DNA from: Schmidtea polychroa
Lineage: Eukaryota
Assembly: GCA_044892525.1 (NCBI GenBank)
Contig: CM097887.1
Coordinates: 86,840,397-86,904,396 of the forward strand
Direction of reading: 5' to 3'
Length of the DNA stretch: 64,000 nt
The translations under genes were made by a program, and so were the position numbers. Below the pieces are notes generated by a model. The model ran no database searches and was not told where the DNA came from. It worked only from the letters and a program-made list of their open reading frames with translations. Of the stretch, positions 1 through 64,000 are shown piece after piece; position 1 is the first letter of the stretch; every line of letters starts with the position of its first letter.

Positions 1-811
1 TTACAAAAAACTTATACAATTATACTAATTGGAAGTCATAAAAATGTAAATTGTAAAAATTTATAATAAAAGTATAAATTGTAAACATATATAAAAAAAC
101 CTACAATTTGATATATAAACTATAAAATTACACTAATTGGTTTTCAGAAAAATGTAAATTATAAAAACTTATAATAAAAGTATAAATTACAATCCTGCAT
201 ATATCAAAACCTGCCAGTTGATGTAAATTATAAAATTATATTAATTCTGACCAGAAACCATAAATTGGATTTTATAAAATGTAAGTTAAAAACCTTGTAA
301 GAGAAGTATAGATTGTAATATACCATTTGTAATATGAACTTGAAAAATCATATTCTAAACCAAAACCAGAATGGGATTTTTATGAAAATTGTAGATTAAA
401 AAAAAAACTTATATCAGTTGCAGTAGTGTAAATTATAATTACCCAAAGAAAAAACCTATACCTATCTAAATTAGGTTACCTAATAGAAGGAAATAAAAAA
501 TTTCGATAAGTGACCCCCTCATAAACCTACCAAACCCCTAGAATTAGTATTAAATGTATTGCTTATTCACGTCTATTAATAAATATATTAATTATATGTA
601 CCTTATTTATAAAACTTATAGATCATCTACGACTACTACTAAAATATTACTATACATATATTTTTACTTATAAAAATTGCAAATCAGTATATTCATTATA
701 CATACCTTACTTATGGAACTCATAAATCCGCTACGACTATTCATAAATATTTTACTATACATATTGCTTATAAAATTCATAAATTCTTTGTAACTATTAA
801 TAAACCCATAC

Positions 812-813
<2 letters not shown>

Positions 814-841
<28 letters not shown>
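814..841. repeat. (TA)n microsatellite
   Basis: Pure TA run. Similar runs at about 14349-14399, 15960-15983, 26943-26963 and 30457-30515; (AAT)n at about 33931-33971. Confidence 0.95.
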
Positions 842-844
<3 letters not shown>

Positions 845-1339
845 CCTATAGAGTCCATTAACCATCTATCCCTAACTATGATCATGTTATTTATAAATTT
901 ACAAACCATAAGTTTACCGATTAACCCTATAGTACCCTATCTCCAACCATTCATATTACTTAAGCAAACTACTACTTAATCTGTATTTTGGTAAAAAATT
1001 TATAGTTGGAGTTTTATTAAGTGCCCTCATAACCAGCAATATGTAGCCATTCATAATGGTATTAGTGTACTTATCATTTGTAAAATTTATTTTCCAATTC
1101 ATCCTGCAGTATCTTATTTACAAATATCCATACTAATATTACCGAGATATGCTGTTTGTAGGTATATGCTTCTGAGAAATTAATAACTTCAATCACACCC
1201 CCCCCCCCTTATTTTTATAAGCCCTCATACACCTACACTTATATTTATCCTACTGATACCAATGGAAACATAAATTTTCATACTTACAAATTACCCATCC
1301 CCTATTTCCAACTTATATTTGGCATATACTACTTATAAA

Positions 1340-1990
1340 ACTATAACTTATCTGTATAATAACTAGATATACTATTATACTTATACTACTTATAAAATTA
1401 TAATTTAATTACATGTTAATCATTTACACTACTAGACCTATACTACTTATAAAAGTTGTAACTTATTTGTATATTAATTATCTATACTACTATACTCATA
1501 CGACTTATAAAATTATAATTTAATTACATGTTAATCATTTACACTACTAGACCTATACTACTTTTAAAAGTTGTAACTTATTTGTATATTAATTATCTAT
1601 ACTACTATAGTCATACGACTTATAAAATTATAATTTAATTACATGTTAATCATTTACACTACTAGACCTATACTACTTATAAAAGTTGTAACTTATTTGT
1701 ATATTAATTATCTATACTACTATACTCATACGACTTATAAAATTATAATTTAATTACATGTTAATCATTTACACTACTAGACCTATACTACTTATAAAAG
1801 TTGCAACTTATCTGTATATCAATTATATACCTATACTACTTATAAAATTATAATATTTACATATTAATCATTTAATTATAAAAACTGTAACTTATTTGTA
1901 TATCAATTATTACTATATTACTTATAAACTTATAATTATTTTGCATATGAATCATTCACCCTACTAGGCCTACAGTACTTATAAAATAAC
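1340..1990. repeat. Tandem minisatellite, 115-bp period with about 4 near-identical copies and degenerate flanks
   Basis: tataaaattataatttaattacatg recurs at 1391, 1506, 1621 and 1736. Each unit is built from related ctatactacttataaaa sub-repeats. Confidence 0.9.
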
Positions 1991-3153
1991 TTATTCATTA
2001 TACATACCTCTATATCTATCGTGCCTATGAACTTTTCTGGTTAGTTATCTACCTTAAATCCATAGATCAACTATGCCTACCCAAATCCCCTCGGACTGTT
2101 GACGAGCACGTTAATACCTTTCCTATAAAGTATACTAAGAATGTAAAATGAAAAGGTATTGTTGATAAACCGATTAAATCTAACGTCTCTATTCTACGAC
2201 AATAAATAACCTCACCGAAAAGAAAATTGCATAAACGAATTTATTAATAAACAATTTGATATTTGTTGGAAAATCCGCTTCCAAGCTTCACTAAAATAAT
2301 TCCAAAGCGTCATTGAGAGGTGGGCGAATATGGGTCTCAACGCTGGGTTGAAATCAAGCGATCTGGACATACCCTTACTGGACTCGACGGCCGAATGATT
2401 TTTCGACAAATTTCGCTGAACTGAACTTGATGGGAATCTACAAACAATTAGAATATGGAACTTAAAAATAAAAATCAAACCCCATCCAACAATCAACAGC
2501 AAATTTCCTAGACGAGGAACTCATCTTTTGAACCTAGAAATTTTTCTTACAAGATAAATAATTCCGAAAATTTTTAATTATCAAATAAATAATTCCGAAA
2601 ATTTTTAATTATCCCTCCACGACTTAAAACAAAGGTATCCATGCCATCAAGGTCGGGAAAAATTTCTAAATTAATAATTAATTTTTTGTTGCTTAAAATT
2701 ACTCTTGGCAATGATAGAAATAGTACAGTTAAAATAACTACACTTATAAAAAAAAATTTTTTTTTCTTTCATTGAAAAATTTCTTTCTAAGTTAAAGAAT
2801 ATTCTGAATATGTTTTATTGGTTTTATCATTCTTTTCTCATTTATTTTATTAAATTAGTAAACGTAATTAAACTGCGATAATCCGACACAAAAAGAATAA
2901 AAAATGCATTTTATCCTCTTAATATTGTTATTTATTTAAAAGTTATTTTACTTTTATATTACATATTCCTATTTTTAATACTGCTACTAACTACTTCATA
3001 ACTCTAAGTGTTCAATTTCAATTCCGTTAGGGTTGGCACAATAGGAAGAGGACCCAGTAGGTTTAAGAAATAAAGATTATGTAAGGGGTAAAAGGGCGTG
3101 GTTAAAAAGTCGATCACCGGAATTAGAAAGATATTTATCCATAACCATTTAGA

Positions 3154-3537
3154 ATGTCAAACTCCAGAGAGCCAAGTGAAGTTGATCAATGTGAGGCAAC
3201 GGATGCGCGCCTCCTCTCCAGGCACATTTGGCACCACATCCACCGGTGGAGCCAGGGACGGGACCTGGATTGCACAAATCGGGTGATCCGGGAGGGCCCC
3301 GAGGTAAATGCCCCGGTGTGGGTGAAGACCGAGCCGGACAACAATTGGCTCGTCGAGGCCAGAGACCGCACCATGGGTGACATTGCTAGAGCTCAGTGTG
3401 AACTTCGTCTGATCGAGGCTCAGCTCCGTGCCGTCGAAACCGGTCGGCCAATAGAGGAAGTGGAAGTGGAGCCGGTTGCTGGCGAAGAAACGGGGCCGAC
3501 CCCGCAAGATGGCTTCCCGAAACTGAGATCTCGGTGA
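3154..3537 (+). CDS. Hypothetical 127-aa protein, GC-rich and intronless (paralog A1)
   Basis: ATG-to-TGA ORF at about 60% GC in a 20-25% GC background. 49 of the first 104 residues are identical, ungapped, to ORF 6363-6728. Confidence 0.75.
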   Translation: MSNSREPSEVDQCEATDARLLSRHIWHHIHRWSQGRDLDCTNRVIREGPEVNAPVWVKTEPDNNWLVEARDRTMGDIARAQCELRLIEAQLRAVETGRPIEEVEVEPVAGEETGPTPQDGFPKLRSR

Positions 3538-4149
3538 TCTCGGGGACGGTCTTACATTTCATATTGACTCTAGTGATTTTTTTCAATAAGTTGAGTAGGC
3601 CATTGAAATTATTATACGACCAATAAATCTAACCTGTATATTTATATCATAAATTTAACCTCTTTGAAATATAAATTATGAACCTATGTTGAGCTAAGTT
3701 TTCACTCTAAAATAGTTATATAAGTGTGAATTCACATTAATTTCCAAAATATCAAATATAAATCTTAAACGGTTGTAGATAATTTATAGATGTACTCCGG
3801 TCATCAAGTTGAAGTATTATAATTTCTAGCTATTTTTCATGGATAAATGACCATCTGTAAAGTATTGGCCAGTTAAAAATGTAATTTCTGATTTTGTATA
3901 ATTCTTTATTAAGTTGAATAAATATAACTCATAAACATATAATCATAAAATACAATCAATTCTAAATCTAGCATTATGATCTATCAATGTTGAATCGTAG
4001 AGTACTATCAAATTCCAAGTAAAAATCACAATTTATAAATATATATAATCCTACTTTATGACTTTATGCTTTATTTAGTATACACTTCCCAATGCCTAAA
4101 CTGTAAGCTATAATTAAGTCTTTTGCGTAAATGTATCAACTAGGAAAAT

Positions 4150-5023
4150 CTAAATTAAAAACTATGATTTTATATAACCTATAAATAGTTATAGATAAAT
4201 TTTAACTACAAAATATAAATTATAAATAGTCGTATAAAATTTTTTGATTATAAAATATAAATTAAAACTAGTTTATGTAAATTATCTATGTATATGAATT
4301 CTAAAAATATAACCTATAGATAGTTCTAGATAAATCGTGACTACAAAATTATAAATTATAAGCAATTATATAAAATTTTTGATTAGAAAATATACGGTAT
4401 AAATAGTTGTGTATAAATTATACAGGTATCGTGATTATAAAATATAATCTATAATTAGTTATAGATAAATTTGGATTGCAAAATTATAAATAATTATGTA
4501 AAAATTTTTTTTTGATTATAAAATATAAAGTATAAATGGTTATATATAAATTTTGATTATAAATTATAAATTATAAATATTAGGTACAAATTCTTATTAT
4601 AAATTATAAATTATAAATAGTTATAGGTAAATTTAGATTATAAAATAAAATTTATAAATAGTTAAATGTACATTATAAATATATCTTGACACTAAAAATA
4701 CGGATTATAGGTAGTTGCCTGAAAAATTTGACTATAGAAATATAAATTATAAATGGATATATAGAAAGTTTATTATAAAAGGTAAATCGTAAATAGTCAT
4801 ATAAAATTTTATTATAAGATATAATTTAGAAATAGTTATGAATATAAATTATTAATGTAGACAATAAATTATAACGGGTTATAATCAATTCTGACTATAA
4901 AATTATAAAGTATAAATAGCTATAATAGTTTTACATTTAGGCATACGATCCTATGCCAAGAATTTGAAACCTAAAATTTTGGTTAAATTATAACTATGTA
5001 TATAAATGTATATAAATTGAATA
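4150..5023. repeat. Degenerate AT-rich minisatellite of about 40 bp
   Basis: Recurrent ttgattataaaatataaattataaatagttata-type units running into the gap. Confidence 0.65.
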
Positions 5024-5563
5024 NNNNNNNNNNNNNNNNNNNNNNNNNNNNNNNNNNNNNNNNNNNNNNNNNNNNNNNNNNNNNNNNNNNNNNNNNNNNN
5101 NNNNNNNNNNNNNNNNNNNNNNNNNNNNNNNNNNNNNNNNNNNNNNNNNNNNNNNNNNNNNNNNNNNNNNNNNNNNNNNNNNNNNNNNNNNNNNNNNNNN
5201 NNNNNNNNNNNNNNNNNNNNNNNNNNNNNNNNNNNNNNNNNNNNNNNNNNNNNNNNNNNNNNNNNNNNNNNNNNNNNNNNNNNNNNNNNNNNNNNNNNNN
5301 NNNNNNNNNNNNNNNNNNNNNNNNNNNNNNNNNNNNNNNNNNNNNNNNNNNNNNNNNNNNNNNNNNNNNNNNNNNNNNNNNNNNNNNNNNNNNNNNNNNN
5401 NNNNNNNNNNNNNNNNNNNNNNNNNNNNNNNNNNNNNNNNNNNNNNNNNNNNNNNNNNNNNNNNNNNNNNNNNNNNNNNNNNNNNNNNNNNNNNNNNNNN
5501 NNNNNNNNNNNNNNNNNNNNNNNNNNNNNNNNNNNNNNNNNNNNNNNNNNNNNNNNNNNNNNN
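5024..5563. other. Assembly gap (N run)
   Basis: 540 Ns. Confidence 1.
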
Positions 5564-6362
5564 TATCACTATTGTTATCTACCAGAAAATCAAAACCTGA
5601 TCACAATATCGATTTAGGATTTCCCCCCACAACTAAATTTAGCATCAACTCCTTTGCCCCAATAAGAATGATCGTAATTCCAAAAATCTATTTTTAGTAA
5701 CACCCCCCCGGAGAGAATGTTAGGACTATTTATTATAATTGGGAATAGGGGCGGGAGTACATATATATGTATATGGATAGATGTTATTAACCATATTTGG
5801 TTTGAACCAAACTTAGCAGCGGGGACAGCTTAACTATTTTAGTTCCCCTGAAACCAGGAGTCGGATAAAACTTACTCTAATAACCCGAAATGAGGAATTA
5901 AATGTATTTAGATTATCAGGAAAGTGGGGAAACAACTCCTACAAATTATCGAAGCATATAAGACACCTTTCTAAATTACTAATGGGTTGTGAATATATAT
6001 TTTACCAAAAAATTAAATTATTATTACAAGAAATCAAAAGATTTTGGTATTAATAATTTACAAGTATAAAATTGCTATAAATTAATTAAAATTACAACTT
6101 ATTTTAAAATGCAAAGTCTGTACGCCTTTATCATCATTTCATTCGATAAGTTCCATAGACTTCATGTTGTAATCAAAACTCGGCAATACCTTAGCACCAC
6201 CTCTGTTTCGTTTCTCGTCAAAGTTTTCGTCGATTATCATAAAGTTCTTAGGGTCAAACGATAGCGGAGCGATTTAATAGGTGGGGAAAGAGTTAATAAA
6301 GAGCCTGTGTTCTAAGATTCATCTCCATCTGTGCAGAGTGTCTTGATTTTTGCATTGCAGGA

Positions 6363-6728
6363 ATGTCTCACTCGGACGATTATAGTGATGGAGAAGCCGA
6401 CAGGCAGATGATTACCCGGCTCCGCACCCGGTATATCTGGTACCGCATTCACAATTGGAATCGCGGTTTGGACCTGGACAACTTCGGTCCAGTTATCCGA
6501 AGTGGCCCAGAACCTGACTCCCCGGCTTGGGTGAAGACGGAACCCACGAACGACATACTGCAGGAGGCCCGCGATCGAGTGGCTATTGAAGTCGAGGCTG
6601 CTCAAATGCGGCTAAAGAGAAATGAACTACAGCTCCGGGCCAAAAGAGAAGGAGTACCCTTAGAGGAGTTGGAAGATGTCGAGGCACCCCCACGAAAGAG
6701 AGGAAAGCCCCGCAAGTGCCCAACATGA
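6363..6728 (+). CDS. Hypothetical 121-aa protein, GC-rich and intronless (paralog A2)
   Basis: ATG-to-TGA ORF sharing IWxxIHxWxxGxDLD, VIRxGPE, WVKTEP, EARDR and QLRA with A1. Basic C-terminus PPRKRGKPRK. Confidence 0.75.
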   Translation: MSHSDDYSDGEADRQMITRLRTRYIWYRIHNWNRGLDLDNFGPVIRSGPEPDSPAWVKTEPTNDILQEARDRVAIEVEAAQMRLKRNELQLRAKREGVPLEELEDVEAPPRKRGKPRKCPT

Positions 6729-6965
6729 ACCCTTGTCGATCCGTACATTTGTATTGAAACAATTAATATTTGACCTATCTTAATCAGTCTTCGTTTGTAC
6801 CTTGTATAATGATTTAACTAATTGTAATTTTTCTTATATTCATCATTAAATAAAGTATTTCGAGATCAAATTGTGGTTTTTAGTGATTATAATATGCCTT
6901 AGTGATCAAGCGACCGACGTTAATTTATAATTTCACTACATGAATAAATAAATTTCCCTTTTTGT

Positions 6966-7424
6966 ATGGATGCAGTTGATAAATTCCTTTATGTTCTAGT
7001 GTTTAAATTTTTTGAAAACCTGCGGAAAGACCGGGAACAGGCACAAAAACAGGCCGAAGATCTCCGAGCCCGGGTCGACAAGCTCAAAGGGAGGTGCCGA
7101 GAGTTCGAGGGCACCTAGTTCAGTCCCGCAGACATGAAGAAGAAGACTGCACAGATCCTTCAGCTGCAGGCCCAAGTCACGCAAGACCAGATGGAGATCC
7201 GCGCACTAAAATTACAAGTGCGCGCGCTCGAAATCGGACCCAAACCTTCTAACGGTAGTCCGTGAACCCATAGAGTACTCGACAATTATAGTGCCTTGGT
7301 GCGCTCACTTTTTGCGAGTAATCAACCCCTTGGTACAGTACCAACGTTGATTACTCAACGGGTACCAAGCGGAAAACAACGTTGTATTTTGGGTTACGCT
7401 GGTAATGTTCGTTACAATAGTTAA
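6966..7424 (+). pseudogene. GC-rich coiled-coil ORF with two in-frame stops (unit B/C, copy 1)
   Basis: One frame from ATG 6966 to TAA 7422-7424, interrupted by TAG 7116 and TGA 7263. Heptad-like ENLRKDREQAQKQAEDLRARVDKLK and ILQLQAQVTQDQMEIRALKLQVRALE, then RVLDNYSALVRSLF...PTLITQRV...RCILGYAGN. Confidence 0.6.
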
Positions 7425-7629
7425 TACTATGAGAAAAACATGGTCATTATTCATTGATAATTTTAAATTCTTTATCATCACAACCTCTAAAATGATATAA
7501 TTTCACAGGAACTATTATTTTTGCCTCAAACAAATTTACTCCAAATGATAAAGAATTTAAAATTATCAATGAATAATGACCATGTTTTTCTCATATTATT
7601 AACTACGGTATGTGGGTGTTAATGGAAAA

Positions 7630-7884
7630 GGAATATGAGGAACGTTGTGAGGACATTGGAAAAGCAATCTGGTGATAGAGACCGTGTACTATCGGTAGTC
7701 CATGGACCCAAGAGAGTGCTTGCCAATTATAGTGCGGGTTGCGCGCTCACTTTCTGCTGGCACTCACCCTCTTGATACAGCACCAACATTGATCACTCAA
7801 TGGGTATCAACTGATCAACCAAACGTTGTATTCTGGGTTACGCTGGAAACAGCACGACAAGGTAAAATGTTTGATTTCTTTTAA
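7630..7884 (+). pseudogene. Diverged tandem copy of the 3' part of unit B/C (frameshifted)
   Basis: 7690-7850 aligns to 7250-7405 (cggtagtcc, aattatagtgc, gcgctcactt, aacgttgtatt.tgggttacgctgg). Mostly synonymous differences in the copy-1 frame. Confidence 0.6.
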
Positions 7885-7940
7885 CCTACCACTAATATAA
7901 AGGTGGAAAAGGAGTGAATAAAGGAGTGAATAAAAGGAGT

Positions 7941-8300
7941 AGTCAAAGCAATAGAGCATTCGAGTAACGTATTCCTGTGATTAAATCGATCGACGATTAG
8001 GGGTTATTATTGTTATTGGCGATTTGTACATGGAGAGCAATTCTTCGCGTAGTGACGTAATAAACTCTCTATATTAGAAGTGATTGGCTGTAATTACAAC
8101 TTCTACAATCTATTGTGATTATTAATACAGGTTATCTTGTTCAAATTTGTAAATTTGTGAATTGATAAAACACGCTTGGAATCAGAGAAGTAATTGTAGA
8201 ATTTATAACTCATCACCGAACCAATGAACCCAACAGTCCTCTCGCTTCTGTTCACAGACCTCGTTTCGCTAATTTAAAACTAATAATTTTGAAAGGAAGC
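7941..8300 (+). repeat. Unclassified dispersed repeat of about 350 bp, possibly LTR-like
   Basis: Diverged homolog at about 51446-51825 (shared agtcaaagcaa, gataaaacacgct..gga.tcagaga, cacc.a.ccaa..aacccaa). Preceded by a purine-rich tract at about 7900-7940. Confidence 0.6.
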
Positions 8301-8757
8301 CTAATTATATTATCCAATTGTTTACCACTTGGGTTTCCACTTAGGTCGAGTTTTTCTCATGGCTCAGGTTTCTTACATACCTAATAAATTATTCATTTAT
8401 TCTTAATTAATTTGTATTTATTGAATACTGATATCTCCTCTCTCATATTTTGATATCCATTATCACAAAATTACGTCTTTCGGTGGAACTTAAAGAAAAT
8501 AAGAATCAAACATTATTTGCAAAAAAATTCAATGATCAATTATTGTTCAAAATAAGTTTTAAAATAACTAATTTTGAAAAACAAATTCTTATCAAACTGA
8601 CAAGGCAAAGAGTTGCGTATCTTACAAAAGCCGCGAAATATATTTTAAAATCCAAATTCCATTATAAAATAACATTCTCCGAGAGAAATATTTATGAAAT
8701 TGTTAAACAATTTTTGCAATCAATCATTGTCAATAATTTCAAAACAGTTTTTATTTA

Positions 8758-10410
8758 ATGGTGAGTGAATCTTGTGAAATGATTTATTTTTAAAATATTT
8801 TTTAAAATTTTAATCAATTGTGAAAACGTTGATGGAATATTTTATGTAGAAAGAGATCATATCTATAAATATTGGTCAGGCTGGAGTCCAGCTGTCAAAC
8901 GCTGCTTGGGAATTATTTTGCATTGAGCATGGCATTAAAGCGGATGGGTCCATGCATAACATGGTAGAAAATGGTGAATCTGGACAAGATACGTTTTTCC
9001 GACTTTCAGAAACTACTTATGTTCCAAGAGCGGTTTCAGTAGATTTTGAGCCGACGGTCATTGGTAAATTAATATTATATTATGTTTTTAACAATTTGAT
9101 TTTAAGATGAAGTTCGTCTTGGAGCTTATAGGCATTTATTTAATCCAGAACAATTAATTTCTGGCTTTGAAGATTGCGCCAGTAATTTTGCGAGAGGGAA
9201 TTATACGGTTGGGAAATTATTTTTGAAGCCAGTAATGAAGCAGATAATAAAGCAAATTGAAAATTGTGATAGTTTACAAGGGTTCTGTATTCTTAATAGT
9301 TTCGACGGAGGGACAGGGGCTGGTTTTACATCGACTTTGCAGGAAGAATTATCAATGGAATTTGGTAAAAAGCCAAAATTTCAAATTGGAATTTATCCAT
9401 CTAGAAGAATGGCTACAAGTACTGTGTATCCATATAATGCTATTCTCCATACTCATACAACAATGTCTCACACAAATTTAAATACATTAATGGACAATGA
9501 AGCTATTTATGATATTTGTGCTAATAAACTTGGTGTAGATAGGCCAACATACAGCAATATTAATCGAATAATTGTACAATTATTTAGTAGTTTAACCATT
9601 TCAGTACGATCTAGAAATCTTTTGAATAGTGACTTAGATCAATTATGCACCAATCTGGTTCCATATCCTAGAATACATTTTCCTCTTTCACACCTTTCAC
9701 CGTTATTAAACGCATGTAAATCCAGCAAAGAATCAACGGGTATCGGTGATATGACGAGAGATATTTTTGATGCTGAAAATCAACTCGTTCAATGTAATAC
9801 AGCTAATGGAAGGTTTATGGCTTGTGTATTGCAATACCGAGGGCCAATACCACCTACATCTATTAATAAAACTATTTTTGAACTTAAAAGACGAACAGAT
9901 ATAAATTTTGTCGACTGGTGTCCAACGGGATTCAAAATTGGTATTAGCAGCATGCCTTCTGTAAGTCCTCCTGGCAGTGCTTTAGGAGATATGAAAAGAA
10001 CGTTAGCAATGTTATCGAATTCAACCGCTATTGTCGAAACATGGTCTGAATTATTAAAAAAGTTTGATTTATTGTTTTCTAAAAGATCGTTTGTTCATTG
10101 GTTCGTGAGTGAAGGCTTAGAAGAAGGAGAATTTTTAGAAGCCTATCAAAATATTAGATCTCTTGAAAATGATTATGTAGAAATATCTATGTCTTCACAG
10201 GAAATAATGGGCCAAGATAAATCTAGTAAAAGCGATCCGAAAATAATAAGATCAAGTGAACCAACTAGTAAAGTAGATGATTCAAAAAGTACAATTGTAC
10301 AAGAGAAATCTAAAAGTAAAAAATCATCAACTATTTCGAAAAGTATTAAAAGTGGGAACAAGTCACAAAATAATGCATCACCGTTCCACACGGAAATTAT
10401 TAACTATTAA
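8758..10410 (+). CDS. TUBA: Divergent alpha-tubulin (506 aa, 3 exons)
   Basis: Exons 8758-8760 (ATG), 8850-9063 and 9107-10410, with GT-AG introns including the classic alpha-tubulin intron after codon 1. Motifs [70 protein letters not shown]. Confidence 0.95.
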
Positions 10411-10808
10411 TTTTTTGTCAATGGATTAAAATGACCTTCCAAACATGCCATGATTCAAAGAATATGTTTAAAAAGAAACTAATTTTAACTACTAAATTAG
10501 AATTTAATACTATAATGAACTTGCCTTAAATGCATGCTAATCAAATCTTTTGATTAGGTTCTAACTACGATTCTGTCGTGCAAGTTATAGAAATAAATTT
10601 CTATTGTTATTTTTTGATATCAGAAAAATAAAAGTTTTCAGCTTATTTAAATTTCTAAATTTTAATGTAAAGTTGTTTATTTATTTAGAAGTTCATTTCT
10701 TTAATTGTAAAATTTAAATATTAAAATTAATTTTGTAAAAAGCTGAAATTAAGAAATTTCAATAAATAGAATATTTTTATAAATATTTATAAGTTTATTT
10801 AGTTGTAT

Positions 10809-13800
10809 ATGAAAATGGATGATAATGAATCTGAGATAAGTAGTGAAGGAAGTGATTTTATCGCGACGGATGAAATGCTAACTTATGCTTATGATGATGA
10901 AAGTACCATTAATGAAGAAGAAGATGTTGCTGATGAAGATGAAGTTAATAAACTCAAACTTGTAGATTTTAGTTCCATTAAATCAGCCATATTTATTACA
11001 ACGCTAGGAAAGTGATATGCCAATTGAGGAACTACTACGACTTTATGGTTCACGAATTGAACCTAGTGAACAAGATAATGATTCAGTATCAGAAGATTTA
11101 AATTCTGGTTCTAATTTAGAACACAAAGTGAACTTTTTAATCATTGGTTTAATATTAAATTGTTAATAATTACTGTTAGGTCATTTAATAGCTTGCTGTT
11201 TTCCAAATCATAATATAATTTTATTGAATATGACAAAATTAATAAATTTTTAATAATTTATATATTATATTTAGGATACTAAACATTTTATTTACTAGTT
11301 TAATTCATTAATGTATTTACCTCACATTAACCCTCATTTAAAATTTGTTGATAAAAACGAGATGTGCTGAATTGCGCTTAAAGGCATTTTACAGTGAGTA
11401 TATAAAGATACCGAGACGTTAACCACTTAATGACTTCGAATACATGACGCATAATTTTAGAAAGGAAATAATAATAAATAAAAAACTTCAATGACAAATA
11501 TCGTCAGTAGGAACAGTTATGTTATGTAATATATTTAATAGTGCATGCTGGTGGGTTCTTTTAATTCATCCATTTCACAATCAAGTCATGCTTTCAATAT
11601 AACAAACTATATTCACTATTGGTGCAATATATAAGGGAAATCCCAAACAGTAATATACAGGACATTAACCATCTTGATCCCAGAGATTGAAATCAATAAA
11701 TGAAGGAATGCGCTACGTACCTGCTGAAAAAAATGACAAGCAAATCAATAAAAATAACCGAGAGAGGTAGTGAAAAAACATGAAAAAGGACCCAATTATG
11801 ATTAATGTATAAAGAAACAAACAATTTAAAGAAAAACAAGTGTATATAAGACTAATAAGCATTTTAAAGAAGTTCTAACAAGCTTTTTATTATATCATAA
11901 ATGTTGTGAATTAATTACAATGCAATATCACCAAATTTTGAATGTGGCATCAGAGATAAAGTAAAAATTAAAAACTTTTCTATAAATTTGAATTCACGAA
12001 AAAACAGTTGGGATACCTAAAATAATAAATTAAAATAATTATTAAAATGATTGGGGGAAATAAATGAATATAGAAAGGAAGTTTGTTGTAAATCTCGAAT
12101 TGTGAATTGGAAGCAGAGTGAAAGAAAAAATCTTAAAATGAAAACAATATAACAGAAAAACAAATAAAGGCAATTATTAATTCTTACGTATAAATCAAAA
12201 TAGAAGCTAGAAAACTGAAAAACAAATCAATAAAAGAATTTTTCTAATCTAAGTAGTTTGTCTGAGATAATGAAAACATTCAATAGAAAATAAATTGCAA
12301 TCCCTATTAAACTAAAACTCGCCTAATATGGAATATTGTGTTCAGGACTCACTGAAAGCTGATGATGATCAACAGGAAGATTCTTGTAAAGAAGTCAAAG
12401 ATAACAATTTAGAAACATCAGATAACGAAATAGAAAATGAAGCTCCAAGGGGATCGAATCGGTTATGGTGCAAAGCATTGATAGGTGAATTATGATTCGA
12501 TTGTCAATGGTTTGAATTGTCTGTTAAGAAAATAATTCCAATTACAACTCAGAAGACGATGGAGATTATATTCCGATAATTACCTCGAAATTGTACTCGA
12601 ATGCTGTAAGTCATGAATAATCCCTTTTTCTGGAACGGAATTATAATTATATTAAATGCAACAGAAAATCCGAGTTGGGGATAATTATCAAGCTTTTATT
12701 CCTGGAATCAATAACAAAATATCGCAAAATGACATCTGTAGACAATTGAGGCGAAGTGAAATCCTTCAGTGGAAATGTCTCGATGACAGTGAAAATTTTC
12801 AAACCGACTTGAAACGTTATTTGAAACTGTATGGTGAGGTTAGTGGACAAACTGGACTGATTAATGGCAAAATTGACGANNNNNNNNNNNNNNNNNNNNN
12901 NNNNNNNNNNNNNNNNNNNNNNNNNNNNNNNNNNNNNNNNNNNNNNNNNNNNNNNNNNNNNNNNNNNNNNNNNNNNNNNNNNNNNNNNNNNNNNNNNNNN
13001 NNNNNNNNNNNNNNNNNNNNNTTTTATTTAATTTTGTTTTTATTATTATTATTAATATTATAATTTTTTTAAATTTTATTAATAATTATTTTAATTTTAT
13101 TTAATTTTTACTTTTGTTTTTATTATTATAGCTTTTTATTTTTACATTTATTTCATTTTTATTTAATTTTGCTTTTATTATTATTATTAATATTATAATT
13201 TTTTTTAAATTTTATTATTAATTATTTTAACTTTTTATTTTAATTTAATTTTTTTTTATTATTATTTTATTTTTTAAATTATAATTTACTTGTTTAACAT
13301 TTAATTAATGCTGCTTCCAAGAAATCATCACTATATATTTTTATTATTTTTATTTTATAACTTTTTTTACAGTTGTAATTATTTCAAGTAATTTATTATT
13401 TGCTTCACTCGGGGTTTTATCCTTGTTATTGAAATTATTGAAATTACAAATGAATTTGAGAGCGTAATTCTCAGTGAGATAATACTACATGTATACAAAA
13501 ATGCATATATAAATAAAATCTTCTACATAAACTTGGATTGACAATGTTTTTTCAAGCTCAAAGAATAGCCTGACGCAATGAATCAATATTTGTTATATCT
13601 TGGCTTTTATGAATATGTACCTTCATCAAAATCCATATATTTTCTATGTGATTAACGCTGGTCAATTGCACGTTACAATACATTCATTTTAGAGAAAATG
13701 TCGTGTAAGAGTTGGTGTGTGAATTATAGCGCAATCTTGTTGAAATATTGCGTTAGAGTATAGCTTAAGTAACATTCTTTCCAAAAGAGGGATCTATTGT

Positions 13801-14348
13801 TTACGAAGTAATGGTATATACACAGAGGAAGTGGTGTTCACGCGTACAAAAGAAAAAGCACAATCTTCATAACTTGTTATGTAGCCCAGATCATTAATTT
13901 CTGTCAACTGCTAATAGGTGCTAACAATATGCATCATTGAGGAAACTTCGGGTACTTGATGATGGAGATAAACCCATTTTTTGAAACTGAAGTCGGCGAT
14001 GTCAATAGACCTTTCATCACTAAAAATCCATGGCCTGAAATTTGACCCCAGTCTCGACAAATACCACTCGGCACGAGCAATTTTGTGACTTTTAATCAAC
14101 AAACCCCGTACTGCTTATCATTAGGAAATTCTTGCAACGAAGAATAATCTCTCTAGATATGCCAGAGTCATTAGTCAATTCAGAATTCGACTGAAAACTG
14201 CTTTGCATTGGTAATTCGCATGGGACCAAGTTTCGCCTTTTCCTGCTCAAGTTGATTAGGAACTTGCCGTCGGATTGCATTTTGTTTTTAATGATGCTTT
14301 AAGAGCTATTTCATTAGTTATTGCATGTTGAGAGAAACCACGATAGCG

Positions 14349-14400
<52 letters not shown>

Positions 14401-15952
14401 CATGGACCATCTGATAAGCGCTGTACAGAGTGATACAGTCACACGAGTGTATGTGCTATGTCCCAAAAGTTGTATCTTTATTGTAATTTCAAACAAATAC
14501 ATTTGTCTTTTCTAACAAGTATTTGCACTTTGTATATTCGAGATATTTATATGTGGCTGTCGAGTTGTTCGTCCTGTGATTTAGCAATTGCCTGTAAACT
14601 AAACGAATAATTTGGTAAATTGTTCTGCAAGCGTGGCGTTTTTATATATATTTTAAATAATTTATAAATAAAAGATGTAAACCAATAGATAAGATTATAA
14701 TTTATCAGTTATTAATTTTCTAATTATCAATTTAGAAAATTTTGATTTATATGAATTTTTTACAATTTAAAATAAATTTTAATAATTTTCATTTAAAATT
14801 TACTCTTTTTAATAGGTATTATATTCATAAAATAATGCTTTCATATTTTATATTGACTTTTAAAAGTTTATCTCTAAATATGTAAATTAAATATAAATGA
14901 ACATTTTGATATTCACAATAACCGTTTAACATGAAATTCGTCATCATTATTTACTATTTTTTATTTTCTCGATAACTAGTAAGATTAAATTTGAGTTTTT
15001 GCAATAAATTCTAGATTTTTTCTCATTGTTTCTTCAGAAAATACAAATATTAAATGCTACTATTCCATTCAACATTTTCACACGTGTTTTTTTTTTGACC
15101 CGAACATTTGAATAAAAAATAATTTTTTTTTGAAACTCAAAAAGAAAATCATTAGAACACGAAAATAAGTTTTTATTATTACAATTAAATAACATACAAA
15201 ATAGATTGCTTCTTAAAAAACAGGAAAATATTTTGTAAAGACAATGTAAATTTTATTTTTAAAACTGTATTTTATATTGCTCCGTGCTGCCTCTAAAAGC
15301 TTTTTATTTTCCGCTACCATAGTCCGAAATTTGTCGCATTTTATTTTTAAATAGTTACAAATTAATAATTCGGCTTTAACATGATCAGGCGTTAAACGGT
15401 TCCTTTTATCCCAACACATTGAACCCATTACTGAAAAAATTCGTTCGACAAAGGAATTACTAGGAGAATGCCGAATAAAAATTCCCTTAACTTCCTCAGT
15501 ATTTGCGCACATAATTGTTCTTTGCTTTTTTCGTTGTCGCTGATATATATAGCTAATATAGGATTTAATGAGCATAGCTCGTGAAATAAATCGTCACCTT
15601 GTGATTCGATGTCCACGTTTAGATACGCACTTATTGCAATACAGCCATTAATATTGGGAACACATTGTTTTATATTAAATTTATTAGCATTCTCCAAAAA
15701 TGTATTTACAAAGTCATACCAATCGTATAAGTATTTCAACGCTCTAGCATATACGGTGTCTGCTTCATTTTTAAATCGTATTTTATTGGCATTCAACAGA
15801 AGCGCTAATGATTGATTTACTATAAAACCGTAAAAGTGTTCTTTATTATAATATTATTTTTTGTAACTTTATTATAGAAACGCATAAATTTTGGATTAAA
15901 TAACCCTGTTTAATTTCAAATTTAATACATACTTTACACACACACATACACT

Positions 15953-15984
<32 letters not shown>

Positions 15985-18900
15985 CACTTGTTTAACATCT
16001 AATTTATTCTGCTACCAAGAAGCCATCATTTTACATTTTCTACTGGTTTGAACTTCCGTTCCTCCTTGGTGGCTCCCTTAATTTCGATTTTTGTAACCTG
16101 CTACTGAGTAATACTGTTATAGATGAAATTAAATGAACTTTTTCAATTATAGTTACATCTATCTTTTAATTTTCATAATTTTCATAATAATTTGGCATCA
16201 ACTGATTCCTTATTATAATCCCAAAATATAATTCTACTCTATTTTACTTTGAAAAAGTCGATCGGATTTCATTTTTTCCTAATTCTCAAAACTTCCTTTT
16301 TCAAAAAGTGCCTCTTTCTTCGCAAATTCTCTCATCGACCAGTGAGTATACCATATATTATTAACTTTAAATCAAGTTGTTAAGTTTTAGGACGTTTTAT
16401 AAACACTATATATTTAAAATTTAAAAATTATTGTGTAAAATAAAGGTAATTGTAATTGTGAAGATTTTCCGAAGCGCAATTTATTCCAAATTATCTATTA
16501 TGTCCAAATATTTGATCATATTATTTAAATATTTAATCATTATTTCAAAATATTTAATCATTATGCTAAATTATTTAATGATTTTATAAATTATTTAATT
16601 AATTTAAAATTGCATTTTTAGAATATAACAAATTCATTAATATCTCACAAATAAATCCTAAAATTATTATTCATATTTAATTTATTTATCCCCATCTCGG
16701 TATCCTTATTGATTATAGGAACAATCAATATTGCTTTCGATTCGCTTATTAATATTCGAAATTTCAGGATTCTTTCATTTAATACGTTTTTGGTTTTCTC
16801 TGTATCACTTTGATTTGGATTTTCAGGAAAAACTGAAATAGGGTCTTCTTGAATGATCGAGATTCCATTTAATAATTCTGGTTTCAATTGTAAATCGTGA
16901 AATGATTTTACTTAGTGAATAGGGGCTGATATATTTGACTGTACTATGCTAACATTGCCAGAATTAGTTTCGATCAAAGTCGTTCACAAGTTAGGGTTTA
17001 TTAATAATTTATTTGATATTATAGTAGAGCCGTTTTCTAAAACTTTCATATATTCAATATTTATAATTAATCTTTAAAAATCGGAATTTTTTATTTTTAA
17101 TTTGATTAACAATTAATGATGTGTAATTTTCGTAAAATACTTGCTAAGAGACATTTTTTGGTTAGAACGGTTTGATGTTATCAGTGAATGATAATTTATA
17201 ATTAAATCAGTTCAAATTGAAAAAATATATTACTTAATCTCAAAATTACAAAAGAAAAACAAATTTATTAGATTAAATTTACAATTTCCACAAAAAATAC
17301 AATATCAAATTTAACATATCAAATTAGGTTTATGTACTAGTTGAATCGAAATGAAGTTATAATTATAATTTATACATTTAATAATGTTAATATTTCATTT
17401 ATTGATATTAATTTTTCAATCAATAGTTTTTGTGATTATATATAGCAGGGGTGTCCAACTTTTCTGTATACAAAATCTACATTTTTTGTTAAGAGTGTGT
17501 CGAGATCGACTTCTTGTCATAATGGGTGTGTAATGCATATACTATGTTTGTACACTGTGTTTCACTATAAGGCAGTGTTTCTCAAACTATGGGTCGCGAC
17601 CTATTTTTGGGTCGCGAAAGAATTTTTGGTGGGTCGCGATGACTTATGGAAAGATCTACAAATATAAATTTTGGAAGTTTAAGCCTTTTAAATTTATTTA
17701 ATCTTTGTCATGTGGGTCGCAATAAAATTTTTGGCATGAAATGTCAAAAATTTGGGTCGTGATCAAAAAAGTTTGAGAACCACTGCTATAAGGTGTATTC
17801 CAGCTAGGTATGGGTAGATACGTAAAATATATGTTCAAACCTATTTTTATTTTCAAATCACTTATTAGTTTTCGAGATTTAGGCTCCCGAAGAAAATAAA
17901 TTCCCAGACTAAACTTTTGATAGTACATTCCGTACCTAAAAAATTCGATTTTACAATAATTTTTCGAGATAGATTTTTACTAACAAAAAATGCAATTTAG
18001 TTTTTTTATCAACTGCAATGTATAGTTGTAATATTTGTTCGTAAATGCACAGTATGGCTGATAATTTGATTAAAATATTTCATTTTGTTGTTCTTTTGGG
18101 CCAAGAAAATTTTTCACGAGAGAATAATATGACTTTTGCTAATTGATCAATAGCTCGTCAGTACATCTCGTACTGAAATATAGATACACAGCTTATCTAC
18201 CTATGTACAAAAAGAAAGAACGTCGATAATTATTAACAATATTTATTAATTCAAAGTAGCCACAGTTAAATACAGATTTAGAATTCACTTTGTTCCCTTA
18301 ACATTAATGGGAAGACTGAATTTGCATGTCTCTAACCAAGGAATCATAATCAGGTGTATAGCCCGACAAAGATATTAATAATGAGTCTTCTGTATGGGAA
18401 TCAGACAGGACAGAACGCTGTTTTGTCTTCGTCAGCTTCAAGTATGAAAATGCCGATTCGCAAAGGTATGTAGATCCGAAACAAGAATAGATATATTCGC
18501 TACATTTGGTGACATTGGGATATTTTTCTCGGCTGACATATTTCCAAAAAACTTCTTCAGATTTTCTGTCTTGTCACAGTAGTAAACGGAATTTTTCCCA
18601 GACATTGCGAGAGATCGACGATCGACTTGTTGGCCACCCCTGATATATAGGGTCTGAAATATTTTGATTTGACTGTACTGTGTTAACATTGCCAGAATAT
18701 ATATAATTTTCATAATATAACTTATAGTATTTTTACATATGAAAAAAATTTCGTGAATATCAAAAATATCTTAATTTATTTCATAGTCAAAATTTTCTAA
18801 TAAATATAAAGTCAATTGAAAAGAAATTGTAAAAAGTTCTTATATTTAAAGTTAAATGTAAAAATACTATATACACTATTTAAAATCTAATTAACTTAAC

Positions 18901-19918
18901 AGAAATAAATAATATATATAGTATTTTATTTAGAGCAATAAAGGCTTTTCTCATTATCCTTCGTTTCACCATTTAAACTTTCATTTTGTGTCATCTAAAA
19001 CTATAATTATAAATGAATTATTAAATTAAGTTAAAGTCACTATTAAATGAAATTTAATATTCTTTAATAAAAATTTTTAAAATATTTGCTATATGATTAA
19101 ACATTTGACATGAATAAATATTTGACATAATGATAAAATATGTGCCATAATGATTAAATATTTTTTAAACTCCGTAATAAAAACTGATATAGGTTATTGC
19201 GATATTGTCCTTATCGAATATTATATGCGTTGACTGTTATTATTTACAAGGCGTTGTATACATTGATGGAACAAGATTACGATTTAGAAGCAGCAGTAAC
19301 TTATTTGAAAAATAAACCAATAAAACCTTCAAGTAAGTTAATAAAGAAATTCCTTTCGGGATAAATAAATCTGAATTACAGACCTTCCCACCATAATGCA
19401 ATCTTGGTCTGAACAAGAATGCATTGAATTCGAAAAAGGATTTGAGATTCATAATAAAAATTTTAGAATCATCAAAGAACAAAGAGTAAAACTTTAAAGA
19501 TTATAAATCTGAAATATTATCGTTATTATTATCAAACAGTTAAGAACGAGAAGTGTTGCGGAAATTGTGGAATTTTATTATTTCTGGAAAAAAACCTCCC
19601 GATATGACGAATGTATTCGATGGTGTAAAAGAGACAAAAAGAAACCGTTGAATCAGATTACGTAATGGAAATTGAATATTTTTGAAAATCTGGATAACAC
19701 ATGTAACATTTATTTAGGGATTTTATTGATTGCTTAGCGCCAGAAACCAATGGCAGGAAGGAAAATTGTTTACTTGGCAATTGGCCAGGAGTAAAAGTTG
19801 ATAATGAAATACTCCAAGTTCAAGGTATTGGATTACATATTATTACTATATTAAATTATTATAAATACCCTTATCAGGGCCAATTGAACCACCAGTTCTG
19901 TCTCATAATGTTATTTAA
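10809..19918 (+). CDS. MIER1: MIER-family (mesoderm induction early response) ELM2-SANT corepressor
   Basis: Exons 10809-10961, 11008-11127, 12346-12484, 12529-12605, 12665-gap, 19251-19332, 19382-19485, 19540-19661, 19718-19824 and 19878-19918, with consistent phases. Acidic N-terminus YDDESTINEEE...ESDMPIEELLRLYG; ELM2 KIRVGDNYQAFIP...ALYTLMEQDYD; SANT WSEQECIEFEKG...RTRSVAEIVEFYYFWKK. One exon end lies in the gap; paralog number is not assignable. Confidence 0.9.
12880..13021. other. Assembly gap (N run)
   Basis: 142 Ns. Confidence 1.
13472..14280 (-). mobile_element. Tc1-type (IS630-Tc1-mariner) transposase pseudogene in MIER intron
   Basis: Minus-strand WIFSDE, FQQDCAIIH and IENIWILMK motifs (DDE triad), with multiple stops and frameshifts. 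Confidence 0.85.
15213..15796 (-). mobile_element. hAT transposase C-terminal remnant (frameshifted)
   Basis: SPSNSFVERIFSVMGSMCWDKRNRLTPDHVKAELLI matches the hAT dimerisation domain. Confidence 0.85.
17446..18642 (-). mobile_element. Internally deleted hAT (Buster/Charlie-type) element
   Basis: TIRs caggggtgtccaac / gttggccacccctg; perfect 8-bp TSD atatatag. Minus-strand remnant 18304-18560: FWKYVSREKYPN...FGSTYLCESAFSYLK...QIQSSH*. Confidence 0.9.
17573..17785. mobile_element. hAT MITE nested in the Buster element
   Basis: TIRs cagtgtttctcaaact / agtttgagaaccactg; perfect TSD ctataagg; internal gggtcgcga repeats. Confidence 0.92.
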
Positions 19919-20649
19919 TAATTATTACACAATTAATTCGAAATATAACCTTTAATTTTTTAATCGACAACATGGCATTTTTATTTCTATATTCTAAAAT
20001 CGACTTTTTTATCGAATGATAATAAAATAAATCAATTTTATAAATATATTTAAAATCCTATTATTCTGCTTCGTTTCATGGTAACGACGTGGTAAAAACT
20101 ACTATTGCTTAGTAATAGGTAGATGTGAGCACCGCATACCACTATCAGTTGTCACGTATATATCTCCCCCCCAGAAAATAGCACCAGTGTTTCGATCTCG
20201 CGAAATGAATTTCTATGCGGTTGGTCGACAAGCTTTCGCGAATTTATTGATTTTTAAGTGCAAAAATGTGCAAGTGCAATTTCAGACTTTTTGATTTTTA
20301 GACTAGTCCAAAGCGCTCAAATATTTTCCACTATAAAAAATATAATTATTGATTTTAAGTGCAATTTCGGATTATAATCAGAAGTTTTTTTGGTTATTCG
20401 TAATATAGAATTTTGATTCTCTGCGTTTGTGTTTACATAAAATAGTATGTAATTATATATAATATATATATATTATATATATTCACATAAAATATAAATA
20501 CCCTTTCAATTGATATTTTGGTAATTTTGAATGTAATTTTTAATAATAAATTTTAAATAATTTTAGATAAAATTTCCTTTATTTAATGCCTATTAAGTGC
20601 AATTAATTGCACTTTTGTTTATAATATAACTTATAGTATTTTTACATAT

Positions 20650-22296
20650 AAAAATAGTACAAAAAAAAGACATGTCGTTCCTATGGTGGCCAAATTTAAA
20701 ATTATTTAACAGTATGGAAAAGGTGGCAAAATGACAGACATCGCACACGCTCATAAAATCTGTCATTCTATGATTAGAACAATTATACTCGATAATGTTC
20801 GTATCATGGATCATGCAAAAAAATCAGTACCAATGCAATTTATAATATCTACCGAGGAAAGAGAAGTGGAAAAGTATTAGTTGTGTGGATAGAAGATATA
20901 CAACAAATTCAAATAAAACTTATGCTCATACAGGAGAAAGTCTTGGTTATTTTTGAAAACCTAAAGTGTAAAAATGATTATATTGTTGGTACTTTCTCAT
21001 ATATTCATTGTAAGCTGCAAATGGTTTCAAAGATTTTAAGGTCTATACAACATCAAAGTACCCGGTGAGGCTTCCAGTGCAGATACAGAGAAAACTACGA
21101 ATATTATTAAGTGTATATAACAGAAATCATAAATAATGAGAATATCTTCAACAAATTTTTAATGTATACGAAACTGGGTTATTTTGGAAAAATTTCAAAT
21201 CGGTAATATATATCCCAACTAGAAAGATCTATGTCTGGTTTTAATATGTCTAAAAATATGCTAACACTGTTAGTTGTTCGAAATGTTGCTGAAGATTGCA
21301 AAATCAAACCACTTCTAATTGACCATAGTTTAAAACCAAGGAAATTAGGTAATATTTCCAAATCGTCACTATTGAAGAACTTGGATGATTCAAGAAAATT
21401 TTTAAGTATGTTTTCGTCATAATTTTATACAAGAAAGAAAAATATAGCAAAGAAAATAACCTGATTTAAAATTTTATTGCTAATTGATAATGCACTGAGC
21501 AGTCCGCTTTGCGACTATAATAAAAACGTAAAAATAATGTTCGTTTCACCTAATACAACCCTCATTATTCAACCAATGGATAAAGATGTAATTCATAAAT
21601 CTACGGAATACAGTTAGTTAGAATGACAAAACGGAAAATCATTAACCAAATTCTGGAAAGAGTATAATATTTAAAGAATATCTTAAACACATTGGCGATT
21701 CCTAGAGCAAAAATTTCATTGGATCTACAATGAGTAACGTATGGAATAAGCTCATCTCCCATGTGATCGAAGATGGTATGCAAACTGAAGAAGTTGACTA
21801 TGTTATTAGCAAACTAGTCGAAATTAAAAAAGAATTGGACCGAAATTTGGAAGAAGAGGATTTTGTCAATTTAATCAACAGCTATTCAATGAAAATACGC
21901 ATCGAAGTTTTGATGGAACTCGTGAACCTGTGAAAAGGAGACTCTTTCAGAAGAACAGGAAAAAAGATAACAATATTAGCAATTTGAAATCATCAAGATG
22001 GTTTGAATGTTTAAATGATTGAGAATATATTAGGTTGCTTCGAGGCTCAATACGCTGATATAATTCAAAAGCAGTTAATTATGCTATTGCGTGCTATACT
22101 ATGATTTATGAAGAAAAGAAAAGGTTTACAAGACAAACGACATTGAACGAGTTTTGTAAAAAGTATTTTGTAGGCTCATTTTATTTTCACTTATCTTTTG
22201 AAACCTACACATTATTGCACACAAAATTGCACGATTTTTTGATTTACATAAAAATTTTCAGAATGAATTAATCACGTAAGTCAAGGATTTACTATA
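20650..22296 (+). mobile_element. Tigger/pogo (CENP-B HTH plus DDE_1) transposase pseudogene
   Basis: VWIEDIQQ, GEASSAD, QIFNVYETGLFWK, KIKPLLIDHS, LLLIDNA, PNTTLIIQPMD and QTTLNEF fragments with many stops. Tigger-like terminal sequence near 22270-22296. Confidence 0.85.
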
Positions 22297-22849
22297 TTGT
22301 CAATTTATTTTAATTTTAATCGACAACATAAGAATTGTATTGCAATGTTATCTAAAAATCGATTTATCCCTATCGAATGATGTATAATCTATTCAAAGCT
22401 TAAAATATAATTATAAAATTGATTTATTGTCATTCATTAAAAAATTGATTTTTAAAATATATTGAAATAAAAATGTCATATTGTCGTAGTATATAAAACT
22501 AGAGTTTTATAACAGGCATTCTCATCGAAATAATGTTCGAAAGTGCTATATCAATAAGTTTGTCAAAATCTATTTGTGGTAGATTTCATATCTAGCATGT
22601 TTCAGTATTATATTAGCAATCGGTACGCTCCAAATATGTTTCTTTCAAACTTGGATATAGCACTTTTTAGCATAACTCAGGCAAAATATTCTCATATTAA
22701 TTAGTTTATTATTTTAAAATTGCACAACATTTAATTTATATTATTTATATAATTCCTCCTTTTCTCGCACTTTCTTTTTTAAAAAATATCGTTCAAATGA
22801 ATTTTGTTGAATCAATGATATCAATCAAAGTTACTGGAATTATTTCTGA

Positions 22850-23910
22850 AATGGACCAAGTATCAAAAAGCACAGAGTTCAGAATCAAACAGTTACAACA
22901 AGAACTATTACAAAGGGCAAGGTGACTCGAATTTTTCAGGCCTATGAAATTATTTAATTAAAAAAATATTGTCAATGTAACAAGCTTTCGGCATATATTG
23001 AGAATAAAAATAATTTAAAGCCAAATTTTCAAAAAAATGCTTAAAATATTCCGGTAACCTCTCAGAATTTTTAAGGAACTTAGGTTGAACCAAGCGACAA
23101 AAAGAACTGAATTCATAGAAAAATGAAGTTACAAGAGCTGCCTATTTCCTATAGATAAAAATGATACAAAATCCACAGAATTTATTCCAAGTAAAGTTAC
23201 AAGGGATGTTTATTGCCTTTAGATGAAGAAGATCTAAGAAGTACAGAATTCAAACCAAATTATTATGATACTGAAATTATTGGTGAAATATAAGAGGTAC
23301 AGGATCCATGGTCAAATAAAGTTAGAACAATAGCTATTGCATAAAATAGAATAAGATACAAAAGAAGTTATTGCAATAAAAAAAAGATACCAAAAGTATA
23401 GATTTCAAATCAAACAAAATATCCAAAATTCATCGAATTTGAAGTTTGATAAGTTATTATTGAAATGGAACAAGATCTAAAAGGTGCCGAATTCAAGCCA
23501 AGTGAACTACAATTAGTAATCCCTATAGTAAAATATAGACATAGAATTCATGATAAATGATGTTATTGAAATGATTGTAAACTAGAATGTAAGCGCTATT
23601 ATTTATTACTGATGCAAAAAGGACATAATTCGTTCCAGATGAAGTTACAACAACAGTTATTGCATAAAGTAAAAAAAATATATAAAAAGTTATTGAAATA
23701 GATGCAGAAAGTGCAAAATTCACGGAGAAGAAAGTTGAATGAGCTATTGATGAGGGAAATTCAAAAGTATAGAATTCAGAACAAATGAAGCTACAGAAAT
23801 TATATACAAAAAGTACACAAAGAATTCATGGCACAATGAAGTTACAAGAGTTGTTTATTAGTGAAGAGGGTACAAAAGTACCAAATTCAAACCAAATGAA
23901 GTTTGAGAAG
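22850..23910 (+). repeat. Degenerate tandem repeat of about 60-70 bp, probably a decayed coding repeat
   Basis: Recurrent gaattca..ccaaatgaagttacaag. Conceptual unit DEEDxKSTEF(K/I)PNEVTR with scattered stops. Confidence 0.5.
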
Positions 23911-24036
23911 TTATTTCCGTGTTTATTTTTCCAATTTTTAACTTGCACATTTTCTTTTTATTTCATTCGTAACTCTATTTATAATATCTAATTGATTTAC
24001 TGAGCCCCACTATTTCCCCTGATAAATGTTTTATAG

Positions 24037-24254
24037 ATGAAGATCAAACCGCTCAATTTCTCAACAGATTGCTGATGTGTAATGGCTCAGAGCATGAGCG
24101 GGTGAAAAATGGTAACTGGAACATGACAACATCGTACCTAGCAACACACCAGAAAGAGTCTGGTGACGGGCATTCTGATAATTCCACAAAAGAAACCAAA
24201 ACGAGTCCTGAAACTGTTAGTAACGCTGACTCCATAAATAACAATGATAAATAA
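24037..24254 (+). CDS. Possible orphan terminal exon, unknown product
   Basis: ttttatag acceptor, then an open frame EDQTAQFLNRLLMCNG...SINNNDK* at raised GC. No upstream exon identified. Confidence 0.3.
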
Positions 24255-25059
24255 CATAATAATAATATTGACTCTTTCATCTAGAGTGTCCTAGGCAGCT
24301 TGTATTTTCATACTGTATACCTCAATTTCTGTATCCGTGTGTTTATTGACGAATAAAGTGTCCTTTTTTGATGAAATTAATAAATATTGTTCATATTTTT
24401 CTAGATCGACTGCTTTGTTGGCCTTATGCAAATCAATAATTATGCTAGTTCTCTTTATCCATAAAATCTTTTTATTCACTTTTGAAATGTTATCTAATCT
24501 CTATTTTCATTTCATTTTTAAACCTTCGATCAATATTTTTGTTGATATCTGGAACAGCATGTTGATCGATAATCTAAAAATAGAAATGAAGATAAATTAA
24601 ATTATTTCCCCCTTTAATTCGGATTTTGATTTTACAGTCGGTTCGAAATTTTTAACTCAACTGATTAGTTCGCATTTTGTTGTCAATTTATTGTTGTTTT
24701 TTATTTTGCATTAAATATCTATTTTTTAATCCAAATATTTATTTATAATCTTTAATCTATTTATCAATGAATTTCATAATGTAATCAATTATAAAATTAA
24801 TATTAATAAATAAATCGATTCTAGAATAGTTCAAAAGACATTTAAAAAATGATCAAAATAGTAATAGTAGTTGAGTTGCAATGCTGACTAAATGATCCGT
24901 GATCATAAACATTTTGACAAATAGTATTCAAATTAAGAATTATCTCGTATAATAATTTAATTAAATTATCAAAATAAGTGCAGTGGGTCACTATTAAACT
25001 AATAGTTTTATTACTGTTGTCTTAAAAATATCAGTAGAAAATCGCGACAACTGTATGGA

Positions 25060-25480
25060 ACATAAAGACTCAATGGTGTTTCGTCCTGTTATAGTATTCA
25101 AAAAATTCTGGTCAATAGCATGAAAGAGAACCAAATTTTCTTGACATGCTTGCATTTGATTTTCTTGTATCTATGCTTTCAAGAAATGTCGGACAAATCA
25201 ATTGCATAATTTTCTGATTCCAATATCTTCATGTTTTGCATAATTTTCATGCTTACATCAAGTTTAGTTCATTGTACTCTGTTGGTAATTCGTCTCTTCC
25301 TTCACAATAATCTTCAAATTTCTTGTCGCCTATTTCATGAAGTCATCCACTTCTTTCTTCGACAAACACCTTGTTTCTGACAGAGGGAAACTCTAATTCA
25401 ATTATAAATATTGATCCTGCATATTGCTACATTGCCGCATGTTTCATACGGATGTTTTCTTCGAAAGCAAAAACGGATAA
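25060..25480 (-). mobile_element. Mariner transposase remnant
   Basis: Minus-strand QVNFRSVIRFCF (N-terminal HTH) and QACQENLVLFHAIDQNFLNTITG (precedes the first catalytic D); heavily decayed. Confidence 0.55.
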
Positions 25481-26069
25481 CACTACGAAAATTGACTTGC
25501 TGATACATTTTTCAAAAACACGCCACAAACAATGGCAATAGACCTATATCAAACATCAACTAACCACTTAAACAAGGAAAACATTTAGCTAAAAAATCAA
25601 ATCAAATGAAGACGCAAAACAGCTGCACATGTTACATATTAATAAATGCAAAATAAGAAAATTTTCCAATCTATAAAGTGAAATGATTTAAGAATTAGTC
25701 ATTTTTGAAAAAGAATAATTTAAAATATAAAAAGAACTAAGCAATAAAAATAAAGCATAATAAAATCTAAATATAGTTTTAAGCTGAATCCAAACGGGGG
25801 GGCGGACAAATTCTGATTGGTCTAGCGAATACATTCAGTAACAAAAACAAAATATAAGACAAAGATTTCGAGATAATTCTAATGCCTTTTATTCAATTGG
25901 ACTTTATTGCCAAGTTAATCACTAGGAATTCCATAAAAAGGACTTCCCTTTGTTTTATAATTTAATTACTAATTTGAGACTTAATTTTTGTTGTCTTCTC
26001 CAGAATCTGATTATTTCGATAATCATAAATATTTTTGACATAGTTCCCGAATTAAAATACTAATGTAAG

Positions 26070-26480
26070 AGCGAACGCCATATTATCGGCATGGCTGAAA
26101 CACGTCATGCATTTTATCGCAAGTCGAGTTGTCTGTTCCGACAGGTTACTGTCTCAAGGAGACAGGTGATCAGGCATTGGTTTATGGCGCAGACATGATT
26201 ATATTCTCCGATGTCGAAAAAAAAGGATTTTCTTCAGTTCATGCTCCTCAATATACACCAGCATCGAACTGAAAAGTCGAATCGTAAACTCTTTCATGAC
26301 AGAAGACCCTAATATTATACCTTATCACCATTTACCAGATAGTCTCATATGAGATTAATTCTCAAACTGTACCCAAGCAAGCTCGGCAGTCGATCACATA
26401 GAACTCTATCGAGCAGAGTTTGACGCGTCCATGAGACGTAGAAAAGTGAATAAGAACCTACGGGATTCCATCGTCTTCCT
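26070..26480 (+). mobile_element. Possible retroviral-type integrase remnant
   Basis: YGADMIIFSD...QYTPASN*KVE resembles G-P--I-SD and PY-P-SNG-VE; very decayed. Confidence 0.3.
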
Positions 26481-27020
26481 AACTACTCGTCAAGGTTATT
26501 GAACCAATAGTAAAATAATTTTAGACACTGGAAATGATGGAAATAAGAAATAAAAATTAATGAGCATTGTGAACGATGAATGATTGTTCATATTTCGAAG
26601 AAAATTAAAATACTGGATACTAAATGAAATGATGAAGTGGAAAGATTAGCAACAGTAAAGAAAATGTAATAATTGTATACCTGTATTAAAATATGGTGTG
26701 AAGTTATAATGTTGAATGATGACATTGTAAAGGTTGATGATGTAAGTGAAGGCTTAATTGGGGCATTTATAATTACCGAAAATGACGGTTCAATATAATA
26801 AATGACAAATGTTTAGTGATGCATAGTTAACTATCTCGATATCCGTGTAGATTGATCGCTTTATTTTACTGTCCATTTCTTTCATTTCATAATTCAAATA
26901 AAGTAATGCAATATTAATTTGAATCAATATTATTAAATATGTATATATATATATATATATATATTAAAAAGTAAGATTTAACAACAAAAAATTTATTTTA
27001 AAACAATTTTCAAATTCCTT

Positions 27021-30000
27021 TCATTTCGCCCTCAGCTGTAATTCTGAGCCATTGGATAATTTCACAGTTTTTCCATGCTGCAGAAAGAATTGATATTTCA
27101 AATATGCGGATAGAATGGATGAAACTAAATGAGACTGAAATCATAAATTAAAGTGTATATAAGATTAATCCGCATTGAAGGTGAACTATTACTCACTTGA
27201 GCAGCGCAATGTGCCAGAGTGATGGCAAAATAGAAATTCGCATTAGCTGTCCCACTGACCATCCAAAGATAATGCATTAGAGGACCAAGAACAAGGACAC
27301 ACAAGAACATTACAGCTGTCACTGTGCCGAATTTCAAATCTAAACATCAAATATAACAAAATTAAAGAATTATGAGTATCATCATTCAATATGCCAATTA
27401 CATCTGAATAAATGCCGATAAAGTGGAAGCAAAGCCAACATGATCCCTAGCTCACCAATACACGAATATGGTTTCAACACGCAGATTGTCCAAGCAAGAG
27501 TATAAGTCAAAAACACCAAGTCATTCCTGTCAGAGTTAAACGAATTAAAAAAAGAAAATAATTTTTGAATAATTTAAAGCGCAATTGATATTTAAACACT
27601 TTTTAGATTTTATGATAAAATAGATGACATTTTAAAATGGATACAAACTTAACATTTATCCTAGAATGCTTTGTTGTACATTTAGGATAGAATCTTTTAA
27701 TGTGATAATAGTAATTTCTCAAATTACTCTAATCCGGTTTTTGTAGTTCTACAGTAACCGCTTGGAGTATTGCAGAAAATCTAATATTGAAACTCATTCC
27801 GCTAAATTCACGAGCTGAGAAAACTTTAAACCTTTCTCCAATTTAAATTTTACTAAATACAATCAAGGTGGAGTTCAAAATGGGTTAACATCGACTTCAT
27901 TTTCGGTATCCATTAAAAACCAACAAAATTAACTTAAAATTTATTATATAATATATAATAAATTTTAAGTTAATTTTGTTGGTTTTTAATGGATACCGAA
28001 AATGAAGTCGATGTTAACCCATTTTGAACTCCACCTTGATTGTATTTAGTAAAATTTAAATTGGAGAAAGGTTTAAAGTTTTCTCAGCTCGTGAATTTAG
28101 CAGAATGAGTTTCAATATTAGATTTTCTGCAATACTCCAAGCGGTTACTGTAGAACTACAAAAACCGGACACTGTGTTTCTTTATCTGAATATTTAAACA
28201 AATATCTTCGACACTATTCTTCTTTTAATTTTTTTATGTTGATTTCAAGTTTTTTAAATAAGTAGTAATATATATTTTTCAGCTTAATTTAATTTATTAA
28301 TTTAACCCTTTCACTGCGCATTGCTTCTTGAAATTACGTGCCCGTAACAGTTTCCGTAGAGCTTAGCATCATATCACTTCTATCAACAGACCCCATGTTT
28401 TTATTATAATCTAAAATGGAAACTGGCTTCAAAATATTTTTACCGGAGCAGCAAACTATTTTGAAACAATATGCGAATATACTCGTTTGGAGCGTATGTG
28501 GGACGGTTTTTTTTGCGATAATAAATGTGCGGAGCAGCGAAAGGCTTAAAATGTTTATATAAAAATTTATGCAAATCTGATAGATACAATTTAATTATTT
28601 ATTAGTAATTTTCTGTTTTAACTTAAACGTGAATTCTACACTTTTAGAGTGTATTTTTTATTAGAGATTTTGTGAAACGTTCTTGTGAGCAGGTATTTAT
28701 TTTTCTTCCAACAGAAACCATAGTGTAAACCATTGTTTAATGTTATGGATTTAATTAAAAGTCTCTTAGCATTGAGACACACACACTTTCATTATAGGTA
28801 GGTCTTATTTATATTATTAATCTTTAAATCAATGTCCATTTAGCCATCTTCAATCGCCTGTTGGTGTATTATACATGTTCGTGTGTAAATCAATCGATGA
28901 CTTTTTTGTTAGCAATTATTTTACTCAATTTTGTATTAACCAAATATTTTCATTTAATTTATAATTAAGATAAGAACCTAGGTTTTTATATTGGTTTTTG
29001 AAATCTCCAAATATGTAAATTATAGAGCCAAATGAACTGTTTAAAATGAAATTCGTCATCATTTATTTTATTTGCTCGACAACTTATCGAGGATTAATAT
29101 TGAATTCAGTAGATTTAAAATGATGTCATTCCATTCGAAATTTCCACATATCAGGAATTCATGTGTTGTGTTTGTGTGTTAAATTTCTTTTTTCTACCAC
29201 TTTCTCTACACCGCGTTGTTATTGATAGAAACTGCTTATAATATAAAAAAGAATTAATAATTTACAATCGGTAAAATCGAACTTTCTTGACTTTAACTTG
29301 AAATTACTCGATACTCGAGAATAACTTTAATAATTTGTTTTAAACTTTTCCTCCGATCTGAAAATGTTTCCTTCAATAATTTCATAATTCGCTTTGTCTT
29401 CACCTTTGTGTTTCTGTTTTATCGTCTGCATTTTTCTTTTTAAAAATTATGTCTCAATTCAAGCTGTTTCACTTTTATACTCTACCATATAATAGGAATT
29501 ACAGATAATCCTGTCGTTCTTTATTCTGCTTCAAACAAATTTCTTTGGGTCGTCCGTAATTCCTCAGTTATCTCTGGCAAAAATTTAATTTTCAAATTTG
29601 TTTTATTGTTTTTAAATTGTTCTTATTAATTAAGAATGACCTTTTCACGTTTCATTGTTTGATTTTTGCCATTTAGTTTTACTTTTTCAATTTCATCTTA
29701 TTCGTGATTTTCAGAATTCTGTAACAAAATCCCATTTATTTCATATGTTTTTCATATGACAGTTTTGTTCACTCTAATAATTATTTAATTTTATTATTTA
29801 GGTATTTTCAACAAATTCTTTACAAGATTATATATAAAGTTTTTAGAAATTATTGATTTCTAAAATTTTTTATTTTTACTTGTAATCAATATTGTTCAAA
29901 ATATGTAAATTATGCATGTGAATTGCATTTGAATTGTCAGTTGATTTTGAATTTATTTTAAAAATAATAATTATCATAAAATAGGTAAAACAAAAACTAT

Positions 30001-30455
30001 TTAAGATACACAATAATTTAAGACATCAAAAATATTAATCAAATATTAATCAAAAGAAATTTAATGAAAATATAATTAGTATTGATTGCATGAAGATTAA
30101 TTTATAATGATTTTATTCGACTTTATAGATTTATTTATGGCAAGATGAAGATTGCGTTATAATTGAAATTGATAATCTATAAAATTAATAAATTTGTATT
30201 GATTGCATGAATATTTATTAATAATATTTTAAAGATTTATGGAAAGATGAAGATTGCGTTATAATTGAAATTGATAATCTATAAAATTAATAAAGTCATT
30301 ATATAAGTGTATAAATTTTTCAGTCAGATGAACCAAAATTAAAATTCCATAGTTGATAGAAACTGCATTTTATTAATCATAATTATAAAATTATTGCAAA
30401 ATAAATTACTTATAAAATAGATATAAAATTATTAATAAAATAATCAAATTTATGA

Positions 30456-30517
<62 letters not shown>

Positions 30518-33500
30518 CAATTGGTTACTTGTATTTAAATGCTAATCCACCGGAAGCGGAGAATAGTAATATTTGGAATGTGCACTTGAAAAACAAACGG
30601 AAATGGTCGAACATTGTGGCCATCATATACCAATAGAAGTTCATTTGGGGATTGGAATCATCAAGATAGAAGCTATGAATGAGAAACTGGTAATAATTGG
30701 AGATGGAAAAAGCAACTAATGCTCACTGGTGCAAGTAGACATTTGAAATGAATTTACAACCGACCATATATATTGAAATAGCAAGTAATACAAGCAAAAA
30801 TGTTAGAAATGTTGTTAATATTTTTGCAAACGACTGCTTATTCTAGAAAAAAAATGTCAAAGAAATTTATAGGAAAAAAGATTTTTGGTAGAGATCAACA
30901 GATATTGAAAGGCTTTATTTACAAAAATTGTAAGGATAAATTTCTTTAATATTTGTTTTTCATTTATCAAAATTAACCAATTAATAAATGACATGATAAG
31001 CTTTTGTTTTAAGTTTTATTATGAGAGAGAATTTTGGATAAGGAAATCTACTTCATAAAGTTGTTGGGATTTTCAATCTGTGCTACTGTTTTCTCTAATA
31101 TTTATTATCTGCATTTTCATTGGATATAATTCGGGTTCAAATGATTTTAATGATTTCATATTTCACTTTTATTCAGTACGGATATTTTTTGTTGATATCA
31201 AATTTCAATTTTATTGATTTCCAATTTTAATTTTATTGATTTCCAATTTTATTTTTATTGATTTCCAATTTTATTTTTATTGATTTCAGATTAAAAAGAT
31301 TTAAAAAAAATCTGAAATCAATAAAAATGAAAAACTATAAAGAGAATGTATCCTAATGGATAAATGACTGCTAGATTAGAGCTAATGAACAGAGTTGATG
31401 CAGACAAAAATAACATTGCAAAGGATACCAAATTAATGTAAAAGTAGGATATTGAAAATGACTTGCCACCTTGAAACGCTACTTTAGGGAACTTTTATTA
31501 CAAAAATATTAAAATAAAAGTTCATATGTTCATAAAACTTCCTCTATTATGTGTCAAATCAATAAATATGAAATGAAGATTAAGGAAAAAGATAATAAAA
31601 ATAGAATTGTGATTTAACTCATATGATTTATTGGGAATGGAAGTATTTCGATTAAATATACATTTCAATATCTGTTGAAGGGTCCAGGAACAAATTAGGA
31701 ATTATTATAATGAATACCGAATCGTTTTTACCTGCTTTGCTCCAATATATAACACCATTACAAATACAATAGGATAAAAGCTTGAATAGGTCATAAATGC
31801 ACAAAATATGGCAGCAGTGATAAATTGCTCTATAAATAATAATAATAAATAATAATAATAATAATAATAATAAAATAATAAATAAAAAAAGATTTATAAA
31901 AATAAATAATATAATAAATAATTATAATAATAAATAATGAAATTAAATAAAAATAATAATAATAAAAAAATAAATAATAATTAATAATAAAATTAATATT
32001 ATTAATAATTAGTATATAATAACAAAAAGTAATAATTAATACTTATAATAAACAATAATAAAAATTAAATAAAAATAATAATAAATAATTAATAATAATT
32101 TATGCTAACAATAATATCATTATAATTAATCAGTAGAATGTAAAACTTTTATTTCAATTCATAAGATTGATTTAAAAAGTTATTATTACTCTCTCTATAT
32201 AAACTTCGCTGATGTTTGTATGTTTCTATTTGCCACGCAAATTTCGTGAGGCCGAATTAACCTATCGTATATACTCGCGTATAAGTCGATAAACTTACGT
32301 CAAATTTTCAAGTCAAAATAGCCACTTCGACTTATATGCGGGTCAAAAAACGTACAAATTAATTTTTAATGAAATCATTAAACCTTTTTTTATTTTTGTT
32401 ACTTCGACTTATACGCGAGTATATACGGCACTTTCCGTGATTGGATTGAGCTGAAATTTGGCAAGTAGATTCTTTGTCGAGAACACTGTATACTATAAAA
32501 ATTTGAGCTCGATCCGATGACGGAAAGCGGGTTAATTTTAAAAATATTGATACGTCAAATCTAGTGTTATTTCCTTATTTCAATATAAATTCTTATCTAT
32601 TCATTAACTTCGGGTTAAAGAGATAATATATAAGTTTGAACCTTATGGCCATTTAGGTACTCTCATGGCATTGATAACGCATAATGAAATTTTAGTTTTG
32701 AGTGAAATTAAGATTTTCTAAAGCCATGTTTTTATGGCTGATTTTTTTTATTATTATTTTTACTGTATGTTAATGAAAATATCGTTTTATTAAAGGGTTC
32801 CTGATTAAAAAAACCTTTTCACGGGTGAGATAGAATGAGATCTCTATGTAGGTTTTATATCATTTAGTTAATTATATAGATTGTTTATATGAGATTCGTT
32901 AATTAAATTAAATTTATTTCTAATAATTCTTTATTATTTATTAATCAATTAACATTTATGCTATTTTTATCCAATAAAATTTCAACATATAAGTTAAAAA
33001 TAAAAAACCATTATTAGATATGAAAAATAAAAATCCTTACTTTTAACGACTTTTAAAAAAAACAGTAAAAATAGAAAATTATTCAAACAAGTAGTCGACT
33101 GTGATAAAATAGAAATGTTTAAAAATGGATTGAAAACGTGCCTAAATTAAATGTCATAAAGTAATTTTCAATAAATTATTATTCCCCACCAGAAACACAT
33201 CATAATCCTCAAATTTCCAATTGATTTTGAATCGATTACTAGACTTTTTTCTTTGATTTTGCATTTCTCTTGGTCTTTTACAAATGTTGAAATTATTTCA
33301 TTTGCCAATTTCAGTGAAACGTAAATGCACAAAATATCAATAACCTGTGTATTATAAATTACACACTATATAATTAAAATTTCTTACACAAAGAGCGAGA
33401 AATTGAAACTCAGGTGACAAGCCTAAAATTATTCTCCAAAATACAAGAATTATAGGAGGCTGAAAAAATAATAAAAATTTAGTAAAATTTAAAATTTAAA

Positions 33501-33750
33501 TTACTTGATGAATGGAATCTCCATCATAAGTAGGCAATCCAGCTTTGTGCAATGCATCAAATTCAAGAACTTAAAAAAATTAAAAACAATTTAAAGAAAA
33601 ATTTGATATTTTACTAGTTTCCCAAGAATCTGTAGAAGAATAAGAAAGACTAACCGTTGAATGGATGCTCACATATTTACGAAAAATAACTTTAATTATT
33701 AATCCTAATAATATAAGCAAAAATTCAGAAACGTTTAAATTCCTTTTCAT
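27021..33750 (-). CDS. PIGU: GPI transamidase subunit PIG-U (422 aa, 11 exons)
   Basis: Exons 33750-33615, 33569-33505, 33459-33388, 33344-33190, 33141-33041, 31829-31732, 30842-30727, 30672-30529, 27526-27402, 27339-27197 and 27134-27021 total 1269 nt in frame. Motifs GLPTYDGDSIHQPP, VFNPF, TYSSFYP, NPQMNFYWYMMATMFDHF, KPYSCIGE, HYLWMVSGTANANFYFAITL. Confidence 0.93.
27733..28169. repeat. Long spacerless inverted repeat (218-bp arms, 1 mismatch)
   Basis: Positions pair with sum 55902 around centre 27951. The only mismatch found is C27800:A28102. Confidence 0.95.
28306..28545. mobile_element. piggyBac MITE
   Basis: TTAA on both sides; TIRs ccctttcactgc / gcagcgaaaggc. Confidence 0.75.
30130..30295. 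repeat. Local direct duplication (about 102-bp period); also a 22-bp tandem at about 31205-31290
   Basis: tttatgg.aagatgaagattgcgttataattgaaattgataatctataaaattaataaa occurs twice; ttttattgatttccaatt.. occurs 4 times. Confidence 0.8.
32233..32625. mobile_element. DINE-1/Helentron-like non-autonomous repeat, copy 1 (interrupted by a MITE)
   Basis: Internal inverted repeat attaacc..ctttccgtgattggattgagctgaaattt / aaatttgagctcgatccgatgacggaaagcgggttaat. Second copy at about 52680-53215. Family assignment is by resemblance only. Confidence 0.5.
32265..32428. mobile_element. Tc2/pogo-type MITE
   Basis: TIR cgtatatactcgcgtataagtcga at both ends; TA on the left, CA on the right. Truncated inverted copy at about 48255-48315. 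Confidence 0.85.
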
Positions 33751-33928
33751 TTATATTTCAATATCAAAATTTAAAAAAGATTTTTAACAAATTTATAATT
33801 TTGTATGAATTAACAAATTAAAAGAAAAAAGATTTTTAATCAATTAATCAAGTGTTACGAATTTAATATAGCAATTTAGATAATTTTATATCCAAAATTT
33901 TTTATTTCATAAAAACTTAAATTGAAAC

Positions 33929-33973
<45 letters not shown>

Positions 33974-36445
33974 GGATTCTAAAAATTTAATAACAGTTAA
34001 ATCCAACTCGGTTTTAAGAATCTTCAAATCTGACATAATACAAGTTTTTAATTTTCCACAAAAACGTGCCAACTCACTTATTTAAACAAATTCAAATATC
34101 TAAATCTCCCTTTCTTAAGAATTTTTCCACTATTTCAGCCACTCGATTCTTCTTTCTTTCGTTTCTTCTTGTGAATGTTGTTCGACTCGAGGTAATAGAA
34201 ATCTGACAATTTTATATAAGCCATCGTATTACATACCATCCTTGTGCCTGATCTGCGATTCTTTACGTACGAGTACGTCCTTCCCCACCTTGAAAACACG
34301 AGTGCCCCTCTTTGTCTTATACAGAGCTCACATAGTGTCTGCGGCTTTACTCGAGTTAATCTCGCGTCTTCAATTTCTTTCGCTTTTTGATATCTCAGCT
34401 TGTTTCAGGTTAGAGTGTAGGTTTACACTTCGTCCTATAAATTATCTCAAATGATGATAAACCTGTAGCACTGTCGACTGCTATTTATAGTGAACTCAAT
34501 TCTGGGTAGAGGTACGTGCCAGTTTCTCTCTTCACATTCACCTACCAATGTTGCTGTAATAAGATCTCGTATCGTTCACATGTCTTGTTCAGTTAAATCA
34601 TTTGATTGGGGCCGATAAGGTGAGCTGAATTCCTGTTTGATTCCAAGCTTTTGTAACTTTTGTCTTAGAAAGTTCCCTTCGAAATTGCGGCATCTATCTG
34701 TTAAAATGCTCTACGGTTTTCCGAATCGATAGATCCAACTATTAAGTATCGATTTGAAAAATTTCCCTTCGTCTTGCTTTGTGAATGCATTTAAAGAAAT
34801 CAGTTTGCTAAACCGGTCCACCATTACTACCATATTTTTATGGCGTTTATTTTCATGTAAGCCACATCTATAAAAAATTGTTCTAGAAATTCAGAGCTAT
34901 ATCTAGGAATAAATGTTTCCTTGGTTCTTGTCTGATTGATCTTTCTCTTAGAGCAGATCTCGCAACATCGTTAACAGAGTTTGCTTTCATTAACTCTTTT
35001 ATCAGCTCTTCAATTCTTTTCTCCATGTGCATTGGTTGACGTCGAGGATATTGCATTATTGGGCCTCCTGTTATCCGTATCTCATGTCGAACTAAAGTTT
35101 GTAAATCCCAGATCAAATTTCGATGCCATAAAAATTGCGCCGTATTCCCTGATAATTCCTTCAATATCTTTACTATTCTTACCTGCCATCACTACTAGTG
35201 CTTTATTTATTTTTCTTCATCAGTGTAGATTTTGTTTATCAATGTCGTTTCTATATTATTGAATTTCACTACTTTTACTCCTGTTGGGCTAGAACTGATT
35301 TCTAAACCAAAGTTAGGAATGGGACGAAATGTGTCAGTACACAACACGCATACCCAGCATTAAGTTTACTTGAATAAAAATATATAAAACACTAAGTAAA
35401 CAATGATAATAGAGAGATAATATACTCAAAAATAAAACATCTGAATTAAAAATAAAATAAAACTCGACCAAGAAGTATTACACGAAAACTTACTCAAATA
35501 TAACCGAAAGACGTAACACAACAAAAACAAATTCGAATAAAGGCGATTAGTTAAATTAAAAAAAAGAAAATTAAAGAAAATCTCCATAAAATCTTACGTA
35601 TCGAAAATTATATCAAAATTTTGTATAAAAATCCAGAACAAATCATAAAAATGGCGAAATCCATTATGACCGCCAAATGACCCAATAAAATTTATAAAAA
35701 ATAAATATTTTAGTTTAAAATATAAAAATTTTAGAAAAGAAATCATAAAAAACAATTTAAAAATAAGAAATAGATTAAATTTAACATGGAATGTTCTGGA
35801 AATGCTGAAATCCATCATGGAGGCAAATTTAATAAGAAATAATTCAAAAATAAAATTACAAAAATAAAAAAAAATTCTTACTGAAAAATCGCCATCAAAA
35901 TCGAAAAAAATTAAAAATCGAATGTTCGAGAATTAAAAGAATTCGAGTTTGTTTTAATACATCAATACATACATGTGTACTTGCATACAGAAAATAGGTA
36001 TATATACCAACGCATTTCAGTCACAAAAACACTCTTTTATGCCAAAAACCTTTTGACTCTAATTGGAACCACTACAGAAGCTAACAGTAAGGAAATTTTA
36101 TTGCATTATGTCAACGGTGGGGAAATGCGGCTCTTCGTTGAGTAAACTGCGGCTCTTTGATAATTGAATTTTTGATAATTGAATTTGAAAATTGAATTCG
36201 ATTTTTTTATTTTGAAATTTTTTCAACTGAATTTTTAAAAAAAAATTTTTTGTTGCAATTGTATTTTCATGGTTAGTTCATTTTTACCTGTGTCACAAAA
36301 TAGGTGTAAACAGAATTAAAATTTATAGTGTCATTCGATGGCGGTATTTAGAATCAAAATTTAATATTTCCTTATTACATTCTACCTTGTTTGATTCTTT
36401 TTATAAGCAATATTTAAATAATACATGTCTCACTACACTATATAC

Positions 36446-36515
36446 CAGGGGTGGGCAAGTGCGGCTCTTTGATGAGCCATGTGGCTCTCTAGGACCTCAT
36501 GCGTGCCCACCCCTG
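36446..36515. mobile_element. 70-bp hAT-type end pair
   Basis: TIR caggggtgggca / tgcccacccctg with gcggctc subterminal motifs; no TSD seen. Confidence 0.55.
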
Positions 36516-39500
36516 CATTATGTTATTGCTATATTATGATCTCTTATTATTTTTTTTGGTTTTGTATCGGTCTCTTATTAATGAATATTATTATGACCTA
36601 TTATGTTTTTATTTATGTCCAAACAAGAGTGACCAACGTCGTCGTAGACGCATTTTGCTCGCAACATTGATCAGCCTTGTTTCTAACTCAAAAATTTTGC
36701 TCAAGCACCAGAGAATGGGTCTACGACCCTACATGCACTAAACTCGAATCTCTATTACCAGAAGTCACCACGAACTAATGGTGTTCAACCAGGAGTAGGG
36801 CGGGTAAAATCCATCTTGGTAGTTAGTATAGTCACTGGGACTATGAGGACGAGGTAATTTTTGGGGTATTAATCGTGGGTGCATAACACAATAGGACCTA
36901 TCGTACCTTATTCAGTGTAATCGGGAAAATAGGTAAATTTTAATTAATTTGACTTTTCTCAGTAATTTAAATAAATAATCTGTACTCTTAACTTTACTAT
37001 CGAGAACACAACATTAGCGGAATTTAAACGAGAAATATCCAAGACTCACTATTCTACAAAGACACTCTGGTAGTCGGTTAATTGCACGAAAATGTTTAAT
37101 ATGCTTAATATCGAATGTATTTAATATACTCTGAATGATTTGGTTTCTAATTATATCTAATCCAAAAGGTTAATAATCAAGAACCCGAATCTAGTAAAAA
37201 TTCAATTGTATAGTTTATAATGATCTAATTTTGGCAAATTTGATACCCTTAGAAGTAATTTGAATGAGCCCTCTATCTTACTATAAGGGGTAGGACAAAT
37301 TTGGTGTAAACCTGTGCCGCGATTTTAAATATTAATGTCCAGATTATTGGTACGATAAACATTAAATCTTAAATTTAAAGAAAAGTGTATTCTATAGTTA
37401 TATATCGATAGCTATATTATTTGATATTGATTTTAAATCGGTATGAACTAAAATTGTGCCTCATGTAATTATTTATTAATATCTATACCATGTTCTAAAT
37501 CGACATTAGCTAAAAGGTATCTTATGAATTTATATGTTAATGACTATTGTCTTCTACCTTTATACATTGGGGCCTACCTCATTTGATTATTTTATCTTAG
37601 TTCATTTAAACGACTGATTATTGAATCTTCCCCATCTAGAAGGACGTTTCATAAATATATAGATATTAATTATTAAACCACACTTTCTAGAATTATGTTA
37701 TAGGAATTTATATATTAACATATATATGAATTTGATAAAATATAAAAGAACCTCTAAATTATTTCGTAAAAATTTTCATGTTTACTTTTATATGTATTAA
37801 AGTCTAGCTTAATTTTTACAATTTTTAGACTTAAAATTCTAAATCCATTTTATTGTGTTATTATCATTTAATACTATTTAGATAATATCTTAAATAATTA
37901 ATCTAATTGAACTTATTTAATAACAATGGAGTCAAAGGATATTACGAATAAATCAATTAAATTCTCTATATATTGACGTAAACCCCAATCCTAGCCTACT
38001 TATTAATTATATAACTCGTTTAAACCAATTTATTGATTTCCTAAAAATGATACTATAAAATGATTCAAAATTAACATTATTGATTTTTTTTCATGATAAA
38101 ATTAACCAATGGAACCACTTCTATTAATAACAACAACCCTGCGAACCAAAGGTTACCTTCATCGAACTCACTCTGGCTGACCAAATGGACGAATTATACT
38201 CTCTCATAAGCAAGCCAATCACCATAGACTATGTCAGTAGGAACTCTACTCTTCCTATAGAACTTATCACGCCATGCGAATTTAACCCCTGTTATCCCAG
38301 AAGTAGACCCTATGTACGTCAGAAAAGGCAAAGGACCCTTCCCAGGTTCGACTGCCCAAACCAAAGTAGATACCAATATGATCATGATCGAGGAATAATA
38401 AGTGGCAAAATATCTTATAATGCAAATTATTAATTACTTAAATTCGAATGAACCGGTAATAAAATACTTAATAGCTATTTCGTTATGATTAAAATGAGTT
38501 ATTTAATTAAAATTAATAACAAACGAAAGATTGAGTTATTTAATTAAAATCAATAGCAAACGAAAGATTAGATCTAATAAAAATTATAAATCTTGTTAAA
38601 ACATAAAAAAGAATCATGTCCGCCACTGTAGAAGTCTTGTCGAATCAAAGGAGGGCCTCTCTAAAACTCCCCTTGGGTTCAAATCGCTACCCTAAACTTC
38701 CAGGATGCATACAAATATAAATCCAAAGTTTTTGATGAACCGAGATTTCTAAATAGATGAAGCAGATTGGCATATTTTTGGGGGGTCTATCAGGCACCGA
38801 CGTTTCGAAAACAATCCAAATAGATTCCACGATTGGCCTCGAATTTGAAAAGATTGAATGTCTAAAAAATCAAGTGAGAATTTAAAAAAAGTCTAATTAC
38901 CGTCATATTTTGATGAGGATAAGGCCACTTACTACCACTACGGTTAGGGATTGCTAGGGACCGAATATAATTCTAAGACACATAGCAATATCCCTCCCAT
39001 AGTGGGTCTGATATTTTTGGCAAAAATTTTCATTAAGAATGTTGTAACCAAAAAGGAAAAATCATTTAGCGTATGTTTTTTGACCGATTGCTTTAATAAA
39101 TTCCGTTTTATTGTTTCCATTTTTGTTACTTTCAAATAGTTTGGCCAATGATCTCGTTTCTTCAACAGTATCTCCAGCAGTCTCGCATCGCATGCTTTAT
39201 TTGAGATGTCTTGAACAATATCTTTTTCTGATCGTCCTGAATTTACGACTTCAGCTAAAGCTTTCCTTAGACGTATCTCAAAAGCTGCAAAGCGTTCATA
39301 ATCTCCCTGTTCCATTGATTTTGTTCAGTTGTTGATTTTGTAATTGTGAACGTATGTAAGAACCACGCTTTAGCTTTCACATCTGTTGTTTTTGTTTCTC
39401 TGACGTTTCTCCACAATGTCTTTGCTTCTGCCACCAATAACACACCGAAAGAGCTTGTTAATCGCTGTCCATTTGTCAGCAGCCATTCTACTATATCCCG

Positions 39501-39641
39501 GATCCATTCTTCGGCTTCTTTTAAACCTTGTCCATCATATAGTTTAATGTTCAGTGTGAGCATGTCTTGACATGATTTCGGTAGGCATTCCATTAGCAAT
39601 TTTGTAGATTTTCAAATTTCATTGATGTTCTGATTTTCGGG

Positions 39642-39651
39642 GTGGTCGCCA
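39642..39651 (-). promoter_or_regulatory. Primer-binding site (tRNA-Arg-like) of the Gypsy element
   Basis: Plus strand gtggtcgcca matches the remembered 3' end of metazoan tRNA-Arg(TCG) (...GTGGTCG-CCA), abutting the 5' LTR. Confidence 0.65.
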
Positions 39652-41905
39652 GTTAAATCCAACTCGGTTTAAGAATCTTCAAATCTGACATAAATTTATT
39701 ATTTTACAACAAGTTTTTAATTTTCCACGAAAACGTGCCAACTCACTTATTTAAACAAATTCAGATATCTAACCATAACAATATTTTTTTTATAATTTAT
39801 AATATTATTTAACATTATAACAAATTTAATTAAAAAGTACTGAAGAAGATTTAAGATTAAAGGTTTTTTAATTTGTATTGCTTATCAAGTGAAAATTTTG
39901 AAATAAGTATATATTGTTAGAAGGATTACCAATTCTCGATTTAGAAAACCGAGTACATTTTGATGGATTGAAAAAACATTTAAGTGTGGTTAATGTATGA
40001 CGGGGATTAAAACATCAATATGTGATCAAATCATAAATAAAAATTGACATGCATTTATATAAATATTTCCTTTGAGATCTCTTCACAATCAAGGACACTT
40101 ACTCCAGAATTTACGATAAACTACAAGGAAAAGATTTCTTCGTAAATCAAAATCCAAGACCTTATATACACTAAGAATTCGTTCTCCCAAAAGCAACACG
40201 TTGTCTTTAAATTTATGAAAAGTTTACTATCGCACATTTTACAGATGGAAATTTGATTTTTTTTATATTATTTTCAGTTTAGGTTAATCAAGATTAAAAC
40301 TTCTTTTATTTGTCACAAATACTATTACCCTCAAAGATTGTCGAGAATTCCATTTTTTATCATATAATAAAAAAATAATAAAAAGTAGTAATAAAAAAAT
40401 GAAATAAACGTGAAATGATATAACCTTGAAGTGCTATTGATAATAAATAATGGCAACTTTCTTATTTTAAAAATTCATTTTTTCCTTTCCCATAATTTTA
40501 TGATAATAATTTTATTAAATGACAGCTCCCAATATAAGATAATTGGAGCTAATTGTTGGCACGTTATTGAGATACAAACTAATTAACCCAAATCGCTGTT
40601 CGGCGGAACCTGTTTGAAACCGGATGAAAAACAAGTGTAAACTCATAGCCAATCTTTTGACATTTCTTCTTAGATATTTAACCTTTTGTTTAATTGGATT
40701 AATATTAATTTTTTCTATATAGCTCAGAATCATATTACGCATATTAGGCACGAGATCATAGTCTCAATGAGCGGAGATTTTGATCCTAATGAAGGATTGG
40801 GCTACAAAACTGGTTAATGGCATCCCAAAAAGTGTAAAAGAAAGATCTTCTGAAATATATAATTGTAAAAGAAATTTAATTGCAATATAAAAAGCCAACA
40901 CGTAATATTAATTTTTTTATATATCTATATTATAGTTAAATAACAAACTATCAAAAAGCGTTCAAAAATATTACCTCATTATAGAGAAATAACCAAAACA
41001 TCGCATAAAAAATAAATACAACGTTACTCTGAACAAAATGAATTTTCTTCGACTAATAGTTAAGAGAATTAGTGACACAAAAATATTTTTAATTGAAAAG
41101 TGCAAAAAATTCTGTCCTAATTTTTGGGTGCTTTCCATTTTATGGATTAGATTATCATCGGTAAGGATGTTGTCAGGCACTAGATTAAATGGGTAGCAAC
41201 TTATTCCAAATTGTCCCAACATTGAATTTGATGTTAACATATTTAATAAATTTTACTGCATTCATTTGATCTAAGTGTGTTCTGTTTCTTTCGACAATAG
41301 TTAGCAGAGTGTTGACACATCACAAATAAAGCATGTAGGTGACTTGAGTTTTCCATCATCCTTAGCGTGCTGAAAGCATGAGTAGACGTAAAGATCTCTG
41401 TCAGTAGTGAACAAAACGCAGGAGACGTAAGTCCTTCTATCGGCAGTCAGTAAGAGTAAGTCAGAGCATGGTGAAAGAGTAGTCCTAAAGCAGGGGACAC
41501 ATTTGTCATTTTGTTATGTGGAAATTTGTAATTTTGAATAACTTTAGCAATGAGGTTATATAATAAATTAATCCCATTAAAATATTAACTTTTCCCACAG
41601 CAAATGTCATTCAGTTGTTTTATTACTGTCATATATAAGTTAATTATTATATGAAAATTTTTAATTTTGTGAAAATGTCGAAACTTAAACTATACTTATT
41701 GAAAAGATCTATATTTTTTTTACAAAAATCCAATAAAAACAGATAAATTTAAAATATTTAAAAAATTAAATTGCTTTTATTAATAATTAGTATTCAGAGT
41801 CGGATAGTTGGACAAAAATTCTTGTAACAAAAATATCTTTTTGATTTGTTTTAATTTTTATCAAACATTTGATTAACTTTATTAAGCTATTGAAAATTAA
41901 GAAAC

Positions 41906-43104
41906 ATGGATGTTAAAGAAACTAAACTTGATAATATCAGTAAGAACATTTAATATGAATATTTCTAGCAAACATGTATATAGGTGAAAATATTTTGGAA
42001 GCAGTTAAACGTACCGAGAAAGACATGCAGTTGATAAAAAAACTAATGGATGTTAAAAAAACTAAACTTGATAATATCAGTAAGAACATTTAATATGAAT
42101 ATTTCTAATAAACATGTATATAGGGGAAAATATTTTGGAAGCAGTTAAAAATACCGAGAAAGCCTTGGAGTTGTTTAAAGGTTTATTAACATTATTTATA
42201 TAACATTATTTAACATTATTAAGTAGATGAAAGACAAAATTTTAGAAAAAGTAGTAATGATTATGATTTTGAAGACTATTCTAATTTAGATATTTTTATT
42301 GAAATTGAAAAAGAAAAGTATTAACTATAAATTTTAACAAGCTATATTTTTAATTTAGTATTGAAAAACTTCAAAGTTTTGATCGTCGATTAAAATTTAA
42401 TAATATCAGGATGCATTTAAAGGAAACTATGAACAATTTAAAGTAGTTATATCATAGTTTATAAATCTACTTTTCCATTTTTAAGAAATAAGCAAAAGGA
42501 TATGTATGATAACTTTAAGAGCTCATTTACTAATTTATCAAACGAAATTCATGCAACATCAAGCGTCTTGTCGTTTCTCAGCTATTGGAATGAAAAAAAT
42601 GCCGATAATTTTGAACTACAAGGTTAAATTTGTTAATAAATTTATTCAAATTTAAATGAAATTATCTACAGAATATCCTAACAAATTCCTTAAATGGTAT
42701 AACTAATTTATAACTAAAATAATTCAAATAATAAAATAACAGTCTTGGATTAGTTCCACAGAACTGTAGATTGGAAATTGAAAAAGATTTATCCATTATA
42801 AAGCGATTGCCAGGGCACTCTGATAATGATATAATGATTTCGTCTAAAATATTAGAGTATGTCAATTATTTATTTTTCTATATTAATTTTATTTTTCAAT
42901 TTCAGCTGGAGTGATCATCGTTTAGTGAGTTTTTTAATTATCGTTAAATAAACAAATTCAAATTAATATAGCACAATTCAATATTTATTATTTTTATATA
43001 AATTAATAATTAAATTAAGTTTTCAGGCTTTTTATAAAGATTTGTTATTTTACACTTTTAAATTAATAAATTGCATAATGGGAACAATAAATTTGATTGG
43101 CTAA
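41906..43104 (+). CDS. Orphan multi-exon gene, N-terminal helical/coiled-coil protein
   Basis: The reading frame is maintained across about 7 introns of 40-50 nt (e.g. 41940-41983, 42080-42123, 42181-42223): MDVKETKLDNISENILEAVK...CLGLVPQNCRLEIEKDLSIIKRLPGHS...ILDWSDHRL. True start and last exon are uncertain. Confidence 0.6.
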
Positions 43105-43249
43105 ATCGAGACAGTTATTAATTTAAACATTTTTATGATGGTAAATTTCAGTGATTTGGCATCATAAGATAAGCAATATTGATTCTTAAAGTGAATTGAT
43201 TCATTCTACTGATAAATTACACTATTAAATAAACAAACGGATACTATAT

Positions 43250-44181
43250 ACACAGCAAAGTACCTTTATTGGCACGTTTAGAAAGATTTTCATTCAAATT
43301 TCCATATAATCCTTTTCATATTGGTACTTCTGGAACTGGGTCATATAGATTATGAAATCTTCAATTTAATGCATTAAACGATGGGGATATTACAAAAGTA
43401 CCAAGGGAACAAACCAATCGATATTCCAAACGATTGTCATCATATAATTCCTATAATATGATCTATAGAAAGTATAATAATTTGAATTGTGCTCTATCGA
43501 TTAAAAATTATTGTAAATAAATATAAATTTGGGGGGTTGAAGTACTTCTATACATATTAAATCATCTAATTTAATACAAACATCATTCATTTGTTAAGAA
43601 TTGTCCATAGGGTAATTGAGATGCAGGATTATGTAATTTTTTATTTGATATTACACAACAGATGGTGTAATTGATCGAAGTAATGTAAAGTGACATTTTA
43701 AAACTCGTTCCATATTCCAATCGGTCTTTTGCCTTTACATGTTACTTGTTTGGTAACCCACTGACATGACACGAATAATTACATTTTGAATTCATTTTCA
43801 CAATTGTTTTGACTAAGTATTTTAAAAGATTTCATAATCTTTCGCACTGCTTAACCTATTATTTCTATCTATTTCTCTGATATATTGGCTATTTCCAATT
43901 GTTTCCCCTCTGTTTATAATCCAGTATCATCTATTAGCTATACAATTTCCATTTTTATTGTGGAATAAGTTGAGAATCCAATACAAGCTTCCTCTTTCCT
44001 TATATAATTGTCTTTGTTTTTTTCCCTCTAACAGTAATATATACCAGGCAACGTTCCCTTTATTTTTCGGCTGAGCTATTGGGTCAAGATGTAAAAAATC
44101 GGTAGTATTGGAGTAAAATGGGAGAAGAGATTGGAAGCTAACCCTATCGGTGTTATAATACTTTGTTTCTATTAGAATCAA
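43250..44181 (-). pseudogene. Possible decayed spliced gene (unknown; weak Ig-like impression)
   Basis: Protein-like minus frames with plausible splice sites, broken by several TGA/TAA stops (ANR*YW, ALN*RFH, VPI*KG). Confidence 0.3.
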
Positions 44182-44227
44182 TAACTCAGCTAAACTACCA
44201 AAATATCAAATAAAATGATACAAACAG

Positions 44228-45017
44228 TGTAAAGTACATTTTGTGCTCAAAAGCAATTAAAAACAAAATTTGGTACCAATTCGAAATGCTTAAAACCAGC
44301 TATGCATTTCAAGACAATTGTCATTTTTTAATTGTTAAGAATGAAATTGAAGAGAACGACAAATCGGAAAGCTCTCGGTTTTTGTTTTCGGACGATAGCA
44401 CACTCAATGAGGACATGCTTAAGATTAAAGACAAAAATACGAATTTTAATCGTGGAAACACTCTAAAGCTTAACATTAGTGTTTTGGATTATACAATAAA
44501 TTGTGGTAAGGATGGTTCTTTTCCATCGAAACCATCCCCGTGCTTTGAACAAAGCTTTGAGCCTGAGCTATTGACTGAATCGGATGATAATGATGAAGAT
44601 GATAATAATGTGCTGAATACAGCTGTTCATGAAATATCGGACGATGATGTGATTCTCGCAGCATCACCTGACTTCACACATTCCGGTAATTTAAAGCACG
44701 ATCTTTCTGATTCTTGCTATCCTGAAATCGAAAAGTGGCATCCAGCTCCAGAAGAAGATGTTACATTTAATCTGACATTGGAAATCCCAATGGACATGAG
44801 TGAGATACAAGACAGCTATATTCTTCCTTTAAACGATTCACAAACTTCACAAGACTCTCAATCGGACAGTGAACCCCGTGAAGAAGACCAGGAAAACCAA
44901 TCGAATCATTTAGATTCCACGGATTTCTCGTTTATGGATACGAGCAAATTCACTTTGGGGTATAGCTTCAATAATAATAGCAATGTGAAACTTCAGCATA
45001 TTGACAATGACGATTAA
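44228..45017 (+). CDS. Large acidic Ser/Asp-rich probable terminal exon, unknown protein
   Basis: Open frame of about 260 codons in AT-rich DNA, preceded by acceptor aaacag; no in-frame ATG at its start. Confidence 0.55.
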
Positions 45018-45608
45018 TCCAATTTGAATTATTAACATGTTTTCATTATAAATAAATGTTTACATTGTCAGTTTGCTTTTAGAAATTTGGATAATCTTTA
45101 TACAACTTTTTATGATTAAACATTTTATTGATCAAATAATCCTTTTTGTGATGGCATTTTTATTCTAATTTGTATTTCAATGCTAAATCCAACGAAAATA
45201 GCGTGATTTTAAATAATTATTGCTTGTCTGGTTATTTTAACGGTATTTGTGTGTTGCTTAAATGTTTTGAGCGCAATAAAATTTTGAATTAAATTTCACA
45301 GAAACAATGCCTTAATTTTGGGTCATTATCGAATTTCAAAATTTTTGATTTCGTCAGTTACATAATCGATAGTTTTCAAATCCTTCCAGTTATTTGACAC
45401 AGAATTTCATAATCAATCCATCTCCGGTCTTCTTGAGCCGAAATATTCTGTTGCTTAATTCCTGGACCTGTAGCTTAAATTATATCTAACTGCTAGGGTT
45501 TGCTGTAATAGTTGAAGGAGTTAAAAGCATAGCATTTGCACGTGTGCAATTTTTTTTCTCTTGGACGGTTTTTACAGTGAAAATATGATTATTGTTGGCA
45601 ATCTCGTG

Positions 45609-46442
45609 CAGGGACTGAAACCGAACCCGAACCTTGTTGAACCCAGAAACTCATGCAGGTTCGGGTTCATAAAATTAAAAATTTTAAAAAATTTATTCTG
45701 AATTTTAGAAAAATAAAGAGGACAAAAAGGTAATAAAGTTTTCATATTCGTTAATGTTGCCTAGCTTATTTTCTTAAAGTAGCTTACTACGATACAAAAT
45801 ACAAATAGTAAAGTTTCTCGTGTTCATTAATGTTTCCTAACGATTTTGTTTTTATTATTATTTGGAATTTTGACTTTCTATGATTAAAGTTTAATAATAA
45901 TCATTATTAATCATTAAACGTGTTTTTTTGTTTGTTACATTCTATATTAAGAAGAGGATATTCTTGAACAAGTTTTAAAGAAAGAAAAGTTTTTTCAAAT
46001 TAATTCGGAAAATATAAATTCCACATCTTTCATTGATAGTTCAGTTAAAAATAAGATGGAAATATACGAAAATTATCGAAGGCTGGCAAAGAAAAAAGTA
46101 TTTTAGAATTTTGGGAGCAAAATAAAATATAAACACCTTTACTATATCAGGTGGCCCAAATAATATTTGCAGTCCCTGTTTCCAAGTAAGCGTAGAAAGG
46201 GCTTTTGCAGCTTTAAAGTGTATACTATCACCACAACGAGCAAATCTAACAGAAGAGAACTTAAAAAATATTTTAACTGTTAAATTAAATGAAATATTTT
46301 TGAAAAATAAATAAAAGATAGCGCTTTTTTTACTAAATTTTGAACCCAAACTTGAACCCTGGACTGAACCTGAACCCGAACTTTTTATTTTAATTAACCC
46401 GAACCTGAACCTGAACCCAATTTTTCCGGGTTTCACTCCGTG
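45609..46442 (+). mobile_element. Ac-like hAT deletion derivative
   Basis: Ends cagggactgaaaccg / cgggtttcactccgtg; TSD atctcgtg/atctcatg; gaacccgaa subterminal repeats; remnant QVSVERAFAALKCILSPQRANL. Confidence 0.85.
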
Positions 46443-46739
46443 ATCTCATGTTATATTTTCAATCCCGATATTTCGAGATTGCATTTACCTAGTCTCGGAT
46501 CCAGGGATTTTTAAATACCTGTTCTTGAAAGATATTAACATATTATTTTAACAAAACTAATTAAATGACACATTCAAAAATAGGTTTATAAAAACCGTTT
46601 ATTAAATTATATAGAAATTAATTGTTTTTATAATATTATACGTTAAATTCATTGGTTTTATTTTATTATTAATAATATTCGTAATTATTAAATTATAAAA
46701 ATACGTAATTATTTATTATTATTTTTAAAATATGTTTTG

Positions 46740-47110
46740 TAGAAACACATCTAAAGTTTCATCGACCAAACGATTTCTTATTTTCGTTGCAAAAGTCCGA
46801 ACGCAGAAAAAGCACGTTCAGACTCAACACTGGTTGATTTGATTGTCAATAGAAAATCATATGCTCTTTGGAAAAAATCACCACCTGTTCCTCCATTTTC
46901 AAACAACATCATTTCTTTCTGAATTTTCGCTGACAGCATCTTACATTGAATTGGCATCATCGATTAATGTGCTTTTTAATAGCTTTATTGAGCTCGTCTG
47001 CGATACTTAAAGGTTCTTCAAGAGAAAAAGAAAGAGATTCAATTGGAGGGTCAACAGAATTTCTAAGGTGCCTCATTTGAAACCGAAGATTCAACTTCTG
47101 ACTCATAAGC
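46740..47110 (-). mobile_element. hAT transposase C-terminal remnant
   Basis: YDFLLTIKSTSVESERAFSAFG and RNRLVDETLD. Confidence 0.8.
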
Positions 47111-47398
47111 TGTTAGTGATATAGTTACTTTCGAGTAATTCAACTATTATTTTGTATGGAGACCTTTCGTTGAGCCATCTCCAATTTTTAAATTTTTTTT
47201 GCAGACGGTATACTTACACATTGCAATAACATTAACTCCATCAACTCTTAAAAATATCTCAAGTCTTACAAAAGGCTGTTAAAGATGTATTATTGTTAAA
47301 AATTTTAAAGATTTTTTTCATACACATTTCTATCAAGCATCCAGTCATGATTCCTTATAAAAAAAATCAGTTTTTTATCAAATCACAAATATACTTTT

Positions 47399-47841
47399 CA
47401 GGGCCGTAACAAGGGTGGTTCGAACGGTGCAGTAGCACAGGGCGCACATCTGAAAGGGGCGCAAAATTGGTATATAACATTTTTTTAATGTTACCAAAAA
47501 ATAACAAAATGTAAATAAAAGAAATTATCAAACGGCCTGCAAAACGACGTCCTAGCTAGCCTATCTTTAACATTGCTGATTGGACTGGTCCATTAGCGTG
47601 CCTTCGTAGGTGTGTATTTTGAAAAATGTTAGTCAACAAAATGGGTTCCTGTCATTTTTTCAATTAGCAACAGAATTTTAAGAGCATTACTACCTATTAT
47701 ATAATAGCTGGAGATGAATACATAGTTAACGATCTCAGCATGAATATTATAATTATTATAGTAGACTGTTTTGAATTCGGGTTTTAGGGGCGCCAGATAT
47801 ATGAATCCCACAGGGCGCAATAATTCCTATTTACGGCCCTG
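47399..47841. mobile_element. hAT MITE
   Basis: TIR cagggccgtaa / ttacggccctg; TSD atactttt/ctactttt. Confidence 0.88.
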
Positions 47842-48359
47842 CTACTTTTCATTAAGTCTTCTATCATATCTCATAAACAGTTCAATTATGTTTATTTCAA
47901 ATTTTGGTTGTTAATTCATTTGGTACTTATAAAGAGTGCCGTAATTCCTTTTTAATTAAATGAAAATTAAAACTAACTGTTTCTCGATTTAAACTGAGAG
48001 AATTTTTAGAACTTTTCATTTAAGATCTTTTAAACAAATGATGAATTTCGGTCTACAATATATAGTAATTTATGCTACTTTCAACAGAACTCAAAATCTT
48101 TTGTTCTAAATTACCCAATAATATACATTTACAATATATTGGTAATGTAATTATTATTAAGTAAAAGTTATATCCAAGGGTTCAAAATCGAAACATTTCA
48201 AGCGGAAACTTGGAAACAAGTTGTAATAAACTGAGAAAAATTAGGAACTAATTACCGTATATACTTGCGTATAAGTCGAAGTAACAAAAATAAAAAAAGG
48301 TTTAGTGATTTCAATGTGTCATGCAAGAATAGATCGTCGACTTCTTGTATTGTATAAAC

Positions 48360-48608
48360 CAGTGGTGGCCAACCCAAATCAATCGAAGGGCCATATTTAC
48401 GGAAAAATACTATCACGTGCCACAATAAATTCATTTAAATAAATATAACTCGTTTTTACGATTCAAGTAAACTTAGAATCAATTTTTTAAATTAAAAACA
48501 TGCTTAATTCGAATATAAATTCTAAAAAAGACAATTATTGATTTGATGTTTAAAATTGTGTCCGGGCCACATCAAAACGCTTCGCGGGCCACCGGTTGGC
48601 CATGGCTG
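48360..48608. mobile_element. hAT (Buster/Charlie-type) MITE
   Basis: TIR cagtggtggccaacc / ggttggccatggctg; perfect TSD gtataaac. Confidence 0.9.
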
Positions 48609-50201
48609 GTATAAACGCAATTTTTGTTGACAATGTACACCAGAAGAACGTTATTTTTGTGTTTGCCAAAACTGTGAATGCTAGAAGTCTTCAATAAACA
48701 ACTGGTGCGGTGTGGTTTATAAAATTAAGTGGTTAAACAACACCATTTATAAGGGAGATGTTTACTGACTCACGGTCAAAAATGACCTCATCGTCCTTAT
48801 ACATATAAGTGTAATTCATTAAAATTTTATCAAAAACTCAGCTTTATATTTTCTATGAAAAAACTGACAAATTCTTCACCTCTAATGGCGCAACTATTTA
48901 TATTTATCAAACTGCTTACGCTTGAAAATATTTGAGGATATAATTTTTTTTTTGCAATAAAGTCAGATGCGTATTTTTAACAGAATAAAAGTTCGCTGGA
49001 ATTAAGAAAGCTGCTCGATAGATTTGAAACAATAACTTTTGATTAACCATTTATCCATAATTTGTCTTTGTCTCACATAATCTATGCGCTTTGGTGTATA
49101 TAAATTTGCATTTTAAATATTTACAACAAAATTTGCTAACAAATATTATACAATGTCTCAAATATTAAAATCCGAATTTAACATCAATGTCAAACTGTGA
49201 TCCAATATAAATACAAGTAACGAATTCAAGAGAATATATAAACAGCCTTTTCAATATAAACAGAAATATTTGAATAGAAAATGAAAAAAAAATTCAATTT
49301 CCAAATTTATAACGAAATCAATACATATATCGCAAAGGTGGAAGATACAAGTTCTAAAATCATTTAGAATGTCAAGCAGTAAGAAAATTAACAGCACTAC
49401 TTATAATATGAAGTAAGGAAAATAATTTTTATCGTTAAAATCAAGACGATAGAAAATATAAACGGGAGTTAGAATTTGAAATTATTCGAGTTCAATTTTT
49501 ACAGACCTAAAAAAACAATTAGAAACATAAAATAAATTTAATATTTAATCAAATTTTCCACCTCTTTGATTCGGTATTGTTTTCAACTACACCGGGATCG
49601 ATAAGGTCGACATCTGATGATTGGTTGTTATTTGAACTAGCGATGTCAAAATTCATGTCTGAACGATAAACAAAAATGATTACAATAATTATTTTATTGA
49701 TAATTATCATATCAACATTCATATACGTACCGTTCCAAGGAACTATAAAAATAATAATAAACTGCACTCACTAAAATATTTCTAATATTTTAATAATTTA
49801 GCAGACTTTATTTTCAACTATGAGACTCTGTTGGGTTAATGATTTATTAAAGTTGGTTATCTCTGACTCCTCGTGTCCTTTTCCAAACAAAAAACTCAAA
49901 CCCAACACAGGACAACTTTATTCATATTTTACCACCTTTTACTACCTTCGATAATTTATAATTCTCTTTAGTTTCTCTTGGAATTTCGTTAAAGTCCTCT
50001 AATCTGATATCGTTTTCTTTGACCAACTGGCGCTTTTCTCTATCCAGCCTTTCCTTTTATACTTTTCTGAGAAAGCAATTATTGGATAATCATTATTTGA
50101 AATCTTTTGGAGGATTATTGGGATCATAACAATCTAATTTGTTTACTCTCACCTGGTACTATTGTGAGTTTGCTTCAACTTGTTTTGATAATTATCTAAT
50201 C

Positions 50202-50600
50202 CAGACCTGTCCAAACCGCGACAGAAGTACTTTTGTGTGGCCCGCGAACTTCTCTATAATTTGATACCATCTCGCCCAAACCGGGATATATTTAGTAATT
50301 TGTTAATAGAAAAAATAGACAATCAGTCAAATTTAATTATTAACATAATATCATTTTTTAATTTTGGTGTGCGGTCCTAAGACAGGCCGTGCAGACAGAA
50401 ATATCCAATGAATTCAAAACAAGCGCCAGAGTATACATTAGTAACAACTGAAGGTGTTGAGTCCAAAATTTTCCGTACAGACAGGCGTTTTGCTATCCTT
50501 AGCCATTTATTTTAGATAAAAATTCTTTGCATTGTGTGCGGCACCCGAATAGTTTTTTTTGCATTGCGGCCCTCTGGTTTCCCGAGGTTGGACAGCCCTG
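50202..50600. mobile_element. hAT (Buster/Charlie-type) MITE
   Basis: TIR cagacctgtccaa / ttggacagccctg; perfect TSD atctaatc. Confidence 0.9.
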
Positions 50601-51445
50601 ATCTAATCGATAAAGTCTCAGTGCGCTGCGGGTTTCCTATTAGAAATTAATCAATTTGTTTTTGCGCTATAACTTTTTCTAGAGACCTATTACTAAGTTA
50701 TTATTATTATTTATGGGCTCGTCTCTTGATTTGGTGTTCATCCATTACCAATACCCCGATCAATATTAAATTTTCAAACTTTATAAATTTTTATTATTTT
50801 AGTGTATTTATTGATTTTTATAGTACTTCTGTTTTATTTTATGCCTTTATATATACTGATGATACCTAAATAATAAAAATATATTAAAAATAATTAGAAT
50901 AACTTGGGGGAAACCGATAAGATGATTAGGATAGTACTCTGAAACACAAAAGCAAAAATTGAGAAATGAAGAAGAAATAACAGAACAAAAGAGATGCAAC
51001 AATAAAGCGGAGAAAGGTCACTTATAATTAATAAGTGCAAGAAAGCAAAACGGAATTCCAAAATTGGATAACAAAAACAAAACATGAAAACAAAATCGGC
51101 ATCTTCGAACTTTCAAAGATAACGCGGGAAATAGGAAAAACTATGAGAAATTTGAGAAGCAAAAATGGAAAAAAATGATAAATTATCCCGAGTGCCGAAC
51201 TATTAGTAATAACAAAGGAACTGTACAAATTATGAAGAGACGGGATTCCTGTCACAGGAATGAACAAAAAAGAATTATCACAAGTGTCGGACTATAAAAG
51301 CAAAAATGGAATCAGAAGAAAAGTAGTGGTCGAGGGAAAATTAAAAGATAGTCGAGAAATAATTCGGAATTAAAAAATATTGAAACTAAACTTGAGTTAA
51401 AATTGAGTTCAATAAGAAAGCTTTAAAGTATAATTAATAAAGTCA

Positions 51446-51825
51446 AGTCAAAGCAAAGGAGAATCCAATTCAATTTACCAAATTATTTAGTCAGATCAGC
51501 GGTTGTTAATTGTTAAGTATTTTGGAATTATACGCATAGCTATTCTTCACTTAGTGTTGCAATAAGCTCTGTATAATTACCCATTTGACTGTTGAATTGA
51601 TCGTGTTGTTATAATACGTGCAATCAATTGTGATAATCAATAAAGGTTTATATTGTCTGAGAATTGTTATTTGTGGATCAGATAAAACACGCTTTGGAGT
51701 CAGAGATTTGATTGGCAACTTTTAAATATTACCACCAACCCAAATAACCCAATATATATTCCTCCAATAAGTCTGACAATTTAACTACTGTAAAATTAAA
51801 GGTTATTCTAAATTTTGAAAGAGTT
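51446..51825 (+). repeat. Second copy of the unclassified repeat at 7941-8300
   Basis: Shared blocks listed under 7941-8300. Confidence 0.6.
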
Positions 51826-52241
51826 ATAATCAAATTCATGTCGTAAACTATTCATCAGTCGAAAATTCTCATTTTTGATTTGTAATAAAATTTGAAACTT
51901 GCAGCAAATACCTATTTTATCATTTATAAATTGTTTAATAATTAATAATATTAATATTTACATTGATTACTTTAATTTTATTCTACATATTAAATTTAAA
52001 TTATATTATCGAATGAAATACAAAAAATCTATTGTTATTGATGGAATTAATAATTATTAATAAAATTTGAATGAAATAAAATAAATGAAACAAATTTATA
52101 CTGTTGGAAATAACGTGGTTGATTCTGCTTTTTCTTAACATATGGTAATTTAAAAAATACGAAAATTTCTAACACGACCTCTTTTTTAAATATTAATTTC
52201 GACTAATTAAAAGTAATATATATATATATACAAAATGAAAA

Positions 52242-55200
52242 TTAAGGATCTCTTTTACCTGGTATTAATAACTGAACATCGGTATCGTATGAATCATTAT
52301 TGGTTGGAGTTTGTAATGTATTTTCTGATGTGATATTATTTGAGTATTGGCAAGAATTTACTGAAATTTTATTTTTACTTCCCGAAAGCTTTGAATGAGA
52401 TCTAATAGCTTTTTGTAAATCGTTAACTGATCTGAAAGGTCTGGAATGACTTAAAGCATAATTGTAATTAGGTGGAGGTGGAATTCTTCGCATCTGTTCA
52501 TCGATAAGTTGCTGTATCGATGAGTCGTATAATGACATATAACCTAATAATGGAAAGCAAATTTTTAGAATGGTAAATTCCAAAAAATGAATATTTTTCA
52601 AGAAATTTAAATAAAAATAATTTGATTGGATTATATTTCGTTCTGGTTTATATAAAGTTTGTAAAGTATTTTGTAATGCATGGCAAGTAGATTCGTTGTC
52701 GAGAACACTGCATGCTATCGAAATTTCAGATCGATCCGATGACGGAAAGCGGGTTAATTTAAAAAATATTAATATGTCAAATCTAGTGTTTCCTTATTTC
52801 AATATAAATTCTTGTCAATTCAGTGGTGAGCTATATGAGGCTCGCGCGAGCCCTTTGTTAAATTATTCTATGATTTACGCGCTCCTTGTTCTCGGTAACT
52901 ATTTTTTCAGCTTCTAGAATAAATTGTAAATATTTTCTTGTAGTATTATATTTAGTGAATTTTTACAAATGGCATAATTTTCTTTCTTTAATTCTATTGT
53001 ATTGTTTGTTTTATTCCTTATTAATATAATATTGTTGTTTTTTTTTGCGTAATATAAACCATTTAATTAACATTATTTTGTTTTTTTATATGTCAGTCAC
53101 AGTGACACATTACTAGGGTACTAGTTCATACGATTCTCGAAGAAAAAAAAGAGCGAGCCCCTTGTTAAAAATTTCATAGCTCACCTGTGTCTATTCATTA
53201 ACTTCGGATTCAAGATATAACGTAATTATATCTAAAATATGTTATATTATATAATATATAATATATAATATTATAATATATAATATATAAGTTTGAACCT
53301 TAGGTTTATATAAAGAAACCCGAAGGCGATTTTGGAATATCTATGGTGCAGACTTTTGTCATAAGTATATATATATATAATATAAAAATATAAAGTCTCT
53401 GAATTGTTTGTCATTCAAAAGTAATTAATATGAATTTATTTTTCAATTAGAAATACAAAAATTAAAATAAATAAAAAACTAAGAGAATAATAAATGAACT
53501 TAAAACATTTAATCTACAACCTTATCAAAAATATAAACAATTGACTTATTTTGGTTAAATATGATTCACGCCAAAATATTTGAAAAATCACTATTAAATG
53601 GTATTGTAAATGGTATTGTATATTTTATTTATTGTAAATGATGAAAATTACAAAGGTGCGAATAAATTACAAGTGAATATTTTTAAATTACTTTATCAAA
53701 AGAAATATTACAAATTCTCATCCAATTTGTGGTGAACTAACTCAGTCGAAATATATATTATTAGCAATTTTTAGAAATATCATTTAAAATGACAAGAATA
53801 TTTCAAAAGAAAAATTTTAATTGTGAAGAAACAAACCAAATATATAATACCTTAAATATAAAGATTTTAAAAATTACTTATCCAAAGAAAAGAAAGATCC
53901 TAGAATTTCGAAACCAGGACAGATGTTATTCCAAAAGAAGTTTAAAATTTTATGTGAACTGAAAATTTAAAAAGTCATTAGAAACAAATATTTATTCTTG
54001 TCATTAAATTACTTTGAAACATAGCAAGGGTATTTTATGAATGCGTACAATCACATTACATTTTTATTTTTGAGTAATAAGTCAATTGACTTAAATCATA
54101 TTTAAACATTTGCGTTATCATAGCTTTTTAAAAACCACATTAAAAATACATGGTATCAAGACAAAATTAAATATAGAATAAAAGGATGTTATTACGGATT
54201 GTACTGGTTGAGTGGCACTTCATTTTTTGTAATTATAAGTGTTTGACAGAAAAACAAAATTATTATAAGAAATATTAAATAAAAATTGAAATGTTTCCAG
54301 TGTGATTTTATAATGCAACCAAAACCATTTAATAGTTGACAATTATAAAACTGATCTTATAAGAGTTCTATTAAATTAGCAGACAGAACAAATAATGAAA
54401 ATGTGCACACAATTTACTTTCATAAAAAGATCTTTAACAATAACTCTTAGACAAATCTATATTTTTTTACAGCAACGATTGAAGGTATGTTAATTAGATG
54501 AAAATAATTATATGAAACTAAATAATAACTATTTTACACACATTATTTTATTAATATCTGCACAATTCAAAATTTGAGTGCTGTAAAGAACCATTGGATT
54601 TCTCAGTCACTGAAATACTATGTACTAATTTATGTACTAATACACATAATTATAACTCAATAACATAATTATAACACTTTACGAGAACCCTAAAAAAACT
54701 CTCAGATGTTCCACGATGTTGAAATTATTACCCAATAGTACCCAAACTGACGGTTTTAGTTATTTCTGTTACTTAAATTTAATCGACAGTGCCAAAAATC
54801 AATATTCCTATTTTTATTTACCAAACCTTATCAAAATTTCAGAATGAAAGAGTAAAATATTTCATTATTTTCAGTTGTAATAACATTGCGATTATTAATT
54901 TCTTAATAATTTCCAAAAAAATATATATATATAAGGGTATACAGCCCCGGGATCCCTGAATTCAAATTTCTTAATCCCAGGATTTGTATTTCGAATTTTT
55001 TCCTCATCATCATTTTCTAAGAATCTATTTCATAGGAAATTTATATTTTTGTTTTTGAAATAAGAACAGAGAATTTTTTTGCCTATCGAACATTTGATGA
55101 ATGAACAATATTGTTGTAAAGCAGTGACCGGTACCATTACAACTCAGGTTAAAACATTTTATTATAATTTACATGTAAAGAAGTCGTACATTAAATTTAT

Positions 55201-58200
55201 TATGTATGTTTTGCACAATGTTAATGAATGCAATTACTTACGGTGTGCTAAATTTTTATTTGGAGAGAATATTTCAGAGTGATCTGTGTAACATTTATTA
55301 TTAATGAATTAATTAAATTTTAAATTAATTGTAACTGAATTATTTGTAATATCTAAAATCAACTATTTATAAATTACATTAAAAACTGTGTAATTTAATA
55401 TACTAATAAATATAGTTGATTATAGGAAATGTAATATAGTAATAGCAATGTTTTCTGAAAATATTCAAAGTGGTTTAAATATTCGATTTAACAACGAGCA
55501 GATTTTTAAATTAAATAAAGTTTCTAAAACATCTTTGTATTCTTACAACCTGATACCCCTTTTGAATAGCTCAACCAAAATTTGCACCTCAAATATTACT
55601 CCCATTATTAATGTTATTTTAAGTATTATTGACAACCATATTATGATTATTTCTTATTGACACTCAAATTTTCTTTCATGTTAAAAATGTTTGATAGCAA
55701 AATTTAAAAATAAAATTAACCAAGTTATAATTATTAATATTTCAATATTTATTAATAACAAAAAATTAATTATTTAATCACAAATTTCGAAAAATAAAAT
55801 TACGTATGTATATAAACCTATTTATTGAAATATAACATTCTCAAGTAACAACATTTTCGTCGATAAATAAAAGTTTAGAAAATGTTGCATGAGAATATTA
55901 ATAAAATTCAAAAGTGTTCACAGTTCAGTTATTTACAATTGACTACAAGACAATACAGCGCTTTCCGTACTTACAAACACGCGATGTATTTGCTTCCCAC
56001 TGTCATCAATCCAGTCAAATGTTTGAGCATTTAGATAATTTATATACAATGTATTTATATATCAATCTATATTACTCATTTTATTAATAATTCATTGTAT
56101 TTTGTAATTGGTTTGAATTAGTTGATATATCTCGGAAAATTCATAGCAGACAAATGCAGCATATATTATCACATGTATCATTCTATTTTCCTTTTATTAG
56201 TTTTCATTAATATGCACATCTTAAAAATCAACATTAAATAAATTGTTCAAAAAAACAAGTAATAATAAACTATGACGAAAGCGTACTATAACTTCATTTA
56301 ATCTAGTTGTTTAAATGTCAAAAGCAACATGTTGTCTCTGATAAACTCGCTCTGGTATTGAGCATCATTTTCTGTGGAAACATCAGCTAAAAGCCTTGGA
56401 CTTGATTCCTCATATAGTAATAACTCATGTTCATGGATAACGGCAAGCATAAAGAGATTCGTGTCCAAATTTCCATGCGTCTGTTCCAGTTTTATTGTTC
56501 AAATATATAGAAATTCATATTTGGATAATGGATCAACATTTTTAAAATCCATATCATTTTCCATTACGAAATTAATTAAACGAATTTAAAAAATTTTATT
56601 TTTAAAACTCACAAAAAACTTACAAAATTCAAACAACTTGATATAAAAAATCCAAAGATATTATCAAAACTGAAATCTCCAAAATTCGATAATTAAAACT
56701 CGACCCAAAATAAAATTCGATAATAAAACTCCAAAATTACACTGATCGCGCCTGTGTGCGCATACAAAAAACAAACACCATCTCCGAATCCAACGAGCAC
56801 ACAGACGCGAATTAACGCCAGGATTGACCACTAGTATCCCGTGTCTTATTAGGTTGACATAAGGGTTATGTCGTATTTAAAATAAATAATTAACAATAAT
56901 TATAACCAAAGAAATGCATTATGTAATTTAAGTGAATTGTTTTTTGAATTTTAAAAATATTTATAAATTCAGATAACTTAACATTCATAATTTCAAAGAA
57001 AATTTGGATATATTAATTTTATTAAAAGTGTTGAATGTTGGTTTGAAAGACTGGATAATTTGACATAATTATATTATTTTTTTAAAGTGCTCCATTGTCA
57101 ATTGATAAAAAGCCTTTGGAATTATTGAAATATAACTAATTGATTATTGAATGAATTATGAGACATATAAATATGAAGCAAAGAAATATAATTAATGCAG
57201 CTGAACTTAAAGATTATATATAATGTAGAAATCTTACCTCGACGCCGAGCCAGATTCCGTGTGGTTAAAATGCGCATTTTGTGAAGACGGCATATGCAAA
57301 CCAACCCTAACACCACAATGAGTAAACACAAAATGACACTAACACTTGATACAAGTATAAGTCGAATGTGAGTAGTATTATAATATGGTAATGTTAGATC
57401 GCAATTACGCTCATCACTGCCATCTCTGCACGTAATCGTTCCATCACATTTTAATGACTCAGTAATGCACCTAGAAGGGAAACTTTGACAAAGGAATGTT
57501 TTATTGTGTGAACCACATTGGACAGGATCACAGTACATCTGTAAAAAAGCAAATTTTATGAGGACTTACACTTAAAAAATAAAAACATTAATACATTATA
57601 AGTACTTAATAAGTGTGAATATTCGGGTGAAATATTTTGTAAATTTTTTGATTTCATGTAAGCTGAGTTAAATTTCACCACTAAGTAGTCACTATCAAAA
57701 TATTATTTCTTTCTGTTAAAATGTTATTTATCTTTATACATATTGTCATTTCAATAAATTTGATGAGTTTCATATTTATAACAATTTATTTATAAGGCAT
57801 GTGTTTTGGATTATAAAATAGGAATAAACGGTTTTAATAACTCATCTCATTTGAAAGAGCTTAACCACACAAACGAACTTTTAATATTATCTACTGATAA
57901 AAAGAATTTGTAACTCTATGGGAGTAGAAAGAGAAACGAGGTTTGGCTGGGACGTATAATTCTAACCTACATGTAATTTAAGCAAGCTAATTTACTTCAT
58001 ATATCCTAAAAAATACTAAAAAAAGTCGAAGTGAAGACATATTTTCTTGTAGGAAGACCAAGCATATCATTATTTATTCGATTGTCTGAGTAATTAGTTT
58101 CAGGCATTGAATGCTTATAATATTGGATATCCTCTTTTAAAACAAAGTATTCCTCGAATACCAACTAATATTTGAAACGCCATAACTCTTCAAGTATCTT

Positions 58201-61182
58201 GTGCATTTTAGTTTCAGACTAAAACAACTTTTGTAACCTGTCAGTTATAGCATATATCTTTTCTCCGGTATAAATAATGATTAATTTCAATATTTGTTCA
58301 TGTTTCCAATTTTTTTTGGAAGAAAAGCTGTTTGATGATGTTCTATTGGAAATTAAGGTCCTTATAGGCTGAATTGTGTTTAAATTAGCTTTCTTGAAAT
58401 TAAGGTTCGTATTTTCAAATAAAATATTTTTGAAATAAGTCAAGCTTAAATTTATTACAGAAAAATATGAAAATCAAATGGAGAAATTTTTATAACTATA
58501 TTTTAATCCAAAATATAAATTAGAAAAACAAAATTGAATTTTAATTTTGACATTTCCAATTTATTAATACAATTTAAATTTTAATTACTTGAAAAAGACA
58601 GAGCCGAAAATTTGTGAATATAAAAAAAACATCGATACATTTACTGATTCATAGTCAAGCTTTTTAATAAATAAAATGTCAATTGAAAAGAAATCAGTGG
58701 TGAAATTTGAAAAAAATTCTTATAATAAAATTTAAATTAAAAATATTGATTCCAATTAACCCTTTGAGTAATTCGATCGCCATTTCATACTTTTATTATT
58801 TTTTTATTCCTAAAGTGTATTTATGTGATTACTTAAATATAGTGGGGCTCCCACACTCCCCGCGCTTGGTCAGTGTGTAAAATTTCTGTTTTTCTGTAGC
58901 AGCGTGGTACTTTTATTTAATTCTCTAAAAATCATGTTGGCACTCAAAGGGTTAAAGCAATCATTGCAAATGTGTTAATATAAAATGGTATTAATCTAAA
59001 AATAAACTATTTCAGCCTTGCTTTTCGCAATTGTTAAAATACGTGTACAGGCAATGAATTATTGATATGAATACCAGATAATGGTGCCATCAAATTTACT
59101 GTGAGTCTTTACTAATGCAATATAGCAGCTTCATCAACTAATCGTATCGTTGGTACAATCAATAAACCTAGTCAATCAAACTTACTGTTCGATATTCCAC
59201 AATGTCAGCCGGACATTCTTAGTTTTATAAAATACAAAATTTTCAGAATTTTTTTTTGAGTTGAGTAATGTTTAATAATATATAAATATATAAAAACACT
59301 AAAACGCCAAATGAATGAAAAATATTTTAAGGGAATTATCCTCACATCATCTGCCATCATAATCTATGTCAACAGTTACATATACGAAAACAATAATGGC
59401 TTTTATTGAATTAATTAAATACTCTCAATAAATTCGTTGCTGATTGAATGTTAATTGTAGGAGATTGTGATATAATAACCAATGCCTCAGATAAAATTCT
59501 TTCAAATTTATTATTAAAGTTTTATAGAAAATTTTGAAGTCTTTTAAGTCAGTTGCCCCTTTACTCGTACTTTATAAACAACAAAAACAATGCAATTTGC
59601 CATGGGAAATTTCTACTTAACAAGTTGTGGGGAAAATATTCTCCAATAATATCATTTAATAGGTGATGGTAAAAATCAATGAGATAGCAATTTGCACATA
59701 GTTTTTGCTACATTTCTTTGTTAGCTGTTAGTTTCTTCAACCGTATAATTTATTATTTCATTATCAAAGAATATTTTAAAGTAATCAAATGACCGATTAA
59801 CATTTATCGATATATTTTCCTTATACCTGAAGGAATTTCATCTAAATCTCATATTTTTAAAGTTTGAGTTCTTTTGCCTATTGGTTTATCCTTTTAATCA
59901 TAACTATAATAAAATAAGAGATACCGTAGAGTGCCGAATAGTATACCTCCCCAAATAGTGTACCAGTGGTATAATAAACCAAATAGTGTATCTGGTATAA
60001 TATTTGGATTTCAAAGTAAATCAAAATTTTGGCGTTTTCCATATAGTGTACCATGGCATTAAAATCGGCACTCTACGGTAATAATATAATATATCAATGT
60101 TCCATGATATTGTTTACTAGCCATAAAGGGGGTTAAATTTATAACATTTTCATTTATAACCATAAAAGTGACTTTATCCAATCCCAGTTATTGATTTTCA
60201 ATGCATTTCGTGACAGTAACAAATTTTATTATACTACCTTATTATAAAACAAAAATTATCAGATATCATTAACAAAAAGATAATTCATTCCAAGAAATTT
60301 TTTTCCAGTCAAAGTATAAATTAATTTACTTAAACTTAATAAAATTAAAAAATAAAAATTATATAATAAAAAATTATATTTATAAATAAATAAAAAAATG
60401 ACATAACTTATAATAATGATAATAATAATAATAAAAATAATAATAAATTCAGATAACAAAATAATAATAATCATTATTAATAATAAAAATGATAAATTTT
60501 AAAATAATTAAAAAAAATTAAAATAATATTAATAATAAATAAAAATAAGAATAAAGGTAAAAAAATAATCAAAAATATAATAATAAATTAATAATCATTA
60601 TTAATAATTACAATAAAAATAAAAACGATTAAAATTAAAAATATTATTAATAATAAATAAAAATAAGAATAAAGGTAAAAAAATAATCAAAAATATTATA
60701 ATAAAATAATAATCACTACAAATAATTAAAATAAAAATAAATTTAAAAACAAAATAATAGTAATAATAAAATACAATAATTTGAATAACTGTATTAGCAA
60801 TATAAAATCTGGCAATATTAACAAATCAATTTATACCTCATCTGCGAGAGTTTCGCAATCTGGTATGCCATTACATCGCTGATTACGACTGTAACAGTCC
60901 ATACTAGAACGAACAGAACATGGATAGAAAATCCTATTGAACTTAATTTGTTGAGCTTTACACTGAAGACAGTTTTCTTCATCTTTACCGGATACTGGGC
61001 AATTCCATACTGAATTACATCGTTCATACCGAATGTCAAAACAGTTTAGCTCGTTTTCAGAGCACGGCTTTTGGATTCCTGGAATACAAACTCCCTTGAT
61101 CTGATATGTGATGTTGAATGCCTGAAATATGAAATTCGATCTCAACATCAATAAACAATGTTGATCGTCACTCGAGAATGCA
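52242..61182 (-). CDS. LRP12/LRP3/LRP10-like CUB-LDLa single-pass receptor (3' part; 5' exons uncertain, extending to about 61500 or beyond)
   Basis: Phase-consistent exons 61182-60837 (CUB end LLMLRSNF...AFNITY plus 2 LDLa), 57538-57238 (LDLa CDGTITCRDGSDE plus TM) and 52543-52242 (tail QQLIDEQMRRIPPPPNY). A CUB-like start FYHPLFYGNATRYKSSAECTWI lies at about 61410-61490. Confidence 0.8.
52680..53215. mobile_element. DINE-1/Helentron-like repeat, copy 2
   Basis: Matches 32460-32615 (tggcaagtagattc...gatccgatgacggaaagcgggttaattt...tctattcattaacttcgg). Confidence 0.55.
52821..53187. mobile_element. hAT MITE inserted in the copy-2 repeat
   Basis: Ends cagtggtgagctat / atagctcacctg; TSD tgtcaatt/tgtctatt; the empty site is visible in copy 1. 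Confidence 0.8.
58760..58951. mobile_element. piggyBac MITE
   Basis: TTAA TSD on both sides; perfect TIR ccctttgagt / actcaaaggg. Confidence 0.9.
59700..59860 (-). mobile_element. piggyBac transposase N-terminal remnant
   Basis: FDYFKIFFDNEIINYTVEETN matches the PGBD F-LFF---II--IV-ETN motif. Confidence 0.5.
59924..60078. mobile_element. pogo/Tc2-type MITE
   Basis: Perfect 14-bp TIR ccgtagagtgccga with TA TSD on both sides. Confidence 0.9.
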
Positions 61183-62347
61183 CTGTAAAAACCCAACAAA
61201 TAAACATCGGTCTAATGTTACGAATAGATTATAAACTCGATACTCTCAAATGGCAAACGATTTACATAGTTTCACAAAACATAGTTCATATACAAACAAG
61301 ACGTAGAAAATGAGAGGTTTCAACGACTTCAAAACGATTTAATAAAAGTTAAATAAATATTATGTTTCTAAGAGAAAATGGTAGAAAATGAATTAGAAAT
61401 TAAACTCATTTATCCATGTGCATTCAGCCGACGACTTATAAACGAGTGGCATTGCCATAGAATAAAGGATGGTAGAAATCTACCGCTTACACTTTACACT
61501 AGGGTTTTCAAATATTCAGATTTTCTATAACCAAGGCTTTCGAATATAAATTTCAGATTTATCCGGAAGATACCGGATAACAGTATAAAAATAAACAAAT
61601 AACATTGGACTAATTTTATTATTTATAAATAAAATTTAAAATGTATAATCATAGTATTTGATTTTTTTGATTTAAATAATAATATTGTGGGAACACTAAT
61701 ACATTAAGTGATGCACAAGGAAGACGAGATTTAGTTCTTGTACACAAATTTTCAGAAACCGAAAGAGTTCTTTCGCAAGTATATTGAAGTTGGCTTCATT
61801 ATTTTCAATATCACACACATCTATTCAAGATTTAGTGTTCTAGAAAATATTAAATTCTTGGTCTAAAGTACAGCTATCATACTGGCCTCATTTTAAATTT
61901 ATCAATTTAATTCTTAAATTAATTTTATTTCTGATTGAATTCTTCACACTGAATTTCTATTTCAGTTTCCAATTGCTACATAGTCTCACCAGGGAAAATC
62001 TTTTCATAAAGACTGTAATAAAACTAAGAATAGATTTTGTTGAACCATTTGTTGAAGTTGTGTCAACAAGATGTTTTATTAAAGCTGGTTAATTCTGACT
62101 ACTCACGTATGTGTGCGCACACTTCTTATTGTCTGAGTACAGACACGAGTAGTTGAGTTTTGATTTGTATTGGAATTTTCCGACTTTTGTTTCTTGAATA
62201 ACGTTTTTTTTGGTGTTTAAAAACGTCGTTTTTCTGAGATTTTCGGTTTGGATTTGAATTTCTTTTGCTGAATGTTGTTTTTTGTTTGTGGAATTTTGAT
62301 ATTGAAAAAAAAATCCTTTTCAGAGTCTTCCTATTTCAATTATTGAT

Positions 62348-62471
62348 CAATGGATACGGATTCATTTGTATTGACAATAAAATTAATGATATAGAGGTAT
62401 TTGTGCATTTTAGATCGATTGCTGCTACAAATGCAACTTCAATAACTGATAGAGAAGTTCTTTTCGATATT
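62348..62471 (+). pseudogene. Cold-shock-domain (Y-box/Csp-like) fragment
   Basis: NGYGFI (RNP1), EVFVHFRSI (RNP2) and SITDREVLFDI. Confidence 0.6.
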
Positions 62472-63100
62472 CCCAAAGCTGACAGATGATCCATGACTAA
62501 AATTATATTGGATACATTTAATGTTCCAATGATGTATGTCACAATTCAAGCAGTTCTTTCTTTGTACGCTGCAGGTCGTACCTCGGGTATCGTTCTGGAC
62601 TTAAGTGATCCTGTATCTTACACTATTGCAATTTATGCAATTTATGTGTTACTTCATGCTATTTGTATAATTAATTTAACAGGAAGAGACTTAACTGATT
62701 ATCTAATGAAAACTATGACGGACGAGGATACGGTTTTACAACGACCGCCAAAGAGATAAAGAAAATTTGTATTACATTGCTCTTGATTTAGAACAAGAAA
62801 TGCGAACTGCTGTTTTTTCATCGTTACTTGAAGAGTTATGAACTACCAGATGATCAAGTTATTATCATTAGATATGAAATATTTAGATGTCCAGAAGCTT
62901 TGCTTCAGCAATCATTCTTGAAAATGAAAACTGTTGGTATTCATGAGATGACATATACCAGCATGATGAAATGCGATGTGGATACCCGTAAAAATTTATA
63001 TAGCAATAGTCTTACCAGATAATTCGAAAATGTATCCTGGTATTGCTGATCGCGTGCACAAACAAATATCACCTTTGGTTCCATCAGCATCAATGAGAAT
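62472..63100 (+). pseudogene. ACT: Intronless actin pseudogene (about residues 112-330)
   Basis: [81 protein letters not shown]; with a stop and frameshifts. Confidence 0.9.
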
Positions 63101-63420
63101 TAAACAAAAGCCGTAATATTATCATTTTCCCGAGCTTCAATACGATTTTGAATTGACTGGAACAAATTGAGACTTATTTCTGAGTTGATTGTTTCCATAT
63201 ATAAAGCACCTTCAGCATTAAAAAGAATTTTTACTTTTCCACTTAATGGTTCTATTGCTAGCTTTATAGGTTGGTTAGAAAGAAAATCTTTTAATGCTTT
63301 TGAAATTGGAGGTTTCAACTTCAAAAACATTTCTATCATGGACGCAATTTATTTCCATCGAACTTTTATGTTTAGCAGTAGTTCATATTCACGTTGGAAT
63401 TCATTTTTAACATGATTTTG
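63100..63420 (-). mobile_element. hAT transposase remnant truncating the actin pseudogene
   Basis: ELLLNIKVRWK*IASMIEMFLKLKPPISKAL corresponds to the hAT DVKTRWNS region. Confidence 0.7.
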
Positions 63421-64000
63421 CAGAATACTATAAATAAGCGCAATGTTCCCATTCAATGAAAATATTTATTTAAATTACAGTGGTAACAATGGTGATCAAG
63501 CTAACAGAAAAATCCAAATAATATAAAGCAAACCAGATTCGATGTCACACTAAATAAAGATGATTCTAATTTGTATGACGCGTTACAGGAACCTTATATC
63601 AGAATGAGGTATACGAAACAGTCGCGTATATAGTCGCGTACATGGAACTTGGAGATTATCCAGATTCAGGATAAATGAGATATTGAAAAGTAGTAATAAC
63701 ATTTTGAGCTTTTCTTCATTCGTACTTTTATGAGAATTTGCTTTGACTACTTGTTAAGAAGGAGCATCATAGATTGGCCAACAATTATTTATTACCTCCT
63801 AATTTTCAAGAAATTCTTCTAAGCACCAGACAGCTTTATTTTGAGATGCATAATTTCATTTTTATAAAACCTTGATCATATTACACAATCTGATTTGATA
63901 TTCCTTTCCTACAAAACGGTACTCTTGTAATATTGTTGCCTTTATCACAATCGAATAGTAAATGAGAGCTTTTAAGTACTTTAAAAAATGAGATATTTCA

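Follow-up and report, generated by a model that had tools for sequence, protein, structure and literature searches.

A purifying-selected accessory gene inside the LTRs of Burro-type giant Ty3/gypsy elements in Schmidtea polychroa

The window, that is, the whole 64,000-nucleotide stretch of Schmidtea polychroa DNA analyzed here (contig CM097887.1, positions 86,840,397 to 86,904,396), contains two short open reading frames (ORFs) of one family, WVKTEP, embedded in pieces of long terminal repeats (LTRs) (Table 1). An earlier note on this DNA, made from the sequence alone, had described the two ORFs (127 and 121 aa) as lying on the same strand and aligning without gaps from Met1 with 49 of 104 residues identical, all of which we reproduced (E 5e-30). 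While it put their GC content at about 60% as against 33% for a tubulin ORF, the latter value and that of copy 1 (59%) agree with this, but copy 2 reaches only 55%, making the claim a little high. The nearest sampled relatives of copies 1 and 2 differ from them at 4.2% and 8.0% of bases, respectively. Both copies carry VKTE with K58. Their tails have decayed: a frameshift in copy 1 puts the KKRGRPRK codons (3482-3505) out of the ORF frame, and copy 2 has RGKP in place of RGRP, an AT-hook core that ends the protein in 73 of the 92 unique copies of the family but in neither window copy. The PPRKRGKPRK stretch, called NLS-like in the earlier note, is of a nuclear type and derives by decay from the AT-hook core found across the family. 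A tacattt..tattga motif said to follow both ORFs does follow the two window copies, but a pattern for it matched just 4 of 97 unique downstream regions, so that it is no feature of the family. Positions 5024-5563 are N letters and were left out of the interpretation; no tRNA genes were found within the 64-kb window.

Table 1. Coordinates of the features in the window
Feature	Position	Strand	Details
Type-1 Burro-like LTR remnant with copy 1	1..3580	+	blastn to type-1 LTRs 83-95% at 9-772, 2655-3580
57/58-nt (115-nt) AT-rich tandem array	1317..1986	.	within inferred LTR intron; matches type-1 LTR array
Splice acceptor of copy 1	3145..3153	+	AG 3151-3152, 1-nt spacer, then ATG
WVKTEP ORF copy 1 (type 1)	3154..3537	+	127 aa, frame open; tail frameshifted
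VKTEP (psi-K-x-E SUMO consensus plus flanking prolines), copy 1	3322..3336	+	K58 codon 3325-3327
Type-2 Burro-like LTR piece	3583..7405	+	blastn to L134 78-97%; 5'-truncated; internal deletion near 7236
40/41-nt AT-rich tandem array of type-2 LTR	4169..4924	.	matches L093, L134
Splice acceptor of copy 2	6353..6362	+	AG 6359-6360, 2-nt spacer, then ATG
WVKTEP ORF copy 2 (type 2)	6363..6728	+	121 aa, frame open
Second LTR gene, broken remnant	7000..7236	+	acceptor AG 6998-6999, then TG
198-bp element, 66-nt inverted arms (95%)	7413..7610	.	at end of type-2 LTR piece
3' terminal block of further LTR	7689..7891	+	CCA end at 7891
Separate 5' piece of Burro-like LTR	35282..36070	+	TG start, TATA-like block, A/GTAAGG donor (slash, splice joint)

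The LTR of copy 1 begins upstream of the window (at L075:2632), where a solo LTR of 5.3 kb is nested in it and interrupts it (L075:3076-8342, with gtaa as target duplication). It retains a TATA-like block, a leader and an A/GT donor (L075:8550-8648). The type-2 piece begins at about LTR position 1440 and has therefore lost its promoter and leader. Its second gene, which in other copies encodes a coiled-coil/basic protein of about 155 aa, is interrupted by a stop at 7116-7118 and has lost its 3' part. The 198-bp element that follows is probably MITE-like. Since the flank of the further 3' terminal block (ctaa) does not match that preceding L075:2632 (ttat), its pairing with the LTR of copy 1 is not established. 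Around the window, LTRs are repeatedly nested in one another. Both window copies are older, damaged insertions of an LTR accessory gene, which makes their own expression doubtful.

While the earlier note proposed a lineage-specific or horizontally or virally acquired nuclear protein family, genome-wide searches for further copies and their neighbors place the WVKTEP gene within the ~5-kb LTRs of giant Ty3/gypsy elements of Burro type, where it is an accessory gene. Each of three own-genome searches returned at least 150 matches (from 2181-2680 first-look candidates), many of them as LTR pairs. All copies viewed in context sit in LTRs or LTR pieces, and the 3' block of the LTR lies downstream of the match at 73 of 90 search loci. 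The LTR pairs, ~30 kb apart, are direct repeats of 4.3-5.7 kb with TG..CA ends, mostly 99.3-100% identical, and 4-bp target duplications accompany 8 of 10 pairs and 7 of 10 further pairs (15/20 together). Half of the fetched single copies (10/20) are solo LTRs with target duplications. One candidate pair, L093/L094, was ruled out as a segmental duplication. The two elements read measure 36.5 kb and about 35 kb. Interiors were covered for three LTR pairs, two of which contain a zf-CCHC gag, MATH and a Monjiviricetes fusion glycoprotein, then PR-RT-RH-IN in Pfam order (through IN in one element and through RH in the other), as well as ankyrin, TRAF and BIR-RING domains; the third holds Polinton-like DNA (DNA_pol_B_2) instead of gag-pol. 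The 5' LTR is followed by the same PBS-like run, a putative tRNA-Pro site, in 8 pairs of one set and in 9 of 10 of a further set. Copies of the element number in the hundreds in the S. polychroa genome.

This organization resembles that of Burro/GYPSM1 as described in section 7 of PMC6431247: a length above 30 kb, long tandem-repeat LTRs, very high copy number, a CCHC-knuckle gag, MATH, an env in frame between gag and pol, ankyrin, BIR and accessory ORFs. The Burro-type assignment is one by layout and domains. Neither a gene within the LTR nor an AT-hook protein, a SUMO-site protein or a splicing scheme is named in that section. For Platyhelminthes, PMC13524379 notes GAG-ENV-POL elements, and its main text mentions neither "Burro" nor an LTR gene. 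Plant LTR retrotransposons (Athila, Grande, RIRE2) also have family-wide extra ORFs of obscure origin that are conserved like core genes, but according to PMC7264820 these sit internally, for the most part between pol and the 3' LTR, and not in the LTR itself. Burro elements are themselves published, and no description of the WVKTEP LTR gene was found in the literature consulted (exclusive of Grohme 2018 and the Repbase GYPSM1 entry).

The earlier note had also weighed a known transposon ORF such as gag or ORF1. The gene is transposon cargo indeed, but its product matches no gag, ORF1, env or other named transposon protein by profile or structure. No domain had been recognized in it, and Pfam likewise gave no match above cut-off; DUF5551 matched 19 of 41 members below it (best E 0.0029). 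Among 5.8 billion proteins (lengths of 66-212 aa only), there were six candidates, none at E<=0.001. A profile of 41 copies found one match among 1.84 billion proteins (E 4.5e-5), a 2384-aa low-complexity repeat protein that we judged spurious. The ESM Atlas search yielded no usable match, the single match among PDB sequences had an E of 0.27, and Foldseek found 0 viral structures at E<=0.001 with a low-confidence model (AF2 pTM 0.32). A homodimer prediction scored 0.17.

The gene has been under selection, as the earlier note had supposed. Copies 1 and 2 are separated by a dS of 1.64 and a dN of 0.59, and third codon positions are about twice as divergent as the others (0.49 vs. 0.26 and 0.22). 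For changes shared between copies dN/dS is 0.16 and 0.12, as against 0.50 and 0.91 for private changes (singletons), and 17 of 92 unique copies have stops within 117 codons. Purifying selection acted while the elements transposed. The near-neutrality of private changes means that a benefit to the host does not maintain the inserted copies; it was in replicating elements that selection operated.

Two short motifs stand out. The SUMO-type VKTE noticed earlier in both window copies is conserved family-wide: among stop-free copies, V is found in 75/75, K in 75/75, E in 73/74 and P61 in 72/74, with only x varying (T in 59, V in 13, others in 3). These and the other motif counts are inflated, since the copies are related and were picked by query similarity. 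The motif fits the SUMO-substrate consensus, and modification of K58 is predicted, although so short and common a motif is no proof of it. The other is the AT-hook core of the basic tail, whose Gly and Pro are conserved in 73 and 72 of 75 stop-free copies; five type-1 copies share a hook-less tail. The Pfam AT_hook profile scores at best 15.0 bits (E 0.023) as against a gathering score of 17.4, and at E<=1 it matches 18 of 41 members but not the other 23. The HMGA AT-hook consensus has a central RGR, and the AT-hook proteins treated in PMC11354804, HMGA and EBV EBNA1 among them, share with the WVKTEP protein a basic R-G-R-P core, basic flanks and an adjoining acidic stretch. In contrast to these proteins, the WVKTEP protein has one hook rather than several, lies below the Pfam cut-off and has a helical N-terminal part of no known family, and its DNA binding is only predicted.

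A pyrimidine-AG had been noticed 1-2 nt before both start codons. It is a family feature, with YAG preceding the ATG in 88 of 92 unique copies as against a background of 4.8% (961/19998 upstream positions), at a spacer of 1 nt in 30/31 type-1 copies and of 2 nt in 58/61 type-2/3 copies. The matching donor would be an A/GT at LTR position ~730, where conservation collapses. An A at -1, found in 24 of 25 LTR 5' blocks, had been predicted beforehand from the invariant YAG/TG of the second LTR gene. The leader ATG and the WVKTEP ORF are in frame (leader length plus spacer) in 30 of 37 LTRs: in 22 of 23 for types 2/3, with lengths of 31, 34, 37, 40, 43 and 46 as against a single 44, but in only 8 of 14 for type 1, five of which belong to one young subfamily. 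Four of the 30 in-frame leaders contain a stop, and the leader peptide sequence is not conserved. An AG stands 0-3 nt upstream of the ATG in at least seven of the element's ORFs. Two copies would also allow a mini-intron of 36 nt ahead of the second LTR gene, which we rejected because it is not conserved across subfamilies.

Contigs of sequencing run X1 (RNA only by guess; a small share) cover both LTR ORFs, mostly at <90% likeness; none covers the 290 nt upstream and the joints shown contain unknown letters, so that neither expression nor splicing is demonstrated. No spliced-leader-bearing ends occur among the rows listed from contigs of runs only guessed to be RNA. The poly(A) loose ends of run X6, at LTR positions ~350 and ~389, lie within A-rich DNA and may stem from internal priming.

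From these signals we consider the following route very probable. A TATA-like promoter at LTR position ~650 would drive a short leader exon, the donor of which (~730) would be joined across a repeat-rich intron of 2.1-3.7 kb (69% AT in L077) to the AG preceding the WVKTEP start codon. The ORF would probably gain 10-17 in-frame codons in this way, and the same donor would supply the A of the A/TG start of the second gene. The transcription start and U3/R/U5 borders are inferred. The earlier description of the ORFs as intronless is thus probably incomplete. Splicing before the ATG, in cis or in trans, had been envisaged: the acceptor is conserved, and the conserved A/GT donor together with the phase of leader and ORF in 30/37 LTRs makes cis-splicing from the element's own leader the likely form. 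That the acceptor should instead take a host spliced leader, the accessory genes forming an operon, we regard as highly unlikely. Planarians do trans-splice, every flatworm leader has a terminal ATG according to PMC12582326, and spacers between accessory ORFs are short. This terminal ATG would, however, be out of frame both with the WVKTEP ORF (spacers of 1 and 2) and with the second gene (YAG/TG), and the LTR itself offers a cis donor that has the A needed and fits the phase. As for a lineage-specific or horizontally acquired host family, duplicated in tandem, high GC and purifying selection would suit it, but the LTR setting of every copy seen in context, the stops and the near-neutral private changes refute it for the family, and we give it next to no credence.

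Other readings accept the gene and its splicing but differ on what the protein does. It is unlikely, in our estimate, that it serves in HMGA-like fashion to tether the pre-integration complex or cDNA and thereby directs insertion to AT-rich chromatin and other LTRs. The single AT-hook with its acidic stretch and the LTR-in-LTR nesting would fit this role, and HMGA occurs in retroviral pre-integration complexes. Viral AT-hooks also anchor EBV genomes to chromosomes, as PMC11354804 relates. The target duplications are nonetheless mixed in base content and not clearly confined to A and T. Prolines on either side of a SUMO site are, moreover, more typical of transcription regulators. Less probable is a SUMO-dependent auto-repressor, a copy-number brake acting also from solo LTRs to dampen the element: the psi-K-x-E-P is strictly conserved, SUMO is reportedly tied to heterochromatin silencing, and the gene is kept in the half of the fetched single copies that are solo LTRs, but host benefit has not retained inserted copies, their private changes being near neutral. 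Slightly less probable again is an RNA-binding basic tail, which would make the protein a counterpart of Rev/Rex that controls splicing or export and sets the balance between the many spliced accessory RNAs and unspliced genomic RNA. The many ORFs with an AG before their ATG mean that such a switch would be needed, and AT-hooks can bind RNA (PMC11354804, section 1.2); the conserved Gly and Pro in the basic run, however, fit a hook better than an arginine-rich helix, and the longer basic tail belongs to the second LTR protein.

The reading that we favor, and hold to be reasonably probable, is that of a selected, leader-spliced LTR accessory gene encoding a small nuclear AT-hook DNA binder, with K58 as predicted SUMO site, that would switch on or protect the element's promoter. 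Its parts differ in strength. That the hook binds nuclear DNA or chromatin, while two helices, 6-33 (Trp/His/Arg) and the heptad one at 64-96, contact a target or partner, has a little better than an even chance; against the hook, a single one offers little specificity in a ~70% AT genome, and against any assigned function, the homologue and fold searches lend no support. A positive effect, as transactivator or as anti-silencing factor against host nuclear PIWI/H3K9me3 in the style of complex retroviruses, is suggested tentatively by analogy. The analogues are foamy virus Tas/Bet, HIV Tat/Rev/Nef and MMTV sag, likewise small accessory proteins from RNA spliced at a common 5' donor, to which the WVKTEP protein has no likeness in sequence or fold. 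Of these, sag and nef are coded in or overlap the LTR; both are located in U3, and it is the 3' LTR from which they are read, whereas the WVKTEP gene is downstream of the putative promoter and donor within each LTR, so that a solo LTR would be complete. As promoter, leader and gene are present in every LTR, each solo LTR would form an expression unit sufficient in itself. It is possible, though doubtful, that each LTR of this giant envelope-bearing retroelement works as a two-gene unit needing no other part, with an AT-hook transactivator or anti-silencer under SUMO control as the product of its first gene, and that hundreds to thousands of solo LTRs could supply this protein in trans against nuclear PIWI; equally speculative is that this amounts to a Tas/Tat-like circuit of independent origin, carried by a Ty3/gypsy element in an animal that regenerates. 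In Drosophila, SUMO is reported to connect piRNA targeting with heterochromatin.

Planarian genomes are shaped by Burro elements, which nuclear PIWI represses at the chromatin level according to PMC8532177. With a 14-kDa protein encoded in every LTR, rich in motifs and under selection, there is a direct handle on how these elements regulate themselves, and annotators should be warned that what looks like an orphan gene family here is transposon cargo. Should the protein act as a positive regulator, it would count among the rare cases in animals of a retrotransposon encoding a factor that counters host silencing; solo LTRs, commonly regarded as bare promoters, would then be units that code for protein.

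The two small paralogous WVKTEP ORFs of the window are real, but they are transposon-borne, their home being the long terminal repeats (LTRs) of giant Burro-like elements. When the same genome was searched with three queries (copy 1, copy 2 and a third subtype), each gave at least 150 matches from 2181, 2680 and 2565 candidates, respectively, counts that are lower bounds, and among the matches listed many are near-identical same-strand pairs ~30 kb apart. Comparison of the first 10 pairs revealed that eight consist of direct repeats 4.3-5.7 kb long and 99.4-100% identical, bounded by TG..CA and flanked by a 4-bp target duplication. One pair lacks matching ends, and one was rejected as an LTR pair since it is a segmental duplication. 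Among ten further pairs, seven showed target duplication, and in nine the 5' LTR is followed by the same PBS-like run. Moreover, 10/20 single copies retrieved with 7 kb of upstream DNA are solo LTRs with target duplication, and the LTR 3' block lies downstream of the ORF at 73 of the 90 search loci. The ORF starts ~1.4-1.5 kb before the LTR 3' end and is followed by a second LTR gene (~155 aa) encoding a coiled-coil/basic protein. The two LTR genes have a GC content of 56% and 52%, against 40% for the polyprotein and 35% for the whole LTR (stretches L077:6822-7867 vs L079:282-9998). The retroviral genes sag and nef are precedents for genes residing in LTRs.

The interiors of three pairs, in separate stretches, were read. 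Two encode gag zinc knuckles, MATH, a Monjiviricetes-type fusion glycoprotein before PR-RT-RH(-IN), and ankyrin, TRAF and BIR-RING proteins, while the third contains pieces of a Polinton-like DNA polymerase B. In the latter (L068-L074, G000:C1:262.435-262.472 Mb), two LTR stretches of 99.9% identity, separated by 29 kb, flank the polymerase rather than gag-pol, and the ORF just beyond is presumably histone H3-like. The domain layout of Burro/GYPSM1 (PMC6431247, section 7) matches the two gag-pol interiors and so points to a planarian host, and the Burro-type element and its in-frame envelope are already published, as the available portions of PMC6431247 and PMC13524379 indicate; that of PMC11410931 mentions Burro once. 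In the literature searched for Burro and for LTR-borne or AT-hook accessory genes we found no description of the WVKTEP gene, an ORF that Grohme 2018, PMC6431247 Fig. 2A or supplements may annotate. The extra ORFs of plant LTR retrotransposons described in the accessible part of PMC7264820 occupy the internal region, whereas the WVKTEP gene is inside the LTR. What the present analysis adds, at the level of sequence, is a putative AT-hook, a SUMO-motif pattern and an apparent donor-acceptor frame coupling.

Features of the window and accessory ORFs with AG 0-3 nt before the ATG in the two elements read
Feature	Position	Strand	Remarks
WVKTEP copy 1	3154-3537	+	127 aa ORF
WVKTEP copy 2	6363-6728	+	121 aa ORF
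Type-1 LTR bearing copy 1	starts upstream of window, ends 3580		split upstream by nested solo LTR
Type-2 LTR piece, 5'-truncated	3583-7405		bears copy 2 and broken second gene
Tubulin gene, divergent	8823-10410	+	short first intron, long charged tail; Pfam Tubulin, Tubulin_C
RING ORF	L077:8990		
151-aa ORF	L081:2497		
TRAF ORF	L081:3042		
IAP ORF	L081:4607		
532-aa ORF	L081:5868		
328-aa ORF	L081:8474		

In the window, the two ORFs align without gaps from Met1 with 49/104 identities, as the earlier note reported. Its figure of about 60% GC for both fits copy 1 (59%) and slightly overstates copy 2 (55%), the contrast with the tubulin ORF (33%) being borne out, and the tacattt..tattga motif downstream of both copies is no family feature, recurring by our pattern in only 4/97 unique copies. 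Since copy 1 sits in a type-1 LTR (types 1-3 being subfamilies) followed by a truncated type-2 piece with copy 2, their 3.2-kb spacing reflects nesting plus deletion, not tandem gene duplication. Both are older insertions, as they differ from their closest sampled relatives at 4.2% (copy 1) and 8.0% (copy 2) of bases. Copy 1 retains an in-frame leader and donor upstream; its tail is frameshifted, the KKRGRPRK codons falling in another frame. Copy 2 is without its promoter, and RGKP stands where most of the family has RGRP. No fewer than six complete or partial LTRs lie crowded together or nested inside 28 kb (L075, L076, window 1-7891). Just upstream of the window, two type-3 copies 23 kb apart (L097 and L098, G000:C3:86814112 and 86837206) are identical; a local duplication is the likely cause, as the second forms a solo LTR flanked by a target duplication of its own. 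The window tubulin is presumably alpha-type; the open frames at 15213-15853 and 38944-39611 (both -) may be hAT transposase and gag-like remnants, and exon-like frames at 12656-13063 (+), 57122-57565 (-) and 60831-61211 (-) seem to resemble an ELM2 domain and class A repeats of LDL receptors together with a transmembrane helix.

Selection follows the pattern of a transposon gene, constrained in replicating lineages and free after insertion. The window pair has a dS of 1.64 and a dN of 0.59. For the 55 stop-free copies among 67 unique ones (12 were left out for stops), dN/dS is 0.14-0.29 in pair bins above dS 0.1 and 0.56 below. The ratio is 0.16 in type 1 and 0.12 in type 2 for changes common to at least three copies, and 0.50 and 0.91 for singletons; the purifying selection previously proposed holds for the element but not for the host. 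Over 2775 pairs, differences reach 0.49 at third codon positions and 0.26 and 0.22 at the other two.

How the gene is expressed can be approached from its splice-like sites. A YAG lies 1-2 nt ahead of the ATG in 88/92 copies, against a 4.8% chance level, both window copies conforming as first noted, and the DNA upstream of it varies widely between subfamilies. A similarly placed AG precedes most of the remaining accessory ORFs in both elements. The second LTR gene, recovered in 91/99 unique regions, opens its frame right after the acceptor in the 89 cases with the start aligned, where TG is invariant and no ATG lies upstream (AG is lost in two), and so would require an upstream exon ending in A. 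A candidate donor, A|GT(A/G)(A/G)G, follows a conserved TATA-like block and occupies LTR position ~730, the point at which conservation collapses. It was found in 7/7 aligned LTRs and 24/25 5' blocks, the pattern having stopped at an earlier site in the exception. Taking the ATG of the conserved TATGCCA as that of the leader, a putative short exon ending at this donor, we tried 41 LTRs, 37 of which have both sites; in four rows the leader is >5 kb off and may belong to another LTR. The leader ATG shares the frame of the WVKTEP ORF in 30/37: 22/23 for types 2/3 (lengths 31, 34, 37, 40, 43 and 46, vs one of 44) and 8/14 for type 1, in which a 1-nt spacer is matched by a corresponding phase shift of the commonest lengths. 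The spliced leader of flatworms terminates in ATG (PMC12582326, in part); neither LTR gene would be in frame with it, and this speaks against the trans-splicing that the earlier note had considered. Together with the frame coupling, it makes cis-splicing from the element's own leader quite probable, against which stand stops in four in-frame leaders, six type-1 leaders out of frame and an unconserved leader peptide. In contigs of sequencing run X6, poly(A) loose ends occur at LTR positions ~350 and ~389 (L082:3665, 3704), the second 21 nt behind AATAAA; these may mark where the last internal accessory mRNA ends, or stem from internal priming.

As for the protein, residues were counted in those 75 of the 92 unique copies that lack stops; the copies were picked by similarity and are related, so that the counts are not independent. 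V57 and K58 occur in every copy, E60 in 73/74, P54 in 73/75 and P61 in 72/74. The psi-K-x-E SUMO consensus pointed out earlier (VKTE, K58) is conserved across the family, with position 59 as its sole variable site (T 59, V 13, other 3), as the consensus predicts. An internal 261-aa accessory ORF (L081:7612-8394) also has a psi-K-x-E-P run, IKQEP. RGRP is present in 73/92 unique copies and agrees with the consensus of HMGA hooks, which is centred on RGR (PMC11354804, in part); Pfam AT_hook matches 18/41 family members at E<=1, with a best score of 15.0 bits, below the cut-off of 17.4. Five type-1 copies (L001, L003, L007, L008, L027) have alike hook-less, frameshifted tails, which reflect a single sub-lineage or else recurrent slippage in a short repeat. 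AlphaFold predicts helices at 6-33 and 64-96 with no confident fold (pTM 0.32), and sequence, profile and structure searches found no relatives.

The conserved hook, SUMO motif and heptad helix form the sequence basis for a proposed role, whose functional steps are conjectural. Rival roles would be an integration tether, an auto-repressor, or an RNA-binding splicing/export switch. The putative LTR intron is 69% AT, and one hook in AT-rich DNA would provide little specificity, so that the N-terminal helix or a partner would have to supply it. The proposal also builds on two published lines: SUMO is reported to connect piRNA targeting with heterochromatin in flies, and nuclear PIWI represses Burro through chromatin (PMC8532177, in part). 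We favor a nuclear, DNA-binding regulator: the WVKTEP protein would act on the element's own promoter, and its effect there would most likely be positive.

Follow-up and report, generated by a model that had tools for sequence, protein, structure and literature searches.

Alpha-tubulin carries in its T7 loop and helix H8 a glutamate, Glu254, that completes the E-site GTPase of beta-tubulin. To our knowledge this residue is treated as universally conserved, and its mutation is lethal in yeast. Can a gene in which it has been replaced be a genuine alpha-tubulin kept by selection, and what would its product do in a microtubule? The question is raised by a locus in the planarian Schmidtea polychroa. 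The locus lies in a 64,000-nucleotide stretch of DNA, here called the window, on contig 3 of an assembly of 781 Mb that includes four large chromosomes and has a G+C content of 28%. A sequence-only reading of the window had proposed a GTPase-dead-like isotype with glutamine at the catalytic position.

The gene and its residue 254

The alpha-tubulin-like gene occupies positions 8758–10410 on the + strand and encodes 506 amino acids in three exons with no internal stops (Table 1). Both introns run from GT to AG, the reading frame and splice sites are intact, and the exon layout is that of the canonical alpha paralogs in the same genome; alpha-tubulin genes usually have, as here, a first exon that is just the ATG, with a GT intron after it. 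Exon 3 matches the Pfam families PF00091 (E 1.2e-29) and PF03953 (E 4.4e-34), so that both tubulin domains are present. Two relatives serve as points of reference below: P0001, the closest, which is 98% identical in the core and is probably the S. mediterranea ortholog, and L075, a 75%-identical ortholog with the same three-exon structure on a genomic contig of another planarian sample.

By phmmer against the PDB, exon 3 aligned without gaps to residues 77–447 of mammalian alpha-tubulin (E 2e-129, about 52% identity), and the best 60 matches among all PDB chains were all alpha chains, with E about 1e-129. The alignment runs unbroken through the alpha-specific eight-residue insertion between S9 and S10 (canonical residues 361–368), which beta-tubulin lacks. 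Within it, glutamine stands opposite E254 and NLLNSD opposite the canonical T7 sequence GALNVD. Translation and alignment together thus bear out the earlier reading on both changes, as the three-exon model does on an intact frame with canonical introns. Glutamate is therefore missing from the T7/H8 position at which it would complete the beta E-site GTPase. Ordinary alpha-tubulins had glutamate in all 160 T7/H8 motifs recovered by two homology searches, and every true glutamine case among the hits belonged to the planarian-type group; the few hits with tryptophan, tyrosine or serine at this position proved to be mis-joined gene models.

In trees of alpha- and beta-tubulins only, the split between the two had support of 100/100, and all the divergent genes, this one among them, lay on its alpha side. 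A placement outside the alpha clade, which the sequence-only reading had allowed for, was not found. Judged by its sequence and its position in the tree, the gene is an alpha-tubulin by descent that lacks the defining catalytic feature of the canonical isotypes.

The protein departs from canonical alpha-tubulin elsewhere too. Its N-terminus reads MKEI, where the canonical autoregulation motif is MREC. The Lys40 acetylation site is absent, with asparagine in the Lys40 column and an H1–S2 loop three residues shorter. Exon 2 carries the T1 loop motif GQAG and the Asp and Glu of T2. The glycine-rich T4 loop retains its core, G143-G144-T145-G146 and G148; a strict PROSITE-style T4 pattern would presumably fail at its first position. 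At the other end of the chain, the short acidic tail of canonical alpha-tubulin, which is Glu-rich and the site of tyrosination and glutamylation, is replaced by a basic one. We know of no counterpart to a basic Ser/Lys tail among polymerising alpha-tubulins.

Downstream of the gene, at window positions 10803–13063 on the + strand, an acidic ORF is followed by one that matches the ELM2 domain weakly (E 0.006, below the cut-off) and reaches an N-gap at 12880–13021. A weak hAT-transposase dimerisation remnant (E 0.003) occurs at 15213–15575 on the − strand.

Table 1. Features of the alpha-tubulin-like gene, in window coordinates.
Feature	Position	Strand	Description
Exon 1	8758–8760	+	ATG start codon alone, then GT intron; same layout in ortholog L075
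Intron 1	8761–8849	+	89 nt, GTGAGT...ATGTAG
Exon 2	8850–9063	+	Residues 2–72 and base 1 of codon 73; PF00091, E 1.3e-11
Intron 2	9064–9106	+	43 nt, GTAAAT...TTTAAG; phase 1; position shared with canonical alpha paralogs of the genome
Exon 3	9107–10410	+	Residues 73–506 and TAA; remaining GTPase domain, tubulin C-terminal domain and tail
T4 nucleotide-binding loop	9304–9324	+	DGGTGAG vs canonical GGGTGSG; changes G142D and S147A
Tyr (TAT) at canonical E183 position	9427–9429	+	T5 loop, N-site ribose contact; lineage-specific, kept in all three orthologs
T7 loop and start of helix H8	9607–9654	+	Canonical residues 243–258; N249, D251 and N258 kept; G246N, A247L and T253D changed
Gln (CAA) at catalytic E254 position	9640–9642	+	Protein residue 251; Gln also in P0001 and L075
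C-terminal tail	10189–10407	+	73 residues, Ser/Lys-rich, net charge +5, pI 9.6

Predicted effect of Gln254 on the microtubule lattice

The chemistry of residue 254 is well characterised in other tubulins. E254 deprotonates the lytic water, and in the computed mechanism a carboxylate at this position is needed as the direct proton acceptor (PMC10319017). In human tubulin, hydrolysis is lost in E254A and four-fold slower in E254D (PMC7018511). The human alphaE254Q mutant, designed as the 'smallest possible modification', is deficient in hydrolysis. GTP is present in its stable microtubules, which are free of catastrophes and bound by EB3 all along, and E254Q blocks lattice compaction even at 20% of a mixed lattice (PMC11893814). 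The sequence-only reading had taken E254 to be catalytic, and its substitution to block hydrolysis, from E254A/N work; the human E254Q mutant backs this more strongly.

By analogy with that mutant, we favour the reading, at a probability of roughly 0.55, that the gene encodes an alpha isotype that is naturally incompetent for hydrolysis, dimerises with beta-tubulin and lends stability to long-lived arrays. The protein would fold as an alpha-tubulin, bind GTP at its own N-site and pair with beta-tubulin. With the proton-accepting Glu254 replaced by glutamine, the GTPase site of beta-tubulin in the next dimer along the protofilament would be left incomplete, and wherever the isotype entered the lattice the neighbouring beta-tubulin would keep its GTP and the lattice would stay expanded and stable. 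Used pure or mixed with canonical alpha-tubulin, the isotype would thereby serve long-lived arrays as a genetically encoded stabiliser. Both the polymerisation of the planarian protein and the transfer to it of the effect established in human tubulin are things we infer; as to where it might be used, sperm cortical microtubules, axonemes and other stable arrays are our guess.

That the protein folds as an alpha-tubulin is certain from its sequence because it is 52% identical to solved structures. Its N-site retains G10, Q11, D69, E71, D98, S140, G143–G146, G148, N206, Y224 and N228. Among longitudinal contacts, the invariant WCPTGFK stretch on S9, N258 and N329 are kept, as are E411, E414, E415 and E417 of the acidic H12 ridge used by motors. 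These are residues expected of a lattice-forming alpha-tubulin, and we count them in favour of a place in the lattice.

Pairing was approached by modelling P0001 residues 78–509 with the genome's beta-tubulin (L076:470-1741, residues 20–443) and GTP. The complex gave an ipSAE of 0.66, against 0.00 for the best control; the predictor's familiarity with solved tubulin dimers may account for the 0.66. Of 78 solved complexes 51 attained that mark, as did 2 of 108 mismatched pairs. At least 84% of contacts were shared between runs, the partner pLDDT was at least 82, and the modelled geometry was that of the canonical intradimer interface, with T3, T5 and H11 of alpha against T7 and H8 of beta. What the model shows is likeness to known dimers, not binding.

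The product of the window gene carries lineage changes at its own GTP site, N101S (Asn in L075), G142D and E183Y, and H283K in the M-loop, which makes lateral contacts; on this sequence evidence, the canonical lattice might fail to form. Alternatively, the gene could encode an alpha-like protein that works outside the lattice, as a cap, a nucleator, a sequestering partner or part of another polymer, with its basic tail serving other interactions. MKEI, the missing K40, G142D, E183Y, H283K and the basic 73-residue tail all fit such a role. So does the overall divergence, about 52% identity to canonical alpha where ordinary isotypes differ by a few percent, and several paralogs lie in very long frames of up to 927 aa. 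Conservation of the longitudinal contacts and of the motor-binding H12 ridge is, however, hard to explain without a lattice surface, and the predicted dimer geometry is canonical; we regard this explanation as unlikely, though a serious one.

A role in the lattice need not mean a dead GTPase site. The isotype might instead be a slow, tuned GTPase activator, in which D251, D253 or the glutamine amide positions the water. D251 is kept, the window gene, P0001 and L075 all have T253D, Toxoplasma alpha3 has an acid shifted to 253 beside His254 (PMC10056924), and human E254D is merely four-fold slower (PMC7018511). Human E254Q is nevertheless hydrolysis-deficient with D251 intact (PMC11893814), which makes residual catalysis by glutamine less likely, and the computed mechanism wants its carboxylate at 254 (PMC10319017). 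As for D253, to which the sequence-only reading had drawn attention, it occurs in only about 7 of the 20 other members of the Gln-254 clade described below and so is not a clade-wide compensation; conceivably, to judge from the alignment, it could supply an acid in the window gene and its orthologs. Slow activation seems to us somewhat less probable again than a role outside the lattice.

Conservation, expression and the wider family

Over a 433-codon core, comparison with L075 gave pN 0.11 and pS 0.86 (saturated), with 80% amino acid identity; the tails are only 30% identical, the ortholog tail sharing composition but not sequence with that of the window gene. By these measures, the core is under strong purifying selection. 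The codon for glutamine is CAA in the window gene and CAG in L075. Among 20 further clade members, position 254 is Gln in 18 and His in 2, the codons across the clade being CAA (13), CAG (4) and CAT or CAC (2). The position is among about 90 of 433 columns that are at least 90% conserved, in paralogs only 43–51% identical to the window gene.

These comparisons weigh heavily against a silent or decaying duplicate without function. A very large family in which a few members carry stops, and a window gene seen in no listed run recorded as RNA, would suit that idea. Against it, frame and splice sites are intact, pN in the core is low beside a saturated pS and the critical codon differs only synonymously; we think a silent duplicate very improbable. 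An assembly or sequencing error at the glutamine codon, which the sequence-only reading had named as a danger and for which we found no point in favour, is scarcely credible, the same residue being present in P0001, in L075 with its synonymous codon and in 16 further genome paralogs, and all sampled 31-mers of the stretch (100%) being present in four runs of two samples, possibly including the source sample. On the sequence evidence, error and pseudogene decay are both effectively excluded. No exact match to the exon-3 ORF was found in public contigs.

None of the listed sequencing runs that contain the stretch is recorded as RNA. Of the sampled words, fractions of 0.59 and 0.25 occur in small S. 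polychroa runs guessed to be RNA, and 0.17 in each of twelve runs of a second organism; as a hint only, these values would fit transcripts of the window gene and of a diverged ortholog. In Dugesia ryukyuensis, transcripts of alpha-tubulin, beta-tubulin and CCT3 that are specific to the testis rank among the strongest genes of sexual worms, and the same transcripts are said to be testis-expressed in S. mediterranea too (PMC6467871). These D. ryukyuensis tubulins cannot be tied to the Gln-254 clade.

A six-frame search of the genome with exon 3 returned at least 99 tubulin matches, of which 74 loci were fetched and the residue aligned to E254 was read. The genome holds about 65 alpha-type loci. 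Some 25 of these are canonical copies with glutamate at 254, many of them in a tandem array. About 40 are intact divergent alpha-like genes, which carry Gln (17), Val (10), Asp (4), His (2) or Ser, Ala, Ile or Leu at this position, some keeping Glu; a few members of the tubulin family carry stops. The array itself (L014–L023) consists of two blocks of identical copies, at C3:106.36-106.45 Mb and C3:106.92-107.01 Mb, about 564 kb apart and alike in order and orientation, which points to a recent segmental duplication or else to a duplication made in assembly. Several alpha-like paralogs, including C1:135068473-135069750, C3:20120070-20121272, C3:74464193-74465401 and C3:67442587-67443810, sit in open frames of 752–927 aa, which suggests tubulin domains with long extensions.

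Beta-tubulin is not similarly expanded, with about 15 loci, mostly canonical, and lysine at the position aligned to 254. Beside about 11 canonical copies stand divergent beta-like loci at C1:224818593, C2:58698128, C1:21834573 and C2:45678861 (64%, 64%, 52% and 45% identity to canonical beta, respectively), one of them lying about 76 kb away from L025, an alpha paralog with Gln-254. It is possible that they are dedicated partners of the divergent alphas.

Within the alpha side of the tree, the window gene groups with P0001, then with P0005 and L075, then with the paralog L004 (support 100/98). They belong to a Gln-254 clade of 19 genome paralogs, with His in one two-gene subclade, and their orthologs. 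Support for this clade was 99 (SH-aLRT) when sampling was confined to the genome itself, 90 when it was broadened and 86/88 (UFBoot/SH-aLRT) in a careful search, which is good but not decisive. A second clade, supported at 100/100, holds 11 intact paralogs with Val, Ala or Ile at 254 (for example L031, L038, L039, L043, L044, L048, L049, L050 and L052 with Val, L053 with Ala and L055 with Ile), in which N329 has become Tyr, Phe or His. The 77 residues by which P0001 extends further at its N-terminus are absent from the window and seem to be an artefact of the gene model.

The proposal of a GTPase-dead-like isotype stands in part: the gene is intact, belongs to the alpha clade and has glutamine fixed, and human E254Q strengthens the inference drawn from this. 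The gene is not a lone case, being one of about 19 Gln/His-254 paralogs, and from its sequence relationships it is best described as a member of a large, selected family of planarian alpha paralogs without Glu254.

Departures from Glu254 extend beyond planarians. When 1.84 billion cluster representatives were searched with a profile, the best 150 included about 35 further alpha-like representatives without Glu254; those that carry a name are Fasciolopsis buskii (Gln), Sparganum proliferum (Gln), Paragonimus westermani (Ala) and Toxoplasma alpha3 (His). We considered a single flatworm-wide origin of Gln254 and rejected it, the trematode and cestode Gln-254 proteins lying outside the planarian clade. 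At least nine changes between Glu and other residues are required on the tree, the deep backbone of which is poorly supported. Taken together, these two results indicate that Glu254 was lost repeatedly in flatworm alpha-like genes. In Schistocephalus solidus (P0033) and Fasciola gigantica (P0123), public gene models fuse a canonical alpha to a divergent alpha-like tubulin, which suggests that the two are adjacent genes in parasitic flatworms; the second copy in F. gigantica P0123 retains Glu254.

Comparison with known systems and significance

Human TUBA1B E254Q has the same substitution at the same position, with D251 retained as in the window gene (PMC11893814). Apart from that change the human protein is wild type: its tail is acidic, T253 is present and the N-site is intact. 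The planarian protein differs from it at about 48% of positions, occurs in nature and is under selection. Coccidian alpha3 has Thr251, His or Gln254, an extended tail and a modified N-terminus, and has been proposed to act weakly or not at all as a GAP (PMC10056924). Like the window gene, it is a natural alpha-tubulin without E254, with a long C-terminal tail and a changed N-terminal motif; unlike the window gene, which keeps D251, it has lost that residue to threonine, and it is a single gene per genome, whereas the planarian genes are a radiation of dozens. In our trees Toxoplasma alpha3 (P0288) fell on a long branch outside the flatworm groups rather than as an ortholog, and the planarian loss of Glu254 is, by this placement, independent of it.

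Two proteins already on record share the Gln-254 clade: Q7Z1L8 (P0129) from S. polychroa and A7M6D9 (P0126) from D. ryukyuensis. Neither is the window gene itself: both are its paralogs, at 47% and 45% identity, respectively. Q7Z1L8 is identical at 394 of 394 residues to the genome paralog L010 and was reportedly published in 2003 as a divergent alpha-tubulin. We found no open literature linking planarian tubulins with residue 254. Within the dimer itself there is a natural example of a non-acid at this position: Lys254 of beta-tubulin faces the N-site GTP, and that GTP is never hydrolysed. There, beta faces the GTP of alpha within the dimer; in the window gene, alpha faces the exchangeable GTP of beta between dimers.

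Alpha-tubulins without E254 were already known in coccidians. What sets the planarian case apart is that the replacement is exactly glutamine, that it is fixed over a radiation of about 19 genes (with histidine in two), that D251 is kept and that all this occurs in an animal. As far as we know, GTP-lattice microtubules have been studied only through analogues and engineered mutants, the latest being E254Q. About 19 selected Gln/His-254 paralogs, together with 11 hydrophobic-254 ones, would amount to a natural experiment on hydrolysis-dead tubulin, in animals routinely studied by RNAi, in situ hybridisation and single-cell atlases. If our reading is true, they would also supply naturally optimised E254Q tubulins for structural work, could explain how flatworms build their very stable arrays, and would bear on the multi-tubulin hypothesis, as isotypes that differ in core enzymology, beyond their tails.

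More tentatively, planarians, and flatworms at large, may have evolved a whole repertoire of hydrolysis-incompetent alphas, with Gln, His, Val, Ala or Ile at 254, and assemble mosaic GTP lattices in which the ratio of isotypes, rather than MAPs, sets lifetime and spacing; we hold this to be possible but doubtful. Were it so, the strict retention of glutamine in one clade would mean that the amide is still structural at the interdimer nucleotide pocket.
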